Shown here piece by piece: positions 1 to 64,000 of a DNA stretch of 64,000 nt. Made by a program: the position numbers and the translations under genes. The DNA is taken from the NCBI GenBank assembly GCA_963555815.3, contig CAUVWX020000001.1, forward strand, positions 1,281,533-1,345,532, read 5' to 3'. The notes under the pieces were generated by a model. The model made no database searches. It was not told the DNA's origin and saw only the letters and a program-made list of their open reading frames with translations. The stretch comes from a bacterium. Its GTDB lineage: Bacteria > UBA8248 > JACPRG01 > G963555815. Position 1 is the stretch's first letter; the number at the start of each line of letters is the position of its first letter.

Positions 1-1276
1 AAGTCGGGGCAGGATACGCTCCGGGGCAAAGCGTTCCCCCAGGAGGGCCCGCCCCGCTTGACCCATATCGGCCGCCCGGACTGGGTCTTGCAGGAGGTCG
101 GCGATCCGGTCCGCCAGCTCTCTTGGATCACCCGGCTTGACGACGAACCCCGTCACCTGATCCTCGATGATCTCGGGTATTCCTCCCACGCGGCTCCCCA
201 CCACCGGCTTGGAAAGGCTCATGGCCTCCAATAAGACCCGGGCGAGGGGCTCTGGCCAGGTGGAAGGCAAGATCATGACACTTGAAATCGAGAACAGATC
301 GATGACTTCCTTGTTAGAGAGCGGAGGGATGTGAAACAGGTTTCCATTCTCTCGATAGGAATCCGGAAAGGGGATAGCTGGATTGGGGGAACCCACCACG
401 ACGAAGAGGGCCTTGGGCACCTTTTGCATCACCAGGGGGATGGCCTCAAAGAGGATATGGGCCCCCTTCCCGAATGAGATCTTCCCTGCTGCATATGTGA
501 CGAGGGGACGGCCCTCCGGAAGGCCGAACTTGATGTGGATCTCTTCGGAGGAGGAGGAGCGGGGAGCCTGAGGCGGGGGAAGGTTGTACACCGCCACCAT
601 CCTGGAAGCACACTCCGAGAAACCGCAATCGAGATAGAGTCGGCGGATCCCTTCGGAGACGGGGATAATCGTATCCATGCGTCGAAGGCACCAGCGCCGA
701 AGGAGGAGGTCCAGGCCTCGGTGGACCCCTCCGAGGAGGAATTTCATGCAGCCCAGCCATCGAAGTTGGGGATGATTTCGCCTCTGAAAAGCGGTGAGGC
801 ACTGAAGGTAGTTCCGTGCACCACACCTGGAAGAGATAATCTCGCCAGGGAGGGCGCAACCCTGCCCCCCCGTGCAAAGGGTGCTGGTGTCCCGAAGTGT
901 CTGAAAAACCTTTATGTGAGAGAGGCGCCCCGCTAGGAGAGATCCGACCGCTGAATAGGAGTTCTGGGCGTGAAGGACCTCGAGTCCCTCTCGCCGGATC
1001 ACCCACATCAGAAATAGGGCTTGATAGAGATAGTGGAGAGGATTCACCAGGAAGAGGCCCCGGGCCATCTCGCCTGGACTCAGGCGCTGGGGAAAGGGAT
1101 AGCGATAGATGAAAACTCCGTCTTCTACCTCCTTGGCTTGGGCCCCGTAGTTTGGCGTCACGACCACCACCTTGTGGCCCGAGGCGGAGAGGGCGCGGGC
1201 CAGCTGACAGGTGCTTTGGGCCGCGCCGCCGACGGCGAAGGGGGGATAGTCCTCAATAACGAGCCCGATGTTCAAC
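1..1276 (-). CDS. Glycosyltransferase, GT4 / group 1 (GT-B fold); 3' end lies beyond the left window edge
   Basis: The third minus frame is open from the window edge to TTG at 1276-1274, preceded by AGGAGA. It is absent from the ORF track because its stop is off-window. My translation: N-term NIGLVIEDYPPFAVGGAAQSTCQLARALSASGHKVVVVTP; C-term EPLARVLLEAMSLSKPVVGSRVGGIPEIIEDQVTGFVVKPGDP (E-x7-E motif). Confidence 0.8.
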
Positions 1277-1302
1277 TTGTAGTTTCTCCTTGGAACTCTG
1301 TC

Positions 1303-2655
1303 TCAGACCCTGGGCAGGGCGGGCTCTCGCGGGGCCCTTTCCTCCCGTGCCCATCTCGAAAAGAGGCGCTGGACTTCGATCCCCTTAAGGACCACCGCCA
1401 CGGCCTTGAAGGCGAGCATCCCCAGGGCGGCGGCCATGGCCCCCAGGTGGCCCCCCAGCCCAAAGGAGAGGATCAAAAAAGGGGCTATCGCCACCAAGGT
1501 CCACCTCAGTTCGATGTCCATCCGTCCGATTGTGAGGAAGAAGGGGCCTTGGGGCATGGAGTAGGCCCCCGTGGCCGAGGCCAGCAGGATGATGAGATAG
1601 AGGGGAAAGGCCGCAAGGTAACTCCCGCCAGAGAACCAGAGGAAGAAGACATATCCCGCCGGAACCAGGAGGACGGAAATCCCGCCGAGCGTCAGGAGAG
1701 AGAATCTCTCGATCTTCCGGTAAGTCTGACGGAGGAATTTTAAGCCTTGGACCCTGGCCTCGGGGAGACGACTTCGGGTATTGGTGATGAGTGGGTTGGC
1801 GAGGACCCGTGGGATGTTGGCGAGCCTAAGAGCCATCGCGAACTGACCTGTCGCCGCCAGGCCGGCGAAGTGAGAGACCAAGATCACAGGGAGGTTCTCA
1901 TAGATGCTGAAGACCCCCTTGTGTGCATGGTAGGTCATGTTGACCCCAAGATACTTTCGGCAGTCCTTCAAATATCCCCCCTGGCGCCAGATCCCCCAGA
2001 CAGAGAAATAGGGAGGTTGTTTTCGTCTGGCATAGACCTTGTAGGCCAGGAAGCCGTAGCCCGATCCGATGAGATAGGCCAGCACATTGGCCCAAAGGGC
2101 ACCTTGGACGCCGAAGCCAGCCGCCACTGCCCCGAGGACGAGGGCGGATCGAACAAAGGCGTCGGTGAGGCCAAGGGCGGCATGGGCCCTCATCGCCCGA
2201 AGGCCAAGGAAGAAGAGGCTCGCAAAGAGATAGAAGATGCCGGCCAGGTTTTGGAGCGTGAGGATCATCACCAGATGAGGGGGCAGGGTTGTTCCAAAGA
2301 GGAGCGAGGAGAGAGAGCCGATCAAAAGGGACCCCACACCCAACAGGAGAAGGGAGAGGATCAGCTGACTCTTCAGGAAAAAAGCAAGGATCCTTCGGGC
2401 TTCTTCCCTCTTTCCCCGAAGGCGCGCATCCGAAAAGAAGACAACGGCGGTATTTAGAACCGGTGGCTGGACAATTACATGGAGAATGCCATAGACGCCG
2501 AAGGCGAGTGAATAGAGGCCGAGGTCTGTCGCACCTAAGAGGGAGGCCAGGGCGAGGAAGGCCAGCATGCGGACGGCATTGGACACAACGTGAGCCGCCT
2601 CAAGGTAAAAAGAATCTGCCACAAATTTTGTCCGAAGGACTTTTGGAAAACGCAT
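1303..2655 (-). CDS. Polysaccharide/oligosaccharide flippase (MOP/Wzx-type polytopic membrane protein)
   Basis: Lower part of ORF 1303..2907. From MRFPKVLRTKF (ATG 2655-2653) the product is about 450 aa of near-continuous hydrophobic helices (LAFLALASLLGATDLGLYSLAFGVYGILHVIV...), typical of Wzx-like proteins. The start is uncertain because the same frame stays open upstream into the sulfatase-like C-terminus. Confidence 0.6.
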   Translation of the reverse strand: MRFPKVLRTKFVADSFYLEAAHVVSNAVRMLAFLALASLLGATDLGLYSLAFGVYGILHVIVQPPVLNTAVVFFSDARLRGKREEARRILAFFLKSQLILSLLLLGVGSLLIGSLSSLLFGTTLPPHLVMILTLQNLAGIFYLFASLFFLGLRAMRAHAALGLTDAFVRSALVLGAVAAGFGVQGALWANVLAYLIGSGYGFLAYKVYARRKQPPYFSVWGIWRQGGYLKDCRKYLGVNMTYHAHKGVFSIYENLPVILVSHFAGLAATGQFAMALRLANIPRVLANPLITNTRSRLPEARVQGLKFLRQTYRKIERFSLLTLGGISVLLVPAGYVFFLWFSGGSYLAAFPLYLIILLASATGAYSMPQGPFFLTIGRMDIELRWTLVAIAPFLILSFGLGGHLGAMAAALGMLAFKAVAVVLKGIEVQRLFSRWAREERAPREPALPRV

Positions 2656-3963
2656 CGACAGTTTGTTGAATGGAAATGGAAAGCGGGGCAGTTTGGGTTT
2701 TTCCGCGGCCGCTCCTGAAGGGGCCTCTACGACTGGCCGCTCCAGGAGGCCCATCATCTCTTTCCGAAGGCGTTTTGCGACGTCAGGGCGCTCCCTGGAG
2801 CGCTCTTGAGTCTCATCAGGATCGCTCAGGATGTGAAAGAGCGAGGATTCCCCTGTCTTTCTGTTCCAGAGGTATTTCCATTCCCGGGAGCGGAGGGAGA
2901 CCCACATCCCGCTCCGCTAGCAAACCGGGTTTCGCTAAGGGCCAGAAGGTCGAGGTGCTCCACCCTCCCCTCCATGAGGGGAAGGAGGCTCACGCCCTCG
3001 ACGGCCCCCCCGAGGGGGATTTTTAGAGAGTCCAGGACTGTCGGGACGATATCGATCCCCCGGACCATCTCCTCTACCTTCTTGGGGTGGCAACCCGGAT
3101 AGCGGACGAGGAGTGGAACCCGGAGCTCCCCATCATAGAGATAGTGGCCGTGGGAGTGCCATTCCCCATGTTCCCCAAAGTTCATCCCGTGGTTCCCGAA
3201 GATGAAGACAAGGTCTTCGGGCCTCAGGACGTCTAGGACCGCCCGTAGGTGGCGGTCCGCATAGGAGAGACGGCTGTCCCAGTAATCCAGGTTATATCGG
3301 CGGTGAATATGGATTGGCTCTGTGTCGTCTTCCCGATCGGTCTCATGGAAGTGAAAGTCAGGTGGATCAGGACATCGCCCGTGGATGTCGAGGTAGTGAA
3401 TCATGGTGAAGTGGGGCGAGGGGGCCCTGGAGAGCCAATTGAGGGCCGTCTCGTTCGTAAGGTGGGCCACCCGGTGGCTGCCAGCCCGGGTGGCCGTGTC
3501 CTCAGGCTGGACGGGGAGATATTCGTCAAACTGGCGACCCAGGTCGTCGAAGCGGCATCGCTTGCCCAGAAATCTCCAGCGGTTGAAAAATTCTGGCCGA
3601 TAATAGCGGAGAAATCCAAAACGTGGGACCCAGTACCCCTGCCACATTGGAGCGAGCGGAGGGGACGAGCCGGGTCCGGTAACCATGGGCGGAGAGGTGC
3701 CTGGGAAGGGAGAGGAACCGCTCATCCCAGTGGAAGTCCCAGATGTTCTTCACCCGGTCAAAGGCACGGGTGTTGAGTCCTGTGAGGAAGGAGGAGAAGC
3801 TCATGTAAGTTGAAGTGGCCTGGGCGATCATGTTGGGGAAGTAGATGGCCTCTGACCGAAAGGCGTCTAGATTGGGGGTCGGGGCAGCCTCCAAGCGGGC
3901 CGTCCGAAGAGAGTCAATCACGATGAAAATGACGTTTGGCCGTCTCTTCACATCCTCAGACAC
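2656..3963 (-). pseudogene. Sulfatase-like protein (alkaline phosphatase superfamily) split across three reading frames; real decay or sequencing indels
   Basis: N-term is ORF 3526..3963 (RPNVIFIVIDSLR, TPNLDAFRSEAIYFPNMIAQATSTYMSFSSFLTG, AHGYRT). The middle is ORF 2826..3725 in another frame (IFGNHGMNFGEHGEWHSHGHYLYDGELRVPLLVRYPG, DIVPTVLDSL). The C-term is the first ~60 codons of ORF 1303..2907 (REWKYLWNRKTGESSLFHILSDPDE). Frame changes lie near 3640-3690 and at the C-run 2908-2910. Confidence 0.6.
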
Positions 3964-4167
3964 TCAGCCCGCTCCCTCAGGGGCCCCAAATCCCCTACGA
4001 ATTCAAACCCTCAGAGTCTTGGTCCCATCTTGCTAAAAACTCGAATCCTATATGCCGGTATTAAAAGGGGTCAAGCCCTCATTCCACATCCCTATACTCA
4101 GGACTCAGGGGAAATTTTGGAATGCGTCATTTTCTTACATCAGTATAGAACCGATGTCGTTTTCTCG

Positions 4168-5283
4168 TCAGACACTACACTCGGGCGATGCGGAAAGCTC
4201 CGTCAAGAGTTCCCTCACAACATCAAGGTGGTTCTGGCAAGCCTGCTTCGGGGGGGTTGAGGTGATGAGGGGGACAAGGGCCTCATGGGCGGAGCCGTGA
4301 GACCGGAGCCGGACCTCCTGCCGGTCTGCCTTTAGTGGGCCAAAGACCGTGTGCGCGTCTCCGAGAACGAAGAGGTCTCCGATCCTCTCGGTCATCAGCC
4401 GAAAGCGGGACGCCGCCTCATCTCTCAGGAAGACTGATTCGACGCCGGGGGTCTCAAGAAGGCGCTGGGCCGCCTCTTTGGTGCGCTCAGGGCGCTTGAG
4501 GAAGACATAGCAGGCCCCGCTCAGGTTCTGGTGGTGGACGACGTGTTCATCCCGGATGATGGGAATCGTCCGGGATGGGATCTTCTGGCGCGCCAGCACC
4601 CGGTCTAGATCCGCCGCCTCCCGCTTTTCCCGCATCCCGTGGTCTGCGGTGATAAAAAGCCTCCGGTCTGGGTTTTCTTCCTGGATGCGACCGAGCTCGG
4701 CGTCGAGGGCGTTGAAGTGAGCCTGGGCCTCGGGGGATTCGGGAGGATGATGGTGGGGGATGTAGTCCGTCGTCGCCGCAAAGACGAGGGTGGGTTTTCT
4801 TTTCTTCAGGACGTGTCTTACGGCTTGGAGCATCCAGAGGTCGATGGTGGAGGAATAGATGTCCTCCTTCGGGCCCACAGCCTCCACCATTTCTTTTGGC
4901 GGGGACTGGGCGGAGAAGGCGATTCCGGATCCCCGGGAGAGAAGGCGGCAAAGTTTTGCCTTTGAGGTCACAAGAGCGGTGGAAAGGCCCGCAGCTTCCG
5001 CCCGTTCTAAGAGGGTGGGGGTCGCGAGAAAGGAGGAAGACTCCATAAAAGTCTCCTCTCCTGTGTGTGAATCGTAGTGATAGTTGGAGGTGATCCCATG
5101 GATTTCTGGAAAGGACCCTGTGAGAAGAGAGGCGCAATTGACATTGGTCACGGTGGGGATGACGGCGTGGACAAGGGAGCGAGTTCCGGAGTGGCCGATG
5201 TGATCTAGATGGGGGGTTTTGACCACCTCCAGGTAGGCAGGGTCGAGTCCGTCGATGCAGAGGATGAGGACTGGGCTCTTGAT
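4168..5283 (-). CDS. Nucleotide pyrophosphatase/phosphodiesterase-type enzyme (alkaline phosphatase superfamily, NPP/PhnA-like)
   Basis: ORF 4168..5226 carries IPTVTNVNCASLLTGSFPEIHGI (Thr-nucleophile region) and FITADHGM. The conserved metal-binding ILCIDGLDPAYL lies in frame upstream of the GTG used by the track. I extended the CDS to ATC 5283-5281, which sits 6 nt after AGGAGG (5295-5290). The start codon is uncertain. Confidence 0.65.
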   Translation of the reverse strand: MKSPVLILCIDGLDPAYLEVVKTPHLDHIGHSGTRSLVHAVIPTVTNVNCASLLTGSFPEIHGITSNYHYDSHTGEETFMESSSFLATPTLLERAEAAGLSTALVTSKAKLCRLLSRGSGIAFSAQSPPKEMVEAVGPKEDIYSSTIDLWMLQAVRHVLKKRKPTLVFAATTDYIPHHHPPESPEAQAHFNALDAELGRIQEENPDRRLFITADHGMREKREAADLDRVLARQKIPSRTIPIIRDEHVVHHQNLSGACYVFLKRPERTKEAAQRLLETPGVESVFLRDEAASRFRLMTERIGDLFVLGDAHTVFGPLKADRQEVRLRSHGSAHEALVPLITSTPPKQACQNHLDVVRELLTELSASPECSV

Positions 5284-5342
5284 GGTCAGCCTCCTGTGGG
5301 ACAGCCCAAATCTCGAATAAGGCGCTTATGCCTTTGTGTCTC

Positions 5343-6110
5343 TCAAGGCTTTTTGGGGGGCCAGACCTTCTGGGCCTCATGATAATCTTGAGGGGTGTCT
5401 ATCTCAAAGACACCTCCCTCAATGTCTATGGTACCCACTGGGAACCCTCGTCCGGTGAGCTCAGAGAAAAAATCCGTCAGGTAGGCCTTCTCGAAGGTCG
5501 CAGCTTGTTGAAAGGCCCCTTCGGGCTGGGTGCGATAGGCCTCTGAGAGGTCCCGGTAGATGCGGCGGGCCCGTTTGGCCCCCTCAGGGGAGAATTTTGC
5601 CAGGCCGATGAACTCCCCGTGGGCCGTCTCAGGGTCTTTGAACCCTTTCCCGATCTGGACCACTTTCCCCGCGGAGGCCCAGACGAGGTCCGCCTCCTCG
5701 ACGGGATGCTGGAGGCGACCCAGGTAGCGCTCCCGCCACCTTAGGTCGCACACCACACCCACTTCCCCCGGGTAAGCCAGAAGCCTCTCCACTACCTCTG
5801 GACCATATAAGATGTCCGAGTAGGCAGGAATGAATCCTTCAGCCATAAAGGGAGAGGCGCAGAACAGAGAACGAAGCGTGGCAGTATTCCCGAAGTCCGG
5901 ATTTTCAAAGTAGGTGAGGCCGGGATAGTTGATGGTCTCGCCCAGGTGGCCCCGGACAAGGGCGATCTCCCTCACCTCGGCGGCCCTCAGCGACTCAAGC
6001 TGCCAATCGAGAATGGTCTTTTGGCCTATCCGATGAAGACACTTTGGAAGATCCTGGGCAAGGGGCATCATCCGGGATCCCAAGCCAGCTGCGAGGATGA
6101 TGGCCTTCAA
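5343..6110 (-). CDS. Nucleotidyltransferase, LicC/PntC-like (probable phosphonate or phospho-alcohol cytidylyltransferase)
   Basis: MKAIILAAGLGSRMMPLAQDLPKCL has the canonical G-x-G-S-R NTP-binding signature. The GEFIGLAKF motif and the 255 aa size fit the family. Confidence 0.8.
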   Translation of the reverse strand: MKAIILAAGLGSRMMPLAQDLPKCLHRIGQKTILDWQLESLRAAEVREIALVRGHLGETINYPGLTYFENPDFGNTATLRSLFCASPFMAEGFIPAYSDILYGPEVVERLLAYPGEVGVVCDLRWRERYLGRLQHPVEEADLVWASAGKVVQIGKGFKDPETAHGEFIGLAKFSPEGAKRARRIYRDLSEAYRTQPEGAFQQAATFEKAYLTDFFSELTGRGFPVGTIDIEGGVFEIDTPQDYHEAQKVWPPKKP

Positions 6111-6151
6111 GATGGCTCCCTTTAGGCTAGTGGGAATTTTCTCCGGAGGTT

Positions 6152-6838
6152 TTAGCCTTCAAACCACTGCACATCCTCAATGATCCGGGCTGCCCCCCTC
6201 TTTCCAATAATGGCGAGTTCCTGGGCGGCCTCCCCCGAGAGGTTCCCGGCAAAAGTGAAGGCTAGAATTTCGGCTGGGTCCTTGGGGTTACAGCTGAGGA
6301 AAGAGTGGGGGACGAAGGGGCGGATGTAGAAACAGTCTCCTTCCTCCATTTCCTGTCTTTTGATTTCCCCCTCCGATTTCCAGTAGAAGCGAAGCCGTCC
6401 GTGCAACACATAAGTGCACTGATGGAGGGAATGTCCTTTGTTCATCTGCAGATCCGCCTCATCGGAGCACAGGAGGGTGAGAAGTTCCGGTTTCATGGTT
6501 GGGATCTCGGTGCTCGTCACAAGGTCAGCATATTCATAGTAGGGTTTCCCACCCCGCGTAATGGTCCGCACATAACGGTCTCGCTTTCTCAAGATCTTGA
6601 CGCCGTCCGTAGTGTCCCTCGCCATGGGGAACATGTCCCGAACATTGAGGGTCATCGCTTGGGCCAATTGTTGAATCTGGTCGAACGTTGGAGAAATCTC
6701 TCCTGACTCGATCTCCTGGATGGTTTTGACTGGCAGGCCGGCCCTTTCAGCAAGGAGATCTTGCGTCAACTTCCCACTGTTTCGATGGGCGAGAATGAGC
6801 GTGCCGAAATCCATTGAGAGGCTAGATGTCGTCTTCAT
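6152..6838 (-). CDS. HppE-like protein: XRE-type helical domain + single cupin with a His/Gln/His ligand pattern (candidate phosphonate oxygenase; could instead be an XRE-cupin regulator)
   Basis: ORF 6152..6895. I prefer ATG 6838 (AAAGGAG 7 nt upstream); a TTG at 6895 would overlap the upstream stop. HTH: GKLTQDLLAERAGLPVKTIQEIESGE. Cupin core: NKGHSLHQCTYVLHGRLRFYW...GDCFYIRPFVPHSF. Confidence 0.65.
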   Translation of the reverse strand: MKTTSSLSMDFGTLILAHRNSGKLTQDLLAERAGLPVKTIQEIESGEISPTFDQIQQLAQAMTLNVRDMFPMARDTTDGVKILRKRDRYVRTITRGGKPYYEYADLVTSTEIPTMKPELLTLLCSDEADLQMNKGHSLHQCTYVLHGRLRFYWKSEGEIKRQEMEEGDCFYIRPFVPHSFLSCNPKDPAEILAFTFAGNLSGEAAQELAIIGKRGAARIIEDVQWFEG

Positions 6839-6891
6839 CACCTCGCTCCTTTCAGATGGAAGACTTTTCCGTGTGGATTGTCCACCCGACG

Positions 6892-8013
6892 TCAAAACAC
6901 GGCCATCAAGATCTTCTTGATGTCCTCCCGGGACAACGGCCTCGGATTGTAGCCCATTCGCTCCGGATAAGACCAGTCTTGAATGAGTGCTTCTACGTCC
7001 CCCTCCCTAAGCCCAAGGGCCGTGAGCCTCATCGGGTGACCTGCCTCCCGAAGGAGCCGGGAGAGGGCCTTCCCGCCTGCTTCAGCGTCAGGGGCCCCAA
7101 GGGCCCGGGCAATGGCCGAGGCCGCCTCAGGGGCCGCCTCGGTGTTGAAGGGGAGGAGGGGAGGAAGGGTAATGGAGCAGGCCACTCCATGGGGAACCTG
7201 GTAGAGGAGCGTCAAAGGATAGGAGAGGGCGTGAGCCGCGGCCGTCTTCGTCTGACTGAAGGCCAAACCTGCATGGAGGCTCGCCCGGCTCACCTCGCTC
7301 CTCGCCTTCAGATTCTGGGGGTCCTGTCTTACCCGAGGAAGACCAGCGGCCAGCCCCCTCACCGCCTCCAGGGCCAAGAGGGTGGAGATGGGGTTTCGGT
7401 TCCGAGACCAGCAGGCCTCCACCGCGTGGGAGAGGGCATCCAGACCGCTCGCCATGGTCACGGAAGGTGGAAGGGAAAGGGTCAGAGTCGGATCGACCAG
7501 GGTGAGATCCGGAAAGAGACCAGGGCCTTCAAGAGAATATTTTCTCCTTCCTTCCCAGTCCCAGAGGGTGGCCCAGGGCGTGACCTCGCTCCCGGTCCCT
7601 GCCGTCGTCGGGATAGCCACCAGGGGAAGCCGTGTCGTTCCAGGCGGCACGCCCTCTCGAAGATATCTCAAGAGCTCTTCCTCATTTGCCAAAAGTGCTA
7701 CAGCCTTCGCCATATCAATGACACTTCCGCCGCCCACCGCCAGGATAATCTCGGCCCCCTTCTCCCTGGCGAGCTGGCTTGTCGTCAGGGCGCTCGAGGG
7801 GCTTGGGTTCGGGGGGACGGGCGGAGCCGCATCGACCGAGAAACCGTCGAGGAGTTTTAGTAGGCGGGCATACAGAGGGGATTGAAAAAGGTGGTTTCCG
7901 GCAAGGAGGAAGATGTGTCCTCTGAGCTCTCGAAGGAGATCAGGGAGGGTATCGAGGACCCCAATGCCGAAGTGGACAGAAGTGGGGAGGTGAAAACGGA
8001 AGTCTTCCTTCAT
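6892..8013 (-). CDS. Iron-containing (group III) alcohol dehydrogenase, PhpC/FomC-like (phosphonoacetaldehyde reductase candidate)
   Basis: ORF 6892..8040 with an Fe-ADH pattern (ILAVGGGSVIDMAKA, PTTAGTGSEVT, histidine-rich C-terminal half). ATG 8013-8011 overlaps the upstream stop as ATGA. Confidence 0.8.
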   Translation of the reverse strand: MKEDFRFHLPTSVHFGIGVLDTLPDLLRELRGHIFLLAGNHLFQSPLYARLLKLLDGFSVDAAPPVPPNPSPSSALTTSQLAREKGAEIILAVGGGSVIDMAKAVALLANEEELLRYLREGVPPGTTRLPLVAIPTTAGTGSEVTPWATLWDWEGRRKYSLEGPGLFPDLTLVDPTLTLSLPPSVTMASGLDALSHAVEACWSRNRNPISTLLALEAVRGLAAGLPRVRQDPQNLKARSEVSRASLHAGLAFSQTKTAAAHALSYPLTLLYQVPHGVACSITLPPLLPFNTEAAPEAASAIARALGAPDAEAGGKALSRLLREAGHPMRLTALGLREGDVEALIQDWSYPERMGYNPRPLSREDIKKILMAVF

Positions 8014-8576
8014 GCCACTTCGTTCTCGGACTTTAAACATTCGCGCAAACGCTGCGTTAAGACTTCGGGTGGAATGGATACCCGGCCTATGCCTGGCGTT
8101 CCCTCGGGGCTTACCTTGACCCAGAAAAATGACGGCCCCGCTTTGATGACGTTAAGGGTCTCTCTGAGCTCTGTTGGCGAGGAGAGGGTGTAGACCTCGC
8201 GGTAGCCGGCTGAGGCGGCGATGTCTGCCAAAGACAGATGGCCGCCTGGCCTTGGCTGTCCACCGGTGGATTCGTAGATGCCATTATCGAGGACGAGGTG
8301 GATGAGGCGTCCTCCGTTGGCCATTAATGGAAGGGTGCTGAGTCCCATGAGAAAGCTTCCGTCTCCATCCAGGATCACCACTGGGCGTTCAGGGCGAAGA
8401 AGCGAGACGGCAAGGCCGAAGGAGGAGAGAAGGCCCATGGAACCTATCATGTAGAACTGGTTTGGCCGATCTCCAAGGGCGAAGAGTTCCCGAGAGATCA
8501 TCCCTGTTGTTGAGAGGAGAACTCCCTTGGACCCGAAGGCCTCCTGAATGATCTGAAGGGCCTCAGCACGCCTCAT
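8010..8576 (-). CDS. TPP-dependent 2-oxoacid decarboxylase, beta subunit (phosphonopyruvate / sulfopyruvate decarboxylase type)
   Basis: From MRRAEALQIIQEAF (ATG 8576-8574) within ORF 8010..8882. TPP-binding motif ILDGDGSFLMGLSTLPLMANGGRLIHLVLDNGIYESTGGQ. The ATGA overlaps the alpha subunit stop. Confidence 0.75.
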   Translation of the reverse strand: MRRAEALQIIQEAFGSKGVLLSTTGMISRELFALGDRPNQFYMIGSMGLLSSFGLAVSLLRPERPVVILDGDGSFLMGLSTLPLMANGGRLIHLVLDNGIYESTGGQPRPGGHLSLADIAASAGYREVYTLSSPTELRETLNVIKAGPSFFWVKVSPEGTPGIGRVSIPPEVLTQRLRECLKSENEVA

Positions 8577-9058
8577 CCGATCATCCCTTCCCGGAGGATA
8601 AGAGCTGCGGGGAGGCGCGTTTCCAGCATCTCTCGAAAGAGGGGTGAGAGACCGTCTGTGGCCTTTGGGGAGAAGACGAGAGAGGGAATTCCTAAGAGAT
8701 CCAAAAGGGAGAGCATCTTTTCTCCCATGACCCAGTGTTCTGGAGCGTCCTGGCGGGTTTCCCCTCTCCAGGAGATCACCATCAGGATGGGGATGCGGTA
8801 GGGCAGGTTGAAAGAGGTTAGGCCGTTCACCACGTTTCCTAGGCCCGAATTCTGGATGAGGATGCCCCCTGGCCGCCCGCACATGTAGGCCCCGCTTGCC
8901 AGCCCCAGGGCCGTGTCCTCCCGAGCTGCGGGGAGATAGGTGACCTCAGGGTCGGCTTCGGCCTCGATCAGGAGGGATTTCAGGAGAGAGCAGGGGACCC
9001 CTGAGAAGAAGGTGAGACCGTGCGATTTCAGAGTTGCCCAGAATCTTTGGGCGTCCAT
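8573..9058 (-). CDS. TPP-dependent 2-oxoacid decarboxylase, alpha subunit (PYR domain)
   Basis: From MDAQRFWATLKSHGLTFFSGVPCSLLKSL (ATG 9058) within ORF 8573..9163. GILIQNSGLGN motif. 162 aa, starting 10 nt after the upstream stop. Confidence 0.75.
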   Translation of the reverse strand: MDAQRFWATLKSHGLTFFSGVPCSLLKSLLIEAEADPEVTYLPAAREDTALGLASGAYMCGRPGGILIQNSGLGNVVNGLTSFNLPYRIPILMVISWRGETRQDAPEHWVMGEKMLSLLDLLGIPSLVFSPKATDGLSPLFREMLETRLPAALILREGMIG

Positions 9059-9068
9059 CTCATCATCC

Positions 9069-11009
9069 TTAGCGGACGCGGCTCCAGGCCCGCTGATAGT
9101 CCTCAAAGGTATCCACATCCATCCAGCCGTGTAAGGCTTCAAAAGCCACCACCTTTTCTCCACGCTGGATGAGCTCTTGGATCATGTCCGTGAAGCCCGC
9201 CTGTTCCAGGGAAGGCGCCTCGTGGAGGGGGGCGCCGGTCTTGCGTTGCAGGAGATCCTGATAGACCTCTCGAAGGATTTTCGTCCCTCGCTCCGAGAAC
9301 ATGCATAGGCCAACGAACTCCCCCTGAGACTGCTCTGGGTCCAGGCGGCGGCCGATCCGAAGAACTCGGGCATAAGATCCATCTCCAGCAAGACTCAGGG
9401 AGGGGTCCGTCATCACCAGCTCGGGGGGAAACTGGGCATCTTTTTTCGTCTCAGAAAAGGAGCGGTCTACGAGAAGGCTCACATCGGCTGTGCTTCGAAG
9501 AAGCCCCTCTAAGAGCTGCCGCTCAAATAGGACGTCGCCGTACAGGAAGAGAAATGGTCCCTCCATCTCGGCTTCGGCGCAGAAAAGGGAGGAGAGGATG
9601 TGGGTCTCGCGAAAGCGCAGATTGTCATAGTAGCGAAGGTTGGGGAGATTGACCTTCTCTCTGAGGTATCCACGGACAACCGCGATCTCTCGGATGTTCA
9701 AGGTGTTGAGGGTTTCCACCTGGCGCTCCAGAATGGATTTCCCCTTAATGTCGAGCATGGCCTTGGGCCGATCTTCGGTCAGGGGGAGAAGCTCCTCATG
9801 AGGCCCAGCCGCTACGATGAGGGCACGAAGGCGGTGACCGCCGACCGGAAGAAAGGCCTGCTCTTGGCGTTTCATGGACGAGAGGTCGATGAGCTGGTAG
9901 ACGTCCTCTAGGGGGACGATCCGGTCATCCACGGCGCTCGCCTGACCCTCGGTGAGAAGGCGCTGAAAAACCTCTCGCATTCCAAAGACGCAAGCCCGGA
10001 GGGCCTGGTTGGCAAAGATAACCGCCTTGAAGCCCCAGGCGGAGAGCTCCTTTACAGATGTCGTCTTATACATGGTCGGGACTGACACGAGGGGACAGGG
10101 CCGGTCCCACTGCCGGGCGAACTCCCGGACCTCCTCGGGGGAGGGGGACCTCGAGTGGATCAAGATGGCGTCAGCCCCAGCGTCGGCATAAGCCCGGGCC
10201 CGTCGAAGGGCCTCCCCCATCCCCCACCCGGCAATGAGTGCCTCACATCGGGCCATGACGAAAAATTCCGGCGTCTGCTGGTTTGCCTTAGCGGCTTGTA
10301 GCTTTCCGACATGCTCCTCGACAGAGACAAGCTCCTGTCTCACTCCTGGGTAGAGGCTGCATCGTTTGGGAAAGGCATTATCCTCAATACAGATCCCCGC
10401 TAGGCCTGCGCGCTCATACTCCACCACAGTTCTGATCACATTGATGGCGTTTCCGTACCCGTTGTCGCAGTCAGCAATGATGGGCAGGGCGACGGCATCG
10501 TTCATCTGGCGAGCGGCCTCCAGGTTCTCACTCATCGTCAAAAGGTTGGCGTCGGGCATCCCACGAGCCGCTGAGACCGAGAAGCCGCTGGCCCAGATGG
10601 CGTCGAAGCCCGCCTCCTCTGCGATCTTGGCACTGATCCCATCATGTGCCCCCGCCAACAGAACCACAGAGGGCCCCTCAAGGAGGGCCCTGAACTGCCG
10701 AGCCCGCGAGACGCCATTGAGCGAAACTTGGCCTGACAGAAACCTTCCTGATGAAGAACCACTCAGGGCGATTTGCTCGCCTTCGTTGTCCTTGGGAGGG
10801 AGGTGGCCGCTCGCTTGCAATAGTGAACGAAGTTCCAAGCCGTAGGCCTGGGCGAGTTTTTTAAGGATGTTGAGGTGTGGGTCCTTGCGAATCCCCCGCT
10901 CGAGCTGGGAGATGTAAGGGCTTGAGACGCCTGAAGCCCCTGAAGCTTCACGGATAGAGAGTTTCGAGGCCTCTCTGGCCTTCTTTAGGACAGCTCCAAG
11001 CGGGTCCAT
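9069..11009 (-). CDS. Three-domain fusion: XRE HTH + PEP mutase-family domain + C-terminal nucleotidyltransferase-like domain
   Basis: 646 aa. Res 1-65 are HTH (SIREASGASGVSSPYISQLERGIRKDP). Res ~100-365 are PepM-like (ASGFSVSA, IIADCDNGYG, CEALIAGWGMGEALRRARAYADAGADAILIHS). Res ~393-646 are LicC-like (RPKAMLDIKGKSILERQVETL, GEFVGLCMF). Confidence 0.8.
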   Translation of the reverse strand: MDPLGAVLKKAREASKLSIREASGASGVSSPYISQLERGIRKDPHLNILKKLAQAYGLELRSLLQASGHLPPKDNEGEQIALSGSSSGRFLSGQVSLNGVSRARQFRALLEGPSVVLLAGAHDGISAKIAEEAGFDAIWASGFSVSAARGMPDANLLTMSENLEAARQMNDAVALPIIADCDNGYGNAINVIRTVVEYERAGLAGICIEDNAFPKRCSLYPGVRQELVSVEEHVGKLQAAKANQQTPEFFVMARCEALIAGWGMGEALRRARAYADAGADAILIHSRSPSPEEVREFARQWDRPCPLVSVPTMYKTTSVKELSAWGFKAVIFANQALRACVFGMREVFQRLLTEGQASAVDDRIVPLEDVYQLIDLSSMKRQEQAFLPVGGHRLRALIVAAGPHEELLPLTEDRPKAMLDIKGKSILERQVETLNTLNIREIAVVRGYLREKVNLPNLRYYDNLRFRETHILSSLFCAEAEMEGPFLFLYGDVLFERQLLEGLLRSTADVSLLVDRSFSETKKDAQFPPELVMTDPSLSLAGDGSYARVLRIGRRLDPEQSQGEFVGLCMFSERGTKILREVYQDLLQRKTGAPLHEAPSLEQAGFTDMIQELIQRGEKVVAFEALHGWMDVDTFEDYQRAWSRVR

Positions 11010-11482
11010 CGATTCCCCCGAGAGATGGGTATTTTGTTAATTCCAGCAAATAAATTAGCGAAATCATAACGCTCCTTCTATCGCTGTCAAGGGGAATTTG
11101 AAGGGCCCCGGGCGACTGGCTGAGAATGGAGCTTTTCCTACGCGATACGCCGCGGTACGCTGAGGTCGCTAGTGGGGTGGGCGGATTGGCCAGTCGCCCT
11201 TCTCTTGCCAAGGCTGGGGAGAGCGCAGCGTCAAGGCCTCCTGTTCGAGAAAGGCCGTTCGCAAGATATTATGGCGAAAGCTCCTCCTGCGAAGGCCTTG
11301 GACTGAAAGGGTCTGACCTGACACCTTCTTTTCCCGGTCCTTCTTTCATCCTTGACGAGTTAAGATGCCTGTGATATATACTGCGGCGCAAATGGGGTGC
11401 TGGCCCTAGAAGGGAGGACGTGGCCTCCAAGGGAGCGGCGCTGTCTGAGGATGTGACCCCTCTCTCTTGAGCTGAACGGCTG

Positions 11483-12400
11483 ATGGACTTTCTGTGGCAC
11501 CGAAAACGCTATCCGACAGAATTGACGGTCGATGCCCATTCCGTCTGCAACGCGACCTGCGTCACCTGCCCCTACCCGAAGCTCAGCCAAGTGTTGGATC
11601 ACGGCAAGATGGACTGGGACCTCTACACCAAGATCATCGACGACTTCGAGGGCATCTGCCGGCGGGAGGGTTTCCGGGGGTCCCTGAGCTATTGCAACAT
11701 GAGCGAGCCCACGATCCTGAAGAACTTCTTCGACTATTTGGAGTATGCCTACCGCAAAGGATGCTTCTCCGTCTATTTCAACACGAACATGTCTTTCCTG
11801 ACCCCCGCCTTCATCGACCGCCTGGTGGCAGAGAATGTCCTTCCGGACATCCATCTGAACATCATGTCCCTTGACAAGGATCAGTACGAGGAGTTCATGG
11901 GGATCGACTTTGAGACCACCATGGAGAACCTGGAGTACCTGGTGGAGCACTACGACACCCGTCAGGTGGACGCGGGCGTCCTCAGCCCCCCGCTGAATGG
12001 CAATGGGGTCAAGGAGTTCCAAATATTCTTCAAGAAGAGGAAGGTCAAAACCTATGTGGTCAAAGCTCGAGACCGGGCCCAGAACGTCCTCGACGAGATC
12101 CACCCCATCATAAATAAGACTTACGGCTGCAGGAAGAACCGGCCCTTGCGGCGGATGCTGGTGACCCATGACGGCCGGGTCTTTCTCTGCTGCGAGGACA
12201 TGGCCAATGAGGTCATCCTGGGGGATCTCAGGGAGGAGAGCGTCGAAGAGGTCTGGAACAGCGAGAAGTGTCGGGAGATCCTGGAGATCATCTACGAGGG
12301 GAAATCCGCAAACCCAAATTTCATCTGTTATCGCTGTGTCCATGGGGTGAAGAAAAAGCCCACCTTTCTTCATGAGGCCATGGGCTGGGACCCAGACTAG
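11483..12400 (+). CDS. Radical SAM protein with SPASM/twitch-like Cys-rich C-terminus
   Basis: C-x3-C-x2-C at CNATCVTC near the N-terminus. C-terminal cysteines LCCEDM...C...ICYRC. 305 aa, divergent from the PepM fusion. Confidence 0.8.
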   Translation: MDFLWHRKRYPTELTVDAHSVCNATCVTCPYPKLSQVLDHGKMDWDLYTKIIDDFEGICRREGFRGSLSYCNMSEPTILKNFFDYLEYAYRKGCFSVYFNTNMSFLTPAFIDRLVAENVLPDIHLNIMSLDKDQYEEFMGIDFETTMENLEYLVEHYDTRQVDAGVLSPPLNGNGVKEFQIFFKKRKVKTYVVKARDRAQNVLDEIHPIINKTYGCRKNRPLRRMLVTHDGRVFLCCEDMANEVILGDLREESVEEVWNSEKCREILEIIYEGKSANPNFICYRCVHGVKKKPTFLHEAMGWDPD

Positions 12401-12476
12401 GTCCGTCGTTGCATTTCTTCCTTGGCGATCTTATGCGCTTTTGCGCGCCACCTCTTCTTCTTGAGCGGAACGGCTG

Positions 12477-12629
12477 ATGGAATTTCTAAGACACCGAAAG
12501 TGCTATCCGATGAAGATAACAACGGAAGGACTCCACAACCTCTCTTCCGTGGCGCAGACACCCATGTTTGAAAGGGGTATGCAAGGGGGAAAAAGGGATT
12601 TTCGATTTCTGTCCGCCGGAAACAATTAG
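12477..12629 (+). pseudogene. 5' remnant of a second radical SAM paralogue (50 codons, no Cys motif)
   Basis: 12460-12510 repeats 11466-11516 at roughly 80% identity, including the RBS region and start (MEFLRHRKCYPMKIT versus MDFLWHRKRYPTELT). Similarity is then lost and a TAG follows at 12627-12629. Confidence 0.45.
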
Positions 12630-12680
12630 GCAAACCAGATCGCAATCATAGTTCTGAAGATCGCAGATTAGAAGCCTTGT

Positions 12681-13652
12681 ATGATCCCTCATGAGTTATC
12701 TCCAAGAAAGATTAGGTTCCCTGAAACCGATCATCACTCTATTGTTTTAATTTCCGGGGCCAATCTCAGACATCAAAGGTTCGGATATCTTCTCCAAAAA
12801 GAATTTGGCGATCTGGTTTTGGCCTGGTTTCAGGTCGGAAAGCTGCCCGATTCTGCATACACAAAAGGCCGTAGAGAAAAGTTACGAATCTTGTGGGAGA
12901 AGGTGAAACGCAAACTCTCAGTAGCTTATGAGATTGAGGCCATCCGGGACTACGTAAAGAATCAGGGCTTAATTAAAAGTATAAAGAAGGGATTTGTCTC
13001 CTTCTTACCGGCGCTCCATACGATATACCTATTTCACAGACGTGGAAGGCGACAACTTTATTTGGACAAGACTTTTTTTGGACAAGAACTCGAGGAACTT
13101 AAGCTACACGCAAAATTGAGTCCCATTGTAGTAGACGATCCCCATTCGGAAGAGTTCGTTCAACGAATCAAGAAGTTAGATCCTTACTTCCTTCTTTCCG
13201 TGGGCGGCCCCTTGTATAGCAAAAAGTTGTTGGAAAGCGTTCGGGGCGTTCCAATTAACCAACACGCGGGTTACTCGCCGAAATACAAAGGGGGCAATAC
13301 AGTTGAATGGGCTCTCTATAACCGGGATCTGTATGGTGTGGGAAGTACGGTCCACATTACGACCAGCGGTGCAGACGCTGGCCCCATTTTGCGCCGGTCT
13401 CATCCATGCCTGCTGGATAGTGACACGCCCGAATGCTGTTTTGTAAAGGTCTTCAAATTGGGCAATGAATTAGCTATCGAGGTGGTCAAAGACATTATGT
13501 TGAATAAGGAGATCTTCGTATACGATCAGCCGTCAGATGGCGGAATGACGTATCTGGGTTCGCAATTGAACAAGGATATTCTGGGAGCGATATATCGGGA
13601 TTTTTCAAAAAAATGGCTGAAAAAGGAACTTGTAAGACTAAGGACCTTTTGA
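12681..13652 (+). CDS. Formyltransferase-family protein (Fmt/ArnA N-domain-like)
   Basis: PINQHAGYSPKYKGGNTVEWALYNRDLYGVGSTVHITTSGADAGPIL matches the formyl-transferase core pattern (H..LP.yrG...wai, DaGpIi). GC is visibly lower, about 40-45%. Confidence 0.6.
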   Translation: MIPHELSPRKIRFPETDHHSIVLISGANLRHQRFGYLLQKEFGDLVLAWFQVGKLPDSAYTKGRREKLRILWEKVKRKLSVAYEIEAIRDYVKNQGLIKSIKKGFVSFLPALHTIYLFHRRGRRQLYLDKTFFGQELEELKLHAKLSPIVVDDPHSEEFVQRIKKLDPYFLLSVGGPLYSKKLLESVRGVPINQHAGYSPKYKGGNTVEWALYNRDLYGVGSTVHITTSGADAGPILRRSHPCLLDSDTPECCFVKVFKLGNELAIEVVKDIMLNKEIFVYDQPSDGGMTYLGSQLNKDILGAIYRDFSKKWLKKELVRLRTF

Positions 13653-13698
13653 AAGTCAACGTCCTTGTAACCAACAGTCACCCGCGGTAGGCGGTAGA

Positions 13699-14613
13699 AT
13701 GAAGGCAGGATGGTATATTTTCTTGTATCACAACATATCGTGGGAGGAGACTCCTTACACGCGCGGCTTGGAGCCAACTCATCCTCCGAATATCTTTCAA
13801 GATCATCTTTCACGTCTAAGTGAACTCGGAGAATTTGTTTCGATATCGGAGGGCTTAAGTCGTCTGGATAGCGGTACTGTTTCTAGTCCAACGTTCAGTT
13901 TTTGGTTTGACGACGGGTTAGTAGGGGTCAGAAAATATGCATTACCGCTGCTTGAGAAATATAATGTAACAGGTGGCCTTTCAGTTTGCAGTCACTTCTT
14001 TAATAGGCAGGACTTTTTTTGGCGCTTTAAACTTTCCTATCTAAGCTATATTGACGGCCTGAGATTCTTAAGACATCGACTCAAAAAATATGGATACACA
14101 AAGGGGATGTCTATTAAAGGCTTTTGCCTGGACAATTTTTCTGAGGCTATCGTTGAAGAAATCGACACCGTTTTCAGAAACGTGACTTCGGATCCGGAGA
14201 GAGAAGACGCTTTTAGGCTATTTGAAACCAAAACCGGGCTCATGGAATTGAAGGAAAAAGAATGGACATTGGCAAATCATACCGCTGCGCATTATCCGGT
14301 CGGTGAGGATAGTTTTCTCAGCCACTTTGAAAGGCAATTTTCTGAATGTGAGGCCGAATATAAAGCATTGTTTGGCGAGGAGTCTAAATTTTGGGTTTTA
14401 CCCTTCGATAGAGGAAAGTGTCGTTCAAGGAGGCTAATCGAAAGATTTAGAGAATGCGCCAACAATAGATACCTGGTGCTCGTCGGGAACAAAATGAACA
14501 CCCCTTCTAATACGAAAGAAAAGGTTATTTTCAGGATAACTCCGCCAGTTTGCAAAGGGACCCATCTGTATAGGTCCCTCCTGGATGTCATGAATTTCGG
14601 GACTGGCCTCTGA
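13699..14613 (+). CDS. Polysaccharide deacetylase (NodB-type) family protein
   Basis: FSFWFDDGLVG (the xFDDG motif), LANHTAAHYP (H-x-x-x-H). Low GC like its neighbour. Confidence 0.65.
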   Translation: MKAGWYIFLYHNISWEETPYTRGLEPTHPPNIFQDHLSRLSELGEFVSISEGLSRLDSGTVSSPTFSFWFDDGLVGVRKYALPLLEKYNVTGGLSVCSHFFNRQDFFWRFKLSYLSYIDGLRFLRHRLKKYGYTKGMSIKGFCLDNFSEAIVEEIDTVFRNVTSDPEREDAFRLFETKTGLMELKEKEWTLANHTAAHYPVGEDSFLSHFERQFSECEAEYKALFGEESKFWVLPFDRGKCRSRRLIERFRECANNRYLVLVGNKMNTPSNTKEKVIFRITPPVCKGTHLYRSLLDVMNFGTGL

Positions 14614-14731
14614 GCAGGCCTGCGGAGCCCACTGCTCCTGGGAACCAATCCGGAAACCTTTAATACCGTTTATAATAAATTCGGCGAGCGAAAGGGGCTT
14701 GAGGGGCCAAAGGTTCTTGCGAGGTGATCAA

Positions 14732-15229
14732 ATGTTTCTCAGCGAAACGGACCGCCAGGAGGTCGAATCCTTCCTGGCCTGGATTGAAGAGGCTTTCCGT
14801 TCGGACAGCCGGTTTCATCCCATCCATCCCAAAGACCCGGAGGTGGAAGGGGATCCCTCTGGGCTTGAGCGTTGCCTCATGATAGGCCCGCGGACCTGGG
14901 TCCAGGTTACCGCCAGTCCAGACAAGGGAGGGCTGACCGTCGCCCTCGCCACACGGGACCGCACCGTGAGCGAGGCCGTCGAGGGGAACTCCCTTCAGCT
15001 TGGAGACTCCTTCGAGGAGCTTCTCGAGGATGGCCTGGAAGACGCGGGGGAGGAGGACACCTACGCCGTCGACCACTACCATGACAGCGGGGCCTTTTTC
15101 TTCGAATCCAAGCTTCCGCTGGAGGGGAGCTGGTCGGACCTAAAGTCGCTTGAGGTGCGGGACAAGGCCCGAAAGATCATCCTTGGATATCGCCTGGGCC
15201 TTGGCCGATTCTTCTTGGACCAGGATTGA
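14732..15229 (+). CDS. Hypothetical acidic protein
   Basis: ORF 14699..15229. ATG 14732 follows GGTGAT. I recognise no family. Confidence 0.4.
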   Translation: MFLSETDRQEVESFLAWIEEAFRSDSRFHPIHPKDPEVEGDPSGLERCLMIGPRTWVQVTASPDKGGLTVALATRDRTVSEAVEGNSLQLGDSFEELLEDGLEDAGEEDTYAVDHYHDSGAFFFESKLPLEGSWSDLKSLEVRDKARKIILGYRLGLGRFFLDQD

Positions 15230-15318
15230 ACCGCTGACGGTGGGAGGGCCTCAAACAGGAGGCCCCTCTTTTGTATCCCATCTGACTTTTGAGTTGCTTT
15301 CGTTCGTGAGGAGGTTTT

Positions 15319-15972
15319 ATGGGCGAGATGGACACTGGCCCGATCCGAGGGAAGGTGCTTCAGGTGAAGATCATCCCACCCCAGGGCTATTTTGCAGCGG
15401 AGCTCAAGAGGGAGCAGGTGCTTCGGGTCCTGGACGTCGAGGGTCAACAAGTGGCCGACTTGGTTTGCTTTAATCTTCACCGGCTGGAAGATAAGCTTTC
15501 CCCTCAGAATACAGTCAATCTAAACCAGTCCATCTATCCCCATGTGGGCTACTCCCTCGCCTCCGACGAGGCAAGGAAGCTTATGACCATCGTCGCCGAC
15601 ACCTGCGGGACCCATGACATGTTAGCGGGCGCCTGTAGTCGCTTTACCAATGAGCTCCGCTACAAGGATCATGACACCCCCAACTGCCGCGACAACTTGG
15701 CGGCCGCCGTGAAGCCGTGGGGGATCACGTGGAAGGAGGTCCCCTACAATATGAATGTCTTTATGAACTGTCCGGTGGAGCCTGACGGGACGTATACTAT
15801 CCAGGAGCCCAAGTCCAAGGCCGGAGACTATGTGGACTTCCAGGCTAACATGGACGTCCTGGTCGCCATCTCGAACTGCCCTCAGGTCCGAAATCCCTGC
15901 AACGCCTTTCGATTGACGTCGTTGATGGTGGTCATCTATCACCCCGAAGGACGCCGCCACGTGGTTTCGTAG
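15319..15972 (+). CDS. DUF1989 (urea-carboxylase-associated) family protein
   Basis: GAGGAGG lies 4 nt upstream of the ATG. Sequence VLRVLDVEGQQVADLVCFN...GTHDMLAGACS...GDYVDFQANMDVLVAISNCP is typical of DUF1989. Confidence 0.6.
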   Translation: MGEMDTGPIRGKVLQVKIIPPQGYFAAELKREQVLRVLDVEGQQVADLVCFNLHRLEDKLSPQNTVNLNQSIYPHVGYSLASDEARKLMTIVADTCGTHDMLAGACSRFTNELRYKDHDTPNCRDNLAAAVKPWGITWKEVPYNMNVFMNCPVEPDGTYTIQEPKSKAGDYVDFQANMDVLVAISNCPQVRNPCNAFRLTSLMVVIYHPEGRRHVVS

Positions 15973-16016
15973 AAGGTTGAAAAAGGCTGTTTTCATGGGC
16001 CAAGGGGGTTTCGGCT

Positions 16017-16385
16017 GTGCCGCACGTCGTCGTGGAGGGCCCCTGTGCAGTGGGGGAATTCCACGCCCGCTTCCTTCCTGAAAAACTCCGGGCCGATGGC
16101 CGGATCATCAAATTCAATGAGAGCTTCCTCAGCGCCCTGGGGACCCTTGCCCTGGTGGAGGCGGTCGTGGTGGAAGGGGCCCTCTCGACGGGGGCTACTC
16201 CCAAGGCCTTCTTTATTGTCCTCTCCCAGCGGGAGGAGGGGGTTATCGTCCGGCTTCTTTCGGCGACGGACCCGGAGAAGACAGAAGGCGTGAAGCGGGC
16301 CCTCGCCCTCCTGGCGGCTCGCCTAAAGGCCCAAAGCCCGGCCTGTCGTTATGGAAGGACAAACCTTGAGCCTTTCCTCCGGTAA
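16017..16385 (+). CDS. Hypothetical protein
   Basis: 122-aa GTG-start ORF with host-like composition. No recognisable family. Confidence 0.35.
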   Translation: MPHVVVEGPCAVGEFHARFLPEKLRADGRIIKFNESFLSALGTLALVEAVVVEGALSTGATPKAFFIVLSQREEGVIVRLLSATDPEKTEGVKRALALLAARLKAQSPACRYGRTNLEPFLR

Positions 16386-16479
16386 AAACAGTTTGAAGGC
16401 TTTTTTGGAATCCGCAGGGGTTCTGGAGCCTCCCTTTGTCTGTCCTTTTAAGTTGAGTGCGCGCTAAGGAGGGGATGTT

Positions 16480-17367
16480 GTGATCCTTATCACGGGCGGG
16501 ACGGGCTTTGTCGGGGGGCACGTCGTCGCTCAGGCCCTCGATGAAAATCTGAAAGTGCGCTGTCTCATCCGTCGACCTGACTCGCCCAAGGTCCGGGCCC
16601 TTTCGGCAAAGGGGGTGGACGTGGCGGTGGGGGACATCCTTCGGCCCGATTCCCTGACACCCGCCATGGAGGGGGTGGAGGGTGTCATTCACCTGGTCGG
16701 GGTCATCTTTGAGAGGCGGGGCGCAGGTTTTCGTGAGGTCCACGTCGAGGGCACCCGGAACATTCTGGCCGCCGCCAAAGGGGCGGGCGTCAAGCGGTAT
16801 GTCCACATGAGCGCGCTTGGGTCTCGCCCGAACGCCGTCAGCCGCTATCACCAGACCAAGTGGGAGGCCGAAGAAGCTGTCCGGGCAAGTGGGCTCCCCT
16901 ATACGATTTTCAGGCCCTCCATCATCTTTGGCCCTGGCGATGAGTTCATCAACGTGTTTGCCCGGATGATCCGGAGGCTTCCCTTCATCCCGGTGGCGGG
17001 GACCGGAAAGAGCCCCCTTCAGCCCATTTGGATAAAAAACCTCGCCGGGTGCTTTATTGAGGCCCTCTCGATGGAGGGGGTATCAGGAAGGGTTTATGAG
17101 GCGGGGGGCCCGGAGAAGCTCACGCTGGAGTCCATATTGGACACTATCGCCCGGGTCCTCGGAAAAAAGAGAATCAAAATTCACATCCCGATGGCCTTGA
17201 TGGAGATGAACGCCGCCCTCCTGAAATTCTTGCCAAAACCTCCAGTCACCAAGGACCAGCTCATCATGCTGCGCGAGGACAACACCTGTGACGTTTCTCA
17301 CCTGGTCCAGGATTTCGGGATTCACCTCTCGCCCCTTGAGGCCACGCTTCGAACCTATCTCCGATAG
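16480..17367 (+). CDS. NAD(P)-binding atypical SDR (NmrA / NDUFA9-like epimerase-dehydratase family)
   Basis: MILITGGTGFVGGHV Rossmann motif. AAGGAGG lies 7 nt upstream of the GTG. Confidence 0.8.
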   Translation: MILITGGTGFVGGHVVAQALDENLKVRCLIRRPDSPKVRALSAKGVDVAVGDILRPDSLTPAMEGVEGVIHLVGVIFERRGAGFREVHVEGTRNILAAAKGAGVKRYVHMSALGSRPNAVSRYHQTKWEAEEAVRASGLPYTIFRPSIIFGPGDEFINVFARMIRRLPFIPVAGTGKSPLQPIWIKNLAGCFIEALSMEGVSGRVYEAGGPEKLTLESILDTIARVLGKKRIKIHIPMALMEMNAALLKFLPKPPVTKDQLIMLREDNTCDVSHLVQDFGIHLSPLEATLRTYLR

Positions 17368-17419
17368 ATGAAAAGCGCCAGGCCACAGTGTGCAGGATCT
17401 TTCGGCAATTTCAAGGCCG

Positions 17420-18844
17420 CTAACGGGTCTCGATCAACACCACGTAGGGCGAGAATTCGCTGAAGATCTCTTCGGGACGCATGGGGGTTTCCCTAGGCGT
17501 CACGGTGATGGAGAATTTTTGGGCAAGCTGCGCTTGGTCAAGAAGGAGTGAGGCCGCTGATATCTTTGTGCCGAAGCGGATCGCCTCCACGCCTCTCTGG
17601 ATCAGACCAGAGGAGGCGATACCGATGAGCTTGCCATGAGAGTCGATGACCGGTCCCCCACTGTTGCCCTCGTTGATGGGTGCCGTCATACGGAACTGGG
17701 CGATATTGTCCTGAAGGCCGGTCGTGGAGCTCACCTGCCCTGAGACGATGCTCGGCTGTCGGCTGAGGCTTGGGCCTAGAGGGTAGCCCAGGGCGTGCAC
17801 CTGCTGGCCGGGCTGAATCTCGGTGCCGAATAAGTTAGGGACGAAGCCTCCCCTCTTCGGCGGCATGCCCTGCAAGAGAACCAACGCAAGGTCGTTATTG
17901 GCATCAGTCGCTACAACCTTTCTCGTATAAACCTCTCCGCTGGGAAAGGAAACCCGTATGTCTTCCACCCCCTGCAGCACATGAAAATTGGTCAGGATAT
18001 GCGAGGTCCCCTGAAGGAGAAACCCCGAACCCGCAGACCGCAATTCTTCCCTATCAGGAGGGATGGAAGACGGCACAGCAGCGCGTGGCCCCGGGGCAGG
18101 CGCAGGAGGTGGAGCTTTGGCGACGGCGGCGGGTGCTGGAGCGAGTTGGGCGAGGGCCTCGGCGAAACCTCTTTCTCTACCAAGCTTGCCAATCGCATCG
18201 CTGAGCGTCTTAGACATACTGATCGGTGCAACCTGCGGCAGATTGTTTGGAAAGCCTACTCTTTTGGCCCCATGACCCTCCAGCGAGGCTTCCCACGCCG
18301 GATCAGAGAGCCCAGTGCCATACAAACTGACTTTGACGCCAATCGTCGCTTTAAATTCCTGGCCTGAAAACGTTCCGCCTTTCCCAAGGAATTGCGTAAT
18401 TTCTGCTTCAAGTCGACCCTTGGCCCTCGCAGGAGAAGAGGCGACTCCTATTCCCAAGCGAAATAGCTCCTGGATGAGGGCCTCTTTCACGGAGAAGGCT
18501 AAAGGTGTGTCCATAACTAAACTTGAGCCGGAAGCTTCGAACACTAATCGCGGATTAACGCCGCGCCGATCAGCAACATCCGGCACGAAAAGTTCCACAT
18601 CCGCGCCCGCAGGGAGATTTAAGAAGGTGGGAGAAGTGGTGGGTGTATATGTGGGTCTCGCGATCGTCGTGGTGCAGCTGGACACCAAGAAGCTAGTGAT
18701 CAGGAGGCCTGCGGCCAAACGGGCTTTGCTCAGAAAAGGACGACTTCTCTGCCTCAATTGTCTTGTCTCCCTCCAGCTGGGCCTTTTCCCCATTCCGTTT
18801 GGCATCACTAGCCTCCTTGAAGACTGATAGCTGAATAAAGGCAT
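17420..18844 (-). CDS. Lipoprotein-anchored trypsin-like (S1C) serine protease
   Basis: Lipobox LVSSC. Ala/Pro linker. Protease core HILTNFHV (His), NNDLALV (Asp), NEGNSGGPVID (Ser). The start could be M1, M14 or M18. Confidence 0.7.
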   Translation of the reverse strand: MPLFSYQSSRRLVMPNGMGKRPSWRETRQLRQRSRPFLSKARLAAGLLITSFLVSSCTTTIARPTYTPTTSPTFLNLPAGADVELFVPDVADRRGVNPRLVFEASGSSLVMDTPLAFSVKEALIQELFRLGIGVASSPARAKGRLEAEITQFLGKGGTFSGQEFKATIGVKVSLYGTGLSDPAWEASLEGHGAKRVGFPNNLPQVAPISMSKTLSDAIGKLGRERGFAEALAQLAPAPAAVAKAPPPAPAPGPRAAVPSSIPPDREELRSAGSGFLLQGTSHILTNFHVLQGVEDIRVSFPSGEVYTRKVVATDANNDLALVLLQGMPPKRGGFVPNLFGTEIQPGQQVHALGYPLGPSLSRQPSIVSGQVSSTTGLQDNIAQFRMTAPINEGNSGGPVIDSHGKLIGIASSGLIQRGVEAIRFGTKISAASLLLDQAQLAQKFSITVTPRETPMRPEEIFSEFSPYVVLIETR

Positions 18845-18906
18845 TTTATCGCGGAAATCAGTAAACCGACGCCGAACATTTGTCCCATATGCCGTCTCTA
18901 ATCCCC

Positions 18907-19443
18907 TTATTTCTTCGAAGAGGAGCCCCTGCCAGGGGTTTTTGTTTTAGAGACCTTGATACGCCCCCCCTCCAACTGAAGGGTCACCTGCTCTTTGACC
19001 GAGGCCAGGACCACACTGGTCTCGGTCCCGGTCACCCCCTTGATGGAGCGCACCTGATCCATCAGGAGACGGTCCAGGGCCTCGGCGTTCTCGACGCGAA
19101 CCTTCAAGATGTAAGCGTGAGTCCCGGTCACACGGTGGCATTCCTGGACGGCGTCAAGGGCGTGGATGGCTTGAATGAAGGGGTCGTTGAACTTGGGGGA
19201 CTCGATGGAGACCAGGACAAAGGCCGTGATGTCTTTCCCGAGCTTTTTGAAGTCCAGGAGGGCCACATAATCCCGAATGATTCCTTGGCCCTCGAGCCTT
19301 TTCATCCGTTCGGCGACCGAGGGGGGCGTGAGCCCCACCGTCTTTGCGATCTCCAGCCCCGTTGCCCTGGCGTTTTCCTGCAACTTGTTGAGGATTTCCA
19401 CGTCAATGGCGTCCATCTCACCCTCCCGAAGGCCTTTTACCAC
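18907..19443 (-). CDS. Lrp/AsnC family transcriptional regulator
   Basis: IDVEILNKLQENARATGLEIAKTVGLTPPSVAERMKRLEGQGIIRDY followed by an RAM domain. Confidence 0.85.
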   Translation of the reverse strand: MVKGLREGEMDAIDVEILNKLQENARATGLEIAKTVGLTPPSVAERMKRLEGQGIIRDYVALLDFKKLGKDITAFVLVSIESPKFNDPFIQAIHALDAVQECHRVTGTHAYILKVRVENAEALDRLLMDQVRSIKGVTGTETSVVLASVKEQVTLQLEGGRIKVSKTKTPGRGSSSKK

Positions 19444-19673
19444 ATTTTTTAAACTTTTTTAGCTTATTACCTAATCTATGTTGAAATAAATTTACATAAA
19501 CCTTAAATTAATACTAAGAGCCCTCGACAAGCTGGTGCGTTGACGGGACCGATGTCCTGAGAGTTTACGCCATCTGCCGGGGGGCCGTAAAGCGGGCAAG
19601 AGGCGGCCTTTCTGCCGAATGGCCGAGAAGGGATGAGGGTTTTTGTGCACGATAGAGAGAGGAGGAAAACCAA

Positions 19674-20126
19674 GTGGCATCTCTAAAACATGCTGCCGTC
19701 TGCACCCAGGACATCGGCGAGACCCTTGAGTTCTACGCCAAGGTCTTCGGCCTGAAAGTTGTTAAACGCATTGAGACCGATGATTTTGAAAACATTTTCC
19801 TCAGCGATGGGACGACCAGCCTCGCCATCCTTCGCTACAAGACCCAGAAGGGGGCGCAGGCCTGGACTGTCGGCCCCCCCATCCGGATGGTGGGCCTAGA
19901 CCACCTGGGCTTCGCCGTCGATGATCCAGAGGAGGTCAGAGAGCGCCTGGTAGAGGTCGGGGCCCCCGTTCAGGGTCAGCCGGAACGCTACAACAGGTTT
20001 AACCTGAGTGTCCCCTTCAAGACCCGGGACCCGAACGGCGTCCTCATCGACGTCGCCTCCACCTGGCCCGGAATTAAATCTGTTGGCGAGGAACAGGAGA
20101 CCCTCGTCTCCACCCTGGCGGATTGA
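19674..20126 (+). CDS. VOC/glyoxalase family protein
   Basis: LKHAAVCTQDIGETLEFYAKVFGL and GLDHLGFAV motifs. Confidence 0.7.
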   Translation: MASLKHAAVCTQDIGETLEFYAKVFGLKVVKRIETDDFENIFLSDGTTSLAILRYKTQKGAQAWTVGPPIRMVGLDHLGFAVDDPEEVRERLVEVGAPVQGQPERYNRFNLSVPFKTRDPNGVLIDVASTWPGIKSVGEEQETLVSTLAD

Positions 20127-20144
20127 GTCGCCTGAATTGAAAAA

Positions 20145-20190
20145 GGGGGGCTCGTCTGTCTCGGTGCGTCGGAGGTTTAGAGCCCCCCCC
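20145..20190 (+). terminator. Possible stem-loop terminator after the VOC gene
   Basis: GGGGGGCTC (20145-20153) pairs with GAGCCCCCC (20180-20188), followed by an A/T-rich tail. The 26-nt loop is large, so the call is weak. Confidence 0.3.
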
Positions 20191-20462
20191 TAAAATTACT
20201 TTCTCCAGTTTTTTCAGTTGGTTCGGCGTCCATCCTTGAAAAATCGAAAATCGAAAATTGAAAATTCTGGCAGTCCCGTCTGGTCTGGGGCCGGCACGAA
20301 GACCTTCTTCCGGCGTTTTTTGGATTCAGTCTTGCATCGGCCGGTGTTCTCTGGCATTTTGATATGCAGATTCTCTAAGATAAATTCAGGAGACGATTGG
20401 CCAAAGATATCGGTTTACGCGACAGATAGAGACGGTACCCCGGTCATCCCTGGAAGGGAATC

Positions 20463-22817
20463 ATGTTTCGATCCTTCTTCCACAAGTTGTGCCTGAGCGT
20501 CCTCGCCGCAATTTTTCTTGTGCCATTGTCCTACGTCGATACGGCTTTTTCAGAGGCCGAGGATCAGCATGTCGCAGCGCCCGGCGCCGACGCGGCCGTC
20601 ACGGGTTCCCTGCCCGGGGCATCCGCTTTTGATGAAATTCTTGTCGGGGAGCTCGAAGCGGCCAGGGCCAAGCAAGACCCTCAGTACAAGCCTCGCACAC
20701 GCCATCTGAGGGCTGACGGCTCGGCGAAGTACACGAACCGTCTCTTCCTCGAATCGAGCCCCTATCTTCTCCAGCATGCGCACAACCCGGTGAACTGGTA
20801 CCCCTGGGGTAACGAGGCGTTTGAGGCCGCGGAGAGGCTGGGCCGTCCGGTGTTTCTGTCTGTGGGGTACTCGACCTGCCACTGGTGTCATGTGATGGAG
20901 GAGGAGTCCTTCGAAGACGAAGAGATCGCCCGTGTGCTCAACGAGAACTATATCGCCGTCAAGGTGGATCGTGAGGAGCGCCCGGACGTGGACGCCATCT
21001 ATATGAACGCGGTCCAACTTCTGACGGGCCGCGGCGGATGGCCGATGACCGTTTGGCTCACTCCAGACCAGAAGCCTTTATTCGGAGGGACCTACTTCCC
21101 CCCCCGTGACGGCGATCGGGGTGCCCAGGTCGGTCTTCTGACCCTGTTGGACAGGATCCGAGAGGTCTATGACACCGAGCCCGATCGCGTCGCCAGGGCG
21201 GCGGACGAGATCACGGAAAGGCTCCGGCAAAACCTGACCCCACCTGCAGGGCAGGGACTCCCCGGGGCTCCGGTCATTCATAAGGCGGCGCGATTCTACA
21301 AGGAACGCTTCGATTTGGTCTTCGGGGGAATGCAGGGAGCGCCCAAGTTCCCCAGCAGCCTATCGGTCCGTTTTCTGTTGCGTTACCACCTGCGCACGGG
21401 GGATGAGCAGTACCTTCAGATGGCGGAGGTAACGCTGGAGAAGATGGTGGCTGGAGGGATATACGACCATGTGGGGGGCGGATTTCACCGCTACTCCACC
21501 GATGTCAGCTGGCTTGTGCCGCACTTCGAGAAGATGCTCTACGACAACGCCCTTCTCGCTCTCACTTACCTTGAAGGCTATCAGGCGACCGGGCGAGAGG
21601 ATTTCGCGCGGGTGGTGAGAGAGATCCTTCGGTACGTTGGACGGGATATGACCTCACCGAGCGGCGCCTTTTACTCCGCCACCGACGCCGACAGTCTGAA
21701 TCCCGAGGGACATCGGGAGGAGGGTTGGTTTTTCACCTGGACGCCCGACGAGATCGAAGCCGTGCTTGGCAAGGACCGTGCGCGTGTCCTTGCGACCTAT
21801 TATGACGTCACCGCACGGGGCAACTTTGAGGGGAGAAATATCCTAAACACACCGGGCAGCCTTGATGAGATCGCCCGTGCCCTTCGCCTTTCCCCTGAGG
21901 AGGCCCAGGCCATCGTGGAGGAATCCAAGGAGTTGCTTTATGAGGCCCGCGGCAAACGGCCTCCGCTGCTCCGGGATGAGAAGATTCTGACCAGTTGGAA
22001 CGGTCTCATGATCTCAGCCTTCGCGCAGGCTGCACTGGTTCTAGAAGACGAGGACTATGCGAGGCGGGCCGAGGCGGCAGCCGATTTTATCCTCAAAAAC
22101 CTTCTCAGAGGGGATCGTCTGGTTCACAGCTACAAGGATGGGCGGGCGCGTGACAATGCTTTTCTCAGCGACTACGCGTTCTTCACAGCCGGACTCCTCG
22201 ATCTCTACGAGATAACGGGGAATCCCCGTTGGCTGAAAGCGGCTATCGACCTTGACGCCGTTCTGGAAAAGTTCTACGAGGACAAGGAAAACGGTGGGTT
22301 CTTCATGACGCCCTCTGACTACGAAAATCTTCTGGTCCGGGAGAAGCCGGTCTACGACGACGCCGAGCCCTCTGGAAATTCTGTAGCGGTCATGAATCTG
22401 CTCCGGTTTTACGAGTTCACAACCCAGGATCGATATCGAAAGCGGAGTGAAAAGGGATTCGAAGCTTTCAACAGTACGCTGAGGCAAGCACCATCGGCCC
22501 TCTCCGAGATGCTCTTGGCCACTGACTTTTATCTCGATAAACCCAAAGAGGTGATCATCATCACGCCCAACTCGAGGGCGGAGGCCGAACCACTGCTCGA
22601 ACAGCTTCGCGCTACATTTGTCCCCAACCGGATTCTGGCCGTGGTGTCAGAGGGGGAGGAACTCGCGTCCCAGGCGAAGCTTATCCCGCTTCTTGAGGGG
22701 AGGATAGCGAAGCAGGGGAAGGCGACCGCATACGTGTGTTCGGGTGGAATTTGCGAGCTCCCCACGACTGATCCCGAAGTCTTTGGCAAGCTGCTTCGTG
22801 AGGTGAACCCGTTCTAA
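20463..22817 (+). CDS. Thioredoxin-domain protein, DUF255/YyaL family (thioredoxin fold + six-hairpin glycosidase-like domain)
   Basis: [47 protein letters not shown]-terminal signal-like segment. 784 aa. Confidence 0.85.
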
Positions 22818-22964
22818 CTAGACACCTCACCGCGTTCGGCAAACCGCTGTTCAACCGGTAGATATCCGAGACAGATCGAAAACTCCATTCCGCTTGGCCG
22901 CCAAGCAGGCCACTCCATTCTGCGAAAGAGACGAGATATCCCCCTTCAGGGCGCTAGGGGCCTT

Positions 22965-23864
22965 TTATTCTCTGACGGAGAGAGTGGACAGGAAGAGGCG
23001 TGCGATCTGGCGGGCACGGAAGGGGAGGAACGCGTAGGCGAAGGCGTGGAGAAGGGCGGCTCTATAGGGGAAGTGGATAGGGAGGCATTTTGCGCCGGGG
23101 AGATGTTTTTCTACCTCTTGAAGGAAGATGTCCCTCGAGTGGGGCTCCTTGTGGCCGTTCAGGAGGAAGAGGCGCTTGGTTGCGAATCGCCCCGCCTTGA
23201 GCGTGTGAACGGGATCGATGGCCTCCCAGCGCTGGCGAAGGAGGTCGAGCGTCATCCCTCGGGACTCGAGTGTCCGGCGACAACGGGCGGTTTTCGGGGA
23301 ATGCCAGAAGGCGGCCGCTGGGTCTCCCATCGCCAGGACCACAATGCCTGCGTCGAACTTCTCCCTGGAGAGGCTTTGAAGGGCGATGAGGCCGCCCAGG
23401 CTGAGGCCGAGGAGTCCGATGGGGCGATGGGGGCTGACTTCTCGAAAGTGTAGCAAGAGACGGCGGATATCTTGGAGGGACTGAAGGAAGTTGTCCCGCG
23501 TCCAGTCCACGTTGTCCGTTATCACGAGACTGCCGTTGGGATGGCCTGCGGGAGAGCGCCGGCCGTGAAGGGGCATGGTCAGAAGGCAGGATTCCACTCC
23601 CCGCTTGAGGAGCCCTTGGGTTAGAAATTGCTCGATTCGCCAGGGTCCCCTTCGCCACCCGGGTACGATGAGGAGTAGCGGGAGTTCCCGTCCGGGTCTC
23701 TTCAGGTGGAGGGCAAAGGCGGTCCCGTTCTCTGGATAAGGCGTCCGTCTGGGACTCGGGAAGGAGAGCTCCACCTCAACACGCCCGGGGGTGGAACGCA
23801 TCTTGCGAGAGGTGACAGGCTGGGCTTCTAGATGAAATTCCCCCTCTTCATCCATCTTCTTCAA
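22965..23864 (-). CDS. Alpha/beta hydrolase
   Basis: G-x-S-x-G at GLLGLSLGGLIAL. 299 aa. Confidence 0.6.
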   Translation of the reverse strand: MKKMDEEGEFHLEAQPVTSRKMRSTPGRVEVELSFPSPRRTPYPENGTAFALHLKRPGRELPLLLIVPGWRRGPWRIEQFLTQGLLKRGVESCLLTMPLHGRRSPAGHPNGSLVITDNVDWTRDNFLQSLQDIRRLLLHFREVSPHRPIGLLGLSLGGLIALQSLSREKFDAGIVVLAMGDPAAAFWHSPKTARCRRTLESRGMTLDLLRQRWEAIDPVHTLKAGRFATKRLFLLNGHKEPHSRDIFLQEVEKHLPGAKCLPIHFPYRAALLHAFAYAFLPFRARQIARLFLSTLSVRE

Positions 23865-23915
23865 CCCTCGCCGATCCCCGTCTTGCCGGTTGTGAGGGAG
23901 AGCGTTTCGTTGTGA

Positions 23916-24578
23916 TTAGCAGTATTTTCTGTAAACTCCGTCGAGCATTGACCACATGGATTCGAGCGACGTATTCAAGGCCCTTCTCACCTTTGCTTTT
24001 TGTTCTTTTGTCTTCGCGTGCTTTGTAATTAACTTCTTCCAAGTTTTCTGGTGCTCGATGTCAACCGCACTGTGGACTTCAAAAAACTCTAAAGAATTTT
24101 TGTCCTTTAGATTGTAATGCTTCTTTAGCCCTTGCATTTTCAGCGCTGCGATGTCAGGGACCTGTGCCTCATAAGCGAGCAGCGCAGCGGCGCCTTCTAA
24201 AAAGCTTTTTGAAGAAAGTTTTCTTAGCGAGTCAAGCATGCCCTTTGTCTCAGGAAGCATTTTGACGTCGATCTTGTTTCTTTTTACCCCGATGCCTTCG
24301 GCAAACCGAAGCCAGAGCTCTGTATGTGGAAGATCTTTGTCTTCTTCTTCATTCAAGTTGTCCAGTATGAGCATCCTATCTTCTTCGTCGGGGGTGTTTG
24401 AGTGCACCCTGCTTACCAACCTCGGAAACTCCGAGACAAATTTGTAGTATTGCTGTGCATAACCCCTCAGCGCCTCAAGACTGATTTCACCTTCATTCCA
24501 TAGCTGGTAGAACTTGTGCTTCGACAAGTGTTTCTTATGGATGTCCTTTTCGAGCAATTGGACGAAATCCCTTTTCAT
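23916..24578 (-). CDS. Heme-oxygenase-like di-iron protein, CADD / PqqC / TenA-like
   Basis: HKFYQLWNEGEISLEALRGYAQQYYKFV, EEEDKDLPHTELW, AYEAQVP, FFEVHSAVDIEH (E/H/D ligand-like positions). GC is clearly lower than the flanks. Confidence 0.6.
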   Translation of the reverse strand: MKRDFVQLLEKDIHKKHLSKHKFYQLWNEGEISLEALRGYAQQYYKFVSEFPRLVSRVHSNTPDEEDRMLILDNLNEEEDKDLPHTELWLRFAEGIGVKRNKIDVKMLPETKGMLDSLRKLSSKSFLEGAAALLAYEAQVPDIAALKMQGLKKHYNLKDKNSLEFFEVHSAVDIEHQKTWKKLITKHAKTKEQKAKVRRALNTSLESMWSMLDGVYRKYC

Positions 24579-24664
24579 ATTTCCACCTCCAAATTTTCAG
24601 ATTTTGGATCTTTAAATTTTATCATCTCGGACCCGGTTTCAACATTTTCTTTTTAAGGTGAAAG

Positions 24665-25420
24665 TCAGTGCATGAAAGAGCCTCCGTCCACGACCAGGGT
24701 CTGACCGGCGACAAAGTCGCTTTCATCTGAGAGAAAGAAGACCACGGCCCCGACCAGGTCCTCGGGGAACTGGCTTCGGGGGATGGCCCGGGTCTTCATC
24801 ATGGCCCGGTCCTCTTCCTCCAGCTCGGGGCGGGTGGCGACGAGGGCCTCGCTTTGGGTGAGGCCCGGCGCCACGGCGTTGGCGCAGATCCCGTCCTTTC
24901 CCACCTCTCGGGCGATGGCCCGCGTGAGGGCCACTACGGCTCCTTTGGAGGCCGTGTAGTGGAGGAAGTTCGGTGTCCCCTTGAAGGAGACGCCCGAGGC
25001 AATGTTGACGATCTTCCCCTTCCCCTGGGCCTTCATGTAGGGATAAACAGCCCGGCTGCAGAGCCAGGTTCCCTTGACGTTCACGGCCATCACCCGGTCC
25101 CAGTCGGCCTCGAGGATATCGTGGAAGGGGCCGTAGCGAATCTCCGCGAAGATCCCGGCGTTGTTGACGAGGCCGTCGATGCGGCCAAATCGCCCTTGGG
25201 TCTCTTTGGCCATGGCTTCAACGCTCTTCCCGTCGGTGATGTCGGTCCGCAGAGAGATCGCTTCAGCGCCCGCTTTTCGAACCTCCTCGGCCGCCGGCCC
25301 GCCATCAAGGATGTCAGCGATCACCACCCTGGCTCCCTCCCGGGCGAGGCCGAGGGCGTAGACCTTGCCGATCCCACGGGCCCCTCCGGTGACGATGACC
25401 ACCTTGTCCTTCAAGCGCAT
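24665..25420 (-). CDS. SDR family oxidoreductase (FabG-like)
   Basis: From MRLKDKVVIVTGGARGIGK (ATG 25420) within ORF 24665..25492. YTASKGAV catalytic motif. Confidence 0.8.
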   Translation of the reverse strand: MRLKDKVVIVTGGARGIGKVYALGLAREGARVVIADILDGGPAAEEVRKAGAEAISLRTDITDGKSVEAMAKETQGRFGRIDGLVNNAGIFAEIRYGPFHDILEADWDRVMAVNVKGTWLCSRAVYPYMKAQGKGKIVNIASGVSFKGTPNFLHYTASKGAVVALTRAIAREVGKDGICANAVAPGLTQSEALVATRPELEEEDRAMMKTRAIPRSQFPEDLVGAVVFFLSDESDFVAGQTLVVDGGSFMH

Positions 25421-25647
25421 GGATGCCTCCTCGTCAAGGCGGGGACCGTGCCTTCGGCCGATTCCTAGAAGGAGGAACGCAGAGAGCATCACTATACTCT
25501 AAGGGGCTTGAGTGGCAAAGAGTCAGGTGTCCCTGTGAACGACGGTTTTTTTGGTAATATAGTTTTCATCTTCACCGTGAGCGAAATGGCCCTTGTGATG
25601 ACTGGCAAGCCTATCGACTCCGACACCTCTCTGGAAGCTTTGGGCGA

Positions 25648-26091
25648 ATGAAGACGACCAGCAGCAGACTTTTCGCGGCCCTCCTCCTCGCCCTCGGAGC
25701 CTGCGGCCAAGTGGGAGAGCGGGAGTCGGTGGCCCGGGAGTTCATAGAGGCCTACTATGTCCGGGCAGACCTGCCTGCGGCCCGAAAGGTCGCAACGGGC
25801 CTTGCCCTTCAGAAGATCGACCGCGAGATAGAGCTTCGAAAGGAGGCCGGGGATACACAGCCTTCTCCCGAGGCGGCCGGCGAGAGGTCCGTGACCTTCC
25901 AGGTCCTGGAAGAGAGGTCCCGGACAGAGGGGCGTTCCGCCTTTCTCTTTGATCTCCTCATCGGCGCAGAGCCCATCAGCTTCAAAAGGCGGACCCTCAT
26001 CACCATTGGCCGGATCAGAGGGTCTGGGGAGAGGGAAGGTTGGATTGTCGTGAATTTTAGCGAGATCGACGTGGCCCCCAACTCCCCCTAG
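25648..26091 (+). CDS. Hypothetical lipoprotein
   Basis: Signal peptide with lipobox LALGAC. Confidence 0.5.
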   Translation: MKTTSSRLFAALLLALGACGQVGERESVAREFIEAYYVRADLPAARKVATGLALQKIDREIELRKEAGDTQPSPEAAGERSVTFQVLEERSRTEGRSAFLFDLLIGAEPISFKRRTLITIGRIRGSGEREGWIVVNFSEIDVAPNSP

Positions 26092-26115
26092 AGGTGAAAA
26101 AAAGGTGGGTCCTCA

Positions 26116-26844
26116 ATGAGATTTCTTCGGCCTAAACGCAATCTTTCGCCGGAGTTGTTAGACCTTCCCGCCTGCGATCCCGGGGAGGTCGCAGGAAACC
26201 TTCAAGACATAGCCCGAGTCAACCGCTATCTGGGCGGGGCTTCGGCCCTCCTGAAACCGTTGACGCGCCTTATCGAGATCGACTTTCCTGACCCAAGGGA
26301 CCGCGTCACGGTCCTGGACGTGGGGACGGGGGGTGGAGACCTTCCTCGCGCCATTTGTGCTTGGGCTCGCAAAAGGGGGCGGAGGATTCACGTGCTTGGC
26401 CTGGACCGCAAGAGAGAGGTCCTCAATTGGGCCCTCGAACATTCCGACGGGTTTAGAGAGATCACCTTCATCGGGGCGGATGCCCGATGGCTCCCTTGCG
26501 CCGACCAAGCCGTCGACTACGTGACGGCCTCCCTCTTCCTCCACCACTTCTCCTCGGAGGAGGCGGCCCTTTTGCTTCGGAAATTCGTCTCCTCCTCCCG
26601 GCGAGCCGTCCTCATCAATGACCTCAGGCGCTCCTTCCTCCCCTATCTCCTCATCCTCTTCCTGACCCGTCTGGGGACCCGCAACCGTCTGACCCGTCAC
26701 GACGCGCCTCTCTCAGTCCTTCGGGCCTTCACGGGAGAGGAAATGGAAGGGCTGACCCGGGAGGCTGGCTTGGGTCTCTGGAGCCTCAAGCGGGCCTTCC
26801 CCTTTCGCCTCGTCCTTATGGCCAGGCCGGTGGAGCGGGGCTGA
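26116..26844 (+). CDS. Class I SAM-dependent methyltransferase
   Basis: VLDVGTGGGDL motif I. 242 aa. Confidence 0.7.
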   Translation: MRFLRPKRNLSPELLDLPACDPGEVAGNLQDIARVNRYLGGASALLKPLTRLIEIDFPDPRDRVTVLDVGTGGGDLPRAICAWARKRGRRIHVLGLDRKREVLNWALEHSDGFREITFIGADARWLPCADQAVDYVTASLFLHHFSSEEAALLLRKFVSSSRRAVLINDLRRSFLPYLLILFLTRLGTRNRLTRHDAPLSVLRAFTGEEMEGLTREAGLGLWSLKRAFPFRLVLMARPVERG

Positions 26845-27035
26845 TGTGGGATGTGCTCGTTGTGGGGGCCGGGCCCGCGGGCTCAGCCGCCGCCATAGAC
26901 CCATTGGCCGGCGATGGAATGGCCATGGCCCTTCGCAGCGGTGAGCTCGCTTCAAAGGCGCTCATCGATGGCCTGAGTGAGGAAGACCCCCATCGCGCCA
27001 ACCGAGGGGCTTTTCAAAAGAAAGGAAAATATTGA
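26844..27035 (+). pseudogene. Remnant of an FAD-dependent (geranylgeranyl-reductase-like) oxidoreductase with a large internal deletion
   Basis: The N-terminal dinucleotide motif DVLVVGAGPAGSAAA is joined directly to the C-terminal motif DPLAGDGMAMALRSGELAS. That leaves 63 aa where such enzymes are several hundred aa. Confidence 0.55.
26989..27026. repeat. 38-bp direct repeat, left copy (cassette boundary)
   Basis: CCCATCGCGCCAACCGAGGGGCTTTTCAAAAGAAAGGA, repeated at 28493-28530 with one mismatch. Confidence 0.9.
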
Positions 27036-27100
27036 CCAATCAGTCTAGACAAGTGATATTCAATCATGACCAATCAGTCTAAATAGGTGATATTCAACCA
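27033..27100 (+). repeat. Tandem 34-bp repeat (2 copies, 4 mismatches) carrying promoter-like and operator-like elements
   Basis: TGACCAATCAGTCTAGACAAGTGATATTCAATCA / TGACCAATCAGTCTAAATAGGTGATATTCAACCA. In copy 1, TTGACC (27032-27037) is followed by 17 nt and then GATATT (27055-27060). A third partial copy, TTGACCGACTGGTCTAGG, is at 27133-27150. Confidence 0.85.
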
Positions 27101-27178
27101 CACTGGGTCGGCGAGACTGGCCGCCCCCCTTTTGGCACAACATTGACCGACTGGTCTAGGAAACACGGAGAAAATACG

Positions 27179-27928
27179 ATGGGCAAGCTCGAGAACAAGA
27201 TTGCAGTCATCACCGGCGGTAGCAGTGGTATCGGCTTCGCAATCGCGAAACGCTTCATCGACGAAGGCGCCAAGGTCGTCATCACCGGACGCAGCCAGGA
27301 GACGCTCGACACGGCGCTCTCCGAGCTCGGGGACCAGGCAATCGGTGTCCAGGGTGACGTCGCGAGCCTCGCGGACCTCGACAGACTGTATCAGACGGTG
27401 GCCGACCGTTTCGGCAAGATCGACGTGCTGTTCGTCAACGCCGGTATCGCACCGTTCGTGCCCCTTGTCGAAGCCACGGAGCAGCATTTCGATCATCTCT
27501 TCGACGTGAACGTCAAGGGCGCCTACTTCACCGTGCAGAAGGCGCTGCCGTATCTCGCCGAAGGAGCCTCGGTTGTCCTGAATTCCTCGTTTTTGAACCA
27601 GGCCGGCCTCGAAGGTACCAGCGTCTACGCCGCCACGAAGGCTGCGGTTCGCTCGTTCGCGCGCACGATGTCCGCCGAGCTCGCTTCGCGTAGCATTCGG
27701 GTGAACTCACTCAGCCCCGGATTCATCGAGACTCCGCTCATTGGAAAGCTCGGTCTGCCTCAGGAAGTCGTCGAAGACTTCGCGAAAGCGCTGATGGAAT
27801 GCGTGCCGCTGCACCGCCCCGGTCGAGCAGACGAGATGGCGGCGGCAGCGCTGTTTCTGGCCTCTTCGGACTCAACCTACGTCGTTGGCAGCGACCTCGT
27901 CGCCGACGGTGGGTTGGGCCAGATCTGA
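27179..27928 (+). CDS. SDR family oxidoreductase
   Basis: MGKLENKIAVITGGSSGIG. YAATKAAV catalytic motif. By eye its codon choice (many NCG codons, GGC) differs from the host genes. Confidence 0.8.
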   Translation: MGKLENKIAVITGGSSGIGFAIAKRFIDEGAKVVITGRSQETLDTALSELGDQAIGVQGDVASLADLDRLYQTVADRFGKIDVLFVNAGIAPFVPLVEATEQHFDHLFDVNVKGAYFTVQKALPYLAEGASVVLNSSFLNQAGLEGTSVYAATKAAVRSFARTMSAELASRSIRVNSLSPGFIETPLIGKLGLPQEVVEDFAKALMECVPLHRPGRADEMAAAALFLASSDSTYVVGSDLVADGGLGQI

Positions 27929-27959
27929 CCCCTTTTTTCAAACCCAATGGAGGTAAATC

Positions 27960-28334
27960 ATGCCTGCTATGACACCCGAGGAAATGCACAAAGTATTCTG
28001 CGATGCGTTAAATTCTGGAGATCTGGACGGTCTCATGGCTTGCTATGAGCCGGGTGCCAGTGTGATTGCGGAGCCAGGACAAGTTATTACTGACAGCAAC
28101 GCACTCCGCGCAGCACTAGGCCATTTTGTTTCGATGAAAGGGACTATGAACGCTAAGACTGGAACAGTAGTGACGGCAGGTGATGTAGCTTTCATGCACG
28201 CGGACTGGACCTTCACTGGGACCGACCCTAAAAGTGGAGATACCGTTAATCTTAAGGGTCGAGCAACCGAGGTACTGAGGAAACAATCTGATGGGAGATG
28301 GCTTTATCTGATAGACCTATTTGATGACGCCTAA
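27960..28334 (+). CDS. SnoaL-like / NTF2-fold (DUF4440-type) protein
   Basis: 124 aa with CDALNSGDLDGLMACYEPGA...GRWLYLIDLF, typical of the NTF2-like fold. GC is lower. Confidence 0.55.
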   Translation: MPAMTPEEMHKVFCDALNSGDLDGLMACYEPGASVIAEPGQVITDSNALRAALGHFVSMKGTMNAKTGTVVTAGDVAFMHADWTFTGTDPKSGDTVNLKGRATEVLRKQSDGRWLYLIDLFDDA

Positions 28335-28492
28335 CCAGGATTTCCTATTGTAATATTGGCCGTCTCCATTATCTCCTTCAGGCGACCCGAAGCCCAGCGT
28401 CACCCCCTCGAGGCGTCCTCAGCCTCCTTGGCCTTCTCGTGGCCGACCGCTAGGCCAACGTTGTCCCCCCTCCGGGGTCCGTGATAGCCTTT

Positions 28493-28530
28493 CCCATCGC
28501 GCCAACCGAGGGACTTTTCAAAAGAAAGGA
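28493..28530. repeat. 38-bp direct repeat, right copy
   Basis: CCCATCGCGCCAACCGAGGGACTTTTCAAAAGAAAGGA. It ends at the ATG of the TPR gene. Confidence 0.9.
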
Positions 28531-28862
28531 TGAGCCAGATGACCGAAGATCGGGTCAGGGAATTCGAAGAGGTCTTGGCCCTCGATCCTGAGGACGCCAC
28601 GGTTCGCTTTGGGCTCAGCCAGGCCCTCGTGGACGCAGGGCGCCCAGGGGAGGCTGTCCCCCACCTTCGGGAGGCTCTGCGGGTCAAGCCGGATTACTCC
28701 ATGTGCTACCACCTTCTCGGCCAGTGTCTGGAGGCGACGAAAGATGTCGACGAGGCCCAGAAGGTCTATCGGCAAGGGATGGAAGCCGCCAAGGGGCTGG
28801 GCGATCTCCACGTCGTTCACCTCATTGAAGAGCGCTTGAAGGCAATCGGCGAAAGCTCCTGA
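28530..28862 (+). CDS. TPR-repeat protein
   Basis: 110 aa with TPR-like helices (ALDPEDATVRFGLSQALVDAGRPGEAVPHLREALRVKPDY). Confidence 0.55.
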   Translation: MSQMTEDRVREFEEVLALDPEDATVRFGLSQALVDAGRPGEAVPHLREALRVKPDYSMCYHLLGQCLEATKDVDEAQKVYRQGMEAAKGLGDLHVVHLIEERLKAIGESS

Positions 28863-28974
28863 ACGCTATAACGGAGTGGGACAGGGGGTTGGATTCACTG
28901 GAAATAAAAAAAGCAGGGGTCTAAATTAAATTTTTCGTGGGTGTTTCGCCCGCGATCAGAAGGGAGATTTCAAG

Positions 28975-29460
28975 ATGTATTACATCACCCGAAGCTCCTG
29001 GCAGCAACTTCGGGAGCGGGTCGAGGGGTTGGAACGGCAAATCAGAGTGACCCTTGCCGGGGAGATCAAGGACGCCGCAAGCTTTGGGGACTTTTCGGAG
29101 AATGCCGAGCTCGATGCCGCCCGTGAAAAGCAGCAGCTCCTCACGTTGGAGGTCAACAATCTCCGCGAAAAGCTCAGCAACGCCCAGATCATCGATGACC
29201 TCCCCATCGACGGGTCCCGAGTAGCCATTGGCACCTCTGTCTCCCTCCGGGATCTGGACTCTGGCGAGGAGATTCTATGGACTATCTTGGGGGAGATGGA
29301 GACCAACGTGGAGCGTCGGGTCATCTCCTACAGCGCCCCGCTGGCCCGGGGACTCATGGGAAAGGAGGAGGGGGATGAGGTCAGCGTTCAGGTCCCCTCT
29401 GGGCGAAGGAGTTTTGAGATCCTTAAGGTGGAACGGGCTAACCTCTCCCCAAGCGCTTGA
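28975..29460 (+). CDS. greA: Transcription elongation factor GreA/GreB family
   Basis: Coiled-coil N-domain with FGDFSENAELDAAREKQ. C-domain ISYSAPLARGLMGKEEGDEV. Confidence 0.8.
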   Translation: MYYITRSSWQQLRERVEGLERQIRVTLAGEIKDAASFGDFSENAELDAAREKQQLLTLEVNNLREKLSNAQIIDDLPIDGSRVAIGTSVSLRDLDSGEEILWTILGEMETNVERRVISYSAPLARGLMGKEEGDEVSVQVPSGRRSFEILKVERANLSPSA

Positions 29461-30515
29461 CCCCATTTCCCATGAAAAATGGAAGCCCCATGCCTTTCAA
29501 GCACGAGACCGCGACCACCCTGGAGGAGGCCGTCCTCCAGCTCATTGAGCAAAACGGAGGGACCCGCCACACTGATCTCATCCGGGGGCTCATCGCGACC
29601 GCCCTCCAATTGATGGACGACGAGACTAGCCGGGGGGACCTCAAGATCCTCAACGCGACTCTCAAGGAACTTCGTTACGCCTTCAAAGTCTTTGCCCCTT
29701 ACCGCCACGTCAGGAAGGTCAGCGTCTTCGGCTCTGCCCGCACGGGGCAGGGGACACCGGAGTGCGCCCAGGCCCGGGGGTTTGCCCAAAGGATGGTCGA
29801 GGAGGGTTTTATGGTCATCACGGGGGCTGGCCCGGGGGTCATGGAGGCGGCCAACGCTGGAGCGGGGGCCGAGAAAAGTTTCGGGGTCGGCATCCTTCTC
29901 CCCTTCGGCGAGCCGATCAACTCCGTTGTCCGGAATGACCCTAAGCTCATCGAGTTCAAATACTTCTTCACCCGAAAGCTCCTCTTCGTGAAGGAGACGG
30001 ACGCCTTTGTCTTTCTTCCTGGAGGTTTTGGGACGCAAGACGAGGCGTTTGAGGTCTTAACGCTCCTTCAGACAGGAAAGAGCGAGCCGATACCGCTTGT
30101 GTTCCTGGACGCCCCGGGGGGCTTTTATTGGCGCGAGTGGCTCAGTTACGTGGAGCATCATCTCCTCCGTCGAAATCTCATCTCCCAGGAGGACTTTCAT
30201 CTCTTCAAGGTTACGGACGACGTCGAGAAGGCTGTGGAGGAGATCTGCGCCTTCTATCGTCGTTATCATTCCATGCGTTTTGTCCGGGACCGTCTGGTCC
30301 TGCGGCTTTCGAACCCTCTCCCCTCGGGGCGCCTAAAAGCCCTGAGTGAGGAGTTCGCCGATATCCTCACCCGGGGCGCGATTGAGGAGAGCGGCCCGCT
30401 TGGGGAAGAGATGAACGAGCCCGAGATCGCCCACCTCGGGCGCTTGGTGCTTCACTTCGACCGGGAGCATTACGGCCGCCTTCGCCTTCTCATCGACCGC
30501 ATCAACAGCCCTTAA
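29457..30515 (+). CDS. LOG / TIGR00730 family Rossmann-fold nucleotide-binding protein
   Basis: VSVFGSAR, ITGAGPGVMEAANAGA, PGGFGTQDEAFE. The start is uncertain: TTG 29457 overlaps the greA stop, with ATGs at 29472 and 29490. Confidence 0.7.
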   Translation: MTPFPMKNGSPMPFKHETATTLEEAVLQLIEQNGGTRHTDLIRGLIATALQLMDDETSRGDLKILNATLKELRYAFKVFAPYRHVRKVSVFGSARTGQGTPECAQARGFAQRMVEEGFMVITGAGPGVMEAANAGAGAEKSFGVGILLPFGEPINSVVRNDPKLIEFKYFFTRKLLFVKETDAFVFLPGGFGTQDEAFEVLTLLQTGKSEPIPLVFLDAPGGFYWREWLSYVEHHLLRRNLISQEDFHLFKVTDDVEKAVEEICAFYRRYHSMRFVRDRLVLRLSNPLPSGRLKALSEEFADILTRGAIEESGPLGEEMNEPEIAHLGRLVLHFDREHYGRLRLLIDRINSP

Positions 30516-30553
30516 GACCCCCTCCTGCCCTCAGAGAATCTGATCAGGCTTCT

Positions 30554-31150
30554 TCACGCAGCGTCTTCTAGTGAGGCGACGCTGAAGACGACGTGGAAGG
30601 GCATGCAATAGATGACGACGCTTGCCTGAGCGGTCAAGTCGACGTCGGCGGGGATCTTGTAATTTTGGTTACCGATGTTCCCCTTGAGCCTGCCCAGGTC
30701 GACGTAGCCTTGGGCTTTGAGGTCGTCTCGTTTCTCGGGGTCAGAGCCCGGCGTAAGGATGACGTGGAGGCCTGGACCGTTGGTGACCTCAAAATTCTCT
30801 AAACGGAGCAGATGGGAGCCGTCTGGCAGGAGGAAGATGGTGGCCTGGCCGCTGCCCCTGTGGAACGAGTCGGCGTCTTGGAACGCACCGACCCTGACTG
30901 TTTGCGCCGTCGTCATCGCTTTGGGCATCTTCTCGGTCATCTCTTCATCGACCTTGGCCATGCCGGCCATGACTTCCTCCACCTCAGAGCGGGTCATGTC
31001 CTCCGGGACGATGGCGGCTGCGGCGAAGGGAAATTCCTCGTGGACTGTCTTGCTGATGAAAAGAGGCGAGACGAGCCACCACGCCACCCCGCCGACGACA
31101 AAGATGACAATGGCTCCGATGACCATCCAAAACGGCTTACGAAGGCGCAT
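30554..31150 (-). CDS. DM13 domain protein with an N-terminal membrane anchor
   Basis: GAFQDADSFHRGSGQATIFLLPDGSHLLRLENFEVTNGPGLHVIL...GNQNYKIP...SVVIYCMPFHVVF. Confidence 0.6.
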   Translation of the reverse strand: MRLRKPFWMVIGAIVIFVVGGVAWWLVSPLFISKTVHEEFPFAAAAIVPEDMTRSEVEEVMAGMAKVDEEMTEKMPKAMTTAQTVRVGAFQDADSFHRGSGQATIFLLPDGSHLLRLENFEVTNGPGLHVILTPGSDPEKRDDLKAQGYVDLGRLKGNIGNQNYKIPADVDLTAQASVVIYCMPFHVVFSVASLEDAA

Positions 31151-31239
31151 AGGTTTGTCCTCCTTTGGCAGAAATGTTCAGCCTACATTTCAAGGCGTCT
31201 GTTGCTCACGCCTGTCGTGAAGGCACCTGCCCAAAAATA

Positions 31240-31644
31240 TCAGATTTCAGGATTTTTGTTTGTAAGCGGTCTTGAAATTTCGAGGATATAGCCGTCTGGG
31301 TCTCGAAGGAGAAACATCCGCGCCCCCCAGGACATGGTCTGCGGTTCGCAGATGAAATCAAGTTGTTTCTCTCTCAGGCGGGCGTACTCAGCGTCGACGT
31401 CGTCCGTTTGAAACGTGAGATAGACCCCCCAGCCGCGCTCCTGAGGTTCGGGATTCACCTGCCACTTGCGAAACTCCTCCGGCGAAAGATCCTGGTGAAT
31501 GATGAAGTGAAATCCACCCACCTCAAAGTGGGCGTCCTGCTCTCCCGCTCGGGCGAGGGGCAGACCGATGACATCCCGGTAGAAAGCGAGGGAGCGCTGA
31601 AGATCCTTCACGAAAATAAAGAGGGTGGGGATATTGGTGATCAT
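31240..31644 (-). CDS. VOC/glyoxalase family protein
   Basis: LFIFVKDLQRSLAFYRDVIGL...DPDGYILEI. Confidence 0.7.
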   Translation of the reverse strand: MITNIPTLFIFVKDLQRSLAFYRDVIGLPLARAGEQDAHFEVGGFHFIIHQDLSPEEFRKWQVNPEPQERGWGVYLTFQTDDVDAEYARLREKQLDFICEPQTMSWGARMFLLRDPDGYILEISRPLTNKNPEI

Positions 31645-31666
31645 GCGATTTCCCTTTTGGGCGGCC

Positions 31667-32410
31667 TCAGCGCCGTCTCGCCTTCAGGATGATCTGACTT
31701 TTTCGAGTGATGTTTCTCCCGCCCTCCCGAAGGTAGCGGCGAAGCCCATCTGCCCGCCCGTCGGCCTCCCACTTCGTGGGCAAAAACTCTTCTGAGAAGA
31801 GGACTGCCTCGGCTGACACAGGGTCGGAAAAAGTCAGGATCGCCTGCTCGACGAGGGCCTTCTCCACCGCGAGATCCGCCTTCTCCGCCTCCTCCTCCAC
31901 CTCGGCCTCGCTCATGGCAAAACGAGACATTTGGCCTGTCTCCTGCCACTGGTCCTTGTGGAAGGCGGCGAAGATGAACGGGGCCCCGGGCCGAAGGGCG
32001 CGGCCGGATCGCGCGATGATGGCCGGGGACATGCAAAGATTCGCCACAATGAGGTCCGGAAAGCTTCCTCCCTTCTTCGGCTTCTTCGGCGGAACCTGAG
32101 AATACTCGCTGGCCTCCACATCGGCCACCTGAAAAGAGACATGGGTCAAGCCCAGCTCCCGTGCCCTCTCTCTCGCCGCCTGGACCGCTTCTTCGTTCCG
32201 GTCCAGGCCTAGAACCGACGCTGCGTGAGGTGCCAGGGCAAAAGAGAGACGACCGTGCCCACAGCCGAGATCGAGGACCGATTTCCCCTCCAGATCTTCT
32301 TCGCGGATCCACTGGAGGAGCACGGGGCTCAAACCGCCGTGTGCAAAGGCGTCCTTTCCCATGCCAGACTCATAATGGATCTCCTTTCGGTCGTAGGCCC
32401 AGGTCTTCAT
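31667..32410 (-). CDS. Class I SAM-dependent methyltransferase
   Basis: VLDLGCGHGRLS motif I. Its ATG (32410-32408) overlaps the cofE stop as ATGA. Confidence 0.7.
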   Translation of the reverse strand: MKTWAYDRKEIHYESGMGKDAFAHGGLSPVLLQWIREEDLEGKSVLDLGCGHGRLSFALAPHAASVLGLDRNEEAVQAARERARELGLTHVSFQVADVEASEYSQVPPKKPKKGGSFPDLIVANLCMSPAIIARSGRALRPGAPFIFAAFHKDQWQETGQMSRFAMSEAEVEEEAEKADLAVEKALVEQAILTFSDPVSAEAVLFSEEFLPTKWEADGRADGLRRYLREGGRNITRKSQIILKARRR

Positions 32411-33210
32411 CGCGGGTCGTCATCTCCCTTCCCTCCTTGACGGGAGTCTGCCCCCCGGAAGAGGTCTTCGTCCTTCGGGCGAAAGAGGGCCCTTGCCCCC
32501 TCTGACCCCTCTTTGAACCGGACGCCCCGGATGAGGATCACCGGAATCCCCTCCGCCCCCTGTCCCATCACCATTGAGGCGGCCGAGGCCACTTCGTCGG
32601 CCTGGGCCACCTGGGTGCTCTCGAGTCTTCGGCCGAAGAGGTCTGGCTCTCCCCGAAGGTCCAGGAGGGGGTTCAGACCGGCCGCACCGATGGCGACTCC
32701 CACGACCCCCCGGCGAAAGGCCCGGCCGTGGGTGTCAATGATGAGGATCGCCGCTTCCACCCCCGTCTCCTCCAGGACCTTTTTTCGAAGGGCCTCGGCG
32801 CTGGCGTCGGGGTTTTTGGGAAGGAGGGTGACCCACTCCTCCCCCCCCTCCACGTTGGACTGATCCACCCCGGCGTTGGCGCAGACCACACCTAGCCGCT
32901 GTTCCACCACCAGGGCCCGCTGGGTGGCCCGAAGCACTTCCTTTGACTCCATGAGGACGGCCTCGACCAGCCGGGGGTCACGGCCGGTTGACTGCCCGAT
33001 CTCTGTGGCACGAGGAGAGGGCTCTATGTCGGTGAGACGGACCACCTGTCCCTCCGCCTTGGAGACGACCTTCTGAGCCACAGCCAGGATGTCCCCCGGC
33101 TGCAGAGAGAGACCTTCTTTCCGAAGCGCTTGGAGGATGAGGGCGCCGAGGTCATCTCCCGGCTGCACAGGGGGAATGCCGGGGATGGCCCGGAGTTCTA
33201 CGTGTGACAT
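32407..33210 (-). CDS. cofE: Coenzyme F420-0:L-glutamate ligase
   Basis: From MSHVELRAIPGIPPVQPGDDLGALI (ATG 33210) within ORF 32407..33315. VCANAGVDQSN and TLLPKNPDASA motifs. Confidence 0.8.
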   Translation of the reverse strand: MSHVELRAIPGIPPVQPGDDLGALILQALRKEGLSLQPGDILAVAQKVVSKAEGQVVRLTDIEPSPRATEIGQSTGRDPRLVEAVLMESKEVLRATQRALVVEQRLGVVCANAGVDQSNVEGGEEWVTLLPKNPDASAEALRKKVLEETGVEAAILIIDTHGRAFRRGVVGVAIGAAGLNPLLDLRGEPDLFGRRLESTQVAQADEVASAASMVMGQGAEGIPVILIRGVRFKEGSEGARALFRPKDEDLFRGADSRQGGKGDDDPR

Positions 33211-33863
33211 CAGCGAGGGGCTGAGGAGAGGGTGTGGAGGGAGGTCTCGAGCCGATCCACCAGAACGTCCAGGTCCTGGGGGAGGTCGATGTCGAGAGAG
33301 ATCCCCGGAGAGCAAAAAATCTTGAAGGCCGTTTCTCTTTGGCGGGCCTCAAGGCGGTGACGGAGAAAGCTGTCCGGCCCGAAGGAGGGAACCAGGGCAT
33401 CCGAAGGTTTCAGAAAGAGGGCGTTGGTCCCTTCCTCACGGCGCGATGGGGAGGCCACTGCGCCAGGGCGCTCGGGGCCGAAGAGGGCTCCCGCGGCCAC
33501 GACGTTGTCCACTTCGGTCGCCGAGAGGAGGGGAAGATCTGCGGGCAACACCAAGACCCCTGCCGCCCCTCGCTCCCTCAGACGGTTGACTCCCTCCAAG
33601 AGGGCCCCGTTCAGGTCCGGGGAGGTTTCTGCCAGGACGTCTATGCCCCTTCCACGAGCAAGGGATCTGGCCTCCGGGTCTTGAGAGACGACGAGCCCTC
33701 CCTTCAGTGTGGAGGCCCCTTCGAGGGCGTCCAGGACGCGGCCGAGCATCCAGCGGCTGAGCTCTTTACGCCCTGAGAGATCCAGTCGTCCCGCCAGCCG
33801 GGATTTTCCGCGGTCGAATGCCTTGACAGGGACAAGAAACAAGATGTCATTTCCCCTCACCAT
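33210..33863 (-). CDS. cofC: 2-phospho-L-lactate (or PEP/3PG) guanylyltransferase
   Basis: From MVRGNDILFLVPVKAFDRGKSRL (ATG 33863) within ORF 33210..33920. ADLPLL motif. Located between cofD and cofE. Confidence 0.75.
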   Translation of the reverse strand: MVRGNDILFLVPVKAFDRGKSRLAGRLDLSGRKELSRWMLGRVLDALEGASTLKGGLVVSQDPEARSLARGRGIDVLAETSPDLNGALLEGVNRLRERGAAGVLVLPADLPLLSATEVDNVVAAGALFGPERPGAVASPSRREEGTNALFLKPSDALVPSFGPDSFLRHRLEARQRETAFKIFCSPGISLDIDLPQDLDVLVDRLETSLHTLSSAPR

Positions 33864-33864
33864 T

Positions 33865-34812
33865 TTATTTCTGCCCTTGCCCCCTCGATGTGAAGACGTA
33901 GTCCAGGATTTCTCGGGCAAGACGCGCCTTGTCTTCCAGCGTGTTCATGATGGTATCCGTGACGAGGACTTCGAGGCCTAGGGAGCGGATGGGGTCTCGC
34001 AATTCCTGATCCTGTTCGTCTAGCACAAAGATCTCGACCCAGTCAACGTAGCGGCGGGCGACGGCCAGGGCCGAGGCCTCTTCCCCCAATTCTTGCATCA
34101 TCCGGGCGGCCGGGCCTTTCAGGGCCTTTCCGCGGACGAGGGGGCTGACCGCCACCTTTCGCCCCGGTGCCCTCTGCAGGGCCTCCCGCATCCCCGGAAG
34201 GGCCAGGATGGGACCGATGCTGACTAGGGGGTTGGAGGGGCAGAAGATAATGGCCTTGGCGCCAGCAAGGGTTTTTAGGACTTCAGCAGTGGGCCGGGCC
34301 GTCTCGATCCCTTCAAAGCGGACGGCCTCGATGGGGATCTCAGCCTTCTGGGCGACAAAATACTCCTGAAAGGGGATCTCCCGTCCTTGGGTTCTGACGC
34401 GGGTCTCGACACGGTCATCTGTCATGGGGAGGATCTTGGCTTGCAGCCCGAGGGCCTGGGAGAGGGAGGCCGTCACCTGGGTGAGGGTCTTTCCATCGTC
34501 CAGGAGGGCCCGGCGAAGGAGATGGGTTGCAAGATCTCGGTCGCCCAGGCGAAACCAGGGGGTGTGACCGTAGCGTTTGAGCATCTGAAGGGCCTCTGTC
34601 GTGTCACTTGCTACGCCCCAGCCCTGGACCGGGTCAGCGATGTCGGCGAGCGTATAGAGGACGGTGTCGAGATCAGGGCAGACGAGGAGTCCGTGAAGCT
34701 TTAGGTCATCGGCCGTGTTGACGATGGCCGTGAGCCCGTCGGGGGGAAGGGCCTGGGAAAGACCCAGGATGAGTTTTGCTCCTCCCACGCCTCCTGCCAG
34801 GGCCACGATCAT
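33865..34812 (-). CDS. cofD: 2-phospho-L-lactate transferase (FO phosphotransferase)
   Basis: MIVALAGGVGGAKLILGL, CPSNPLVSIGPILALPG. Confidence 0.85.
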   Translation of the reverse strand: MIVALAGGVGGAKLILGLSQALPPDGLTAIVNTADDLKLHGLLVCPDLDTVLYTLADIADPVQGWGVASDTTEALQMLKRYGHTPWFRLGDRDLATHLLRRALLDDGKTLTQVTASLSQALGLQAKILPMTDDRVETRVRTQGREIPFQEYFVAQKAEIPIEAVRFEGIETARPTAEVLKTLAGAKAIIFCPSNPLVSIGPILALPGMREALQRAPGRKVAVSPLVRGKALKGPAARMMQELGEEASALAVARRYVDWVEIFVLDEQDQELRDPIRSLGLEVLVTDTIMNTLEDKARLAREILDYVFTSRGQGQK

Positions 34813-34821
34813 GAGAACCCC

Positions 34822-35439
34822 TCAGCGGTGAAGAAGAGTCAGCTGGTATGGCGGACGGGGCGGGGGCACCTCAGAGGGAAGAGGGCCCAGGGCCAGGAGG
34901 ACGTGGGCGACGTAGCCGAGCGGAAGGTCGAGCGTGCGGTGGACCACCTGCGGGCAGAAGAGGGGGGCGCAGACCCAGCAGGCCGCGATCCCCTTGGCAT
35001 GGGCGGCGAGCAGAATATTCTGGGTTGCAGCGCCCATGCTCTGGGCTGCCATGGTCTCCTCAGCGGCCCGGCGGGGGGGGTCCGGATAGCGGTCCATGCC
35101 TTCCATTGAGATGCAGGCCACGATGAGGACGGAGGCGGCAAGGAGGAGGTCATGGCTTTTTTTGATCCGGGCCCGCCGCCTTTCGTCGGAGAGTCCGTCC
35201 CGCTCGAGGTCCGCGTCGAAGGCCTCTCCCATCTTGAGGACGAGATTGCGACGGGCGGCAGGACTTGAGACCACAACAAAGCGCCAGGGCCTTGTCTTGT
35301 GAGGCGAAGGGGCCCACCCGGCGGCCTGGACGATCTCTTCCACCACGTCTTGGCTCACCTCCCCTCGGCCGAACTGACGTTGGGACCTCCGGCTCTCCAG
35401 GAAGTGAAGAAGAGATTTTTCGTCAAGGAGGTAGGACAC
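34822..35439 (-). CDS. Stand-alone nitroreductase resembling the FbiB C-terminal domain (dehydro-F420-0 reductase candidate)
   Basis: RRSQRQF, APSPHKTRPWRFVVV, SDERRRARIKKSHDLL, GAATQNILLAAHAKGIAACWV. Located between cofD and cofH. Confidence 0.65.
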   Translation of the reverse strand: MSYLLDEKSLLHFLESRRSQRQFGRGEVSQDVVEEIVQAAGWAPSPHKTRPWRFVVVSSPAARRNLVLKMGEAFDADLERDGLSDERRRARIKKSHDLLLAASVLIVACISMEGMDRYPDPPRRAAEETMAAQSMGAATQNILLAAHAKGIAACWVCAPLFCPQVVHRTLDLPLGYVAHVLLALGPLPSEVPPPRPPYQLTLLHR

Positions 35440-35498
35440 AGCGAGCTCGCTTCTGGGCGTTTTGGGCCAAAAAGTGGGAGTCCACCGACGCCGACCGG

Positions 35499-36593
35499 CT
35501 AATTCAGCTTGTTGTAGAGGGTGTCCCGCTGAACCGGGGTCCGCCCGTTCTGGAGGATCGTCTCCCTAAGCTCCTCCACGCTCACCCGGTCACCCCACTT
35601 GGAGCCGGCCATGTTGGAGATCCGCTCCTCCATCAGGGTCCCTCCCACGTCGTTGACCCCGACCCGAAGGGCATGGCCTCCCGCCTTCAGGCCGATCTTG
35701 GGCCAGGCGGATTGGAGGTTCCGGATGGTGTCTCGAAAATAGATACGGCTGACGGCGTAGAGCTTAAAAACCTCTCGGTTCGAGATCATCTCCCGGATCT
35801 TGAAGAGGCTCCCCAGGGCGTTCTCATAGGGGATGAAGGGGAGGGGGACGAATTCGGTGATCCCGCCCGTCTTTTTCTGGATGGAGCGGATGACCTCCAG
35901 GTGCTCACCGACGTCCTCGGGTGTCTCTACGTGGCCGAACATGATGGTGGAGGTGGAGGGGATACCCTGGCGGTGGACCTCCGTGATGACGTCCACCCAC
36001 CGCCCCGTATGGAGCTTATCCGGACAGATCACCTTCCGGACCCTCTCCACCAGGACCTCGGCCGCTGTCCCGGGGGTGCTCCCGAGGCCAGCCGCCCGAA
36101 GCTCCTTCACGACGTCCGAAACTTCTAGGCCCGATATCTCCGTCATGTAGTTGATCTCTTCCGGGGAGTAGGCGTGGAGGTGGACGCCTGGGATGATTTC
36201 TCGGACAAAGCGCAGGAGGTCCAGGTAGTAGTCAAAGGTCAAGTCAGGGTGGAGCCCTCCCTGGATGCAGATCTCGGTGACGTTGAAGGCCTTCGCTTCC
36301 TCGAGCTTCACCTTCATCGCTTCATGGCTGAAGAAGTAGGAGCCTGGCTGCCCCTTTCGGCGCGAAAAGCCGCAAAAGCGGCAGGAGCCAACGCAGATAT
36401 TGGAGAAGTTCATGTTGCGGTTGACGACGTAGGTGGCCTCATTGCCCACGAGCTCTTCCCGGATGGAGTCGGCCAGGGCGAAGAGGGCTTCGGCCTCCAG
36501 GTCGTCCTGAGTCTTCAGGAGGACCGCAGCGTCCGTGGGACCGATCTCCTCTCCCCGCTCCGCCTTGGAGAAGGCGTCTTTGAAGGTGAGCAT
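35499..36593 (-). CDS. cofH: FO synthase subunit 2 (radical SAM)
   Basis: NFSNICVGSCRFCGF. I prefer ATG 36593 (GAAGGAGA 7 nt upstream) over the ORF-track start at 36629. Confidence 0.85.
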   Translation of the reverse strand: MLTFKDAFSKAERGEEIGPTDAAVLLKTQDDLEAEALFALADSIREELVGNEATYVVNRNMNFSNICVGSCRFCGFSRRKGQPGSYFFSHEAMKVKLEEAKAFNVTEICIQGGLHPDLTFDYYLDLLRFVREIIPGVHLHAYSPEEINYMTEISGLEVSDVVKELRAAGLGSTPGTAAEVLVERVRKVICPDKLHTGRWVDVITEVHRQGIPSTSTIMFGHVETPEDVGEHLEVIRSIQKKTGGITEFVPLPFIPYENALGSLFKIREMISNREVFKLYAVSRIYFRDTIRNLQSAWPKIGLKAGGHALRVGVNDVGGTLMEERISNMAGSKWGDRVSVEELRETILQNGRTPVQRDTLYNKLN

Positions 36594-36680
36594 GGAGAAA
36601 TCTCCTTCAAGCCGACATGAGTCAGCCATAGATGCATGAGCGAAGTTGGTATGGAGAAGCCGCCGACTCTATCAGCAGCG

Positions 36681-37157
36681 TCAACCTCCGAAAGTGACAA
36701 TCCGGGTGGGCCGGACCTGATAGAGGACCCGTATCTCACCTTTTGGATCACGGAATGGATAGGGACGTTGGCCAAGATAAACTTCGGTCAGGTCGTCGAT
36801 GTTTTGTGTCGCCAGATTCCCTCTCTTTTTGTCATCTTCGTCAATGATATCTTCAACTTTACCATATATTGACATCCAGTGAAGCGGATTTTCTGGATTC
36901 ACGATTATGATGCTCACATCACGGCGGGCGCGCAGATTCTTGTCTTTTTGCCGACCCCTGACAGAGTTCAAGTTGACGTAAGTTCCATCGTGATTCAGCC
37001 AGACCGGGGTCAACTGGGGCAACCCCTTCGCACCAATCGTCGCCAATATCGCCGTGACGCTCTTTTCTAGTAGCTGGCGGTAGGAATCAAGCAGCTCGTT
37101 CAAGCTCGAGACCTTCTTGCGGTCTCCGATCTTAAAAGCTTTACCCTGTCCGGGCAT
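36681..37157 (-). CDS. Pyridoxamine 5'-phosphate oxidase-fold protein (PPOX-class, probably flavin/F420-dependent)
   Basis: AILATIGAKGLPQLTPVWLNHDGTYVNLNSVRGRQKDKNLRARRDVS is typical of the split-barrel PPOX class. GC is lower than in the flanking cofH and cofG. Confidence 0.55.
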   Translation of the reverse strand: MPGQGKAFKIGDRKKVSSLNELLDSYRQLLEKSVTAILATIGAKGLPQLTPVWLNHDGTYVNLNSVRGRQKDKNLRARRDVSIIIVNPENPLHWMSIYGKVEDIIDEDDKKRGNLATQNIDDLTEVYLGQRPYPFRDPKGEIRVLYQVRPTRIVTFGG

Positions 37158-37180
37158 GACGACATCGGCAATTTCTATTG

Positions 37181-38203
37181 CTATGGCGATCCCCCCTTTT
37201 CATTTTCCCGGGCCATTCCCGGAAAAGAGCAAAGAGCAGTCCGATGGGAAGCCATCGCCTCCCCTACCTCGGGCGAATACCACCCCTTTTCGATGTGCTC
37301 ATCATAGATGGGGAGGCGGAACTTGAGCTCCAGGCCATTCGCCGCCAGGAGCGCTCGCAGGTCCTCGATGTCGGGCCAGGGGCGGTCGCGGTTAATCAGA
37401 TCCGGCTCGTCCGACAGGCCGCCCAGGTCGTCCGCCCCCGCCTCTATGGTTTCGAGGACCTCGGGGATGAGATTCGGCGGGATCTGAAGGTGCACCTGTG
37501 GCGGGAGGATGGCCCGAGCCTCCCGGATAACCTGGAGCACCTCGGCCTTCTCTGGAGCGGGCCAGCCCGCCATCTCGGTCCCGGCCTGGGGATTGAGGGG
37601 TTGGACGATAACCTCCTGGATGTGGTCGTACTTCTCTTGGAGGGCCGCCAGGACCTCGAGGGTTTGCCTGCGCTCTTCCCAGGACTCCCCGATCCCAAAG
37701 AGGATGCCCGACGTGAAGGGGATCTGAAGCTCGCCAGCCGCCCGGACCGTCTCTACCCGAAGGGCGGGGGCCTTGGTGGGGGCTTGGTGGTGGGCCGCTC
37801 CTCGCTCCACTGCCGGGCTCAGTGCCTCCAGCATGACCCCCATGGAGGCGTTCACGTCCTTGAGGCGAGAGAGTTCATCGAGACTTAAGGTCCCGATGTT
37901 GGTGTGTGGCAGAAGATCTTCGTCGAGGAGGAGGAGGCAGACCTCGCGGATGTAGTCCACGTAAGTGGGAAAGCCCCAAGAGCGGAGCTCGCTGCGCATC
38001 TTGGGGTGGACATCAGGCTGCTCACCCGTCATGACGAGGGCCTCGACGGCCCCTTTCTTTCGCTCCTCTCGGGCGATGGCTCGGATCTCGGAGAGTTTTA
38101 GCAGGGCCGGCTTGTCGCTTCGAAAGGAGCAATAGCCGCAGCGGTTTCGGCACCAGTAGGTGACTGGGAGCGTGAAATTTCGGGAATAAGTGACCGTATG
38201 CAT
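37181..38203 (-). CDS. cofG: FO synthase subunit 1 (radical SAM)
   Basis: TYSRNFTLPVTYWCRNRCGYCSF. Confidence 0.85.
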   Translation of the reverse strand: MHTVTYSRNFTLPVTYWCRNRCGYCSFRSDKPALLKLSEIRAIAREERKKGAVEALVMTGEQPDVHPKMRSELRSWGFPTYVDYIREVCLLLLDEDLLPHTNIGTLSLDELSRLKDVNASMGVMLEALSPAVERGAAHHQAPTKAPALRVETVRAAGELQIPFTSGILFGIGESWEERRQTLEVLAALQEKYDHIQEVIVQPLNPQAGTEMAGWPAPEKAEVLQVIREARAILPPQVHLQIPPNLIPEVLETIEAGADDLGGLSDEPDLINRDRPWPDIEDLRALLAANGLELKFRLPIYDEHIEKGWYSPEVGEAMASHRTALCSFPGMARENEKGGSP

Positions 38204-38411
38204 GAAAACATTCTAGCATAGTGCCCTGTCCCCGATTTGAGTTTCCCAGAGAGGACTGGACCTGGCCGGGTGCCGGGCATTCCCCCCTAGGAAAGGCCCT
38301 TTCTTTTTTCAGGGGCGAACCTATTGACTGGCGTTAGCAAAGTGTCGGAAAATGTTCTGCGACTGGGGCATTCCTTCGAGATAGGGGCTTTTAAGAAAAG
38401 GGGAGAAAGGC

Positions 38412-39437
38412 GTGCTTTCCAACCTGATGTTCCTTCGAGTTTCACTCGCTGTCCTCATAGTCGGCTTCGGTGGTATTACCTACCAGAACATTATAAGAAG
38501 CGGTCAGGAAGCCGAGCTCAGGGACCAGACCCTCCAAGTGGACCGAGGGGAGGCGGAACAGCTCTCCGAAAGTCGATCGACGGAAATCCTTGAGAGAGAG
38601 ATCGAGACGACCACATCCGTGAGGGAAGAGGCGGAACAGCTCTCCGAAAGTCGATCGACGGAAATCCTTGAGAGAGAGATCGAGACGACCACTTCCGTGA
38701 GGGGAGAGGAGCTAGAGCAGGCGCGTCAGGAAGCGGAGGAGCTTCAGGGGCAGCTCGCGGAGGTGGGCCGCGTTGTCGCTGACCTTCGGAGCGAAAACCA
38801 GGACCTTCAGGCTGAGCTGGGAGAATTCGCCGATAGGGTCCGGGGCCTGGAGGAAGAGAGCCGTGAGGGGCAGCTGACCCGACAGGGCCTCGATGAGCAG
38901 ATCACGGATCTCAGGACCGATCTGGACTCCGCCCTTCTCGCCAAAGAGGCCGAGCTCGCCGAGCTGAGGGCCAGCTACGAGTCTCTCCTGGAGACGCTGC
39001 GGGTCCAGATCCAAAATCGGGAGGTGGACGTCGAGCAGAGTCCAGGACACCTCACCATCCGTCTGGTGGATCAGGTCCTCTTTGACTCAGGGAGCGAGAT
39101 ACTCAAGGAGGAGAGCAGCCGGACACTGGACGCTGTCTTCGAGGGGCTAAAACCTCTGAAGGGCGGGCTCATCGTGATAGAGGGGCATGCCGATGATCGG
39201 CTCATCCGCCCCAGTCTTCAGAAGCAGTTTCCCAGCAATTGGGAGCTCTCCCTGAGCAGGGCCGCGGTGGTGGCGCGTTACTTCCAGGAGCGGGGTGTTA
39301 GCCCGAAGCGCCTCTCAGTCACCGGGTACTCCTATTACCGGCCCGCCGACACCAACCTGACGACCTTCGGCCGCTCTCAAAACCGCCGGGTGGAGATCAA
39401 ACTGGTCCCGATCGGCCTTTCCTCTCCTGAAGAGTGA
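38412..39437 (+). CDS. OmpA/MotB C-terminal-domain protein with an N-terminal anchor and long coiled coil
   Basis: The C-terminus (IVIEGHADDRLI...NWELSLSRAAVVARYFQERGVSPKRLSVTGYSYYRP...NRRVEIKLV) is an OmpA-like peptidoglycan-binding domain. Confidence 0.75.
   Translation: MLSNLMFLRVSLAVLIVGFGGITYQNIIRSGQEAELRDQTLQVDRGEAEQLSESRSTEILEREIETTTSVREEAEQLSESRSTEILEREIETTTSVRGEELEQARQEAEELQGQLAEVGRVVADLRSENQDLQAELGEFADRVRGLEEESREGQLTRQGLDEQITDLRTDLDSALLAKEAELAELRASYESLLETLRVQIQNREVDVEQSPGHLTIRLVDQVLFDSGSEILKEESSRTLDAVFEGLKPLKGGLIVIEGHADDRLIRPSLQKQFPSNWELSLSRAAVVARYFQERGVSPKRLSVTGYSYYRPADTNLTTFGRSQNRRVEIKLVPIGLSSPEE
38550..38705 (+). repeat. 78-bp tandem duplication (2 copies, near-identical) inside the OmpA-like CDS
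   Basis: Copies at 38550-38627 and 38628-38705 encode EAEQLSESRSTEILEREIETTTSVR twice. Confidence 0.9.
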
Positions 39438-39664
39438 GTTTTTAGTTTCGATTTTTCCAGCCACCGCCCAGCTTACCGCCTCATCGTGGTCTCCTTTTTC
39501 TTTCTGCGAGGTTCCCGTGCGGGCCAGTAGAGTGTATATACACATTCCGGCTCCTGTTTCACCTCCTCCAGGGTGACGGCCTGGAAGGGGTGCCCTACCT
39601 TTCTTTCTGTTGGATTAGATGTGGAGTTGGCAAAAAGGATTCAGGAAATTTGAGACGAAAAAAA

Positions 39665-40117
39665 TTAATCGCCGTGGGCCACGGACACAGTCTTTGACAA
39701 CCCCTCCAGGAGCACCTGAAATCGGTCTTGACCCAATCCATTGACGATACGGGCCTGCGTCTCTTCCCAGAGTGGGAGGGCCTTCAGCAAGGTTTCGCGG
39801 CCCCGGGCGGTCAGCGCCACACATCGGGTGCGCCGGTCCTTGCCGGACACGATCTTGACCAACCTCTGCTTTTCGAGGGGCTTGAGGTCCCGCGTCAACG
39901 TCGTCCGGTCCATCACCAGCCACTCGGCCAGACGGCTGATGGTGGCACTGCCGGCTGACGAGATCGCCACAAGAGTGCCCAGCTGGGTGCCCCGAAGCCC
40001 GATGGGCTGCAGGGCTCCGTCGAAGAGCTGGGTCACCGCGCGGGCCGCCTTCCGCAGGTTAAAACAGGCGCAATCGTCGCATTTCCCTGGATTTAGCTGT
40101 CCTGTTCGCGCTCCCAC
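39665..40117 (-). CDS. MarR family transcriptional regulator
   Basis: Winged-helix pattern LRGTQLGTLVAISSAGSATISRLAEWLVMDRTTLTRDLKPLEKQRLV. Confidence 0.8.
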   Translation of the reverse strand: MGARTGQLNPGKCDDCACFNLRKAARAVTQLFDGALQPIGLRGTQLGTLVAISSAGSATISRLAEWLVMDRTTLTRDLKPLEKQRLVKIVSGKDRRTRCVALTARGRETLLKALPLWEETQARIVNGLGQDRFQVLLEGLSKTVSVAHGD

Positions 40118-40126
40118 TCGCGCTCC

Positions 40127-40141
40127 CGCGTTAATAACGCG
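40127..40141. promoter_or_regulatory. Perfect palindrome CGCGTTA-A-TAACGCG upstream of marR (candidate MarR operator)
   Basis: 15-bp inverted repeat 10 nt upstream of the marR start. A related CGTGTTAATAAC is at 42427-42438, next to the RBS of the CRTAC1-like gene. Confidence 0.35.
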
Positions 40142-40190
40142 TATGCACGTAATTTCTCCCTGTCAAATATCTTTCGCCTGAGGGAGAAAC

Positions 40191-42410
40191 CTACTTCGCT
40201 ACAAACCTCTCCAATTTGCCTCCCTCAGTTACCTTTACGGTTCGGTTTATCCTGACGTTCGTAAAGGAATCCACCTCGCCAGAGGGCCAGCTGACCTCGA
40301 GCTTCGACACCCTGCTGGCCTTGCCCAGGCCAAATATCAGGGTGAAGGAGTGGTTCGAGAGGTAGCTCGTCCCAGAGGTCACCTGCTCAATGAGCACCCT
40401 GCCGCTGGGAAGCGTCACGCGCACGAGCGCGCCAATGCCGTCACGGTTCGATTTGTTTCCCTCCAGCCTCACCTTGAGCCAATGGTTGTCATACCCAGGG
40501 TTGATGTAGAGGAAGGTGGGGCCGGGTCTGAACTCCTTTATGCCGTTTGGAAGGGTCGGGGTCTCTGGAAGATTGGAATCGGTTCCTCCTAGATTGCTCA
40601 CCACAAAGTCAACATAGCCGTCGTTGTTGAAATCGCCTTTGGCGACCCCGCGGCCCGTCTCATGATAATCCCAAGCAACCCGCTCACCGGTTTGATAATC
40701 TTCCTTGTCGATGTTGAAAGTCTGGGTATCGAAGGTCACATCGCGCCAATACATGGCCTCCTTACCCAGATTTTGCAGAAGCCGTCCAGGGCCTCGATGC
40801 CACATCTGCTCAGCACCCGGGGGTGTCTGACATTTTGTCTCGCCGCAACCGCGGAATACTGAGCCGGCAAAGTAGAGGTCCTGGTGGGTGTCGTTGTCAA
40901 AGTCGAGAAATATGCTACCAAACCCGAACTCCGTGTGCTCCAGGCCCACAGGGGTGTATGACTTGTCGTGAGGAATCGCGTCAGGGTCGAGCGTTGCGGG
41001 GGGCAGCTCACCCCACTCGATACTCAAGGCACGAGAAAGGTCGGCGAGAATGGGAACCGGAACCTTCCGGCCATCCTTTTCTATCTCCCGAACGCCGTCG
41101 AAACGCCAGAGCTTGTTTACAACTGAGCCTTTGTTCCAGCGGTTAAACTTGGCAGCAACGGTGACGAGATACGTCGTCGATCCCTTTTTTTTCGTAAACC
41201 AATCCGAGCCGAAGTTCGGGTTGAACATATCGAGATCGCCGTCACCATCCACGTCAGCAAAGGCAATCCCCATCCAACCTCCGGCTATGTCAGTCGCCGC
41301 CTCTTCCGTCACATCGGTAAAGGTATTGTCGCCGTTGTTGTGGAAGATGGAGATCACTCCCGGAATATCAGAGAGGGAAATCAGGTCAGGGTAGCGGTCC
41401 CCGTCATAGTCCAGAAACCCAACCGAGAGGGTTGCAGAGTGATCCTCACCCACCGTGCGGTCTTTGGAGTCTTTGATGTCAGGATTAAAGGTGGGTATCC
41501 TCTGGCCCTCCCTATAGCTGAACATCTTTCGACCGCCCACCCCGGCCTTCTCGGTGATATCGGTGAATGTCCCATCCCCATTATTCTCAAAGAGGGTGTC
41601 CCGCGAACCGTTATAGAACTCCTCCTGGAAAAAAAACCAATCCGAATCGACATAGTTGCTGACCATGAGGTCCAGATCGCCATCGAGGTCAATGTCTCCA
41701 AAGGCGGCGGAGGAACCCTGCCGGCATTCCTCTACCCCCGCCTCAGCCGCAACATTGGTAAAAGTTGGGACGCCAGCGGGATTATTCCCGTTATTTCGAT
41801 AAAGGATGTTTTTCCCCTCGCACTCATAGAACCCGTCCGTCCTCTCCGAAACAAAGACATCCGTAGGGAGCATCTCTACTCGTTCTCCACCCTCTAACCG
41901 TATACCGCCGTGTCCTTGAAAGCCAAACCCACGTTGGCCAGCCGTGATATAGAGATCCGCTCCGCCGTCATTGTTGTAATCACCCACCGTGCAACCAATG
42001 GCCTTAGTCCCCTTACCCGTCACCCCGGCAACCGTTGAGACTTCCTCAAATTCAGGGATGCCATCGCCATCCTTGTCCCCTCGGTTGATGTATAGCTTGT
42101 TGTCGTGGTCCTGAAAATTAGCAAAGAAGGGTGGAGGGGCGTCAGGCGCGTTGTCGCTAGGAAAGAAAATGTCGTCCCAGCCGTCGGCGTTAAAATCTCC
42201 CACACACACCCCGTTGGACATGGTCTCCATGAGCCATGAGGTGCTGGCGTGGTTTAGCGCAGATGAAGCGTTAAGAAACGATTTAATCTTGGCCCGTGAA
42301 AGCACCTCTTCCGCTTGTGCCGACGTTGCGGTGTGTCCGTAGACAAAACCCGCAACTCCGATGGCCGCAATGACCGCAACCATCCAACGACACTTCCTGT
42401 GCTTCCTCAT
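40191..42410 (-). CDS. CRTAC1-family protein (FG-GAP/VCBS repeats + ASPIC/UnbV domain), secreted
   Basis: Repeated DxDxDGDxD motifs (DVDGDGDLD, DIDLDGDLD). C-terminal NHWLKVRLEGNKSNRDGIGALVRV...SYLSNHS. I prefer ATG 42410 (GAGGAGG 5 nt upstream, signal peptide MRKHRKCRWMVAVIAAIGVAG). GC is around 50%. Confidence 0.75.
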   Translation of the reverse strand: MRKHRKCRWMVAVIAAIGVAGFVYGHTATSAQAEEVLSRAKIKSFLNASSALNHASTSWLMETMSNGVCVGDFNADGWDDIFFPSDNAPDAPPPFFANFQDHDNKLYINRGDKDGDGIPEFEEVSTVAGVTGKGTKAIGCTVGDYNNDGGADLYITAGQRGFGFQGHGGIRLEGGERVEMLPTDVFVSERTDGFYECEGKNILYRNNGNNPAGVPTFTNVAAEAGVEECRQGSSAAFGDIDLDGDLDLMVSNYVDSDWFFFQEEFYNGSRDTLFENNGDGTFTDITEKAGVGGRKMFSYREGQRIPTFNPDIKDSKDRTVGEDHSATLSVGFLDYDGDRYPDLISLSDIPGVISIFHNNGDNTFTDVTEEAATDIAGGWMGIAFADVDGDGDLDMFNPNFGSDWFTKKKGSTTYLVTVAAKFNRWNKGSVVNKLWRFDGVREIEKDGRKVPVPILADLSRALSIEWGELPPATLDPDAIPHDKSYTPVGLEHTEFGFGSIFLDFDNDTHQDLYFAGSVFRGCGETKCQTPPGAEQMWHRGPGRLLQNLGKEAMYWRDVTFDTQTFNIDKEDYQTGERVAWDYHETGRGVAKGDFNNDGYVDFVVSNLGGTDSNLPETPTLPNGIKEFRPGPTFLYINPGYDNHWLKVRLEGNKSNRDGIGALVRVTLPSGRVLIEQVTSGTSYLSNHSFTLIFGLGKASRVSKLEVSWPSGEVDSFTNVRINRTVKVTEGGKLERFVAK

Positions 42411-42758
42411 GACCGCCTCCTCAATACGTGTTAATAACCCCCGATGGAGCCATCCGTCTGGCTCCCCCGTCACCTCTTCCTGTTTTTTCTTGGGTGTCCC
42501 GCTTACTGGTCCGCCCAGTCTTCCATATTAACGAGTATATGCACCAGATTAGGGAGCATAGGCACCCACTTTTCTCCCTGTCAAGTGTTTTTCAACGCTC
42601 TATGTCTGGCGTATCGCAGCGTCTGGCATATCGCAGCTTCCGCTACCTGGATGGAGACTGATTGACGTTCACATGGCCCCCGGCAGCAGTGCCCACGGCC
42701 ACACCTAAGGAGTAAGGCTCAAGGTGGCGGCGAAGAGCATCAGGCGCGAAACAGGATG

Positions 42759-43706
42759 TCATCTAGGGCGTTGGTGTTCTTCGGTGCTCCAGAAGGCCCG
42801 GCAGGTGTTGGTGTGGATCTCCACCGTATCCTCCGGGTCTATGGCATAGCCGCCCCCGAGGAGCCCCGCGATGGGAATCTCTCTCTCAGAGCAAGCGCGG
42901 ACAATGAATTGATCCCGCTCGAGGATGCCCTCCTTAGTGAGTCGAAGGGCGCCAAGCTTGTCCTCTTGGTAAGGGTCGGCCCCGGCCTGGTAGACGACGA
43001 GTTCGGGTCGGTGGTTATCCAGGATTTCCGGGACAGCGCGTCGGATGTGGTCGAGATAGGTCGAGTCTTGAGTGAAGGCGTCGAGGCCGATGTCGAGATT
43101 GCTCTTCTCCTTGAGAGGGTAAAGGTGCTCTTGGTGGATGGAGAAGGTGAAGACGTCCGGGTCGTCGGCGAAGATGACGGCGGTGCCGTTTCCCTGGTGG
43201 AGGTCGCAGTCGATGACGGCGGCCCGTTTGACTGGGCCCTTTTTCTGGACGCTCCGAATCCCAATGGCGATGTCGTTGAGGTAGCAGAACCCTTCGGCCC
43301 GGTCGGCAAAGCAGTGGTGAAACCCACCTGTGAAGTTGATGGCCCGGCCCTCCTCAAGGGCTTTTCGACAGGCCAGGATGGAGCCTCCCGTCTGAAGGAG
43401 GACTGCATCCATGATCTCTTTTGAGATGGGAAGCTCGGAGGGCACCGTTCGGTGGGTGTGACGATAGCTCAGGAGGTCATTCACATACTCCTCGGTGTGG
43501 ACGAGGAGTATTTCCTCTTGTGAGGCGGGTTCCGGGGTGACGAAACATTCAGGGGGGATATTGCTCTCTCTTTGGAACCGCTCGTAGGTCTTTCCGTACT
43601 TTCGGGTCTGAAGGACGTGTTGCCCGACGTCTGAGTAATAGTCGGGGTGATAGATGAAAGTTGCCATCAGGGCGGTCTGGGTTTCTCGAAAAAGGTTTGG
43701 GCTCAA
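42759..43706 (-). CDS. Histone deacetylase-family (class II-like / acetoin utilisation / acetylpolyamine amidohydrolase) protein
   Basis: GGFHHCFADRAEGFCYLNDIAIG, DCDLHQGNGTA. The start is uncertain: TTG 43706 overlaps the upstream stop, or ATG 43667. Confidence 0.8.
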   Translation of the reverse strand: MSPNLFRETQTALMATFIYHPDYYSDVGQHVLQTRKYGKTYERFQRESNIPPECFVTPEPASQEEILLVHTEEYVNDLLSYRHTHRTVPSELPISKEIMDAVLLQTGGSILACRKALEEGRAINFTGGFHHCFADRAEGFCYLNDIAIGIRSVQKKGPVKRAAVIDCDLHQGNGTAVIFADDPDVFTFSIHQEHLYPLKEKSNLDIGLDAFTQDSTYLDHIRRAVPEILDNHRPELVVYQAGADPYQEDKLGALRLTKEGILERDQFIVRACSEREIPIAGLLGGGYAIDPEDTVEIHTNTCRAFWSTEEHQRPR

Positions 43707-44215
43707 GTTTCCGGATAGGGTGTCCCGAATTTTTCGAGGTGGGCCACCTCGGCGAGGCTCTTCCGATCCTTATTGCCCTTGGCTCGGGGCTCCTTGGGAT
43801 AGCCAAAGGGGAGGACTGTGATGAGCTCCATCTCGGCCGGGATGCCCAGAAACTCCTTGACGGCGTCTCGGTCAAGACCACTCACCCAACAGCTCCCGAT
43901 CCCTTCCTCCCAGGCCGCGAGGACCATGTTCTGCACGGCCCGGGTCGCGTCCCCCAGGGGCATCTTTGAGCCGGAGATGGCGACGGCAACAGCGAGGGGG
44001 GCGTCGGCGATGTAGGGACCCGATGAGGCGAGGGCCCCTATTCGCTTGAGCGCTTCCCGGTCCCCGATCACGATGAAGTGCCAGGGTTGGCGATTTCGCT
44101 GGCTTGGCGCCAACCTTCCCGCCTCTAGAATCTTTCGCACGGAAGCGTCGGGAAGCGGATCAGGGCGAAATTCCCGGACCTCTCGGCGCCTTCGGATGCA
44201 TTCGTGGATATCCAT
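43703..44215 (-). CDS. Nitroreductase family protein
   Basis: RREVREF, APSQRNRQPWHFIVI, QNMVLAAWEEGIGSCWV. Confidence 0.75.
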   Translation of the reverse strand: MDIHECIRRRREVREFRPDPLPDASVRKILEAGRLAPSQRNRQPWHFIVIGDREALKRIGALASSGPYIADAPLAVAVAISGSKMPLGDATRAVQNMVLAAWEEGIGSCWVSGLDRDAVKEFLGIPAEMELITVLPFGYPKEPRAKGNKDRKSLAEVAHLEKFGTPYPET

Positions 44216-44224
44216 GCCGTCTCT

Positions 44225-44869
44225 CTAAAGCTCGATGCGTTTTCCTCGAAGGCGCTTCGAGATCGCCTCGATGTAGGCCTTGTTGGACTCGGAGTGGGGG
44301 AGTATCTCCTGTGTCCGCTTGAACATCTCCAGGGCCTTGGGGAGGTTATCCAGTCGGATGTAGTTCAGCCCTTCCCCGGAGAGGGCCCCGAAGTGATGGG
44401 GGTTGAGCGCAAGGGTGGCTTCGCAGTCAGCGATGGAGTGCTCGTATTCTCCCGCCAGGTAGAGGGCCGTCGCACGCTTGTTGTAACCCTCGGCGAACTC
44501 GGGATCCAGCTCGATGACCTGGGTGAAGGCCGTGATGGCGCTCTGAAGGTCACCCGCGTTCATCAGCCGAATCCCCTGCTGGAGGATGTGGTCGATGTCT
44601 TCGTCGCCCGAGCGATGCCAGATCTTCCACAGGGAGGACTCGGCCTGTGTGCGCACCGGCTGATCAGTGTCCCCCAAGGTCTCGACGAGGGGTTTGATGG
44701 CCGAGGCGTCTCCGATCTCGCCTAGGCGTAGGGCCGCCCTATACCGGACTTCGGACCCGCCCTCTTTCAGCGCCTTCAGGGTTTCCTCTATCTCTGATCC
44801 CCCAGCTGCGCTCACCCCGGCGGCCAAGACTAGGAAGAAGGCCATCGCCTTCGTCATCCCCCTCATCAT
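44225..44869 (-). CDS. Secreted HEAT-repeat + TPR-repeat protein
   Basis: Signal peptide. VRYRAALRLGEIGDASAIKPLVETLGD (HEAT/PBS-lyase-like), then TPR helices. Confidence 0.5.
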   Translation of the reverse strand: MMRGMTKAMAFFLVLAAGVSAAGGSEIEETLKALKEGGSEVRYRAALRLGEIGDASAIKPLVETLGDTDQPVRTQAESSLWKIWHRSGDEDIDHILQQGIRLMNAGDLQSAITAFTQVIELDPEFAEGYNKRATALYLAGEYEHSIADCEATLALNPHHFGALSGEGLNYIRLDNLPKALEMFKRTQEILPHSESNKAYIEAISKRLRGKRIEL

Positions 44870-45543
44870 CGCCCGATTCTCCTTTTTCTGGAATCATCGA
44901 TTTCCGTTACCTGGATCCCCACCGACTTCGTCCCATAACCGTGATTGAGATGAAGGAGGAGAACAGTGAGGCCCTCTACGTGCCGCGCGTTTGTCAGGGG
45001 TCCTGCGTCCAGCCCCCGAAACCCCAGCCTTCCCGTCAAATAGAGGGCGGCCTCCTTCGCCGGAGGATCATCGCCGCAAACCAGAACGTCTCCCCGCAGG
45101 GGCTCGGGCCATCGGTTCAGCCCATGGGCCGAGACATTCTGAAAGGCCGCCGCCAGATGGATTTCTGTCCCAAGGACGGCCCGAGCTTCCTCAGCCGCAG
45201 ATCCCTCGGGTGGCGGTACGTGGGCTGGGGGAAATCCCGGGCCAAGGGGGATGGCCACATCGATGACGATTTTTTTCTGGAGCCGGGGGGCAAGACGGGT
45301 GAGAAGGGAACGATGGCCTTCAAAGGGGACGCTCACGACGATGACCTCGGCGGCCTCGGCCACTTCCTCATTGGTGCCGCCTCGAAGGAGATCCTGACCC
45401 AAGCGGGCGTTCAACTCGGCGCCGGTCGCCCGTGCCCTCTCTGCCTGCCGGGAGCCAATGAGGATCTCCTCTCCGGCTGATGCCCAGTGAAGGGCCAGGC
45501 CCTTTCCCTCGGGGCCCGTGCCGCCGAAGATCGCAACCCTCAT
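44866..45543 (-). CDS. npdG: NADPH-dependent F420 reductase
   Basis: MRVAIFGGTGPEGKGLALHWASAGEEILIGSR and a 225 aa size are typical of Fno/NpdG. Confidence 0.75.
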   Translation of the reverse strand: MRVAIFGGTGPEGKGLALHWASAGEEILIGSRQAERARATGAELNARLGQDLLRGGTNEEVAEAAEVIVVSVPFEGHRSLLTRLAPRLQKKIVIDVAIPLGPGFPPAHVPPPEGSAAEEARAVLGTEIHLAAAFQNVSAHGLNRWPEPLRGDVLVCGDDPPAKEAALYLTGRLGFRGLDAGPLTNARHVEGLTVLLLHLNHGYGTKSVGIQVTEIDDSRKRRIGR

Positions 45544-46226
45544 ACACCCTCCTGGAAAAGCGAACGCCTCCTTTTCTTATATCACCCCTTTTTGGGTTTG
45601 GCAAAAGGCGGCGGGCGTTCCAGAGACGGCACCCGATCCAGAGGGCTCTTGGGGGGAGAACGTCTCCGGGGCGGCTCAGAGTTCGAGTTGATAACGCCGG
45701 ATCTTTTTCAAGAGGCCGAGCCGGCTGAGGCCCAGGGCCGCCGCCGCCCGTCAACAGGATATACCGCTCCATACGTTATTAACAAATCCCGTGCTAAGGG
45801 AGGATGGCCCCTGATTTTGACTGGATAATGTAAATACATTCAAATAGTTATTTAGAATAAGGTGGGTTTCCCGGGATCCCGATTTCGCATCCCAGAAAGG
45901 GCTTTCCGTTAACTTGATTAGCGAAATCTGGTGAGAATTGCCCCTCTCCGATTTAAAAGCAAAATAATATTAATGAGTTACATGTGTAAAAACGATTAAC
46001 AGTCAGGGGTTTCTTCTGTTCTCATGGGCTGCGGTTTCTAGGGCGGCGCGCCAGGGTTTTGATACAAGGGCCAGAAGGGGTCATCCCCCTTTTGGGTCGC
46101 TCTCCAAGAGGCCGGGATGCGGAAAGGGCGTAGGATTGACAGTTTCTTGGGGTTATGGCTAGATGGTCCCGTCAGTTAACCAGTTAAGGGAATTGCAATC
46201 CGTTTTGGAGGGGAGGATTTCCGGGC

Positions 46227-47522
46227 TTGAACCTTTTGAGGCGCATCAAGCGTAAAGAGATAAAGGCCGGCATCATCGGGGTGGGCTATGTGGGCCTTCC
46301 CCTGGCCGTTGAGTTCGCCCGAGGGGGCTATCGAGTGACTGGGATCGATGTGGACGCCCCCAAAGTCGGAAAGATCAACCGGGGAGAAAGCTATATCCCC
46401 GATGTCACGTCCCGGGAGCTTCGACAACTGGTTAATGCCGGCTGCCTTCATGCGACGGACCGGTTTGATGCCTTGTCAGAGCTGGACACCATCAACATCT
46501 GCGTCCCCACCCCTCTTCGAAAGACCAAAGACCCTGATCTCTCTTTTATCGTCGCCGCTGTGGAACAGGTGCGAAACAATCTACGCACGGGTCAGCTGGT
46601 CATCCTGGAGAGTACGACCTATCCCGGGACGACGGAGGAGATCGTCCTCCCGCTCCTTCAAGAGAGCGGCCTGCAGGTGGGCAAGGATTTCTGGCTGGCT
46701 TTTTCTCCGGAGCGGCTGGACCCGGGAAACCGGGAATATACCACCCGCAACATCCCTAAGGTGGTGGGCGGCATCACCCCTGCCTGCGCTGAGATGGCCG
46801 CCGCCCTCTACAAGGGCTGCATCGAATCCGTGGTCTCTGTCTCCTCGACCCGCGTGGCTGAGATGGTGAAACTCCTTGAGAACACCTTCAGGAGCGTCAA
46901 CATCGGCCTCGTCAATGAGATGGCCCTTCTCTGCCATCGGCTGAACATTGATGTTTGGGAGGTCATTGAGGCGGCCAGGACCAAGCCCTTTGGCTTCATG
47001 GCCTTCTATCCTGGTCCGGGCCTGGGGGGCCACTGTCTTCCCGTCGATCCCATCTATCTCTCCTGGAAGGCCCGGATGAACGGCTTTGAGGCCCGCTTCA
47101 TCGAGCTGGCCGGGATGACCAATTCCATGATGCCCCGGTTCGTGGTGGAGAAGGTGGGAGACGCCCTCAACGCTGGGGGGAAGAGCATCCGGGGCTCCCG
47201 CATCCACGCCCTCGGGGTCGCCTATAAGAAGAACACAGGGGATGTTCGAGAGTCTCCCGCCCTTGACGTCCTGAGCCTCCTTCATGAAAAGGGGGCGAAC
47301 CTCTCCTATAGCGATCGTTATGTCCGTCGAGTCTCGGTCGGCCCCCTCGCTCTTAAGGCCATCGAGCCCGGGCCTCAGGTCCTTCGCCGGTCCGACTGCG
47401 TGGTCCTTCTGACGGACCATGACTATTTCCGCAAGAAGGACGTCTTCCAGTACGCCCGGCTTATCCTGGACACCCGAAACGCCTTCCAGGGTTTTAACGG
47501 CCCCAAGGTCATCAAGCTTTGA
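46227..47522 (+). CDS. Nucleotide-sugar 6-dehydrogenase (UDP-GlcNAc/ManNAc dehydrogenase family, WbpA/TviB/WecC-like)
   Basis: KAGIIGVGYVGLPLAVEFARGGY, GPGLGGHCLPVDP (catalytic Cys). TTG start lies 9 nt after GGAGGGGAGGA. Confidence 0.85.
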   Translation: MNLLRRIKRKEIKAGIIGVGYVGLPLAVEFARGGYRVTGIDVDAPKVGKINRGESYIPDVTSRELRQLVNAGCLHATDRFDALSELDTINICVPTPLRKTKDPDLSFIVAAVEQVRNNLRTGQLVILESTTYPGTTEEIVLPLLQESGLQVGKDFWLAFSPERLDPGNREYTTRNIPKVVGGITPACAEMAAALYKGCIESVVSVSSTRVAEMVKLLENTFRSVNIGLVNEMALLCHRLNIDVWEVIEAARTKPFGFMAFYPGPGLGGHCLPVDPIYLSWKARMNGFEARFIELAGMTNSMMPRFVVEKVGDALNAGGKSIRGSRIHALGVAYKKNTGDVRESPALDVLSLLHEKGANLSYSDRYVRRVSVGPLALKAIEPGPQVLRRSDCVVLLTDHDYFRKKDVFQYARLILDTRNAFQGFNGPKVIKL

Positions 47523-47589
47523 TCCCCCAAACCGAATCGGCCCCTTCTCTGTCCCTCTACGAGGTTTCCCGCCTCTTTTGTCCGGGGTC

Positions 47590-48528
47590 GTGCGCTACCT
47601 TGTGACCGGTGGGGCCGGCTTCATCGGTTCTCATCTGGTCTTCAAGCTGGTGGAACGAGGAGAATCCGTCCGGGTCTTGGATGACCTTTCTACCGGCCGG
47701 ATGGAGAATCTCACTCAGGTTTTGGGGACAGTCGAATGGGTCAAGGGCGATATCCGGGATCCGGCCTCGGTCCTGGACGCCGCCCAGGGGGTAGATGTCA
47801 TCCTCCACCACGCCGCCCTTCCCTCGGTCCAGCGTTCCACTGAGCGCCCTCAAGAGACAAACGCCGTCAACGTCCTCGGATCGCTCAATGTCCTGGAGGC
47901 GGCCCGAAAGTGCGGGGTCCGTCGGGTGGTTTACGCGGCCTCCTCTTCTATTTACGGGGACTCCGAAGCCCTGCCCAAAGGGGAGGACCTCCCCTCCCGT
48001 CCCCTCTCTCCTTACGCTGCTTCTAAGGCGGCGGGGGAGATGTACTGCACGGCCTACTATCGGACCTTTGGTCTGGAGACGGTGAGCCTTCGCTACTTCA
48101 ACGTCTTTGGTCCCCGCCAGGACCCCCTTTCTCCCTATGCGGCCGTCATCCCCCGCTTCATCCAGGCCCTCTTGAGTGGCCAGTCCCCGACCATCTTCGG
48201 GGATGGAGAGCAGACCCGCGATTTCACCTATGTGGGCAATGCCGTTGAAGCCTGCCTGAAGGCCGTCGAGGCCCCCGACGCAGCGGGGGGGGTCTTTAAC
48301 GTGGCCTGCGGAGAGCGCTCCTCCGTGAATCAGCTCCTGGCTCACCTGAAGACGATTATGGGGTCCACCACCACCACCGCTTATGTCGAGGCTCGACCCG
48401 GAGATGTAAAGCACTCCCAGGCTGATATTACGAAGGCAAAACGGACCCTGGGCTATGAGCCGAAGGTGGATTTCCTCTCGGGTCTCAGGCAAACTGTCGA
48501 ATGGTTTTCCAGCAAAGCAGCGGGTTGA
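47590..48528 (+). CDS. NAD-dependent nucleotide-sugar epimerase (WbpP/TviC-like SDR)
   Basis: VRYLVTGGAGFIGSHL, YAASKAAGE. I chose GTG 47590 because the ORF-track start at 47419 overlaps the upstream gene by about 100 nt. Confidence 0.75.
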   Translation: MRYLVTGGAGFIGSHLVFKLVERGESVRVLDDLSTGRMENLTQVLGTVEWVKGDIRDPASVLDAAQGVDVILHHAALPSVQRSTERPQETNAVNVLGSLNVLEAARKCGVRRVVYAASSSIYGDSEALPKGEDLPSRPLSPYAASKAAGEMYCTAYYRTFGLETVSLRYFNVFGPRQDPLSPYAAVIPRFIQALLSGQSPTIFGDGEQTRDFTYVGNAVEACLKAVEAPDAAGGVFNVACGERSSVNQLLAHLKTIMGSTTTTAYVEARPGDVKHSQADITKAKRTLGYEPKVDFLSGLRQTVEWFSSKAAG

Positions 48529-48543
48529 AAGGCCCCTTTGGCC

Positions 48544-48571
48544 TTGACAAGCCAAGGGGGGGTGTTAAATT
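48544..48571 (+). promoter_or_regulatory. Possible sigma-70-type promoter for rplM-rpsI
   Basis: TTGACA (48544-48549), 16 nt, then TAAATT (48566-48571), about 35 nt upstream of the rplM ATG. Confidence 0.3.
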
Positions 48572-48604
48572 TTTCGTTTACACTAGAATGGGGTTTTTGA
48601 CGCC

Positions 48605-49045
48605 ATGTCTCAGAAGACAGTATTTCTTCGAAAAGAGGACGCCGAAAAGGGGCGAAGGTGGTTCCTTGTCGACGCTGAAGGCCACATCCTAGGGCGCCTT
48701 GCGAGCCGGGTTGCCAGCGTGCTGCATGGAAAGCACAAGGCGATCTTCACACCCCATGTGGACGGAGGAGACCACGTCATCGTCATCAATGCCCAGGGGG
48801 TGGTCCTGACAGGCCGAAAGCTCAAGGACAAGGTCTATTATCGGCATTCGGGCTATCCGAGCGGGATTCGGGCGACGTCGGCCGAGGAGATGATGAAGAC
48901 TCATCCTGAACGGGTCATCGAGATAGCCGTTCGGGGAATGCTCCCAAAGAACAGTCTTGGGCGGGCGATGCTGAGGAAGCTCAAGGTGTACCGGGGTGGC
49001 GATCACCCCCACGAAGCCCAGCGGCCCGAGCCCCTGGACCTTTGA
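48605..49045 (+). CDS. rplM: 50S ribosomal protein L13
   Basis: [47 protein letters not shown]. Confidence 0.95.
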
Positions 49046-49055
49046 GAGGGAGACG

Positions 49056-49445
49056 ATGAAGGATAAGTTTTACGCCACGGGCAAGCGCAAGAGCGCTATT
49101 GCCAGAGTGTGGATCAGCCCGGGCCAGGGCAATCTCCTCATCAATCGCAAGCCTTCGGAGGAATATTTTCGAGGGGAGACAGCCCGCGGACTGTTGAAGC
49201 AGCCTTTTGAGGTGACGGGGACTTGGGGCAGTTACGACGCCTACATCACGGTCAAGGGTGGCGGCGAATCCGGCCAGGCGGGAGCCATCAAGCATGGGAT
49301 CGCAAGGGCCCTTGTGGTCGCCGACCCCCAATTCCGGGCCACTTTGAAGAAGGCTGGCCTTCTCACGCGGGATCCCAGGGTGAAGGAACGAAAAAAATAC
49401 GGCCAGCGAGGGGCCCGCGCCCGATTCCAATTCTCCAAGCGTTAA
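49056..49445 (+). CDS. rpsI: 30S ribosomal protein S9
   Basis: [20 protein letters not shown] ... [22 protein letters not shown] 49056 follows GAGGGAG. Confidence 0.95.
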
Positions 49446-49473
49446 TCTTCACACTTTCCCTCATCGTGAGATC

Positions 49474-50523
49474 ATGACGGCCGTGCTTCGCGTAGCGATT
49501 GTGGGGGCCACGGGTTACGCGGGGGCAGAACTGCTGCGCCTCCTCCTGGGGCATCCCGATGTGGAGGTGACGCATCTGACCTCTGAGACCTTCTCAGGCC
49601 AGAGCGCCGCAGGGGTCTTTCCCGCCCTCAGGGGTCGCCTCAACCTTCGCCTGGAGGCCTTTGAGACGAAGGCGGTGGCCCAGGCGGCGGATTTCATTTT
49701 TACGGCCCTTCCCCCCCAGAAAGCCATGGCGGTTATCCCGAATTTCCTGAAGGCGGGCCGGCGAGTAGTGGACCTTAGCGCGGATTACCGGCTCAAAGAC
49801 CCCGCCGTGTACGCAGAATGGTACGGCGCAAAACATACGAGCGCGGATCTTTTGGCCGAAGCCGTGTACGGCCTTCCAGAATTTTATCGGGAGGACATTC
49901 GAAAGGCCCGTCTTGTGGCCAATCCAGGCTGCTATCCAACTGGGGGTATCCTGGCCCTGGGGCCTCTCCTAGAAGCGCGCCTCCTTGACCCGAGCAGTCT
50001 CGTCGTCGATGCCAAGTCCGGTGTGTCGGGGGCCGGTCGGCGGGTGGAGCTCCCCTACCAATTCTCTGAGGTCAACGAGAGCCTCCGTGCCTACGGTCTG
50101 CCCCGCCACCGCCACACTCCGGAGATGGAGCAGGAGCTCGGCCGCCTTGCGGGAGATCCCCTGAGCCTCACCTTTACGCCCCATCTTGTGCCCATGACGC
50201 GGGGGGTCCTGACCACCTGTTACGGGCAGGGGACGCGCTCCCTGGACGGAAAAGAGGTTAGGGGGGTCCTTGAGGCTGCATATCAGGAAGAACCGTTTGT
50301 GTGCCTCTCGCCGGAAGGGGAGTACCCGACGACGGGCCAGGTCTGGGGTTCCAATCATGTCGGTCTGGCAGTCCAGGTAGACACCCGAACCAACAGGGTG
50401 ATCGTGATCAGCGTCTTGGACAATCTGGTGAAGGGGGCTGCCGGAGCCGCCATCCAGAATATGAACCTGATGGCTGGCTTTCCAGAAACGCGGGGCCTAG
50501 AGGGCCTCGGCATCCCCGTTTGA
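49474..50523 (+). CDS. argC: N-acetyl-gamma-glutamyl-phosphate reductase
   Basis: VAIVGATGYAGAELLRLL, ANPGCYPT (catalytic Cys). Confidence 0.9.
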   Translation: MTAVLRVAIVGATGYAGAELLRLLLGHPDVEVTHLTSETFSGQSAAGVFPALRGRLNLRLEAFETKAVAQAADFIFTALPPQKAMAVIPNFLKAGRRVVDLSADYRLKDPAVYAEWYGAKHTSADLLAEAVYGLPEFYREDIRKARLVANPGCYPTGGILALGPLLEARLLDPSSLVVDAKSGVSGAGRRVELPYQFSEVNESLRAYGLPRHRHTPEMEQELGRLAGDPLSLTFTPHLVPMTRGVLTTCYGQGTRSLDGKEVRGVLEAAYQEEPFVCLSPEGEYPTTGQVWGSNHVGLAVQVDTRTNRVIVISVLDNLVKGAAGAAIQNMNLMAGFPETRGLEGLGIPV

Positions 50524-50529
50524 GAAGGG

Positions 50530-51732
50530 ATGAGGGTGAAAAAAGAAGGCCTGCTGGGGGGGGTCACCTTCCCAAGAGATTTCACGGCCGCCGGGGTGCG
50601 CTGCGGGCTCAAAGAGAAGGGGCGTGATCTTGCCCTCATCTTCTCCAAGCGTGAGGCGACCGCGGCGGGGGTTTTTACCGTGAATCAAATGGTCGCTGCC
50701 CCGGTAACGCTTTGCCGGCAGCGGATGAGAGGGGGAAAGGCCCGCGCTATCGTCATCAATAGCGGAGTGGCCAACGCCTGTACCGGTCCTCAGGGGGAGA
50801 AGGACGCCAAAATTATGGCCGCCCGAACGGCCGAGGCATTGGGTGTTCAGGAAGAGGAGGTCCTGGTCGCTTCAACAGGGGTGATCGGGGACCCTCTGCC
50901 TATGACCAAAATCCTGGCCGGGATCCCCGAGGTCGCCGCCGCCCTGGGCCCTGAGGGGGGCACCCAGGCCGCCGAGGCCATCATGACGACCGACACGGTC
51001 CCCAAGATGTCGGCCCTGGAGTGCGAGCTGCCCAAAGGGGTTGTGCGAATTGGAGGGATGGCCAAGGGGGCGGGAATGATCCAGCCCCGGCTGGCCACCA
51101 TGCTCGCCTTCCTCACCACGGATGCCTCTGTCCCATCCGCCCTTCTTCAGAGTTGCCTGAAGGCGGCGGCCCAGAAATCTTTCAACCGCATCACAGTGGA
51201 TGGGGACACCAGTACCAACGATAGCGTCATCCTCCTTGCCAACGGGGCCTCTGGATACCCTGTAGAGGACTCGGGCCGAGCGGCCTTCCAGGAGGCCCTC
51301 GATCAGGTGTGTGGAGACCTCGCCCGGGCCATTGTCCGAGACGGGGAGGGGGCGACCAAGTTCGTGACGGTCCGGGTCCTTGGGGCCGCCACATCTGAAG
51401 GGGCCTATCAGGTGGCCGCCTCGGTGGCCAATTCTAATCTGGTTAAGGCCAGTCTCTTCGGCGGCGACCCGAATTGGGGGCGAATTCTGTCGGCTGTCGG
51501 AAATGCCGGCGTAGAGGTTCGGCCCGAAAAGATAGGGTTTCAGATTGGGGAGACGGAGATTGTCCGCCAGGGGACAGCAGTGGTGGGGGGAAGAGACCGG
51601 ATGAGAGAGGCCCTGGGGGCGGAAGATCTCCTCCTGACCATCGATCTGGGAATCGGTGAAGCGTCTGCCACTATGTGGACGACCGATCTGAGCTATGAAT
51701 ATGTCAGGATTAATTCAGCCTATCTCACCTGA
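50530..51732 (+). CDS. argJ: Bifunctional ornithine acetyltransferase / N-acetylglutamate synthase
   Basis: GMIQPRLATMLAFLTTDA (autocleavage ATML site), DGDTSTND. Confidence 0.9.
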   Translation: MRVKKEGLLGGVTFPRDFTAAGVRCGLKEKGRDLALIFSKREATAAGVFTVNQMVAAPVTLCRQRMRGGKARAIVINSGVANACTGPQGEKDAKIMAARTAEALGVQEEEVLVASTGVIGDPLPMTKILAGIPEVAAALGPEGGTQAAEAIMTTDTVPKMSALECELPKGVVRIGGMAKGAGMIQPRLATMLAFLTTDASVPSALLQSCLKAAAQKSFNRITVDGDTSTNDSVILLANGASGYPVEDSGRAAFQEALDQVCGDLARAIVRDGEGATKFVTVRVLGAATSEGAYQVAASVANSNLVKASLFGGDPNWGRILSAVGNAGVEVRPEKIGFQIGETEIVRQGTAVVGGRDRMREALGAEDLLLTIDLGIGEASATMWTTDLSYEYVRINSAYLT

Positions 51733-51855
51733 GAAGAAGGGGGATTTGGCAGTTGATAGGGCGACGTGGGAAGGCTATAATTAACCAGAAACGGGAATAG
51801 GCTGCTTAGGCTGCTCAAAAAGGGGGGCTTGTGTCCTCCAGGGAGGGAGAGAAGT

Positions 51856-52635
51856 TTGCCTTATGTGACCATGAGACAACTCCTTGAGGCGGGTGCCCAT
51901 TTTGGACACCAGACCAAGAGGTGGAACCCCAAGATGGGTCGCTACATCTTCGGGTCTCGAAACGGCATCTATGTCATTGACCTTCAGCAGACCCTGGAGA
52001 GGTTGAAGGAGGCCTGCGGTTTCCTGCGGGACGTTACGGCCGCGGGCGAGATGGTCCTCTTTGTGGGGACCAAGAAACAAGCCCAGGAGATCATCGCCGC
52101 GGAGGCAGCCCGATGCGAGATGCCCTATGTCACTAAGCGGTGGCTCGGGGGCCTCTTGACCAACTTTGTCACCTTGAAACGCCGGGTGGCCCGGCTGCGC
52201 GAGCTCGATGAGCGTAACGAGACGGAGCCCCGCGGGGGGATCACCAAGAAAGAGGGCATGCAGCTGGAGAAGGAGCGCCAGCGCTTGGACAAATATCTCG
52301 GCGGGATTCGCCAGATGGATCAGCATCCAGGCGCCCTCTTCATCGTGGACCCGCGAAAGGAGCGGATTGCCGTCAAGGAGGCCCGGAGATTGGGGATCAA
52401 GGTGGTGGCAGTGGTGGACACAAATTGTGACCCGGACGATGTGGATTACGTCCTGCCTGGAAATGACGACGCCATCCGGTCCATTCGGCTCTTCGCGGTG
52501 ACCGTGGCGGATGCCATCCTGGAGGGCAGGGCAGCCATCCAAGAGGAGAAGGATAGGGAAGAGAAGGATAGGGAAGAGAAAGAGAAGGAATCTGGGGAGC
52601 CGGCTGAGGTGGTGTCAGGGGATCAAAAGAGTTAG
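51856..52635 (+). CDS. rpsB: 30S ribosomal protein S2
   Basis: [27 protein letters not shown] 51856 gives an N-terminus matching the usual M-x-x-V-x-M pattern; ATG 51871 is the alternative. Lys/Glu/Asp-rich C-terminal tail. Confidence 0.88.
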
Positions 52636-52649
52636 TGAAGGGTGGGGTG

Positions 52650-53303
52650 ATGGAAGTTACGGCCGTTCAGGTAAAAACATTGCGACATCGCACCGGCGCC
52701 GGGGTGATGGATTGTAAGTGGGCTCTCCAGAAATCCGAAGGCGACGTGGAGCAGGCCATCGATCTCCTCCGTCAAAAAGGTCTTTCAGACGCCGCCAAGA
52801 AATCAGAAAGAGTCGCCACCGAGGGTCTTGTGGCCTCCTACATCCACCCCGGAGGAAAGGTGGGTGTGCTCCTGGAGGTAAACTGCGAAACAGACTTTGT
52901 CGCCAAGACGCCCCAATTTCAGGGGCTGGTCAAGGACATCGCCCTCCAGGTGGCTGCGAGTGCCCCCCTTGGTGTCCGCCAGGAAGACTTGGACCCCGAG
53001 GTCGTGGATCGCGAGCGGGGCATCTATCACGCCCAGACCCAGGAGACCGGAAAACCTGAGGCGGTCATCTCCCGCATTGTCCAGGGAAGGCTAGATAAAT
53101 TCTATCGGGAGTCAGTGCTCCTCGAGCAGGCCTTCGTCAAAGACCCGGACAAAAATGTGGAGACCTTGGTCAAGGAAAAGATCGCAGAGCTGGGCGAAAA
53201 TATCTCCATTCGGCGTTTTGTCCGCTTTCAGCTGGGGGAGGGGATGGACAAGGCGCAGAAGGACTTCGCCGAAGAGGTAAAGGAACAACTGGGAAAGACC
53301 TGA
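52650..53303 (+). CDS. tsf: Translation elongation factor Ts
   Basis: [33 protein letters not shown]. Confidence 0.9.
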
Positions 53304-53326
53304 AAGGAGGCCGCCCGGGCGGGGAA

Positions 53327-54046
53327 ATGACTGCGAGTGTCTATAAACGGGTCCTTCTGAAGATTAGCGGAGAAGCCCTGATGGGCCCCCAGTCCTTTGG
53401 GATGGACCCTGAGGTGATGGCGACCATCGGCGCCGAGCTGACCGATGTAAAGGCCATGGGGGTGGAGGTCGCCATTGTCATCGGCGGAGGGAACATCTTC
53501 CGCGGCGCGACGGCAGCCGCCGCCGGCATGGACCGGGTCACGGCCGACTACATGGGCATGCTGGCCACCGTGATGAACGCCCTTGCGCTTCAGGACGCCC
53601 TGGAGAAGGCGGGGCTCGTGACTCGGGTCCTTTCGGCCATTGCCATGCAGGAACTGGCCGAACCTTACATTCGCAGGAGGGCCATCCGACACCTGGAGAA
53701 AGACCGGGTGATCATTTTGGCGGGAGGGACAGGGAATCCATATTTCACGACGGACACGGCCGCCTCCCTTCGGGCCATGGAGATTGGGGCCGAGGTCATC
53801 ATGAAGGCGACCAATGTGGATGGGGTTTACACCAGCGACCCGGAGTTGGATGCGGACGCAAAAAAGCTGCCGCGGGTTCGTTACCTGGACATCCTCGAAC
53901 AGGGCCTTCAAGTCATGGATGCAACGGCCATCTCCCTCTGTATGGAAAACAACTTACCCATCGTCGTCTTCAACATCAAAACCCCGGGCAACATCAAGCG
54001 CATCCTTCAGGGTGAGATGGTAGGGTCCGTGGTAGGGGTGGACTGA
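53327..54046 (+). CDS. pyrH: UMP kinase
   Basis: [28 protein letters not shown]. Confidence 0.9.
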
Positions 54047-54049
54047 GAG

Positions 54050-54608
54050 GTGCCTGAGAAGGTCTTCCAAGAGACGGAAGGCCGGATGAAGAGCGCCATC
54101 AGCTCGCTCCAGAATGAGCTTGCGATCATCCGCCACAGGTCTGGCCTCACTGGCCCTGTTGGATGGGATCGAGGTGGACTACTTTGGGACCCTCACCCTC
54201 CTCAAGCAGTTGGCGAGTGTGACCGTTCCTGAGAAACGGCTTCTTGCCGTCCAGCCCTGGGACAAATCTATAATCGGGTCCATCGAGAAGGCCATCCTTC
54301 GTTCTGACCTTGGCCTGAACCCGGTGAACGACGGCAAGATCATCCGGATCCCCATTCCCCCCCTTACGGAAGACCGCCGAAAGCAGCTCGCGAAGCTCGT
54401 CAAAAAGGCTGCCGAGAAATATCGGGTGTCCGTCCGCACGGCCCGACGTGAGGGCAACGAGGCCCTCAAGCGTTTGGAAAAGGAGAAGACCGTCGGAGAG
54501 GACGATCTCCACCGGGCCCAGGAGCGGCTTCAGAAACTCACGGATCAGTTCACCAAGCAGGTGGACACCCTGTCGGACAAAAAAGAGAAGGAAGTAACGG
54601 AGGTCTGA
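54050..54608 (+). CDS. frr: Ribosome recycling factor, interrupted by a 1-nt frameshift (extra C near 54133-54134)
   Basis: The N-terminal 28 codons are in ORF 54050..54232 (MKSAISSLQNELAIIR). The rest is in ORF 54114..54608 (TGLASLALLDGIEVDYFG...IPIPPLTEDRRKQL). Removing one C restores AIIRTGLASLALLDG. Confidence 0.85.
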
Positions 54609-54617
54609 GGGCTTCCT

Positions 54618-55407
54618 TTGCCTGGACCAGAGGAGGGGTGGAGAGCCTTGCTGGGGGAAGAGTTGCGGGATCAGATTGACCCCACGAAGCTGCCGCACCA
54701 CATCGCCATCATCATGGATGGCAACGGCAGGTGGGCCCGTCAGCGACGGCTTCCCCGGATCGCCGGGTCACCGGGAGGGGGTTCGGTCGGTAGACAAGGT
54801 GGTGACGGCCTGTCGCGAGATCGGAGTGTCCGCCCTCACCCTCTACGCCTTTTCGATGGAAAATTGGAACCGCCCCCCCGCAGAAATCCGGGCCCTCTGG
54901 ATCATCCTTCGTGAATACCTGAAAAGGGAACTTGAGCGTATGATGCGGGAGAATATCCGGTTCAACACCATCGGCTGGACAGGAGACCTCCCCCCTTCTG
55001 CCCAGCAAGTCTTGGCCGAGATCAAGACCAAGACCGCCCGCAATGACAGGATGACCCTCACCCTCGCGCTGAGCTATGGCTCACGCCAAGAGATACTGCG
55101 GGCCGTACAGGCCCTGTGTGAGGCTGTAGAGAAGGGGGAGATAAGCCCGGAAGACGTTCCCCAGCGGTTCGAGGGTTTTTTGGATACGGCGGACCTCCCC
55201 GACCCAGATCTCCTCATCCGAACGAGCGGTGAGCGTCGGATCAGCAATTTTCTTCTCTGGCAGCTCGCCTATACAGAGCTCTATTTCACGGATGTGCTTT
55301 GGCCGGACTTCCGGGCCCCCGAGCTCTACCGGGCCATCCTGGACTACCAGAGTCGAGAGAGGCGGTTCGGGCTGACGCGGGAACAACTCGTTTCCCATAA
55401 GGGTTGA
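54618..55407 (+). CDS. uppS: Undecaprenyl-diphosphate synthase, interrupted by a 1-nt frameshift (extra G in 54765-54767)
   Basis: The N-terminus is in ORF 54618..54914 ([26 protein letters not shown]). The rest is in ORF 54676..55407 ([12 protein letters not shown]...[14 protein letters not shown]...[17 protein letters not shown]). The start is uncertain (TTG 54618 or TTG 54648). Confidence 0.85.
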
Positions 55408-56204
55408 CGGTGCGCCGAGTTGTCAGCGCCCTCGTCTTTCTGCCCTTCTTCATTCTCTTGGTGCGTTTTGGCTCCCCTGACCAGTTCGTCGTCTTTCTCT
55501 CTTTGGCGGTTGCCTGGGCGGCGTGGGAGTTCTTCCGTCTGATAGGACCGCCAGGGTTCCTGGGGCGGTGGGCCGGTGTCCTGGCCGCCGTGGGTTTGCT
55601 CTTGACCCTCTATCTCATCCCTCACCTCCCCCTCTCCCTGGCCCTTTGGGGGGTGGTCCTGGTATTCTTCTCCGCGGGACCGTGGCTACCCAAAGGGGTG
55701 TGGGCGGCCCTGAAGGGCTATCCGGCCCTTGTGGCCGGCGTCCTCCTTATAGGGGCCACCTTCGGGTCCCTCGCCCTTCTGCGGGACCTCGACTCGGGCT
55801 GGCGCCACGTCTTTTTCCTTTTTCTTGTCGTCTGGGGCGGGGACACGGCCGCTTATTACGTGGGCAGGAGCCTTGGAAGAAGGCCGCTGCTGTCTAAGGT
55901 CAGCCCCCAAAAGACCGTGGAGGGGGCAATGGGGGGACTCGCGGGGAGTTTAGTGGGGGCCCTGGTGGGGTGGGCGTGGTTCTTCCCCTTCTTCGGGTGG
56001 GGCCAAGCCGTGGTCGCAGGACTTCTGCTGGGGGCAGTGGGACAGCTCGGGGACTTGTCCGAGTCCGCCCTGAAGCGGGCGGCTGGGGCCAAAGACGCCG
56101 GGGTCTTGATCCCCGGCCATGGGGGCATTCTAGACCGGGCCGACGGGATCCTCTTCGCTGGACCGGTCTTCTACGCAGCTTTTCGTTGGTGGCAGATTGG
56201 CTGA
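55404..56204 (+). CDS. cdsA: Phosphatidate cytidylyltransferase
   Basis: Polytopic membrane protein with GDLSESALKRAAGAKDAGVLIPGHGGILDRADG. Confidence 0.85.
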   Translation: MTVRRVVSALVFLPFFILLVRFGSPDQFVVFLSLAVAWAAWEFFRLIGPPGFLGRWAGVLAAVGLLLTLYLIPHLPLSLALWGVVLVFFSAGPWLPKGVWAALKGYPALVAGVLLIGATFGSLALLRDLDSGWRHVFFLFLVVWGGDTAAYYVGRSLGRRPLLSKVSPQKTVEGAMGGLAGSLVGALVGWAWFFPFFGWGQAVVAGLLLGAVGQLGDLSESALKRAAGAKDAGVLIPGHGGILDRADGILFAGPVFYAAFRWWQIG

Positions 56205-56221
56205 AATGGGAAAATCCTGAG

Positions 56222-57415
56222 ATGAACAGTGAGGCCTCTGAGGGTGTCCAGCGGATCGTCATTCTCGGCTCAACGGGCTCAATCGGCCTGAGCGCCCTCG
56301 ACATCATCGCCCATCATCCTGGGGAATTGGAGGTTGTTGGGCTGGCGGCCCGAAGAAATGTGGATCGCCTGGAAGAGCAGGCCCGGGCCTTTCGGCCCCG
56401 CTACGTGGCCATCCAGGAGGAGGCCCAGGCCACGACCCTTCGTCAACGCCTGAGAGATCTGCCCGTTCAGGTGTGGGGGGGATCGGAGGGAGTGGAGCGG
56501 ATCGCCCAGATTGAGGAGGCCGATCTGGTCCTCTCTGCCATCGAGGGTACCGCCGGGCTCCTTCCCACATTGGCGGCCATCCGCGCGGGGCGCGATGTCG
56601 CTCTTGCCAATAAGGAGCCCCTGGTGGCGGCGGGGAATCTGATCCTTGAGGCCGCCCGGGGGCGTGTCCGCATCATCCCCGTCGACAGCGAGCACAGCGC
56701 CATCTTTCAGGCCCTGGAGGGCCACCGCCACTCCCAGATTAAACGCATCCTCCTGACCGCCTCGGGAGGTCCATTTCGAGGGCGCACCCGGGAGGAGCTG
56801 GAGCGGGTCACCTCTGAGGAGGCCCTTCGTCACCCGGTCTGGGATATGGGCCCCAAGGTGACTATCGACTCGGCCACCTTGATGAACAAGGGGCTTGAGG
56901 TCATCGAGGCCCACTGGCTCTTTGGGGTCCCTGCTGAGGCCATTGAGATCCTCGTGCATCCCCAGAGCATCGTCCACTCCCTGGTGGAATTCGTGGATCA
57001 AACGATGCTGGCCCAGCTGGGACTTCCTGACATGCGGGCTCCCATCTCCTACGCCCTTTGCTATCCCAAAAGGATTCCCGCCCATTATCCCGCCCTGGAC
57101 CTCACGGCGGTCGGTCAGCTGACCTTCTATCAACCCGATCATGCGTGCTTTCCCTGCCTATCCCTGGCGCGGGAGGCCCTCCGGGCGGGGGAGACCGTCC
57201 CGGCCGTCTTGAACGCCGCCAATGAGGTGGCTGTCAGCTCTTTCCTCAGGGGCGAGATCCGCTTCACCCAGATTCCAGAGCTCATCGAGGAGGTCATCAG
57301 TGCCCATCGCCCAGAGGCGGCGACGGACCTGGAAGTCATCCTATCTGCGGACCGTTGGGCCCGCGCCGAGGCGGGTGCGCTTGTGGACTCGTGGAACGGT
57401 GCCCCCTCTGGTTAA
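56222..57415 (+). CDS. dxr: 1-deoxy-D-xylulose 5-phosphate reductoisomerase
   Basis: From MNSEASEGVQRIVILGSTGSIGLSALDI within ORF 55970..57415. LANKEPLV, DSEHSAIFQ, LTASGGPFR. Confidence 0.9.
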   Translation: MNSEASEGVQRIVILGSTGSIGLSALDIIAHHPGELEVVGLAARRNVDRLEEQARAFRPRYVAIQEEAQATTLRQRLRDLPVQVWGGSEGVERIAQIEEADLVLSAIEGTAGLLPTLAAIRAGRDVALANKEPLVAAGNLILEAARGRVRIIPVDSEHSAIFQALEGHRHSQIKRILLTASGGPFRGRTREELERVTSEEALRHPVWDMGPKVTIDSATLMNKGLEVIEAHWLFGVPAEAIEILVHPQSIVHSLVEFVDQTMLAQLGLPDMRAPISYALCYPKRIPAHYPALDLTAVGQLTFYQPDHACFPCLSLAREALRAGETVPAVLNAANEVAVSSFLRGEIRFTQIPELIEEVISAHRPEAATDLEVILSADRWARAEAGALVDSWNGAPSG

Positions 57416-58358
57416 GCGAAGGTCCACCTTCGGCCGTGCGCTGGCTTTGGGGATCTCGACCGGGGCGGGCGTAGGCTTCATCCCTCGAGTTCCGGGGTCT
57501 GCGGGGAGCCTGCTTGGCCTCGGCATTTATATATGGGTCCCCGTCCTTCGCCCCCTCACCTACCTTGCGGCCGTCCTGGGCAGCTTTTTCATCGGGGTGG
57601 TGCTGACAGGCTGGGCCGAGGAGGCCGGTGGTAAGCGGGACGACCCTCGAATTGTCCTGGACGAAGTGGTGGGGATGTGGGTCGCTCTCTACGCCCTTCC
57701 TCGGACCTTTCCCTATCTTCTCTTGGCTTTTCTCTTCTTCCGCGTCTTCGATATCTGGAAGCCCTTCGGGGAACCGGGCCGAAGGGGTTTGGGCATTATG
57801 GTGGATGATCTCATGGCGGGGGTCTGCGCGAACGTCTTCGTCCGGGTGGTGATGTGGCTGGGGCGGGGCCTTGTTTTGACGATGGAGGAGAAGATAGGCC
57901 ACCTCCTTCGGGAACGGGAGTTGACCCTGGCGACGGCAGAATCCTGCACCGGGGGCGGACTCGGAGAGCGCATCACCCGGGTCCCTGGGAGCTCCACCTA
58001 CTTTCTGGGGGGGATCGTGGCTTACCGCGACTCCGTCAAGCAGGGCCAACTTCGGGTTTCCCCTGAGATATTGAAGCGGTACGGCGCTGTCAGTGAGTCG
58101 GTGGCCCTCCAGATGGCAGGGGGTGTTCGGCGAGCCCTTCGGGCTCGCCTTGGCCTCGCTGTGACAGGGATCGCCGGCCCCTCGGGCGGGACGACAGAAA
58201 AACCTGTTGGGACTGTTTTCATCGCCCTCGCAACGCCGACGGGCTCTCATGCCCGCGGTTGCCACTTCTCGGGAGATCGACAGGAAGTTCGAGAGAGATC
58301 GGTGACGACCGCCCTTGAAATCCTTCTCGATTATCTCCAAGAAGAGAGGGCCAAGTGA
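57399..58358 (+). CDS. Fusion protein: phosphatidylglycerophosphatase A (PgpA) + CinA C-terminal (PncC-type nicotinamide-nucleotide amidase) domain
   Basis: PgpA part: GAGVGFIPRVPGSAGSLLG...LDEVVGMW...FRVFDIWKP. CinA part: LATAESCTGGGLGERIT...GGIVAYRDSVK...GIAGPSGG. The start is uncertain (GTG 57399 or TTG 57381) and overlaps the end of dxr. Confidence 0.75.
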   Translation: MPPLVKRRSTFGRALALGISTGAGVGFIPRVPGSAGSLLGLGIYIWVPVLRPLTYLAAVLGSFFIGVVLTGWAEEAGGKRDDPRIVLDEVVGMWVALYALPRTFPYLLLAFLFFRVFDIWKPFGEPGRRGLGIMVDDLMAGVCANVFVRVVMWLGRGLVLTMEEKIGHLLRERELTLATAESCTGGGLGERITRVPGSSTYFLGGIVAYRDSVKQGQLRVSPEILKRYGAVSESVALQMAGGVRRALRARLGLAVTGIAGPSGGTTEKPVGTVFIALATPTGSHARGCHFSGDRQEVRERSVTTALEILLDYLQEERAK

Positions 58359-58972
58359 GCGAGACCACACGGTGTTTCGTTGCCGCCCCTCTCACGCCGG
58401 AGATCCGAGAAAAGACGCGGGTTCTTCAAGAGAAGCTCAAAGGGCTGGAAGGGGTCAGGTGGGTAGACCCCGATCAGATCCACCTGACACTGAAATTCCT
58501 GGGGGATGTGACCGTGGAAGATGTCCCTTATGTGGCGGAACAGCTGGACATCGTGGCCACGGGGAGCTGGCCCAGCAGCCTCCTGCTTTGCCGCCTGGGG
58601 GTCTTTCCCAACGCCAAAAGCCCGAAGGTCCTCTGGTGGGGACCTGAGTTTGACTCCGTTCCCGAGGAGCTGAATGCCCTTCACTTCCATCTGGAGGGCG
58701 CCCTTCAGATGCTTGGTTTTCCAAACGAATCGAGGGCCTTCCGTCCTCACTTGACCCTTGGCCGGATAAAGGGGGCCGTAAACCCCATCGCTCTGGCTGA
58801 AGGTCTGCGGCAACCTGAAGAACTCTTGAGCGGAACCCTCCCTATCGGGGAAATCCATCTGATGGAGAGCCAGTTGAGCCCCACCGGGGCCTCCTACTCC
58901 TCGCTGGCCAGGCTCAGCTTGGAGGATGACCGGGTTTCGCCCGGCGACAGAAGGCCAACAGATTCCCCTTGA
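58355..58972 (+). CDS. thpR: RNA 2',3'-cyclic phosphodiesterase (2H family, LigT/ThpR)
   Basis: Two H-x-T-x motifs: IHLTLKFLG and PHLTLGRI. Confidence 0.8.
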   Translation: MSETTRCFVAAPLTPEIREKTRVLQEKLKGLEGVRWVDPDQIHLTLKFLGDVTVEDVPYVAEQLDIVATGSWPSSLLLCRLGVFPNAKSPKVLWWGPEFDSVPEELNALHFHLEGALQMLGFPNESRAFRPHLTLGRIKGAVNPIALAEGLRQPEELLSGTLPIGEIHLMESQLSPTGASYSSLARLSLEDDRVSPGDRRPTDSP

Positions 58973-59017
58973 AAAAGGGCACAAGGATTTTCTAGAGTGG
59001 AGAAAAAAGGAGGACGG

Positions 59018-60088
59018 ATGGAGACCGTCAGTCACGAGAATCGCGAGAGTCGAGAAAATCGAGAAAAGGCCTTAAGTCTCGTTTTTTCCCATGTCGAGCG
59101 CCAGTTTGGGAAAGGCGCGATCATGCGCCTTGGGGACGAGGGGTCCTTGGCCGCAGTGCCCATCATCTCCACGAGCTCTCTCTCCTTGGATGCGGCCATT
59201 GGGATTGGAGGGGTTCCTCGAGGCCGGGTGGTGGAGATTTTTGGTCCCGAGTCGTCGGGGAAGACCACCCTTGCCCTTCACATCATCGCCGAGGCCCAGC
59301 GGGACGGAGGCATCGCCGCCTTCATCGATGCTGAGCACGCCCTAGACCCTATCTATGCGAGCAAGCTGGGCGTCCAGACCGACGACCTGGTCATCAGCCA
59401 GCCTGACACAGGGGAAGAGGCCCTGGAGATTGCCGAAGTCCTCGTCCGAAGTGGCGCCATCGATGTGGTGGTTATCGACTCGGTGGCGGCCTTGGTGCCA
59501 AAGGCCGAGCTCGCCGGGGAGATGGGGGACGCCCACATGGGGCTTCAGGCGCGGCTGATGTCCCAGGCCCTCCGAAAACTCTCGGGCGTTATCAGCAAGT
59601 CCCGGACCTGTTTCATCTTCATCAACCAGATTCGCCATAAGATCGGGGTGATGTTCGGAAATCCGGAGACCACCGCCGGGGGGAACGCCCTAAAATTCTA
59701 CGCCTCGGTGCGCCTCGATATCCGACGCATCGCCGCCATCAAGGAGGGATCGGAGATAGTGGGGAACCGGGCCCGTGTCCGGGTCGTGAAGAACAAGCTC
59801 GCCCCGCCTTTCCGACAGGCCGAGTTTGACATCATCTACTCGAAGGGGATCTCGCGGATCGGCGACCTCCTCGACCTCGCCTCAGAGATGAACCTGATAA
59901 AGAAGAGTGGGGCTTGGTACGCTTATAAAGATGAGCGGATCGGCCAGGGCCGAGAGAACGCCCGAAAATTCCTCGAAGAGCATAAGGATGTGGCCCAGGA
60001 TCTGGAAGTCCTTGTCAAGGAAGCCCTGAAAGTCGGGGGCAAGCCACCCTCCAAACCCCCCGCCAGCGCCCCACAAAAGAAACCCTGA
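59018..60088 (+). CDS. recA: Recombinase A
   Basis: [16 protein letters not shown] (Walker A), [19 protein letters not shown] lies 3 nt upstream of ATG 59018. Confidence 0.95.
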
Positions 60089-60100
60089 CAGGGCCCCCCA

Positions 60101-60613
60101 ATGGGCCGCCGCGGCAAAGGATCTCCCCTTCTTACCCCCCTTGAAGCCGCGAAGGAAGACGCCTACCGGCTCCTCGCCCGACGCCCCCGGACCCGGTGGG
60201 AGATGGAGCGCTACCTCAAGTCTCGCGCCTATCAGGAGGGCACGGTCCAGGAGATCCTCGATCTCCTCTCGGGTCTGAACTACCTCAACGACGAGGCCTT
60301 TGCCAGGGAGTGGGGTCGCTATCGCTTAGAGACAAGACCCATGGGTGAGCGAGGGTTGAGAAGGGAGCTCAGAGGGAAGGGTGTTGCCCTAAATGTAATC
60401 GATGCCACATTACGCGAGCTCTTCAGCGAGGTGGACGAGGGCGGCCTTGCCCGCCGCTTAGCCGAGCAGAAGGCGCAAAGAGGGCAAGAGGTCTCCCCCG
60501 TTGTGGCCCGCCGAAGGGTCCGGGACTTCCTCCTCAGGCGGGGCTTTTCGTTTGAGGCCACAAACGATGCCCTTCGCCACGTCTTTGGCTCCGACCAGGG
60601 GTCCGAGACATGA
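60101..60613 (+). CDS. recX: RecA regulator RecX
   Basis: Immediately downstream of recA. ARRPRTRWEMERYLKSRAY...YLNDEAFAREW. Confidence 0.85.
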   Translation: MGRRGKGSPLLTPLEAAKEDAYRLLARRPRTRWEMERYLKSRAYQEGTVQEILDLLSGLNYLNDEAFAREWGRYRLETRPMGERGLRRELRGKGVALNVIDATLRELFSEVDEGGLARRLAEQKAQRGQEVSPVVARRRVRDFLLRRGFSFEATNDALRHVFGSDQGSET

Positions 60614-60647
60614 GGGGTTTGCCCTTTGACGAAGGGGAGGGTTGCCC

Positions 60648-61980
60648 TCAAAAGTCCACCCGGGCTCTCACGCCGGGGAACACAATGGCATCCTGACTCG
60701 GGTCTCCGTTCCGGTCAAAAACCATCTGCGTGAAGGCCGTCACAGCCAGATGATCATTGAGCACATAGCGGTAGTAAACCTCTCCCAGCTTTTCCCTGGC
60801 CGTGAGCGGGGAGTTTGCAGGCAGGGTGCGCCGGTTCCGCCACACTTCGCTCCAGCCGAACGCAAAGATGTCCTCCGGCCTCTGTGGAATAAGCCCTTCG
60901 ACCTGACCGCCCGCGCTCCACGCCTGAAAGGTGCCGAAACCATTTCGGTCCCTGTCTCGCCATCCGTATCGCCCGAACAGGGTGATGTAGTCCGTCACCT
61001 TCTGATCCAGGCTCACGCCAAATCCAAGCCCCCCCTCGTCTCTGTTTGCGGAGGCGCTTCGAACTAAGTCATCGACCGTCGCGTAGAATCGGTAGTTGCC
61101 CTCGAGGCCGAACGGATTGAACGTGAGATCCACCTCCCCGATGCCGTAGGGGTGATCAAAAAGGTCGTCGGTTTCATTGCCGTCGCCGTCGGTGTCCTGA
61201 GCCCGGCCTGCCGCTTGCAGGGTGAGCCACTCCGTCGGCGCCAAGGCCACACGGAAGCTTGCCCCCGCACCTCTCGGGGCCGAGCCTAAAACGGCGCTGT
61301 TCCTCAGTGACCCGGAGATGAACTGAAAATCTTCGCTGGCGGCCACGGCGCTGGTGTCGAAATAGTCGATGAGCCTGATCTTACCGGCGCTGACCGTGAA
61401 AAGGTCATTGTAGAAGGACTGCTCTAGGAAGGCGGTGAAGACCTCCACCCTCGCGTCGGTCGAGCCCGCGTCGAAGTTGAGTGTGGAAAGGGTGGAAAGG
61501 TCGCCGTCCGGGCCGTCTCCACCGATGGCCTCCAGGTCCAGCAAGAAGAACCCATGCGAGGAAATGGGGGCTTCAAGGATGAGGTCCAAGGATGAGGTCC
61601 ACCGAGGCCGCCGCAAACTGGGAGTCGCCCCCATCGGCGTCATCCACGCCGAACGAGCCTTGCAACACACCCGTTACCCCGCCGCTCACTTTGAGCTTGT
61701 TGATGGTCTCGACGAATCTGGATTTTTCTTTTGCGGCGGTCTCAACGGGGGGGGTGCTGGCGTCTTTCGCCTGCAACTCTTGCAGCCGGCTGCGAAGGGT
61801 GTCCAGCTCCCCCCGAAGCCCTTCCAGTTCGCCGACCTTCTCCTGAAGGGCCTCGATCTGCTCCCTCAGTATGTCAAGGTCGTCGGCCGTTTGCTGACTC
61901 CAGGCTGGCCCTGAAAAAGCCATCGAAAAGACAGCCAAAAAAACCAGTGCCCGCCCTCTTTGAAGTCTGAAGAAGCACAT
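60648..61980 (-). pseudogene. Outer-membrane porin (OprB-like beta-barrel with N-terminal coiled coil) disrupted by a 13-bp tandem duplication
   Basis: Signal peptide MCFFRLQRGRALVFLAVFSMAFSGPAWS (ATG 61980 after GGAGAGGAGAGGA). Coiled coil. The barrel ends ...VFPGVRARVDF. The reading frame breaks at 61574-61599, splitting it into ORFs 61573..62109 and 60648..61670. Confidence 0.65.
61574..61599. repeat. 13-bp perfect tandem duplication CAAGGATGAGGTC x2
   Basis: Read directly from the sequence. Deleting one copy fuses ...AASVDLIL to EAPISSHGFF... in frame. Confidence 0.9.
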
Positions 61981-62230
61981 CAATCCTCTCCTCTCCGTAA
62001 AGGGTTGCCCGTTCCCTGGGCGCGGTAACCAAATGGCCCTCCAGGGCCTGCTGGAGGCCCTGGAGGGCAAAAGCGTGCCCCCACTCGACCCTCTTCGAGC
62101 CTGGCTCAACTCTCCGAACAGGAGGACATCCCGATTACCGTCCAGGAACGAAAATCTCGGCTCCTGCGTTGGAGCACGTCTGCCGGATCCCTCCGGGCCC
62201 TTGAAGCCTGCGGCGGGGCCTCTTTAGGTG

Positions 62231-63559
62231 TTAAAAGTCGTAGGCCTTTTCGCCGTGGACCGAAACGTCCAGGCCTTCAGCCTCCTGCGCCTCATCAACG
62301 CGCAAGCCCACGGTCATGTCGACGACCTTAAGAATGAGGTAAGTCGGCACCACGGACCAGATGCCTACGGCCACCACGCCGATGGTCTGGATTCCAAGCG
62401 CCTTGCCGATGGAGAGGCCCGGGGCAAGCCCGAGGCCGCCGAGGGCTGTGGTGGCGAAGATCGCGGTCAGGAGAACGCCCAACACGCCGCCCACACCGTG
62501 CACGGCGAGGACATCGAGGGAGTCGTCGATCTTGAACTTCTTCCTGATCAGTATCTTCTCCTGGACCGCCCAGGAGCAGACGAAGCCGGCAAGGAAGCCG
62601 ATGGCGAGGGCGCCGATGGGACCCACAAAGCCGGACGCCGGTGTGATCGTCGCCAAGCCCGCGATGGCGCCGGTGACAATCCCGATGAGGGTGGGTTTTC
62701 CGTACTTGATCCAATCGGTAAACATCCATGTCAGCGAGGCCGTGGCGGCCGCGATGTGGGTCACCGTCATTGCCATGCCAGCGTTGGCGTCGGCCGCCAG
62801 GGCGCTGCCGGCGTTGAAGCCGAACCAGCCGACCCACAGCATGGCCGCGCCGGCCATCGTCATGCCTGGGCTGTGAGGCGGCCTGACATCTGTTGGAAAG
62901 CCCTTGCGGTGGCCGAGCATCAGCGCGACGACGATCGCCGACACGCCGGCGGTCTCATGCACGACAAGGCCACCGGCGAAGTCCATCACCCCAAGATCGG
63001 CGAGCCAGCCGCCGCCCCACACCCAGTGTGCGACCGGGGCGTATACGATGAGAAGCCACAGGGCACTGAACAGGAACATGGCGGCGAACTTCTTCCGCTC
63101 AGGATAGGCGCCGACGATGAGCGCAGGCGTGATGATCGCGAAGGTCATCTGGAACATGAAGAAGACAGTCTCGGGGATGTCACCGTACAAGGTGTTGAGG
63201 CCGACGCCGCCGAGAAATGCCTTGCCGAGACCGCCGATCCACTGGTTGGCACTTCCACCGTCGCCGAAGGCGAGGCTATAGCCGACGACAAGCCACAGGA
63301 CCGAGGCTAGGCAGGCAATGGTGAAACAGTGCATCAGAACCGAGACCACGTTTTGAGAGCGGACGAGACCGCCATAAAACAGCGCCAGGCCCGGAAGGGT
63401 CATGAAGAGGACCAGCGCCGTCGCGGTGAGCAGCCACGCCGTGTTGCCGCCGCTCAGCGACGAGGGACCTTGAGCCATGGCCAGTGATGGCAACATCAGG
63501 GTGACGAACGTTGCAGCGAGTAAAACCCAGAAGGTGTTCCTCAGTGGTGTTCTTGACAT
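62231..63559 (-). CDS. amt: Ammonium transporter (Amt family)
   Basis: DFAGGLVVHETAGVSAIV and AVHGVGGVLGVLLT motifs. ATG 63559 lies 8 nt after AAGGAGG. Signal-like N-terminus. Confidence 0.9.
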   Translation of the reverse strand: MSRTPLRNTFWVLLAATFVTLMLPSLAMAQGPSSLSGGNTAWLLTATALVLFMTLPGLALFYGGLVRSQNVVSVLMHCFTIACLASVLWLVVGYSLAFGDGGSANQWIGGLGKAFLGGVGLNTLYGDIPETVFFMFQMTFAIITPALIVGAYPERKKFAAMFLFSALWLLIVYAPVAHWVWGGGWLADLGVMDFAGGLVVHETAGVSAIVVALMLGHRKGFPTDVRPPHSPGMTMAGAAMLWVGWFGFNAGSALAADANAGMAMTVTHIAAATASLTWMFTDWIKYGKPTLIGIVTGAIAGLATITPASGFVGPIGALAIGFLAGFVCSWAVQEKILIRKKFKIDDSLDVLAVHGVGGVLGVLLTAIFATTALGGLGLAPGLSIGKALGIQTIGVVAVGIWSVVPTYLILKVVDMTVGLRVDEAQEAEGLDVSVHGEKAYDF

Positions 63560-63716
63560 CCCGTCAGCCTCCTTATGATGGGACGAAATCATTCCCCATT
63601 TCCACCGGTTCTCTCATGCGAGAACGTTGAGCTGTCGCGTCACTGCCCCCCCTATGGGTTTCCCGTTTATTGCGCTCTCTTTGGTTCTCTTGTATTGCAA
63701 TTTTGGCAGGGGACAA

Positions 63717-63791
63717 TGGTGGGGCGTGCTGGAATCGAACCAGCGACATCTGCCGTGTGAGGACAGCGCTCTACCGCTGAGCTAACGCCCC
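63717..63791 (-). tRNA. tRNA-Val (anticodon CAC), CCA encoded
   Basis: The reverse complement GGGGCGTTAGCTCAGCGGTAGAGCGCTGTCCTCACACGGCAGATGTCGCTGGTTCGATTCCAGCACGCCCCACCA folds as a cloverleaf: 7-bp acceptor stem, anticodon loop CTCACAC, T-loop TTCGATT. Confidence 0.9.
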
Positions 63792-63897
63792 ACGGCGCTC
63801 GGCGCTCAGGATAGGTGCCCTCACCCCACCCTGTCAACGGAGGATACAGGGATTCCTCCTTGACCGCAAACGGCAATCGCCTCAGGGCTCTTCCTGC

Positions 63898-64000
63898 TCA
63901 ACGGCCGAGGATATCCTCTCCTTCTTCCTGGGGCTGTTCCCCCCCGAGAAGGCCCCAGTTTCTCCAGATCCAGGCCGAGAGGCCGATGGCCCCAGCAAGG
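63898..64000 (-). CDS. 3' end of an unidentified ORF running in from the right window edge
   Basis: Open minus frame ...LAGAIGLSAWIWRNWGLLGGEQPQEEGEDILGR then TGA (63900-63898). Too short to identify. Confidence 0.2.
   Translation of the reverse strand, partial: LAGAIGLSAWIWRNWGLLGGEQPQEEGEDILGR

What the first reader, a model, noticed from the sequence alone, without database searches (positions are those of the whole stretch)
1..11009. Phosphonate-type biosynthesis genes in one minus-strand unit with activation, transfer and export genes for a surface glycan
SEEN: ten consecutive minus-strand genes with short gaps and overlapping stop/start codons (ATGA at 8573-8576 and 8010-8013; TTGA at 6892-6895). 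Order: HTH-PepM-NTase, decarboxylase alpha and beta, Fe-ADH, HppE-like cupin, LicC-like nucleotidyltransferase, NPP-type phosphodiesterase, sulfatase-like protein, Wzx-like flippase, GT4 glycosyltransferase. ESTABLISHED: PepM, then phosphonopyruvate decarboxylase, then a group III ADH gives 2-hydroxyethylphosphonate. LicC/PntC-type enzymes make CMP-phosphonates for transfer onto glycans or lipids. As I recall, the Nitrosopumilus methylphosphonate cluster likewise pairs pepM/ppd/ADH/MPnS with nucleotidyltransferase and sulfatase-like genes. INFERENCE: the cluster probably decorates an exported polysaccharide with a 2-HEP-derived headgroup, possibly oxidatively tailored. Several members carry non-canonical catalytic motifs (see the separate findings), so the end product cannot be predicted from known pathways.
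Basis: partly seen in the sequence, partly recalled or inferred. Interest (0 to 1): 0.7.

Follow-up and report, generated by a model that had tools for sequence, protein, structure and literature searches.

The report
Methylphosphonate-type surface glycan gene cluster
This is a gene cluster from an uncultured microbe that most likely builds a carbon-phosphorus compound (probably methylphosphonate) and attaches it to an exported sugar polymer; such clusters are known, but its key oxidase belongs to an apparently undescribed half-length family related to methylphosphonate synthase.

Summary
The gene row is real. The minus strand of 1-11009 encodes, in the stated order: HTH-PepM-nucleotidyltransferase, split phosphonopyruvate-decarboxylase-like subunits, an Fe-ADH, an HTH+cupin protein, a LicC/PntC-like nucleotidyltransferase, a PhnA-like NPP enzyme, a sulfatase-like domain, a Wzx-type flippase and a GT4.

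Four corrections apply:
- The sulfatase-like and flippase parts form one fused 884-887-aa ORF in two sister assemblies. In the window, three 1-nt insertions break this ORF.
- The cupin is HppE-sized, but its iron site (2-His-1-Gln plus Phe and Ile) matches N. maritimus methylphosphonate synthase at all nine positions checked. The predicted head group is therefore methylphosphonate.
- The cupin belongs to a rare single-domain family of 72 clusters. Members sit in the same phosphonate module in Planctomycetota, Omnitrophota, Nitrospinia and Thaumarchaeota MAGs.
- The PepM gating loop reads EDN(x5)CS, not EDK(x5)NS.

Main caveats: overall similarity places the cupin equally far from MPnS, HEPD and HppE; no biochemistry exists; and the transferase domain may be inactive in this strain. 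I rate it a new variant of a known kind, of moderate interest.

The parts
11063..11090 (-). Promoter-like site (TTGACA-16-TATGAT) 54 nt upstream of the PepM ATG
   Evidence: 11 of 12 consensus matches. This is a consensus match only; the total count of such sites is not above the shuffled expectation.
9069..11009 (-). 646-aa fusion protein: XRE-type HTH (aa 8-61), PEP-mutase-like domain (aa 106-351; gating loop EDNAFPKRCS at 10356-10385) and LicC/PntC-type nucleotidyltransferase (aa ~396-646)
   Evidence: Pfam. TIGR02320 scores 298.6 bits, below its cutoff of 319.55. Best PDB match is PepM 5unc at 2e-88. The motif is identical in four sister sequences.
8573..9058 (-). Phosphonopyruvate-decarboxylase-like alpha subunit (TPP_enzyme_N), 161 aa
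   Evidence: TIGR03297 scores 126 bits against 113 bits for sulfopyruvate decarboxylase alpha. Start ATG at 9058.
8010..8576 (-). Phosphonopyruvate-decarboxylase-like beta subunit (TPP_enzyme_C), 188 aa; ATGA overlap with the alpha subunit
   Evidence: (TIGR03297 159 bits).
6892..8013 (-). Group III Fe-alcohol dehydrogenase (phosphonoacetaldehyde-reductase type), 373 aa; ATGA overlap with Ppd beta
   Evidence: the best NCBIfam hit is TIGR03405 Phn_Fe-ADH at 304.5 bits, below its cutoff of 423.7. Junction checked.
6152..6838 (-). Single-domain (HTH-like plus cupin) non-heme-iron oxygenase, 228 aa, of the HppE/HEPD/MPnS superfamily. Residues K23, R95, Y103, N133, H136, Q140, F151, I172 and H178 correspond to MPnS K28, R102, Y110, N145, H148, Q152, F162, I184 and H190.
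5343..6110 (-). Stand-alone LicC/PntC-like nucleotidyltransferase, 255 aa (TTG start with AAAGGGAG Shine-Dalgarno sequence)
   Evidence: PDB LicC 1jyk 4.6e-12; PntC 6pd1 7e-9. It is adjacent to the cupin in 12 of 13 loci.
4168..5289 (-). PhnA-like member of the NPP/alkaline-phosphatase superfamily, ~371 aa, with a non-canonical start (CTG 5289 or ATC 5283, after AGGAGG at 5290-5295). The catalytic motifs CIDG, PTVTNVN, TDYxxH, ADHG and SHG are present.
   Evidence: TIGR02335 215.7 bits, cutoff 407.55; PDB 1ei6 3e-51.
1303..3963 (-). Sulfatase-like (Thr-nucleophile type) domain fused to a Wzx/MOP flippase. It is intact in sister assemblies at 884/887 aa. Here it is broken by 1-nt insertions at 3657, 2916 and 2906, and it carries D257N in the GDHG metal motif (3192-3194). 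The largest remaining ORF is 1303-2907.
1..1274 (-). GT4 glycosyltransferase (TTG start at ~1274 after AAGGAG), truncated by the window edge; 450 aa in L014

Best explanation
The cluster makes a small phosphonate and attaches it to an exported glycan.

Proposed steps:
1. PEP is rearranged to phosphonopyruvate by the PepM-like domain. This step is inferred, because the gating loop is atypical.
2. The split TPP enzyme decarboxylates phosphonopyruvate.
3. The Fe-ADH reduces the product to 2-hydroxyethylphosphonate (2-HEP).
4. The 228-aa HTH+cupin iron enzyme oxidises 2-HEP with C-C cleavage. It probably works as an HppE-like homo-oligomer that supplies Lys23 in trans. Because its site is 2-His-1-Gln with the Phe/Ile pair, the predicted product is methylphosphonate plus CO2.
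5. Two paralogous LicC/PntC-type nucleotidyltransferases make NMP-phosphonates. One is fused to PepM and the other is always next to the cupin. The donors may be one for 2-HEP and one for methylphosphonate.
6. Cytoplasmic alkaline-phosphatase-superfamily enzymes transfer the phosphonyl group to a lipid-linked sugar unit built by GT4. The candidates are the Thr-type sulfatase-like domain fused to the flippase and the PhnA-like protein.
7. The fused Wzx domain flips the decorated unit outward.

In this particular window the transferase domain appears to be disrupted.

Basis: gene content, residues and synteny are shown by the analyses cited. All chemistry is inferred.
For: - Family assignments and best structural relatives fit each step: PepM 5unc 2e-88; TIGR03297; TIGR03405; LicC and PntC; PhnA 1ei6 3e-51; Polysacc_synt.
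- All nine MPnS catalytic and second-sphere positions are identical to N. maritimus MPnS. K, R, Y, N, H, Q, I and H are invariant in 72 family clusters.
- The marker rule (2-His-1-Gln plus Phe plus Ile) is the one used in the field (PMC11978286).
- The AF2 model has pLDDT 89. It superposes on the MPnS half at TM 0.83, the SaHEPD half at 0.82 and HppE at 0.77.
- IMG names a member at 90% identity or more 'methylphosphonate synthase'.
- The module of LicC, cupin, PepM-NTase, Ppd and ADH recurs in 12 loci from four or more phyla.
- The Thaumarchaeota locus also has sulfatase-like, Phosphodiest, GT2, PMT_2 and flippase genes. Omnitrophota and Planctomycetia loci have GT2 and PMT genes.
- Stand-alone and fused NTases form two conserved orthologous sets.
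- dN/dS is 0.19-0.37 for the cupin, LicC, the NPP gene and the fusion between L014 and L016.
- Ppm-PntC fusions and clusters with two PntCs are documented (PMC8942020).
- Published mpnS neighbourhoods include glycosyltransferases, nucleotidyltransferases and arylsulfatase-like genes (PMC9381506).
Against: - The cupin is half the length of every characterised MPnS or HEPD.
- Profile HMMs of the MPnS-type, HEPD-II-type and HppE-type groups score it almost equally: 148.8, 146.7 and 139.3 bits. Its single-domain match to the SaHEPD N-domain (117 bits) exceeds its match to the MPnS N-domain (88 bits). The methylphosphonate call therefore rests on three residues.
- The PepM-like domain lacks two residues of the EDK(x5)NS signature. 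It has Cys where PepM has Asn122, as in lyases and CPEP mutase, and it scores below the TIGR02320 cutoff.
- All pathway NCBIfam hits fall below their equivalog cutoffs.
- In the window the sulfatase-like domain is frameshifted and carries D257N.
- A sister assembly lacks the cupin altogether.
- No acceptor, transferase chemistry or expression data exist. Co-transcription is not shown.
Confidence: 0.55

Rival explanations
1. The pathway is the same, but the cupin behaves like a class II HEPD. It would make hydroxymethylphosphonate plus formate, or another oxidised 2-HEP product, and that compound would be the head group.
For: - The single-domain match to the SaHEPD N-domain is stronger than the match to the MPnS N-domain: 116.7 against 88.3 bits.
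- Identity to SaHEPD_N is 37.8%, against 33.9% to NmMPnS_N.
- The HEPD-II profile scores 146.7 bits, against 148.8 for the MPnS profile.
- 44 of 72 family members carry Tyr at the F162 position.
Against: - The window protein has Phe151 and Ile172, not the Tyr/Gly pair of HEPD-II.
- Ile is invariant across the family.
Confidence: 0.2
2. In this strain the cluster is decaying and is no longer a complete decoration system. The transferase domain is a pseudogene, PepM is altered, and only part of the pathway works, or none of it.
For: - There are three 1-nt insertions in non-homopolymer context. Two of them are shared with an independent assembly, L017.
- D257N in the GDHG motif is specific to the window.
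- The NPP gene lacks a canonical start codon.
- L017 lacks the cupin and has a fragmented LicC.
- L014 lacks 355 bp of the neighbouring rSAM gene.
Against: - The source contigs look like long-read metagenome assemblies, and one is at 8x coverage. Different genes are broken in different assemblies, so indels may be consensus errors.
- L014 (99.2% identity) and L016 (89%) have the intact fusion, and dN/dS is below 0.4.
- The PepM variant is fixed in all four sister sequences.
Confidence: 0.25
3. The cluster makes a diffusible small-molecule phosphonate, as in fosfomycin or other antibiotic pathways, rather than a glycan decoration. The HppE-like protein would act as an epoxidase.
For: - The protein has HppE-like size and fold (TMt 0.72-0.77).
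- The HppE profile scores 139 bits.
- The PepM-NTase fusion recalls Fom1, and the Fe-ADH recalls FomC (my own knowledge).
- A radical SAM gene lies divergently upstream.
Against: - The metal ligand is Gln, not the Glu found in all HppE-type sequences.
- The neighbouring rSAM is a SPASM-type protein with no B12 domain. It is absent from all 12 related loci and is partly deleted in L014.
- The cluster carries flippase, GT4 and transferase-like genes, and the related loci carry GT2, PMT and flippase genes.
Confidence: 0.05
4. The HTH+cupin protein is an XRE-family transcription factor with a cupin sensor domain, as NCBI annotates many family members. It would regulate the cluster rather than act as an enzyme.
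For: - HTH_3 and Cupin_2 are the only Pfam hits.
- Public names for family members include 'XRE family transcriptional regulator'.
- XRE-cupin regulators such as PuuR exist; there is a weak 23-bit hit.
Against: - The match to MPnS is full length (4e-50), and every iron ligand and phosphonate-binding residue is conserved and invariant in 72 clusters.
- The same HTH-like alpha domain is an integral part of the enzymes HppE, HEPD and MPnS.
Confidence: 0.05
5. The phosphonate ends up on a lipid (a phosphonolipid) or a protein, not on a polysaccharide.
For: - NMP-phosphonates also feed phosphonolipid synthesis, as in the clusters with two PntCs described in PMC8942020.
- No acceptor is identified here.
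Against: - No CDP-alcohol phosphatidyltransferase-type gene lies in the row.
- The transferase-like domain is fused to a Wzx-type oligosaccharide flippase and followed by GT4.
Confidence: 0.1

Closest known systems
Methylphosphonate synthase (MPnS) and the Nitrosopumilus maritimus-type mpnS cluster
   Same: - It has the 2-His-1-Gln triad, the Phe and Ile second-sphere residues, and the Lys/Arg/Tyr/Asn phosphonate-binding residues.
- Its neighbours are pepM, ppd, Fe-ADH, nucleotidyltransferase, sulfatase-like and glycosyltransferase genes.
   Different: - It has one HTH+cupin unit (228 aa) instead of two fused units (~450 aa).
- Identity is only 30-34%.
- It is not closer overall to MPnS than to HEPD-II or HppE.
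HppE / Psf4 (hydroxypropylphosphonate epoxidase, fosfomycin pathway)
   Same: - It has a single alpha domain plus cupin architecture and a similar length.
- Whole-chain structural matches give TMt 0.72-0.77.
- The phosphonate-binding K, R, Y and N residues are the same.
   Different: - The third iron ligand is Gln, not Glu.
- No Fom3-type methyltransferase is present to make 2-HPP.
- The context is glycan genes, not an antibiotic cluster.
Class II HEPD (Streptomyces albus, PDB 6b9r)
   Same: - It has the 2-His-1-Gln site.
- This is the highest single-domain sequence score (116.7 bits) and a TMq of 0.82.
   Different: - It has Phe/Ile instead of Tyr/Gly at the product-determining positions.
- It has a single domain.
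Ppm-PntC fusions and phosphonate clusters with two PntCs (Li and Horsman 2022, PMC8942020)
   Same: PepM is fused to a PF12804 nucleotidyltransferase, and a second stand-alone paralogue is present.
   Different: - The route here goes through an Fe-ADH (2-HEP) and a cupin oxygenase, not through AEP transaminase and phospholipid genes.
- PepM carries an extra N-terminal XRE HTH and an EDN(x5)CS loop.
Alkaline-phosphatase-superfamily phospho-transferases with a Thr nucleophile (EptA/MCR-1, LtaS) and phosphonoacetate hydrolase PhnA
   Same: - The sulfatase-fold domain has Thr at the nucleophile position and DxxD/GDHG-type metal motifs.
- The NPP protein aligns end to end with PhnA 1ei6 and keeps all catalytic motifs.
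   Different: - The sulfatase-like domain is N-terminal to a Wzx flippase and has no signal peptide, so it is predicted to be cytoplasmic. In EptA and LtaS the domain is C-terminal and periplasmic.
- This fusion is found only in its own lineage.
- The PhnA-like protein scores 216 bits against the 408-bit equivalog cutoff.

Membership tests
Methylphosphonate synthase (MPnS) | 2-His-1-Gln iron-binding triad (H148, Q152, H190) | tested here: met
   H136, Q140 and H178 align to these positions. They are invariant in 72 family clusters.
Methylphosphonate synthase (MPnS) | Gln-adjacent Phe162 and Ile184, required for methylphosphonate rather than HMP (criterion quoted in PMC11978286) | tested here: met
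   F151 and I172 occupy these positions. Across the family, Ile is invariant; Phe occurs in 27 of 72 clusters and Tyr in 44 of 72.
Methylphosphonate synthase (MPnS) | Two tandem (alpha domain + cupin) units in one ~450-aa chain | tested here: not met
   The protein is 228 aa, and the next gene starts 41 nt downstream. All 12 related loci encode proteins of 231-255 aa.
Methylphosphonate synthase (MPnS) | Converts 2-HEP to methylphosphonate plus CO2 | not testable with these tools
   This needs an enzyme assay.
HppE epoxidase | 2-His-1-Glu triad | tested here: not met
   Gln is at the Glu position, whereas all HppE-type sequences in the alignment have Glu.
HppE epoxidase | Single alpha+cupin chain of ~190-200 aa | tested here: met
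   The protein is 228 aa. Foldseek gives TMt 0.72-0.77 over whole HppE chains.
Class II HEPD | 2-His-1-Gln with Tyr163 and Gly184 | tested here: not met
   Phe and Ile occupy these positions.
PEP mutase (PepM/Ppm) | EDK(x5)NS active-site motif (criterion quoted in bioRxiv 10.1101/2020.11.04.368217) | tested here: not met
   The motif is EDNAFPKRCS, with two of the signature residues changed. That paper's relaxed rule accepts up to two changes when the gene is adjacent to Ppd or MpnS, and this gene meets the relaxed rule.
PEP mutase (PepM/Ppm) | Score above the TIGR02320 equivalog cutoff | tested here: not met
   The score is 298.6 bits against a cutoff of 319.55. It is still the best-scoring ICL-superfamily model; PPH scores 252 and PrpB 185.
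Phosphonopyruvate decarboxylase | TIGR03297 equivalog match; scores better than sulfopyruvate decarboxylase | tested here: inconclusive
   The gene is split in two, scoring 126 and 159 bits against a single-chain cutoff of 312.5. Both halves score higher than against the ComD/ComE models, where they score 113 and 130 bits.
Phosphonoacetaldehyde reductase (Phn Fe-ADH, TIGR03405) | Equivalog-level match | tested here: inconclusive
   This is the best family, at 304.5 bits, but it falls below the cutoff of 423.7.
LicC/PntC cytidylyltransferases | NTP_transf_3 fold with closest solved relatives LicC and PntC; phosphonate specificity | tested here: inconclusive
   The fold and the closest relatives fit: PF12804 and PDB 1jyk and 6pd1. 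Substrate specificity cannot be tested here.
Type I (formylglycine) sulfatases | C/S-x-P-x-R motif for formylglycine | tested here: not met
   The aligned segment is T-Y-M-S-F, with Thr at the nucleophile position.
Phosphonoacetate hydrolase PhnA | TIGR02335 equivalog cutoff | tested here: not met
   The score is 215.7 bits against 407.55. The catalytic core is conserved, and the match to PDB 1ei6 is 3e-51.
Wzx/MOP flippase | Polysacc_synt domain above the gathering score | tested here: met
   PF01943 scores 52.8 bits against a cutoff of 28.2.

The most novel reading that the evidence does not exclude
The 228-aa protein would represent a functional, unduplicated (HppE-sized) methylphosphonate synthase that works as a homo-oligomer. 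Its family is usually annotated as XRE regulators or hypothetical proteins. Members sit in groundwater and sediment lineages: Planctomycetota, Omnitrophota, Nitrospinia, and a Thaumarchaeota MAG whose habitat was not determined. The family would then mark unrecognised, non-SAR11 and non-Nitrosopumilus sources of methylphosphonate, and so of aerobic methane. It would also represent the pre-duplication state of the MPnS/HEPD lineage. In the window's lineage, phosphonyl transfer would additionally be physically coupled to export, through a transferase-flippase fusion.
Probability: 0.4. Interest if true: 0.72.

Novelty: new variant of a known kind. Interest (0 to 1): 0.55.

Why it matters
Methylphosphonate is the substrate behind aerobic methane production. 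Surveys recognise producers by full-length MPnS models and identity cut-offs.

- **Hidden producers.** A half-length family with the complete MPnS active site, embedded in the pepM/ppd/ADH module in several uncultured phyla, could be missed by such surveys. Public annotation mostly calls its members regulators or hypothetical proteins. If active, the family widens the list of methylphosphonate producers to groundwater and sediment lineages.
- **Enzyme evolution.** It offers a minimal scaffold for asking how HppE, HEPD and MPnS diverged, and what fixes the product outcome.
- **Export coupling.** The transferase-flippase fusion suggests a testable link between phosphonylation and export.
- **Natural comparison.** Sister strains with and without the cupin gene allow a comparison of 2-HEP and methylphosphonate decoration.

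Tried and rejected
- **Source organism.** The single genome-contig scan found no copy of the source genome itself; the best match was 53% identical. Cluster look-ups carried no organism names. The only Rfam hit in the window was one tRNA. The taxon stays unknown.
- **Origin of the PepM HTH.** I tested whether the N-terminal HTH derives from the cupin's alpha domain. BLASTP found no similarity (E 4.7), so I rejected this.
- **Operator for the HTH.** I searched the 11010-11482 intergenic region for an operator palindrome and found none of note.
- **Divergent radical SAM gene (11483-12400) as a Fom3-like partner.** Rejected. It is SPASM-type without a B12 domain, absent from all 12 related loci, and partly deleted in L014.
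- **Classification by overall similarity.** Profile HMMs of the MPnS, HEPD-II and HppE groups score the cupin within 10 bits of each other, so this was uninformative.
- **Literature.** Searches for a described single-domain MPnS or HEPD found nothing; one search was wasted on an unspecific term. The Born 2017 and Metcalf 2012 papers are not held. The marker rule is therefore cited second-hand from PMC11978286, and details of the structural mechanism rest on my own knowledge.
- **Homopolymer errors as the cause of the frameshifts.** The three insertions are not in homopolymer runs, so this simple explanation does not fit. Systematic long-read errors remain possible.

Full report
**Observation**

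Pfam assigns the products as follows:
- 9069-11009: HTH_3 + PEP_mutase (1e-62) + NTP_transf_3
- 8573-9163: TPP_enzyme_N
- 8010-8576: TPP_enzyme_C
- 6892-8040: Fe-ADH
- 6152-6895: HTH_3 + Cupin_2
- 5343-6110: NTP_transf_3
- 4168-5226: Phosphodiest
- two overlapping ORFs at 2826-3963: Sulfatase
- 1303-2907: Polysacc_synt

A GT4 occupies 1-1274 and runs off the window.

Gene junctions:
- The ATGA overlaps at 8573-8576 and 8010-8013 are real.
- The TTGA at 6892-6895 exists. The cupin more likely starts at ATG 6838, which follows AAAGGAG, as in three independent gene calls.
- A TTGACA-16-TATGAT site lies at 11090-11063, upstream of PepM. No convincing terminator lies inside the row.
- The 204-nt gap between the NPP gene and the sulfatase gene contains weak promoter-like sites. 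A single transcript is therefore plausible but unproven.

**Corrections to the anatomy**

The sulfatase-like reading frame changes twice. Four sister assemblies were retrieved:

| Locus | Identity to window | Contig |
|---|---|---|
| L001/L015 | 99.9% | 93.5 kb; ends at window 3685 |
| L014 | 99.2% | 2.15 Mb |
| L017 | 98-99.6% | 2.13 Mb, 8x coverage |
| L016 | 89% | 10.1 kb (JGI) |

- In L014 and L016 the sulfatase-like domain and the Wzx flippase form one ORF of 884 and 887 aa.
- Relative to these, the window has single-base insertions at 3657, 2916 and 2906. None is in a homopolymer run.
- The first two insertions are shared with L017.
- The window alone also has D257N in the GDHG metal motif.
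- The assemblies look like long-read metagenome assemblies, and different genes are broken in different assemblies. I therefore cannot tell real pseudogenisation from consensus error.
- The ancestral state is clearly a fusion under purifying selection. dN/dS between L014 and L016 is 0.28 for the fusion, 0.27 for the NPP gene, 0.19 for LicC and 0.37 for the cupin.
- A database search found this fusion only in its own lineage (P0179 at 100% and P0180 at 84% identity to the L014 query). More distant relatives of the sulfatase-like domain are fused to TPR repeats or to a PF03706 membrane domain.
- The domain lacks the CxPxR formylglycine motif and has Thr at the nucleophile position. It resembles a phospho-transferase or hydrolase of the alkaline-phosphatase superfamily, not a sulfatase.

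The NPP protein is specifically PhnA-like. It matches PDB 1ei6 at 3e-51 and TIGR02335 at 216 bits, below the 408-bit cutoff, and keeps all catalytic motifs. No canonical start codon precedes its N-terminal metal motif. AGGAGG is followed by CTG-ACC-ATC, and the 89% relative has TTG at the CTG position.

**The cupin**

This is the most informative gene.
- Its best solved relatives are N. maritimus MPnS (4e-50, matching both halves of the 457-aa chain), S. albus HEPD (1.5e-40) and HppE/Psf4 (1.7e-21 and 7e-16).
- An exhaustive HMMER search of 1.84 billion representatives found 1033 relatives. Most are two-domain proteins of about 450 aa, with a few single-domain ones.
- In a domain-level alignment numbered on MPnS, the window protein has K28, R102, Y110, N145, H148, Q152, F162, I184 and H190. 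All nine match N. maritimus MPnS. HEPD-II sequences read ..Q-Y-G-H, and HppE sequences have Glu instead of Gln.
- The field uses the 2-His-1-Gln triad plus the Phe and Ile next to the Gln as the test for methylphosphonate synthesis (PMC11978286).
- A profile search recovered 72 clusters of single-domain proteins of 222-274 aa. K, R, Y, N, H, Q, I and H are invariant in them. The Phe position is Phe in 27 clusters, including this one, and Tyr in 44.
- Public names for these proteins are mostly 'hypothetical' or 'XRE family transcriptional regulator'. IMG calls one member, at 90% identity or more, 'methylphosphonate synthase'.
- An AlphaFold model (pLDDT 89.2) matches whole HppE chains at TMt 0.72-0.77. 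It matches one half of MPnS and SaHEPD at TMq 0.79-0.83.

One caveat matters here. Overall similarity does not classify the protein. Profile HMMs of MPnS-type N-domains, HEPD-II N-domains and HppE score it at 148.8, 146.7 and 139.3 bits. An NJ tree places the single-domain clade between the two-domain N-halves and HppE. The family is a separate branch of the superfamily. The methylphosphonate prediction rests on active-site residues only.

**Comparative context**

A scan of GTDB species representatives found 12 loci encoding single-domain homologues of 231-255 aa. They come from Planctomycetota, Omnitrophota, Nitrospinia, Gammaproteobacteria and a Thaumarchaeota MAG.
- A LicC-like nucleotidyltransferase is adjacent to the cupin in 11 of the 12 loci and one gene away in the twelfth (L003).
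- In most loci a PepM-nucleotidyltransferase fusion, Ppd subunits and an Fe-ADH follow.
- Stand-alone and fused nucleotidyltransferases match their own counterparts across loci better than they match each other. They are therefore two conserved paralogues.
- The archaeal locus L003 also encodes a sulfatase-like protein directly after the cupin, a Phosphodiest protein, GT2 enzymes, a PMT_2 protein, a Polysacc_synt flippase and a sugar epimerase.
- Omnitrophota and Planctomycetia loci carry GT2, PMT/PMT_2 and methyltransferase genes.
- The literature documents Ppm-PntC fusions and clusters with two PntCs (PMC8942020). It also describes mpnS neighbourhoods with glycosyltransferase, nucleotidyltransferase and arylsulfatase-like genes, interpreted as (methyl)phosphonate ester synthesis (PMC9381506).

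**The early pathway**

- The PepM-like domain is closest to PepM: 5unc at 2e-88, and TIGR02320 at 298.6 bits, just under the 319.55 cutoff.
- Its gating loop reads EDNAFPKRCS. PepM has K and N at the changed positions. Phosphonopyruvate hydrolase has T at the Asn122 position. CPEP mutase and the lyases have C there.
- The variant is fixed in four sister sequences. L003 has the half-way form EDN..NS, and the more distant loci are canonical.
- The relaxed published rule allows up to two deviations when the gene is adjacent to Ppd or MpnS. By this rule it still counts as PepM, but the activity is an inference.
- The decarboxylase halves score higher against the Ppd model than against the sulfopyruvate decarboxylase models. 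The ADH is closest to the phosphonate Fe-ADH model. All are below equivalog cutoffs.

**Mechanism proposed**

1. PEP is converted to phosphonopyruvate, then to phosphonoacetaldehyde, then to 2-HEP.
2. The single-domain iron enzyme cleaves 2-HEP oxidatively. The predicted product is methylphosphonate, with HMP as the alternative.
3. The two nucleotidyltransferases activate the phosphonates.
4. Cytoplasmic alkaline-phosphatase-superfamily enzymes transfer the phosphonyl group to a GT4-built, lipid-linked sugar unit.
5. The fused Wzx domain flips it outward.

The steps after 2-HEP are inferred from residues and synteny. None is demonstrated.

**Rivals**

- HEPD-like chemistry: 0.2.
- A cluster decaying in this strain: 0.25. 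This reading is not exclusive of the main one.
- A phosphonolipid or protein acceptor: 0.1.
- A fosfomycin-like small molecule: 0.05.
- A regulator rather than an enzyme: 0.05.

**Verdict**

The system type is known. The single-domain enzyme family with an MPnS-type site and the transferase-flippase fusion are variants for which I found no description. I rate it a new variant of a known kind, with interest 0.55.

Noticed in passing
window 6112-6837, compared with L017:14172-14182: A sister assembly at 98-99.6% identity (2.13-Mb contig, 8x coverage) lacks exactly the cupin ORF. The ORF is replaced by the 11-nt string AAGATTACCCC between the ADH and LicC genes. LicC is split into two fragments there. 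This may be a natural presence/absence polymorphism (2-HEP against methylphosphonate decoration), or it may be a low-coverage artefact.
   Followed up: partly
window 10356-10385 (PepM aa 209-218): The gating loop reads EDNAFPKRCS instead of EDK(x5)NS. Cys sits at the Asn122 position, as in CPEP mutase and ICL-type lyases (KKCGH), and Asn replaces the first Lys. The variant is fixed in four sister sequences. The Thaumarchaeota locus L003 has the intermediate form EDNVFPKRNS.
   Followed up: partly
window 10827-10988 (PepM aa 8-61): An XRE-type HTH_3 domain is fused to the N-terminus of the PepM-nucleotidyltransferase protein. Related loci lack this fusion, and three of them (L004-L006) have a separate small HTH gene upstream of LicC. 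The domain shows no similarity to the cupin's own alpha domain, and no operator palindrome was found upstream.
   Followed up: partly
window 5278-5295: The PhnA-like gene has no ATG, GTG or TTG before its conserved N-terminal metal motif. AGGAGG is followed by CTG ACC ATC in three assemblies, and the 89% relative has TTG at the CTG position. Gene callers therefore truncate the protein to 292 aa. It probably uses a non-canonical start codon.
   Followed up: partly
window 11483-14613 (+ strand): A divergently oriented block has lower G+C (0.47 at 12-14 kb, against ~0.58 elsewhere). It encodes a SPASM-type radical SAM protein, a Formyl_trans_N protein and a polysaccharide-deacetylase-like protein, followed by an epimerase at ~16480-17367. 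This could be an Arn-like amino-sugar modification set. L014 lacks 355 bp (window 11521-11876) inside the rSAM gene.
   Followed up: partly
window 3192-3194: A window-specific D257N substitution lies in the GDHG metal-binding motif of the sulfatase-like domain. L014, L016 and L017 all have Asp. This adds to the three frameshifting insertions.
   Followed up: yes
proteins P0005, P0007, P0024, P0027 (representative search): The closest two-domain (~450 aa) relatives of the window cupin have Gly, Ser or Ala at the Gln152 ligand position (GHFQHG, GHFQDS, GHFQDA) and Ala at the Ile184 position. They form an uncharacterised sub-branch of the HEPD/MPnS superfamily and may use a different third ligand.
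   Followed up: no
L014:16982-20687 (beyond the window start): Downstream of GT4, the sister contig encodes two GDSL-type lipase/esterase proteins, a PMT_2 (ArnT-like GT-C) protein and a GFO_IDH_MocA oxidoreductase. The glycan locus therefore extends past the window edge.
   Followed up: no
window 46227-47522, 50530-51732 and 63720-63791: Elsewhere in the window lie a gene whose cluster member IMG names UDP-N-acetyl-D-glucosamine dehydrogenase, an ArgJ-type gene (IMG name for a cluster member), and one tRNA. The tRNA is the only Rfam hit at the gathering threshold.
   Followed up: no

What the first reader, a model, noticed from the sequence alone, without database searches (positions are those of the whole stretch)
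6152..6838. Half-size HppE-architecture cupin with a His/Gln/His (methylphosphonate-synthase-type) ligand pattern in the MPnS/HEPD slot of the cluster
SEEN: the product is an XRE-like helical domain plus one cupin. The cupin core is NKGHSLHQCTYVLHGRLRFYWKSEGEIKRQEMEEGDCFYIRPFVPHSF. Candidate metal ligands follow the spacing His(i), X(i+4), His(i+42): His codon 6433-6431, Gln codon 6421-6419, His codon 6307-6305. The Gln sits where the canonical cupin motif (H-x3-E-x6-G) has Glu. ESTABLISHED: the fosfomycin epoxidase HppE has this alpha+cupin layout with a 2-His-1-Glu triad. HEPD and MPnS are tandem duplications of that module, and MPnS binds iron with 2-His-1-Gln. FROM MEMORY (unverified): the core aligns without gaps to Streptomyces HppE NSGHAGNEFLFVLEGEIHMKWGDKENPKEALLPTGASMFVEEHVPHAF. 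The upstream tyrosine patch also matches (PYYEYADLV versus DYYVYNCLV). INFERENCE: the gene directly follows a PhpC/FomC-type Fe-ADH that should produce 2-hydroxyethylphosphonate. A single-module HppE-like enzyme with MPnS-type ligands would therefore be an undescribed type of 2-HEP (or CMP-2-HEP) oxygenase. Competing hypothesis: it is an ordinary XRE-cupin transcription factor.
Basis: partly seen in the sequence, partly recalled or inferred. Interest (0 to 1): 0.85.

Follow-up and report, generated by a model that had tools for sequence, protein, structure and literature searches.

The report
Half-size methylphosphonate-synthase-like iron oxygenase
This 228-residue gene looks like a regulator but is a real, half-size relative of the iron enzymes that cut 2-hydroxyethylphosphonate, carries every sequence mark of methylphosphonate synthase, and belongs to an overlooked family in uncultivated bacteria that could be hidden producers of the methane precursor methylphosphonate.

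Summary
Window 6152-6838 (-) encodes a 228-aa protein with one XRE-like helical domain and one cupin, and His136/Gln140/His178 lie at the stated codons.

The regulator reading is rejected:
- The best solved-structure matches by sequence are methylphosphonate synthase (MPnS, E 4e-50, both halves), S. albus HEPD (1.5e-40) and HppE (1e-21 to 1e-16). XRE regulators match only the helical part.
- A good AlphaFold model (pLDDT 88) finds only HppE, HEPD and MPnS in its top 40 PDB matches.
- Ten active-site positions are identical to N. maritimus MPnS. They include the Gln ligand and the Phe/Ile pair used as MPnS markers.

The gene sits in an operon of PepM-cytidylyltransferase, Ppd, Fe-ADH, this gene, a nucleotidyltransferase, a phosphodiesterase and a sulfatase-flippase. 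That is the layout of cell-surface methylphosphonate clusters.

It is one of at least 74 sequence clusters of 222-274-aa single-module homologues from uncultivated bacteria (Omnitrophota, Planctomycetota, Nitrospinota and others). Where enough flanking DNA is available these almost always lie in the same kind of cluster. Sources mostly call them "XRE regulator" or "hypothetical".

They fall outside the two-module MPnS/HEPD clade (100% bootstrap).

Best reading: a homo-oligomeric, HppE-architecture 2-HEP oxygenase, most likely making methylphosphonate. This is a new variant of a known kind. Its activity is untested.

The parts
6152..6838 (-). Single-module HppE/HEPD/MPnS-family gene: 228 aa, with the stop codon at 6152-6154
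   Evidence: The identical protein P0001 is found on 2.15-Mb and 94-kb public contigs.
6846..6850 (-). Shine-Dalgarno AGGAG, 7 nt upstream of the ATG at 6838
   Evidence: Read directly from the sequence.
6629..6811 (-). Alpha (XRE/HTH-like) domain, residues ~10-70. It includes Lys23 (codon 6772-6770), the counterpart of MPnS Lys28 and HppE Lys23
   Evidence: Pfam HTH_3 covers residues 18-62. Lys23 is invariant in 74/74 family members. The model shows helices 3-21, 26-33, 37-44 and 52-61.
6464..6628 (-). Linker and first beta-strands, residues 71-125. They carry the phosphonate-binding Arg95 (6556-6554), Tyr101 (6538-6536) and Tyr103 (6532-6530)
   Evidence: Arg95 aligns with MPnS Arg102 and Tyr103 with MPnS Tyr110, and the GKPYYEY motif is shared. 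All three residues are invariant in 74/74.
6251..6463 (-). Cupin barrel, residues 126-196. Key residues: Asn133 (6442-6440), His136 (6433-6431), His139 (6424-6422), Gln140 (6421-6419), Phe151 (6388-6386), Ile172 (6325-6323), His178 (6307-6305)
   Evidence: These align with MPnS Asn145, His148, His151, Gln152, Phe162, Ile184 and His190. Pfam Cupin_2 covers 136-193.
6155..6250 (-). Conserved C-terminal helical tail, residues 197-228, ending QWFEG. HppE lacks it. It resembles the C-terminal end of the second module of MPnS (…QWFD)
   Evidence: Nearly invariant positions are L200, D203, A204, E207, L208, G212, R218, I219 and Y/W226. The model shows helix 200-221 at lower confidence.
6892..8013 (-). 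Fe-dependent alcohol dehydrogenase (PhpC/FomC type). It would make 2-HEP from phosphonoacetaldehyde
   Evidence: Pfam Fe-ADH plus ADH_Fe_C. Best NCBIfam model is TIGR03405 Phn_Fe-ADH, 304 bits, below cutoff. Called as 373 aa in L001.
8010..9058 (-). Split phosphonopyruvate decarboxylase: alpha subunit 8573-9058 and beta subunit 8010-8576
   Evidence: TPP_enzyme_N and TPP_enzyme_C. TIGR03297 covers positions 1-155 and 169-358. Gene calls of 161 and 188 aa in L001.
9069..11009 (-). Fusion protein of XRE-HTH, PEP mutase and nucleotidyltransferase (646 aa). The PepM motif is the non-canonical EDNAFPKRCS
5343..6110 (-). Stand-alone nucleotidyltransferase (255 aa). A homologue lies next to the single-module gene in nearly all related loci
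   Evidence: NTP_transf_3; synteny.
4168..5046 (-). Alkaline-phosphatase-superfamily phosphodiesterase / nucleotide pyrophosphatase (PhnA-like)
   Evidence: PF01663. TIGR02335, 199 bits, below cutoff. Called as 292 aa in L001.
1303..3963 (-). Sulfatase-family (phospho-transferase-like) domain fused to a Polysacc_synt flippase. It is interrupted by two frame changes in this window but intact (884 aa) in the 99.2%-identical L001

Best explanation
**What it is.** The gene encodes a non-heme Fe(II), O2-dependent oxygenase of the HppE/HEPD/MPnS family, built from a single alpha-helical + cupin module. The known 2-HEP-cleaving enzymes have two modules.

**Pathway (inferred from the operon).**
1. PEP is converted to phosphonopyruvate by PepM.
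2. Ppd converts that to phosphonoacetaldehyde.
3. The Fe-ADH converts that to 2-hydroxyethylphosphonate (2-HEP).
4. This enzyme then acts on 2-HEP.

**Mechanism (by analogy with MPnS).**
- 2-HEP binds Fe(II), which is held by His136, Gln140 and His178.
- The phosphonate is gripped by Arg95, Tyr103 and Asn133, and by Lys23 supplied in trans from the helical domain of a neighbouring subunit.
- O2 activation cleaves C1-C2, giving formate and a methylphosphonate radical.
- Ile172, Phe151 and His139 keep Gln140 on the iron. The radical therefore takes a hydrogen from formate, giving methylphosphonate + CO2, rather than rebounding with Fe-OH to give hydroxymethylphosphonate.

**Assembly and fate of the product (inferred).**
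- With only one module, the protein should assemble like HppE into a homotetramer with four equivalent active sites.
- The adjacent nucleotidyltransferase(s) and the phosphodiesterase/sulfatase-family transferase-flippase would then activate the phosphonate and attach it to a cell-surface glycan.

**Shown:** homology, fold, residue identity, single-module state, conserved gene neighbourhood.
**Inferred:** iron binding, substrate, product, oligomer.
For: **Sequence.**
- phmmer against PDB gives MPnS 6b9s at 4e-50, with both halves matching (88 and 83 bits). SaHEPD 6b9r scores 1.5e-40, Psf4/HppE 1.7e-21 and 7e-16, and XRE regulators E>0.005 on the HTH part only.
- The family profile gives the same ranking: MPnS 1e-67, SaHEPD 1e-48, HppE 1e-22 to 1e-18, regulators no better than 1e-6.

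**Structure.**
- The AlphaFold model with a 72-sequence alignment has pLDDT 87.9.
- Foldseek ranks 1-40 are all HppE, SaHEPD, MPnS, Psf4 or PhpD, with TM 0.79 to 6b9r/6b9t. The first XRE-cupin regulator (1y9q) is rank 41 at TM 0.38.

**Active-site residues.**
- The signature K23 R95 Y101 Y103 N133 H136 Q140 F151 I172 H178 reads KRYYNHQFIH. This equals the N. maritimus MPnS N-half and 27 MPnS-type N-halves.
- HEPD-II is ...QYGH and HppE is ...E-x-[IVL]-H.
- The third discriminating site, 139, is His as in MPnS-type sequences (26/27); HEPD-II has Tyr/Phe (13/15).
- The Gln triad plus Phe and Ile are the published criteria for MPn synthesis (PMC11978286, citing Born et al. 2017).

**Family.** In 74 single-module clusters (222-274 aa), K, R, Y, Y, N, H, Q, I and H are invariant.

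**Gene context.**
- The operon is co-directional with PepM, Ppd and Fe-ADH upstream and NTP-transferase, phosphodiesterase and sulfatase-flippase downstream.
- PepM, Ppd, Fe-ADH or NTP-transferase partners flank single-module homologues of 33-47% identity in about 20 other loci from several phyla.
- Two-module MPnS-type genes occupy the same slot in L024 and L026.

**Independent label.** JGI names a 92%-identical protein 'methylphosphonate synthase'.
Against: - No biochemical data exist for any single-module member.
- The Phe/Ile markers were defined inside the two-module clade. The single-module proteins lie outside that clade (it has 100% NJ bootstrap without them), so transferring the markers is an extrapolation.
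- The MPnS-type HMM beats the HEPD-II-type HMM by only 8 bits (151.7 against 143.3).
- 44 of the 74 relatives have Tyr rather than Phe at position 151, so the family may not have a uniform product.
- The closest relative with a sizeable contig (P0007, 54% identity) has no phosphonate genes on its 7.9-kb contig.
- This operon's PepM has a non-canonical motif (EDN...CS in place of EDK...NS), and its sulfatase-flippase is frameshifted in this assembly. This particular cluster could be decaying.
- I could not inspect model coordinates to measure the geometry of the metal site.
Confidence: 0.6

Rival explanations
1. Same fold and same substrate (2-HEP), but the product is hydroxymethylphosphonate + formate (HEPD-type) or a mixture. 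On this view the Phe/Ile logic does not transfer to the single-module scaffold.
For: - S. albus HEPD also uses 2-His-1-Gln and matches at 1.5e-40.
- The HMM preference for the MPnS type is small, at 8 bits.
- The family lies outside the clade in which the markers were calibrated.
- Most relatives have the HEPD-like Tyr at position 151.
Against: - The window protein has Phe151, Ile172 and His139, matching the MPnS type at 3 of 3 discriminating positions.
- Gly at the Ile position, which marks HEPD-II, occurs in 0 of 74 single-module sequences.
- The cluster lacks the downstream enzymes of phosphinothricin-type HMP use. It instead resembles MPn-ester clusters with NTP-transferase and sulfatase.
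Confidence: 0.2
2. An HppE-family enzyme with a different substrate or chemistry. Examples: it acts on CMP-2-HEP made by one of the two nucleotidyltransferases, or performs an HppE-like H2O2-dependent oxidation or dehydrogenation of a hydroxyalkylphosphonate.
For: - A nucleotidyltransferase gene is almost always directly adjacent, and a second one is fused to PepM.
- The indel pattern and single-module build are HppE-like.
- The extra conserved C-terminal tail has no assigned role.
Against: - All residues that grip the free phosphonate dianion in MPnS (Lys, Arg, Tyr, Asn) are invariant, which argues for an unesterified phosphonate.
- The ligand is Gln, not the Glu of every HppE-like sequence examined.
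- There is no cobalamin radical-SAM methyltransferase (Fom3 type) to make 2-HPP. The nearby radical-SAM gene is SPASM type.
Confidence: 0.12
3. An ordinary XRE-cupin transcription factor that senses a small molecule and regulates the phosphonate operon.
For: - The Pfam domains are HTH_3 + Cupin_2.
- Public sources name several relatives 'XRE family transcriptional regulator'.
- XRE HTH domains are also fused to other enzymes of these clusters.
Against: - XRE regulators match only the ~60-residue helical part, at E>=1e-6, whereas MPnS matches at 1e-67.
- The best regulator structure has TM 0.38 at rank 41.
- The PuuR model scores 23 bits against a cutoff of 211.
- The full catalytic and substrate-binding set of MPnS is invariant across 74 clusters.
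- The gene sits mid-operon between biosynthetic enzymes.
Confidence: 0.03

Closest known systems
Methylphosphonate synthase (MPnS), Nitrosopumilus maritimus, PDB 6b9s/6b9t
   Same: - It is the best sequence and profile match (4e-50 and 1e-67).
- The ten active-site positions are identical, including the 2-His-1-Gln triad, Phe162/Ile184, His151, and Lys28/Arg102/Tyr110/Asn145.
- The same kind of gene cluster surrounds it: PepM, Ppd, Fe-ADH, nucleotidyltransferase, sulfatase family.
- The C-terminal ...QWF tail resembles the end of MPnS.
   Different: - MPnS has 457 aa and two tandem modules, the second catalytically dead. This protein has 228 aa and one module.
- It lacks the 6-residue insertion (DPENPK) of two-module N-halves.
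- Overall identity is about 30-35%.
- It falls outside the two-module N-half clade (100% bootstrap).
Class II 2-hydroxyethylphosphonate dioxygenase (S. albus HEPD, PDB 6b9r)
   Same: - Same fold (TM 0.79) and 34% identity.
- Same 2-His-1-Gln triad.
- Same substrate-binding residues.
   Different: - SaHEPD has Tyr/Gly where this protein has Phe/Ile.
- SaHEPD has Tyr where this protein has His139.
- SaHEPD is two-module.
HppE / Psf4, (S)-2-hydroxypropylphosphonate epoxidase (PDB 1zz6, 5u55)
   Same: - Same single alpha + cupin module size class.
- Same indel pattern.
- Lys23, Arg, Tyr-Tyr and Asn are conserved.
- These are the top Foldseek E-values.
- A homotetramer with in-trans Lys is the likely assembly.
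   Different: - HppE uses 2-His-1-Glu and H2O2 and epoxidises 2-HPP.
- HppE ends right after the barrel, with no 32-aa tail.
- HppE occurs in fosfomycin clusters with Fom3 or Psf genes, which are absent here.
- Identity is only 24-33%.
Class I HEPD (PhpD, S. viridochromogenes, PDB 3g7d)
   Same: Same superfamily and same substrate (2-HEP).
   Different: - PhpD has a 2-His-1-Glu triad.
- It is two-module.
- It is a much weaker match (1e-6 for the single sequence, 8e-15 for the profile).
XRE-cupin regulators (e.g. PuuR; V. cholerae HTH_3 protein 1y9q)
   Same: Same Pfam domain pair, HTH_3 + Cupin_2.
   Different: - No significant similarity beyond the HTH part.
- TM 0.38.
- None of the phosphonate-binding residues is shared.

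Membership tests
HppE/HEPD/MPnS superfamily | A module made of an HTH-like alpha domain followed by a cupin barrel | tested here: met
   Pfam HTH_3 18-62 and Cupin_2 136-193. In the model, helices run to residue 69 and strands span 90-196. The top 40 Foldseek hits are all family members.
HppE/HEPD/MPnS superfamily | Significant full-length sequence similarity to solved members | tested here: met
   E 4e-50 (MPnS), 1.5e-40 (SaHEPD), 1.7e-21 (Psf4), 7e-16 (HppE). The profile search gives 1e-67 to 1e-14.
HppE/HEPD/MPnS superfamily | Facial triad H-x3-(E/Q)...H together with the phosphonate-binding Lys (alpha domain), Arg, Tyr and Asn | tested here: met
   K23, R95, Y101/Y103, N133, H136, Q140 and H178 align with the liganding residues of MPnS and HppE. 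They are invariant in 74/74 relatives.
HppE/HEPD/MPnS superfamily | Binds Fe(II) and turns over a hydroxyalkylphosphonate | not testable with these tools
   Needs purified protein.
Methylphosphonate synthase (MPnS) | 2-His-1-Gln iron triad | tested here: met
   His136, Gln140 and His178 align with His148, Gln152 and His190. The criterion is as cited in PMC11978286.
Methylphosphonate synthase (MPnS) | Phe and Ile next to the Gln (Phe162/Ile184 of N. maritimus MPnS) | tested here: met
   Phe151 and Ile172. In addition, His139 matches the MPnS-type state.
Methylphosphonate synthase (MPnS) | Two tandem alpha/cupin modules (~450 aa) with a degenerate second module | tested here: not met
   The protein has 228 aa and one module. 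The next gene starts 41 nt downstream. There is no second HppE-family module anywhere in the 64 kb.
Methylphosphonate synthase (MPnS) | Phylogenetic placement within the clade of characterised MPnS | tested here: not met
   The 44 mainstream two-module N-halves (MPnS plus HEPD-II) form a clade with 100% NJ bootstrap that excludes all single-module sequences. Deeper branching is unresolved.
Methylphosphonate synthase (MPnS) | Gene cluster supplying 2-HEP (PepM, Ppd, Fe-ADH), plus nucleotidyltransferase and sulfatase-family genes for conjugation | tested here: met
   Conserved in about 20 related loci. Matches the published description of mpnS neighbourhoods (PMC9381506).
Methylphosphonate synthase (MPnS) | Converts 2-HEP + O2 to methylphosphonate + CO2 | not testable with these tools
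   Needs an enzyme assay.
HEPD class II | 2-His-1-Gln with Tyr and Gly at the two Gln-adjacent positions | tested here: not met
   This protein has Phe151/Ile172. Gly at position 172 occurs in 0 of 74 single-module sequences.
HEPD class I (PhpD) | 2-His-1-Glu triad in a two-module protein | tested here: not met
   The ligand is Gln140 and the protein is single-module. The match to 3g7d is weak, at 1e-6.
HppE (fosfomycin epoxidase) | Single module of ~190-200 aa ending after the cupin barrel | tested here: inconclusive
   The single-module state and HppE-like indels are met. However, a conserved 32-aa C-terminal tail is present that HppE lacks.
HppE (fosfomycin epoxidase) | 2-His-1-Glu triad | tested here: not met
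   Gln140 here. All 16 HppE-like sequences examined have Glu.
HppE (fosfomycin epoxidase) | Cluster that makes 2-hydroxypropylphosphonate (Fom3-type B12 radical-SAM methylase, or Psf2/Psf3) | tested here: not met
   No such gene is in the operon. The nearby radical-SAM gene is SPASM type without a B12 domain.
XRE-cupin transcription regulators | Full-length similarity to characterised regulators (e.g. PuuR), with no catalytic residue set | tested here: not met
   PuuR model scores 23 bits against a cutoff of 211. Regulators match the HTH part only. 1y9q has TM 0.38.

The most novel reading that the evidence does not exclude
The single-module proteins are living representatives of the pre-duplication form from which two-module HEPD and MPnS arose. 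They are active homotetrameric methylphosphonate synthases. They make uncultivated, largely non-marine or particle-associated bacteria (Omnitrophota, Planctomycetota, Nitrospinota/Tectimicrobiota and others) a hidden source of methylphosphonate, and hence of aerobic methane, that current mpnS surveys miss because these genes are annotated as XRE regulators or hypothetical proteins.
Probability: 0.3. Interest if true: 0.8.

Novelty: new variant of a known kind. Interest (0 to 1): 0.62.

Why it matters
**Biogeochemistry.** Methylphosphonate is the substrate from which C-P lyase releases methane in oxygenated water.
- Its only known biosynthetic marker is the two-module mpnS gene.
- Surveys use that marker to decide whether a community can make methylphosphonate. 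One sponge-microbiome study concluded that MPn must be imported because no mpnS was detected (PMC9999580). A groundwater study found MPnS in only 3 samples (PMC11978286).
- A half-size form found in groundwater- and sediment-type phyla, and mostly labelled 'XRE regulator' or 'hypothetical', would widen the list of candidate producers and habitats.

**Enzymology.**
- A single-module enzyme with four equivalent sites would be the minimal scaffold for the unusual C-C cleavage chemistry.
- The natural Phe/Ile and Tyr/Ile subfamilies give a ready-made test of the rule that is thought to decide between methylphosphonate and hydroxymethylphosphonate.

**Evolution.**
- It fills the architectural gap between HppE (one module, Glu) and HEPD/MPnS (two modules, Gln or Glu).
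- One relative (P0029) hints that the duplication happened more than once.

Tried and rejected
- **Single-sequence AlphaFold model.** pLDDT 41 and unusable. I replaced it with the alignment-based model.
- **First bootstrap script.** It timed out and was rewritten with numpy.
- **Deep branching order.** The order of HppE, the three single-module subclades, the N-halves and the C-halves could not be resolved by NJ on saturated distances. Supports were 2-30% for every grouping of those clades (N44+H, H+C47, Sc+C47, N44+4odd, all-S+P0029). I therefore do not claim that the single-module form is ancestral. I claim only that it is outside the two-module N-half clade.
- **In-register deletion hypothesis.** I tested whether the protein is a chimera of an MPnS N-half front and C-half back. 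Segment-wise identities show only slight C-half preference in the alpha domain and tail (24 against 22%, 30 against 26%) and no sharp switch. The idea is neither supported nor excluded.
- **Split second module.** None is present in the 64 kb.
- **Is the HTH fused to PepM a copy of the cupin's alpha domain?** There is no BLASTP alignment and only a weak HMM hit at 1e-4. It is a generic XRE HTH.
- **Born et al. 2017.** The paper (PMC5901744, DOI 10.1126/science.aao3435) is not held. The marker rule is therefore cited second-hand from PMC11978286, and the structural rationale comes from my own memory.
- **Literature searches for a described single-module MPnS/HEPD.** Nothing found. The library lacks most subscription journals, so this is weak evidence of absence.
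- **Organism name.** Exact-sequence look-ups gave none. RecA neighbours of 73-77% identity are the only taxonomic hint.
Full report

Yes. Window 6152-6838 on the minus strand translates to a 228-residue protein followed by a stop, and it contains the quoted cupin core.

The ATG at 6838 is preceded by AGGAG at 6850-6846. The same 228-aa product was called on two public metagenome contigs of 2.15 Mb and 94 kb. Pfam sees HTH_3 (18-62) and Cupin_2 (136-193).

The gene lies 54 nt downstream of a Fe-dependent alcohol dehydrogenase whose best NCBIfam model is the phosphonate-cluster ADH TIGR03405, though below cutoff.

**2. Enzyme or regulator?**

That test was run three ways and fails each time.

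- *Sequence against all PDB chains.* MPnS 6b9s scores 4e-50, S. albus HEPD 6b9r 1.5e-40, Psf4 1.7e-21 and HppE 7e-16. XRE regulators appear only at E>0.005 and cover only the ~60-residue helical part.
- *Profile of 72 relatives against PDB.* MPnS scores 1e-67, SaHEPD 1e-48, HppE 1e-22 to 1e-18 and PhpD 1e-14. Regulators reach no better than 1e-6.
- *Structure.* A single-sequence model was useless (pLDDT 41). With the family alignment the model reached pLDDT 87.9. Foldseek ranks 1-40 in the PDB are all HppE, SaHEPD, MPnS, Psf4 or PhpD (TM 0.79 to 6b9r/6b9t). The first XRE-cupin regulator, 1y9q, is rank 41 at TM 0.38.

The query matches both halves of MPnS about equally (88 and 83 bits). This is expected of a single copy of the module that is duplicated in MPnS and HEPD.

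**3. Active site**

In explicit alignments the query reads K23 R95 Y101 Y103 N133 H136 Q140 F151 I172 H178.

| Group | Signature at these positions |
|---|---|
| Window protein | KRYYNHQFIH |
| N. maritimus MPnS (Lys28, Arg102, Tyr110, Asn145, His148, Gln152, Phe162, Ile184, His190 counted; the remaining Tyr precedes Tyr110 by two) | KRYYNHQFIH |
| 27 two-module N-halves of MPnS type | KRYYNHQFIH |
| S. albus HEPD and 14 others | ...Q-Y-G-H |
| All 16 HppE-like sequences | ...E-x-[I/V/L]-H |
| Second halves of two-module proteins | degenerate |

The 2-His-1-Gln triad is therefore shared with class II HEPD. The Phe and Ile next to the Gln separate MPnS from HEPD. These are the criteria used in the field and are credited to Born et al. 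2017 (PMC11978286). I could not obtain Born et al. itself.

A search for further discriminating columns found one more, position 139. It is His in 26/27 MPnS-type sequences and Tyr/Phe in 13/15 HEPD-II sequences. The window protein and all sampled single-module relatives have His. An HMM of MPnS-type N-halves scores the protein 151.7 bits against 143.3 for a HEPD-II-type HMM. The preference is modest.

**4. It is a family, not a one-off**

A word-indexed search with the single sequence found only four proteins. The exhaustive HMMER search of 1.84 billion representatives found 1033 relatives. Most are 440-470 aa with two matched stretches, and a few are about 225-242 aa with one stretch.

Searching again with an alignment of the short ones returned 73 short, full-length hits (222-274 aa). 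Adding P0005 and P0021 and setting aside two truncated sequences (P0040, P0004) gave the 74 analysed, all of 222-274 aa. In all 74, Lys, Arg, Tyr, Tyr, Asn, His, Gln, Ile and His are invariant. Position 151 is Phe in 29, Tyr in 44 and Cys in 1.

Source names are 'hypothetical protein', 'XRE family transcriptional regulator' or 'transcriptional regulator with XRE-family HTH domain'. The host MAGs are Omnitrophica and Verrucomicrobiae. The one exception is a 92%-identical JGI protein labelled 'methylphosphonate synthase'.

In GTDB species representatives, single-module genes occur only in MAGs:

- Omnitrophota (4)
- Planctomycetia (3)
- Nitrospinia
- Actinomycetota
- Gammaproteobacteria
- one bin labelled Thaumarchaeota UBA141
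- two unclassified bins

All of these have maximal ORFs of 231-257 aa.

Its RecA is 73-77% identical to RecA of MAGs labelled Tectomicrobia and Nitrospinota.

**5. Gene neighbourhood**

On the minus strand the genes run co-directionally with short gaps or overlaps:

| Coordinates | Gene |
|---|---|
| 11009-9069 | XRE-HTH + PEP mutase + nucleotidyltransferase fusion |
| 9058-8573 and 8576-8010 | split phosphonopyruvate decarboxylase |
| 8013-6892 | Fe-ADH |
| 6838-6152 | this gene |
| 6110-5343 | nucleotidyltransferase |
| 5046-4168 | alkaline-phosphatase-family phosphodiesterase |
| 3963-1303 | sulfatase-family domain fused to a polysaccharide flippase |

Glycosyltransferases follow in the longer contig L001.

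PepM, Ppd and ADH make 2-HEP. Published accounts describe mpnS neighbourhoods as carrying nucleotidyl- or phospho-transferases, arylsulfatase-like genes and glycosyltransferases, and interpret this as synthesis of methylphosphonate esters on surface polymers (PMC9381506).

The association is conserved. Homologues of only 33-47% identity, from loci with GC of 38-69%, are flanked by the same partners. The typical order is NTP-transferase, cupin, PepM-NTP-transferase, Ppd, Fe-ADH. Two JGI metagenome loci show the order Ppd, Fe-ADH, cupin, PepM.

Two-module genes with the MPnS signature occupy the same slot directly after the NTP-transferase in L024 and L026.

The one exception among loci with usable flanks is P0007 (54% identity). 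Its 7.9-kb contig shows no phosphonate genes.

**6. Relation to the two-module enzymes**

I split 47 two-module proteins into halves and aligned them with 26 single-module and 16 HppE-like sequences plus the PDB references.

- *Distances.* The single-module group has the shortest mean distance to every other group: 1.72 to N-halves, 2.01 to HppE and 2.38 to C-halves. By comparison N-H is 2.33 and N-C is 2.75.
- *Clades.* The 44 mainstream N-halves, both MPnS-type and HEPD-II-type, form a clade with 100% NJ bootstrap that excludes every single-module sequence. The single-module sequences fall into three subclades. The window's subclade has 64% support; the others have 100% and 62%. The order of the deep branches is unresolved.
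- *Indels.* The single-module proteins lack the 6-residue insertion of two-module N-halves. They share two small length states with HppE. They also carry a conserved 32-residue C-terminal tail (…QWF/Y) that HppE lacks and that resembles the end of the second MPnS module.

These proteins are therefore not recent truncations of ordinary MPnS. Whether they precede the duplication is open. Segment-wise identities give no clear sign of an N-half/C-half chimera. No second module is present elsewhere in the window.

**7. How it most likely works**

Shown:
- the fold
- the ligand and substrate-binding residue set
- the single-module state
- the operon position after the 2-HEP-forming ADH

Inferred, using established knowledge of the family (HEPD and MPnS share a methylphosphonate-radical intermediate, PMC5350257; HppE tetramer with in-trans Lys23, from my own knowledge of the HppE structures):
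- Fe(II) is bound by His136, Gln140 and His178.
- 2-HEP chelates the iron. Its phosphonate is held by Arg95, Tyr103 and Asn133, and by Lys23 from a neighbouring subunit.
- O2 drives C1-C2 cleavage.
- Ile172, Phe151 and His139 keep Gln140 on the iron. The radical therefore abstracts hydrogen from formate and yields methylphosphonate + CO2.
- A single module implies an HppE-like homotetramer with four active sites. MPnS/HEPD dimers have two.
- The neighbouring nucleotidyltransferase(s) and the phosphodiesterase/sulfatase-family proteins would then activate the phosphonate and transfer it to a glycan.

My confidence that this is a 2-HEP-consuming oxygenase is about 0.85. My confidence that its product is methylphosphonate is about 0.6.

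**8. Caveats specific to this locus**

- The PepM here carries EDNAFPKRCS where nearly all related loci have the canonical EDK-x5-NS.
- The sulfatase-flippase gene is interrupted by two frame changes relative to an intact 884-aa ORF in a 99.2%-identical contig. These may be assembly errors or decay.
- The cupin gene itself is 100% identical between the contigs.

**9. Novelty**

The chemistry, fold and pathway are known. New are the architecture (one module carrying the MPnS signature), the extra tail, the phylogenetic position and the host range. I found no description of such proteins in the searchable literature.

The reference alignment used in a 2025 MPnS survey is derived from Born et al. 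Its 'HppE-like' entries appear to be Glu-type: both shown carry the Glu motif, and the Glu-type motif NEF occurs 16 times in the file. It has no match to the GHFFHQ motif of the largest single-module subclade. That file was truncated when stored.

I therefore rate it a new variant of a known kind, with moderate-to-high interest. It bears on who makes methylphosphonate outside the open ocean, and it offers a minimal enzyme and natural Phe/Tyr variants to test the product-determining rule.

Noticed in passing
window 9069-11009 (-), motif near 10388: The PEP mutase domain carries EDNAFPKRCS instead of the canonical EDK-x5-NS catalytic motif (Lys to Asn, Asn to Cys). Nearly all related single-module loci have EDKxFPKxNS, and L009 has EDNVFPKRNS. 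TIGR02320 scores 299 bits, just under its 320-bit cutoff.
   Followed up: partly
window 10825-10986 (-) (residues 8-61 of the PepM fusion); L008 8868-10004: A generic XRE helix-turn-helix domain is fused to the N-terminus of the PepM-nucleotidyltransferase protein here, and to the stand-alone nucleotidyltransferase in L008. It has no BLASTP similarity to the cupin's alpha domain. Its role is unknown.
   Followed up: partly
window 1303-3963 (-): The sulfatase-family + Polysacc_synt flippase gene is broken by two frame changes (near 3619-3662 and 2916-2919). In the 99.2%-identical contig L001 it is an intact 884-aa ORF. This is either assembly indels or a decaying gene.
   Followed up: partly
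protein P0029 (447 aa, from the representative library): This is a two-module protein in which both halves group with the largest single-module subclade (62% NJ bootstrap). Its second half has already lost the active-site residues. This suggests an independent, parallel duplication of the module.
   Followed up: partly
proteins P0006, P0008, P0025, P0028 (448-450 aa): These two-module relatives include the top-scoring hit to the query. Their first module reads H-x3-[Gly/Ser/Ala]...H, so there is no third protein ligand, while all phosphonate-binding residues are kept. The iron site has an open coordination position, and the chemistry is unknown.
   Followed up: no
window 11483-12400 (+); also L003 4697-5707 and 7567-9015, L007 1-724, L008 7245-8729: Radical-SAM/SPASM genes lie next to the phosphonate cluster in several unrelated loci. 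They could be anaerobic sulfatase-maturase-like enzymes serving the sulfatase-family protein. They are not Fom3-type, as they have no B12 domain.
   Followed up: no
window 12000-16000: GC content drops to 0.47-0.53 against 0.58-0.60 in the flanks. The stretch encodes a formyltransferase-like protein, a protein with no Pfam match here that carries only a faint polysaccharide-deacetylase hit in L001, and a DUF1989 protein. It may be an acquired glycan-modification islet.
   Followed up: no
L003 and L008 (both GCA_040960315.1): One MAG carries two separate single-module phosphonate clusters. One has the Phe-type enzyme and the other the Tyr-type.
   Followed up: no
L009 8001-8669 (MAG labelled Thaumarchaeota archaeon UBA141): A single-module, Phe/Ile-type gene (41% identity) with PepM, Ppd, NTP-transferase and Fe-ADH sits in a bin labelled Thaumarchaeota. 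Cultured Thaumarchaeota have the two-module MPnS. This could be mis-binning or a real archaeal occurrence.
   Followed up: no
L006 1849-2565 (GCA_023248195.1): P0007 is 54% identical to the window protein, second only to L030/L031 (47%) among relatives with several kb of flanking DNA. On its 7.9-kb contig it sits among GATase, rhodanese and BNR-repeat genes, with no phosphonate genes.
   Followed up: partly
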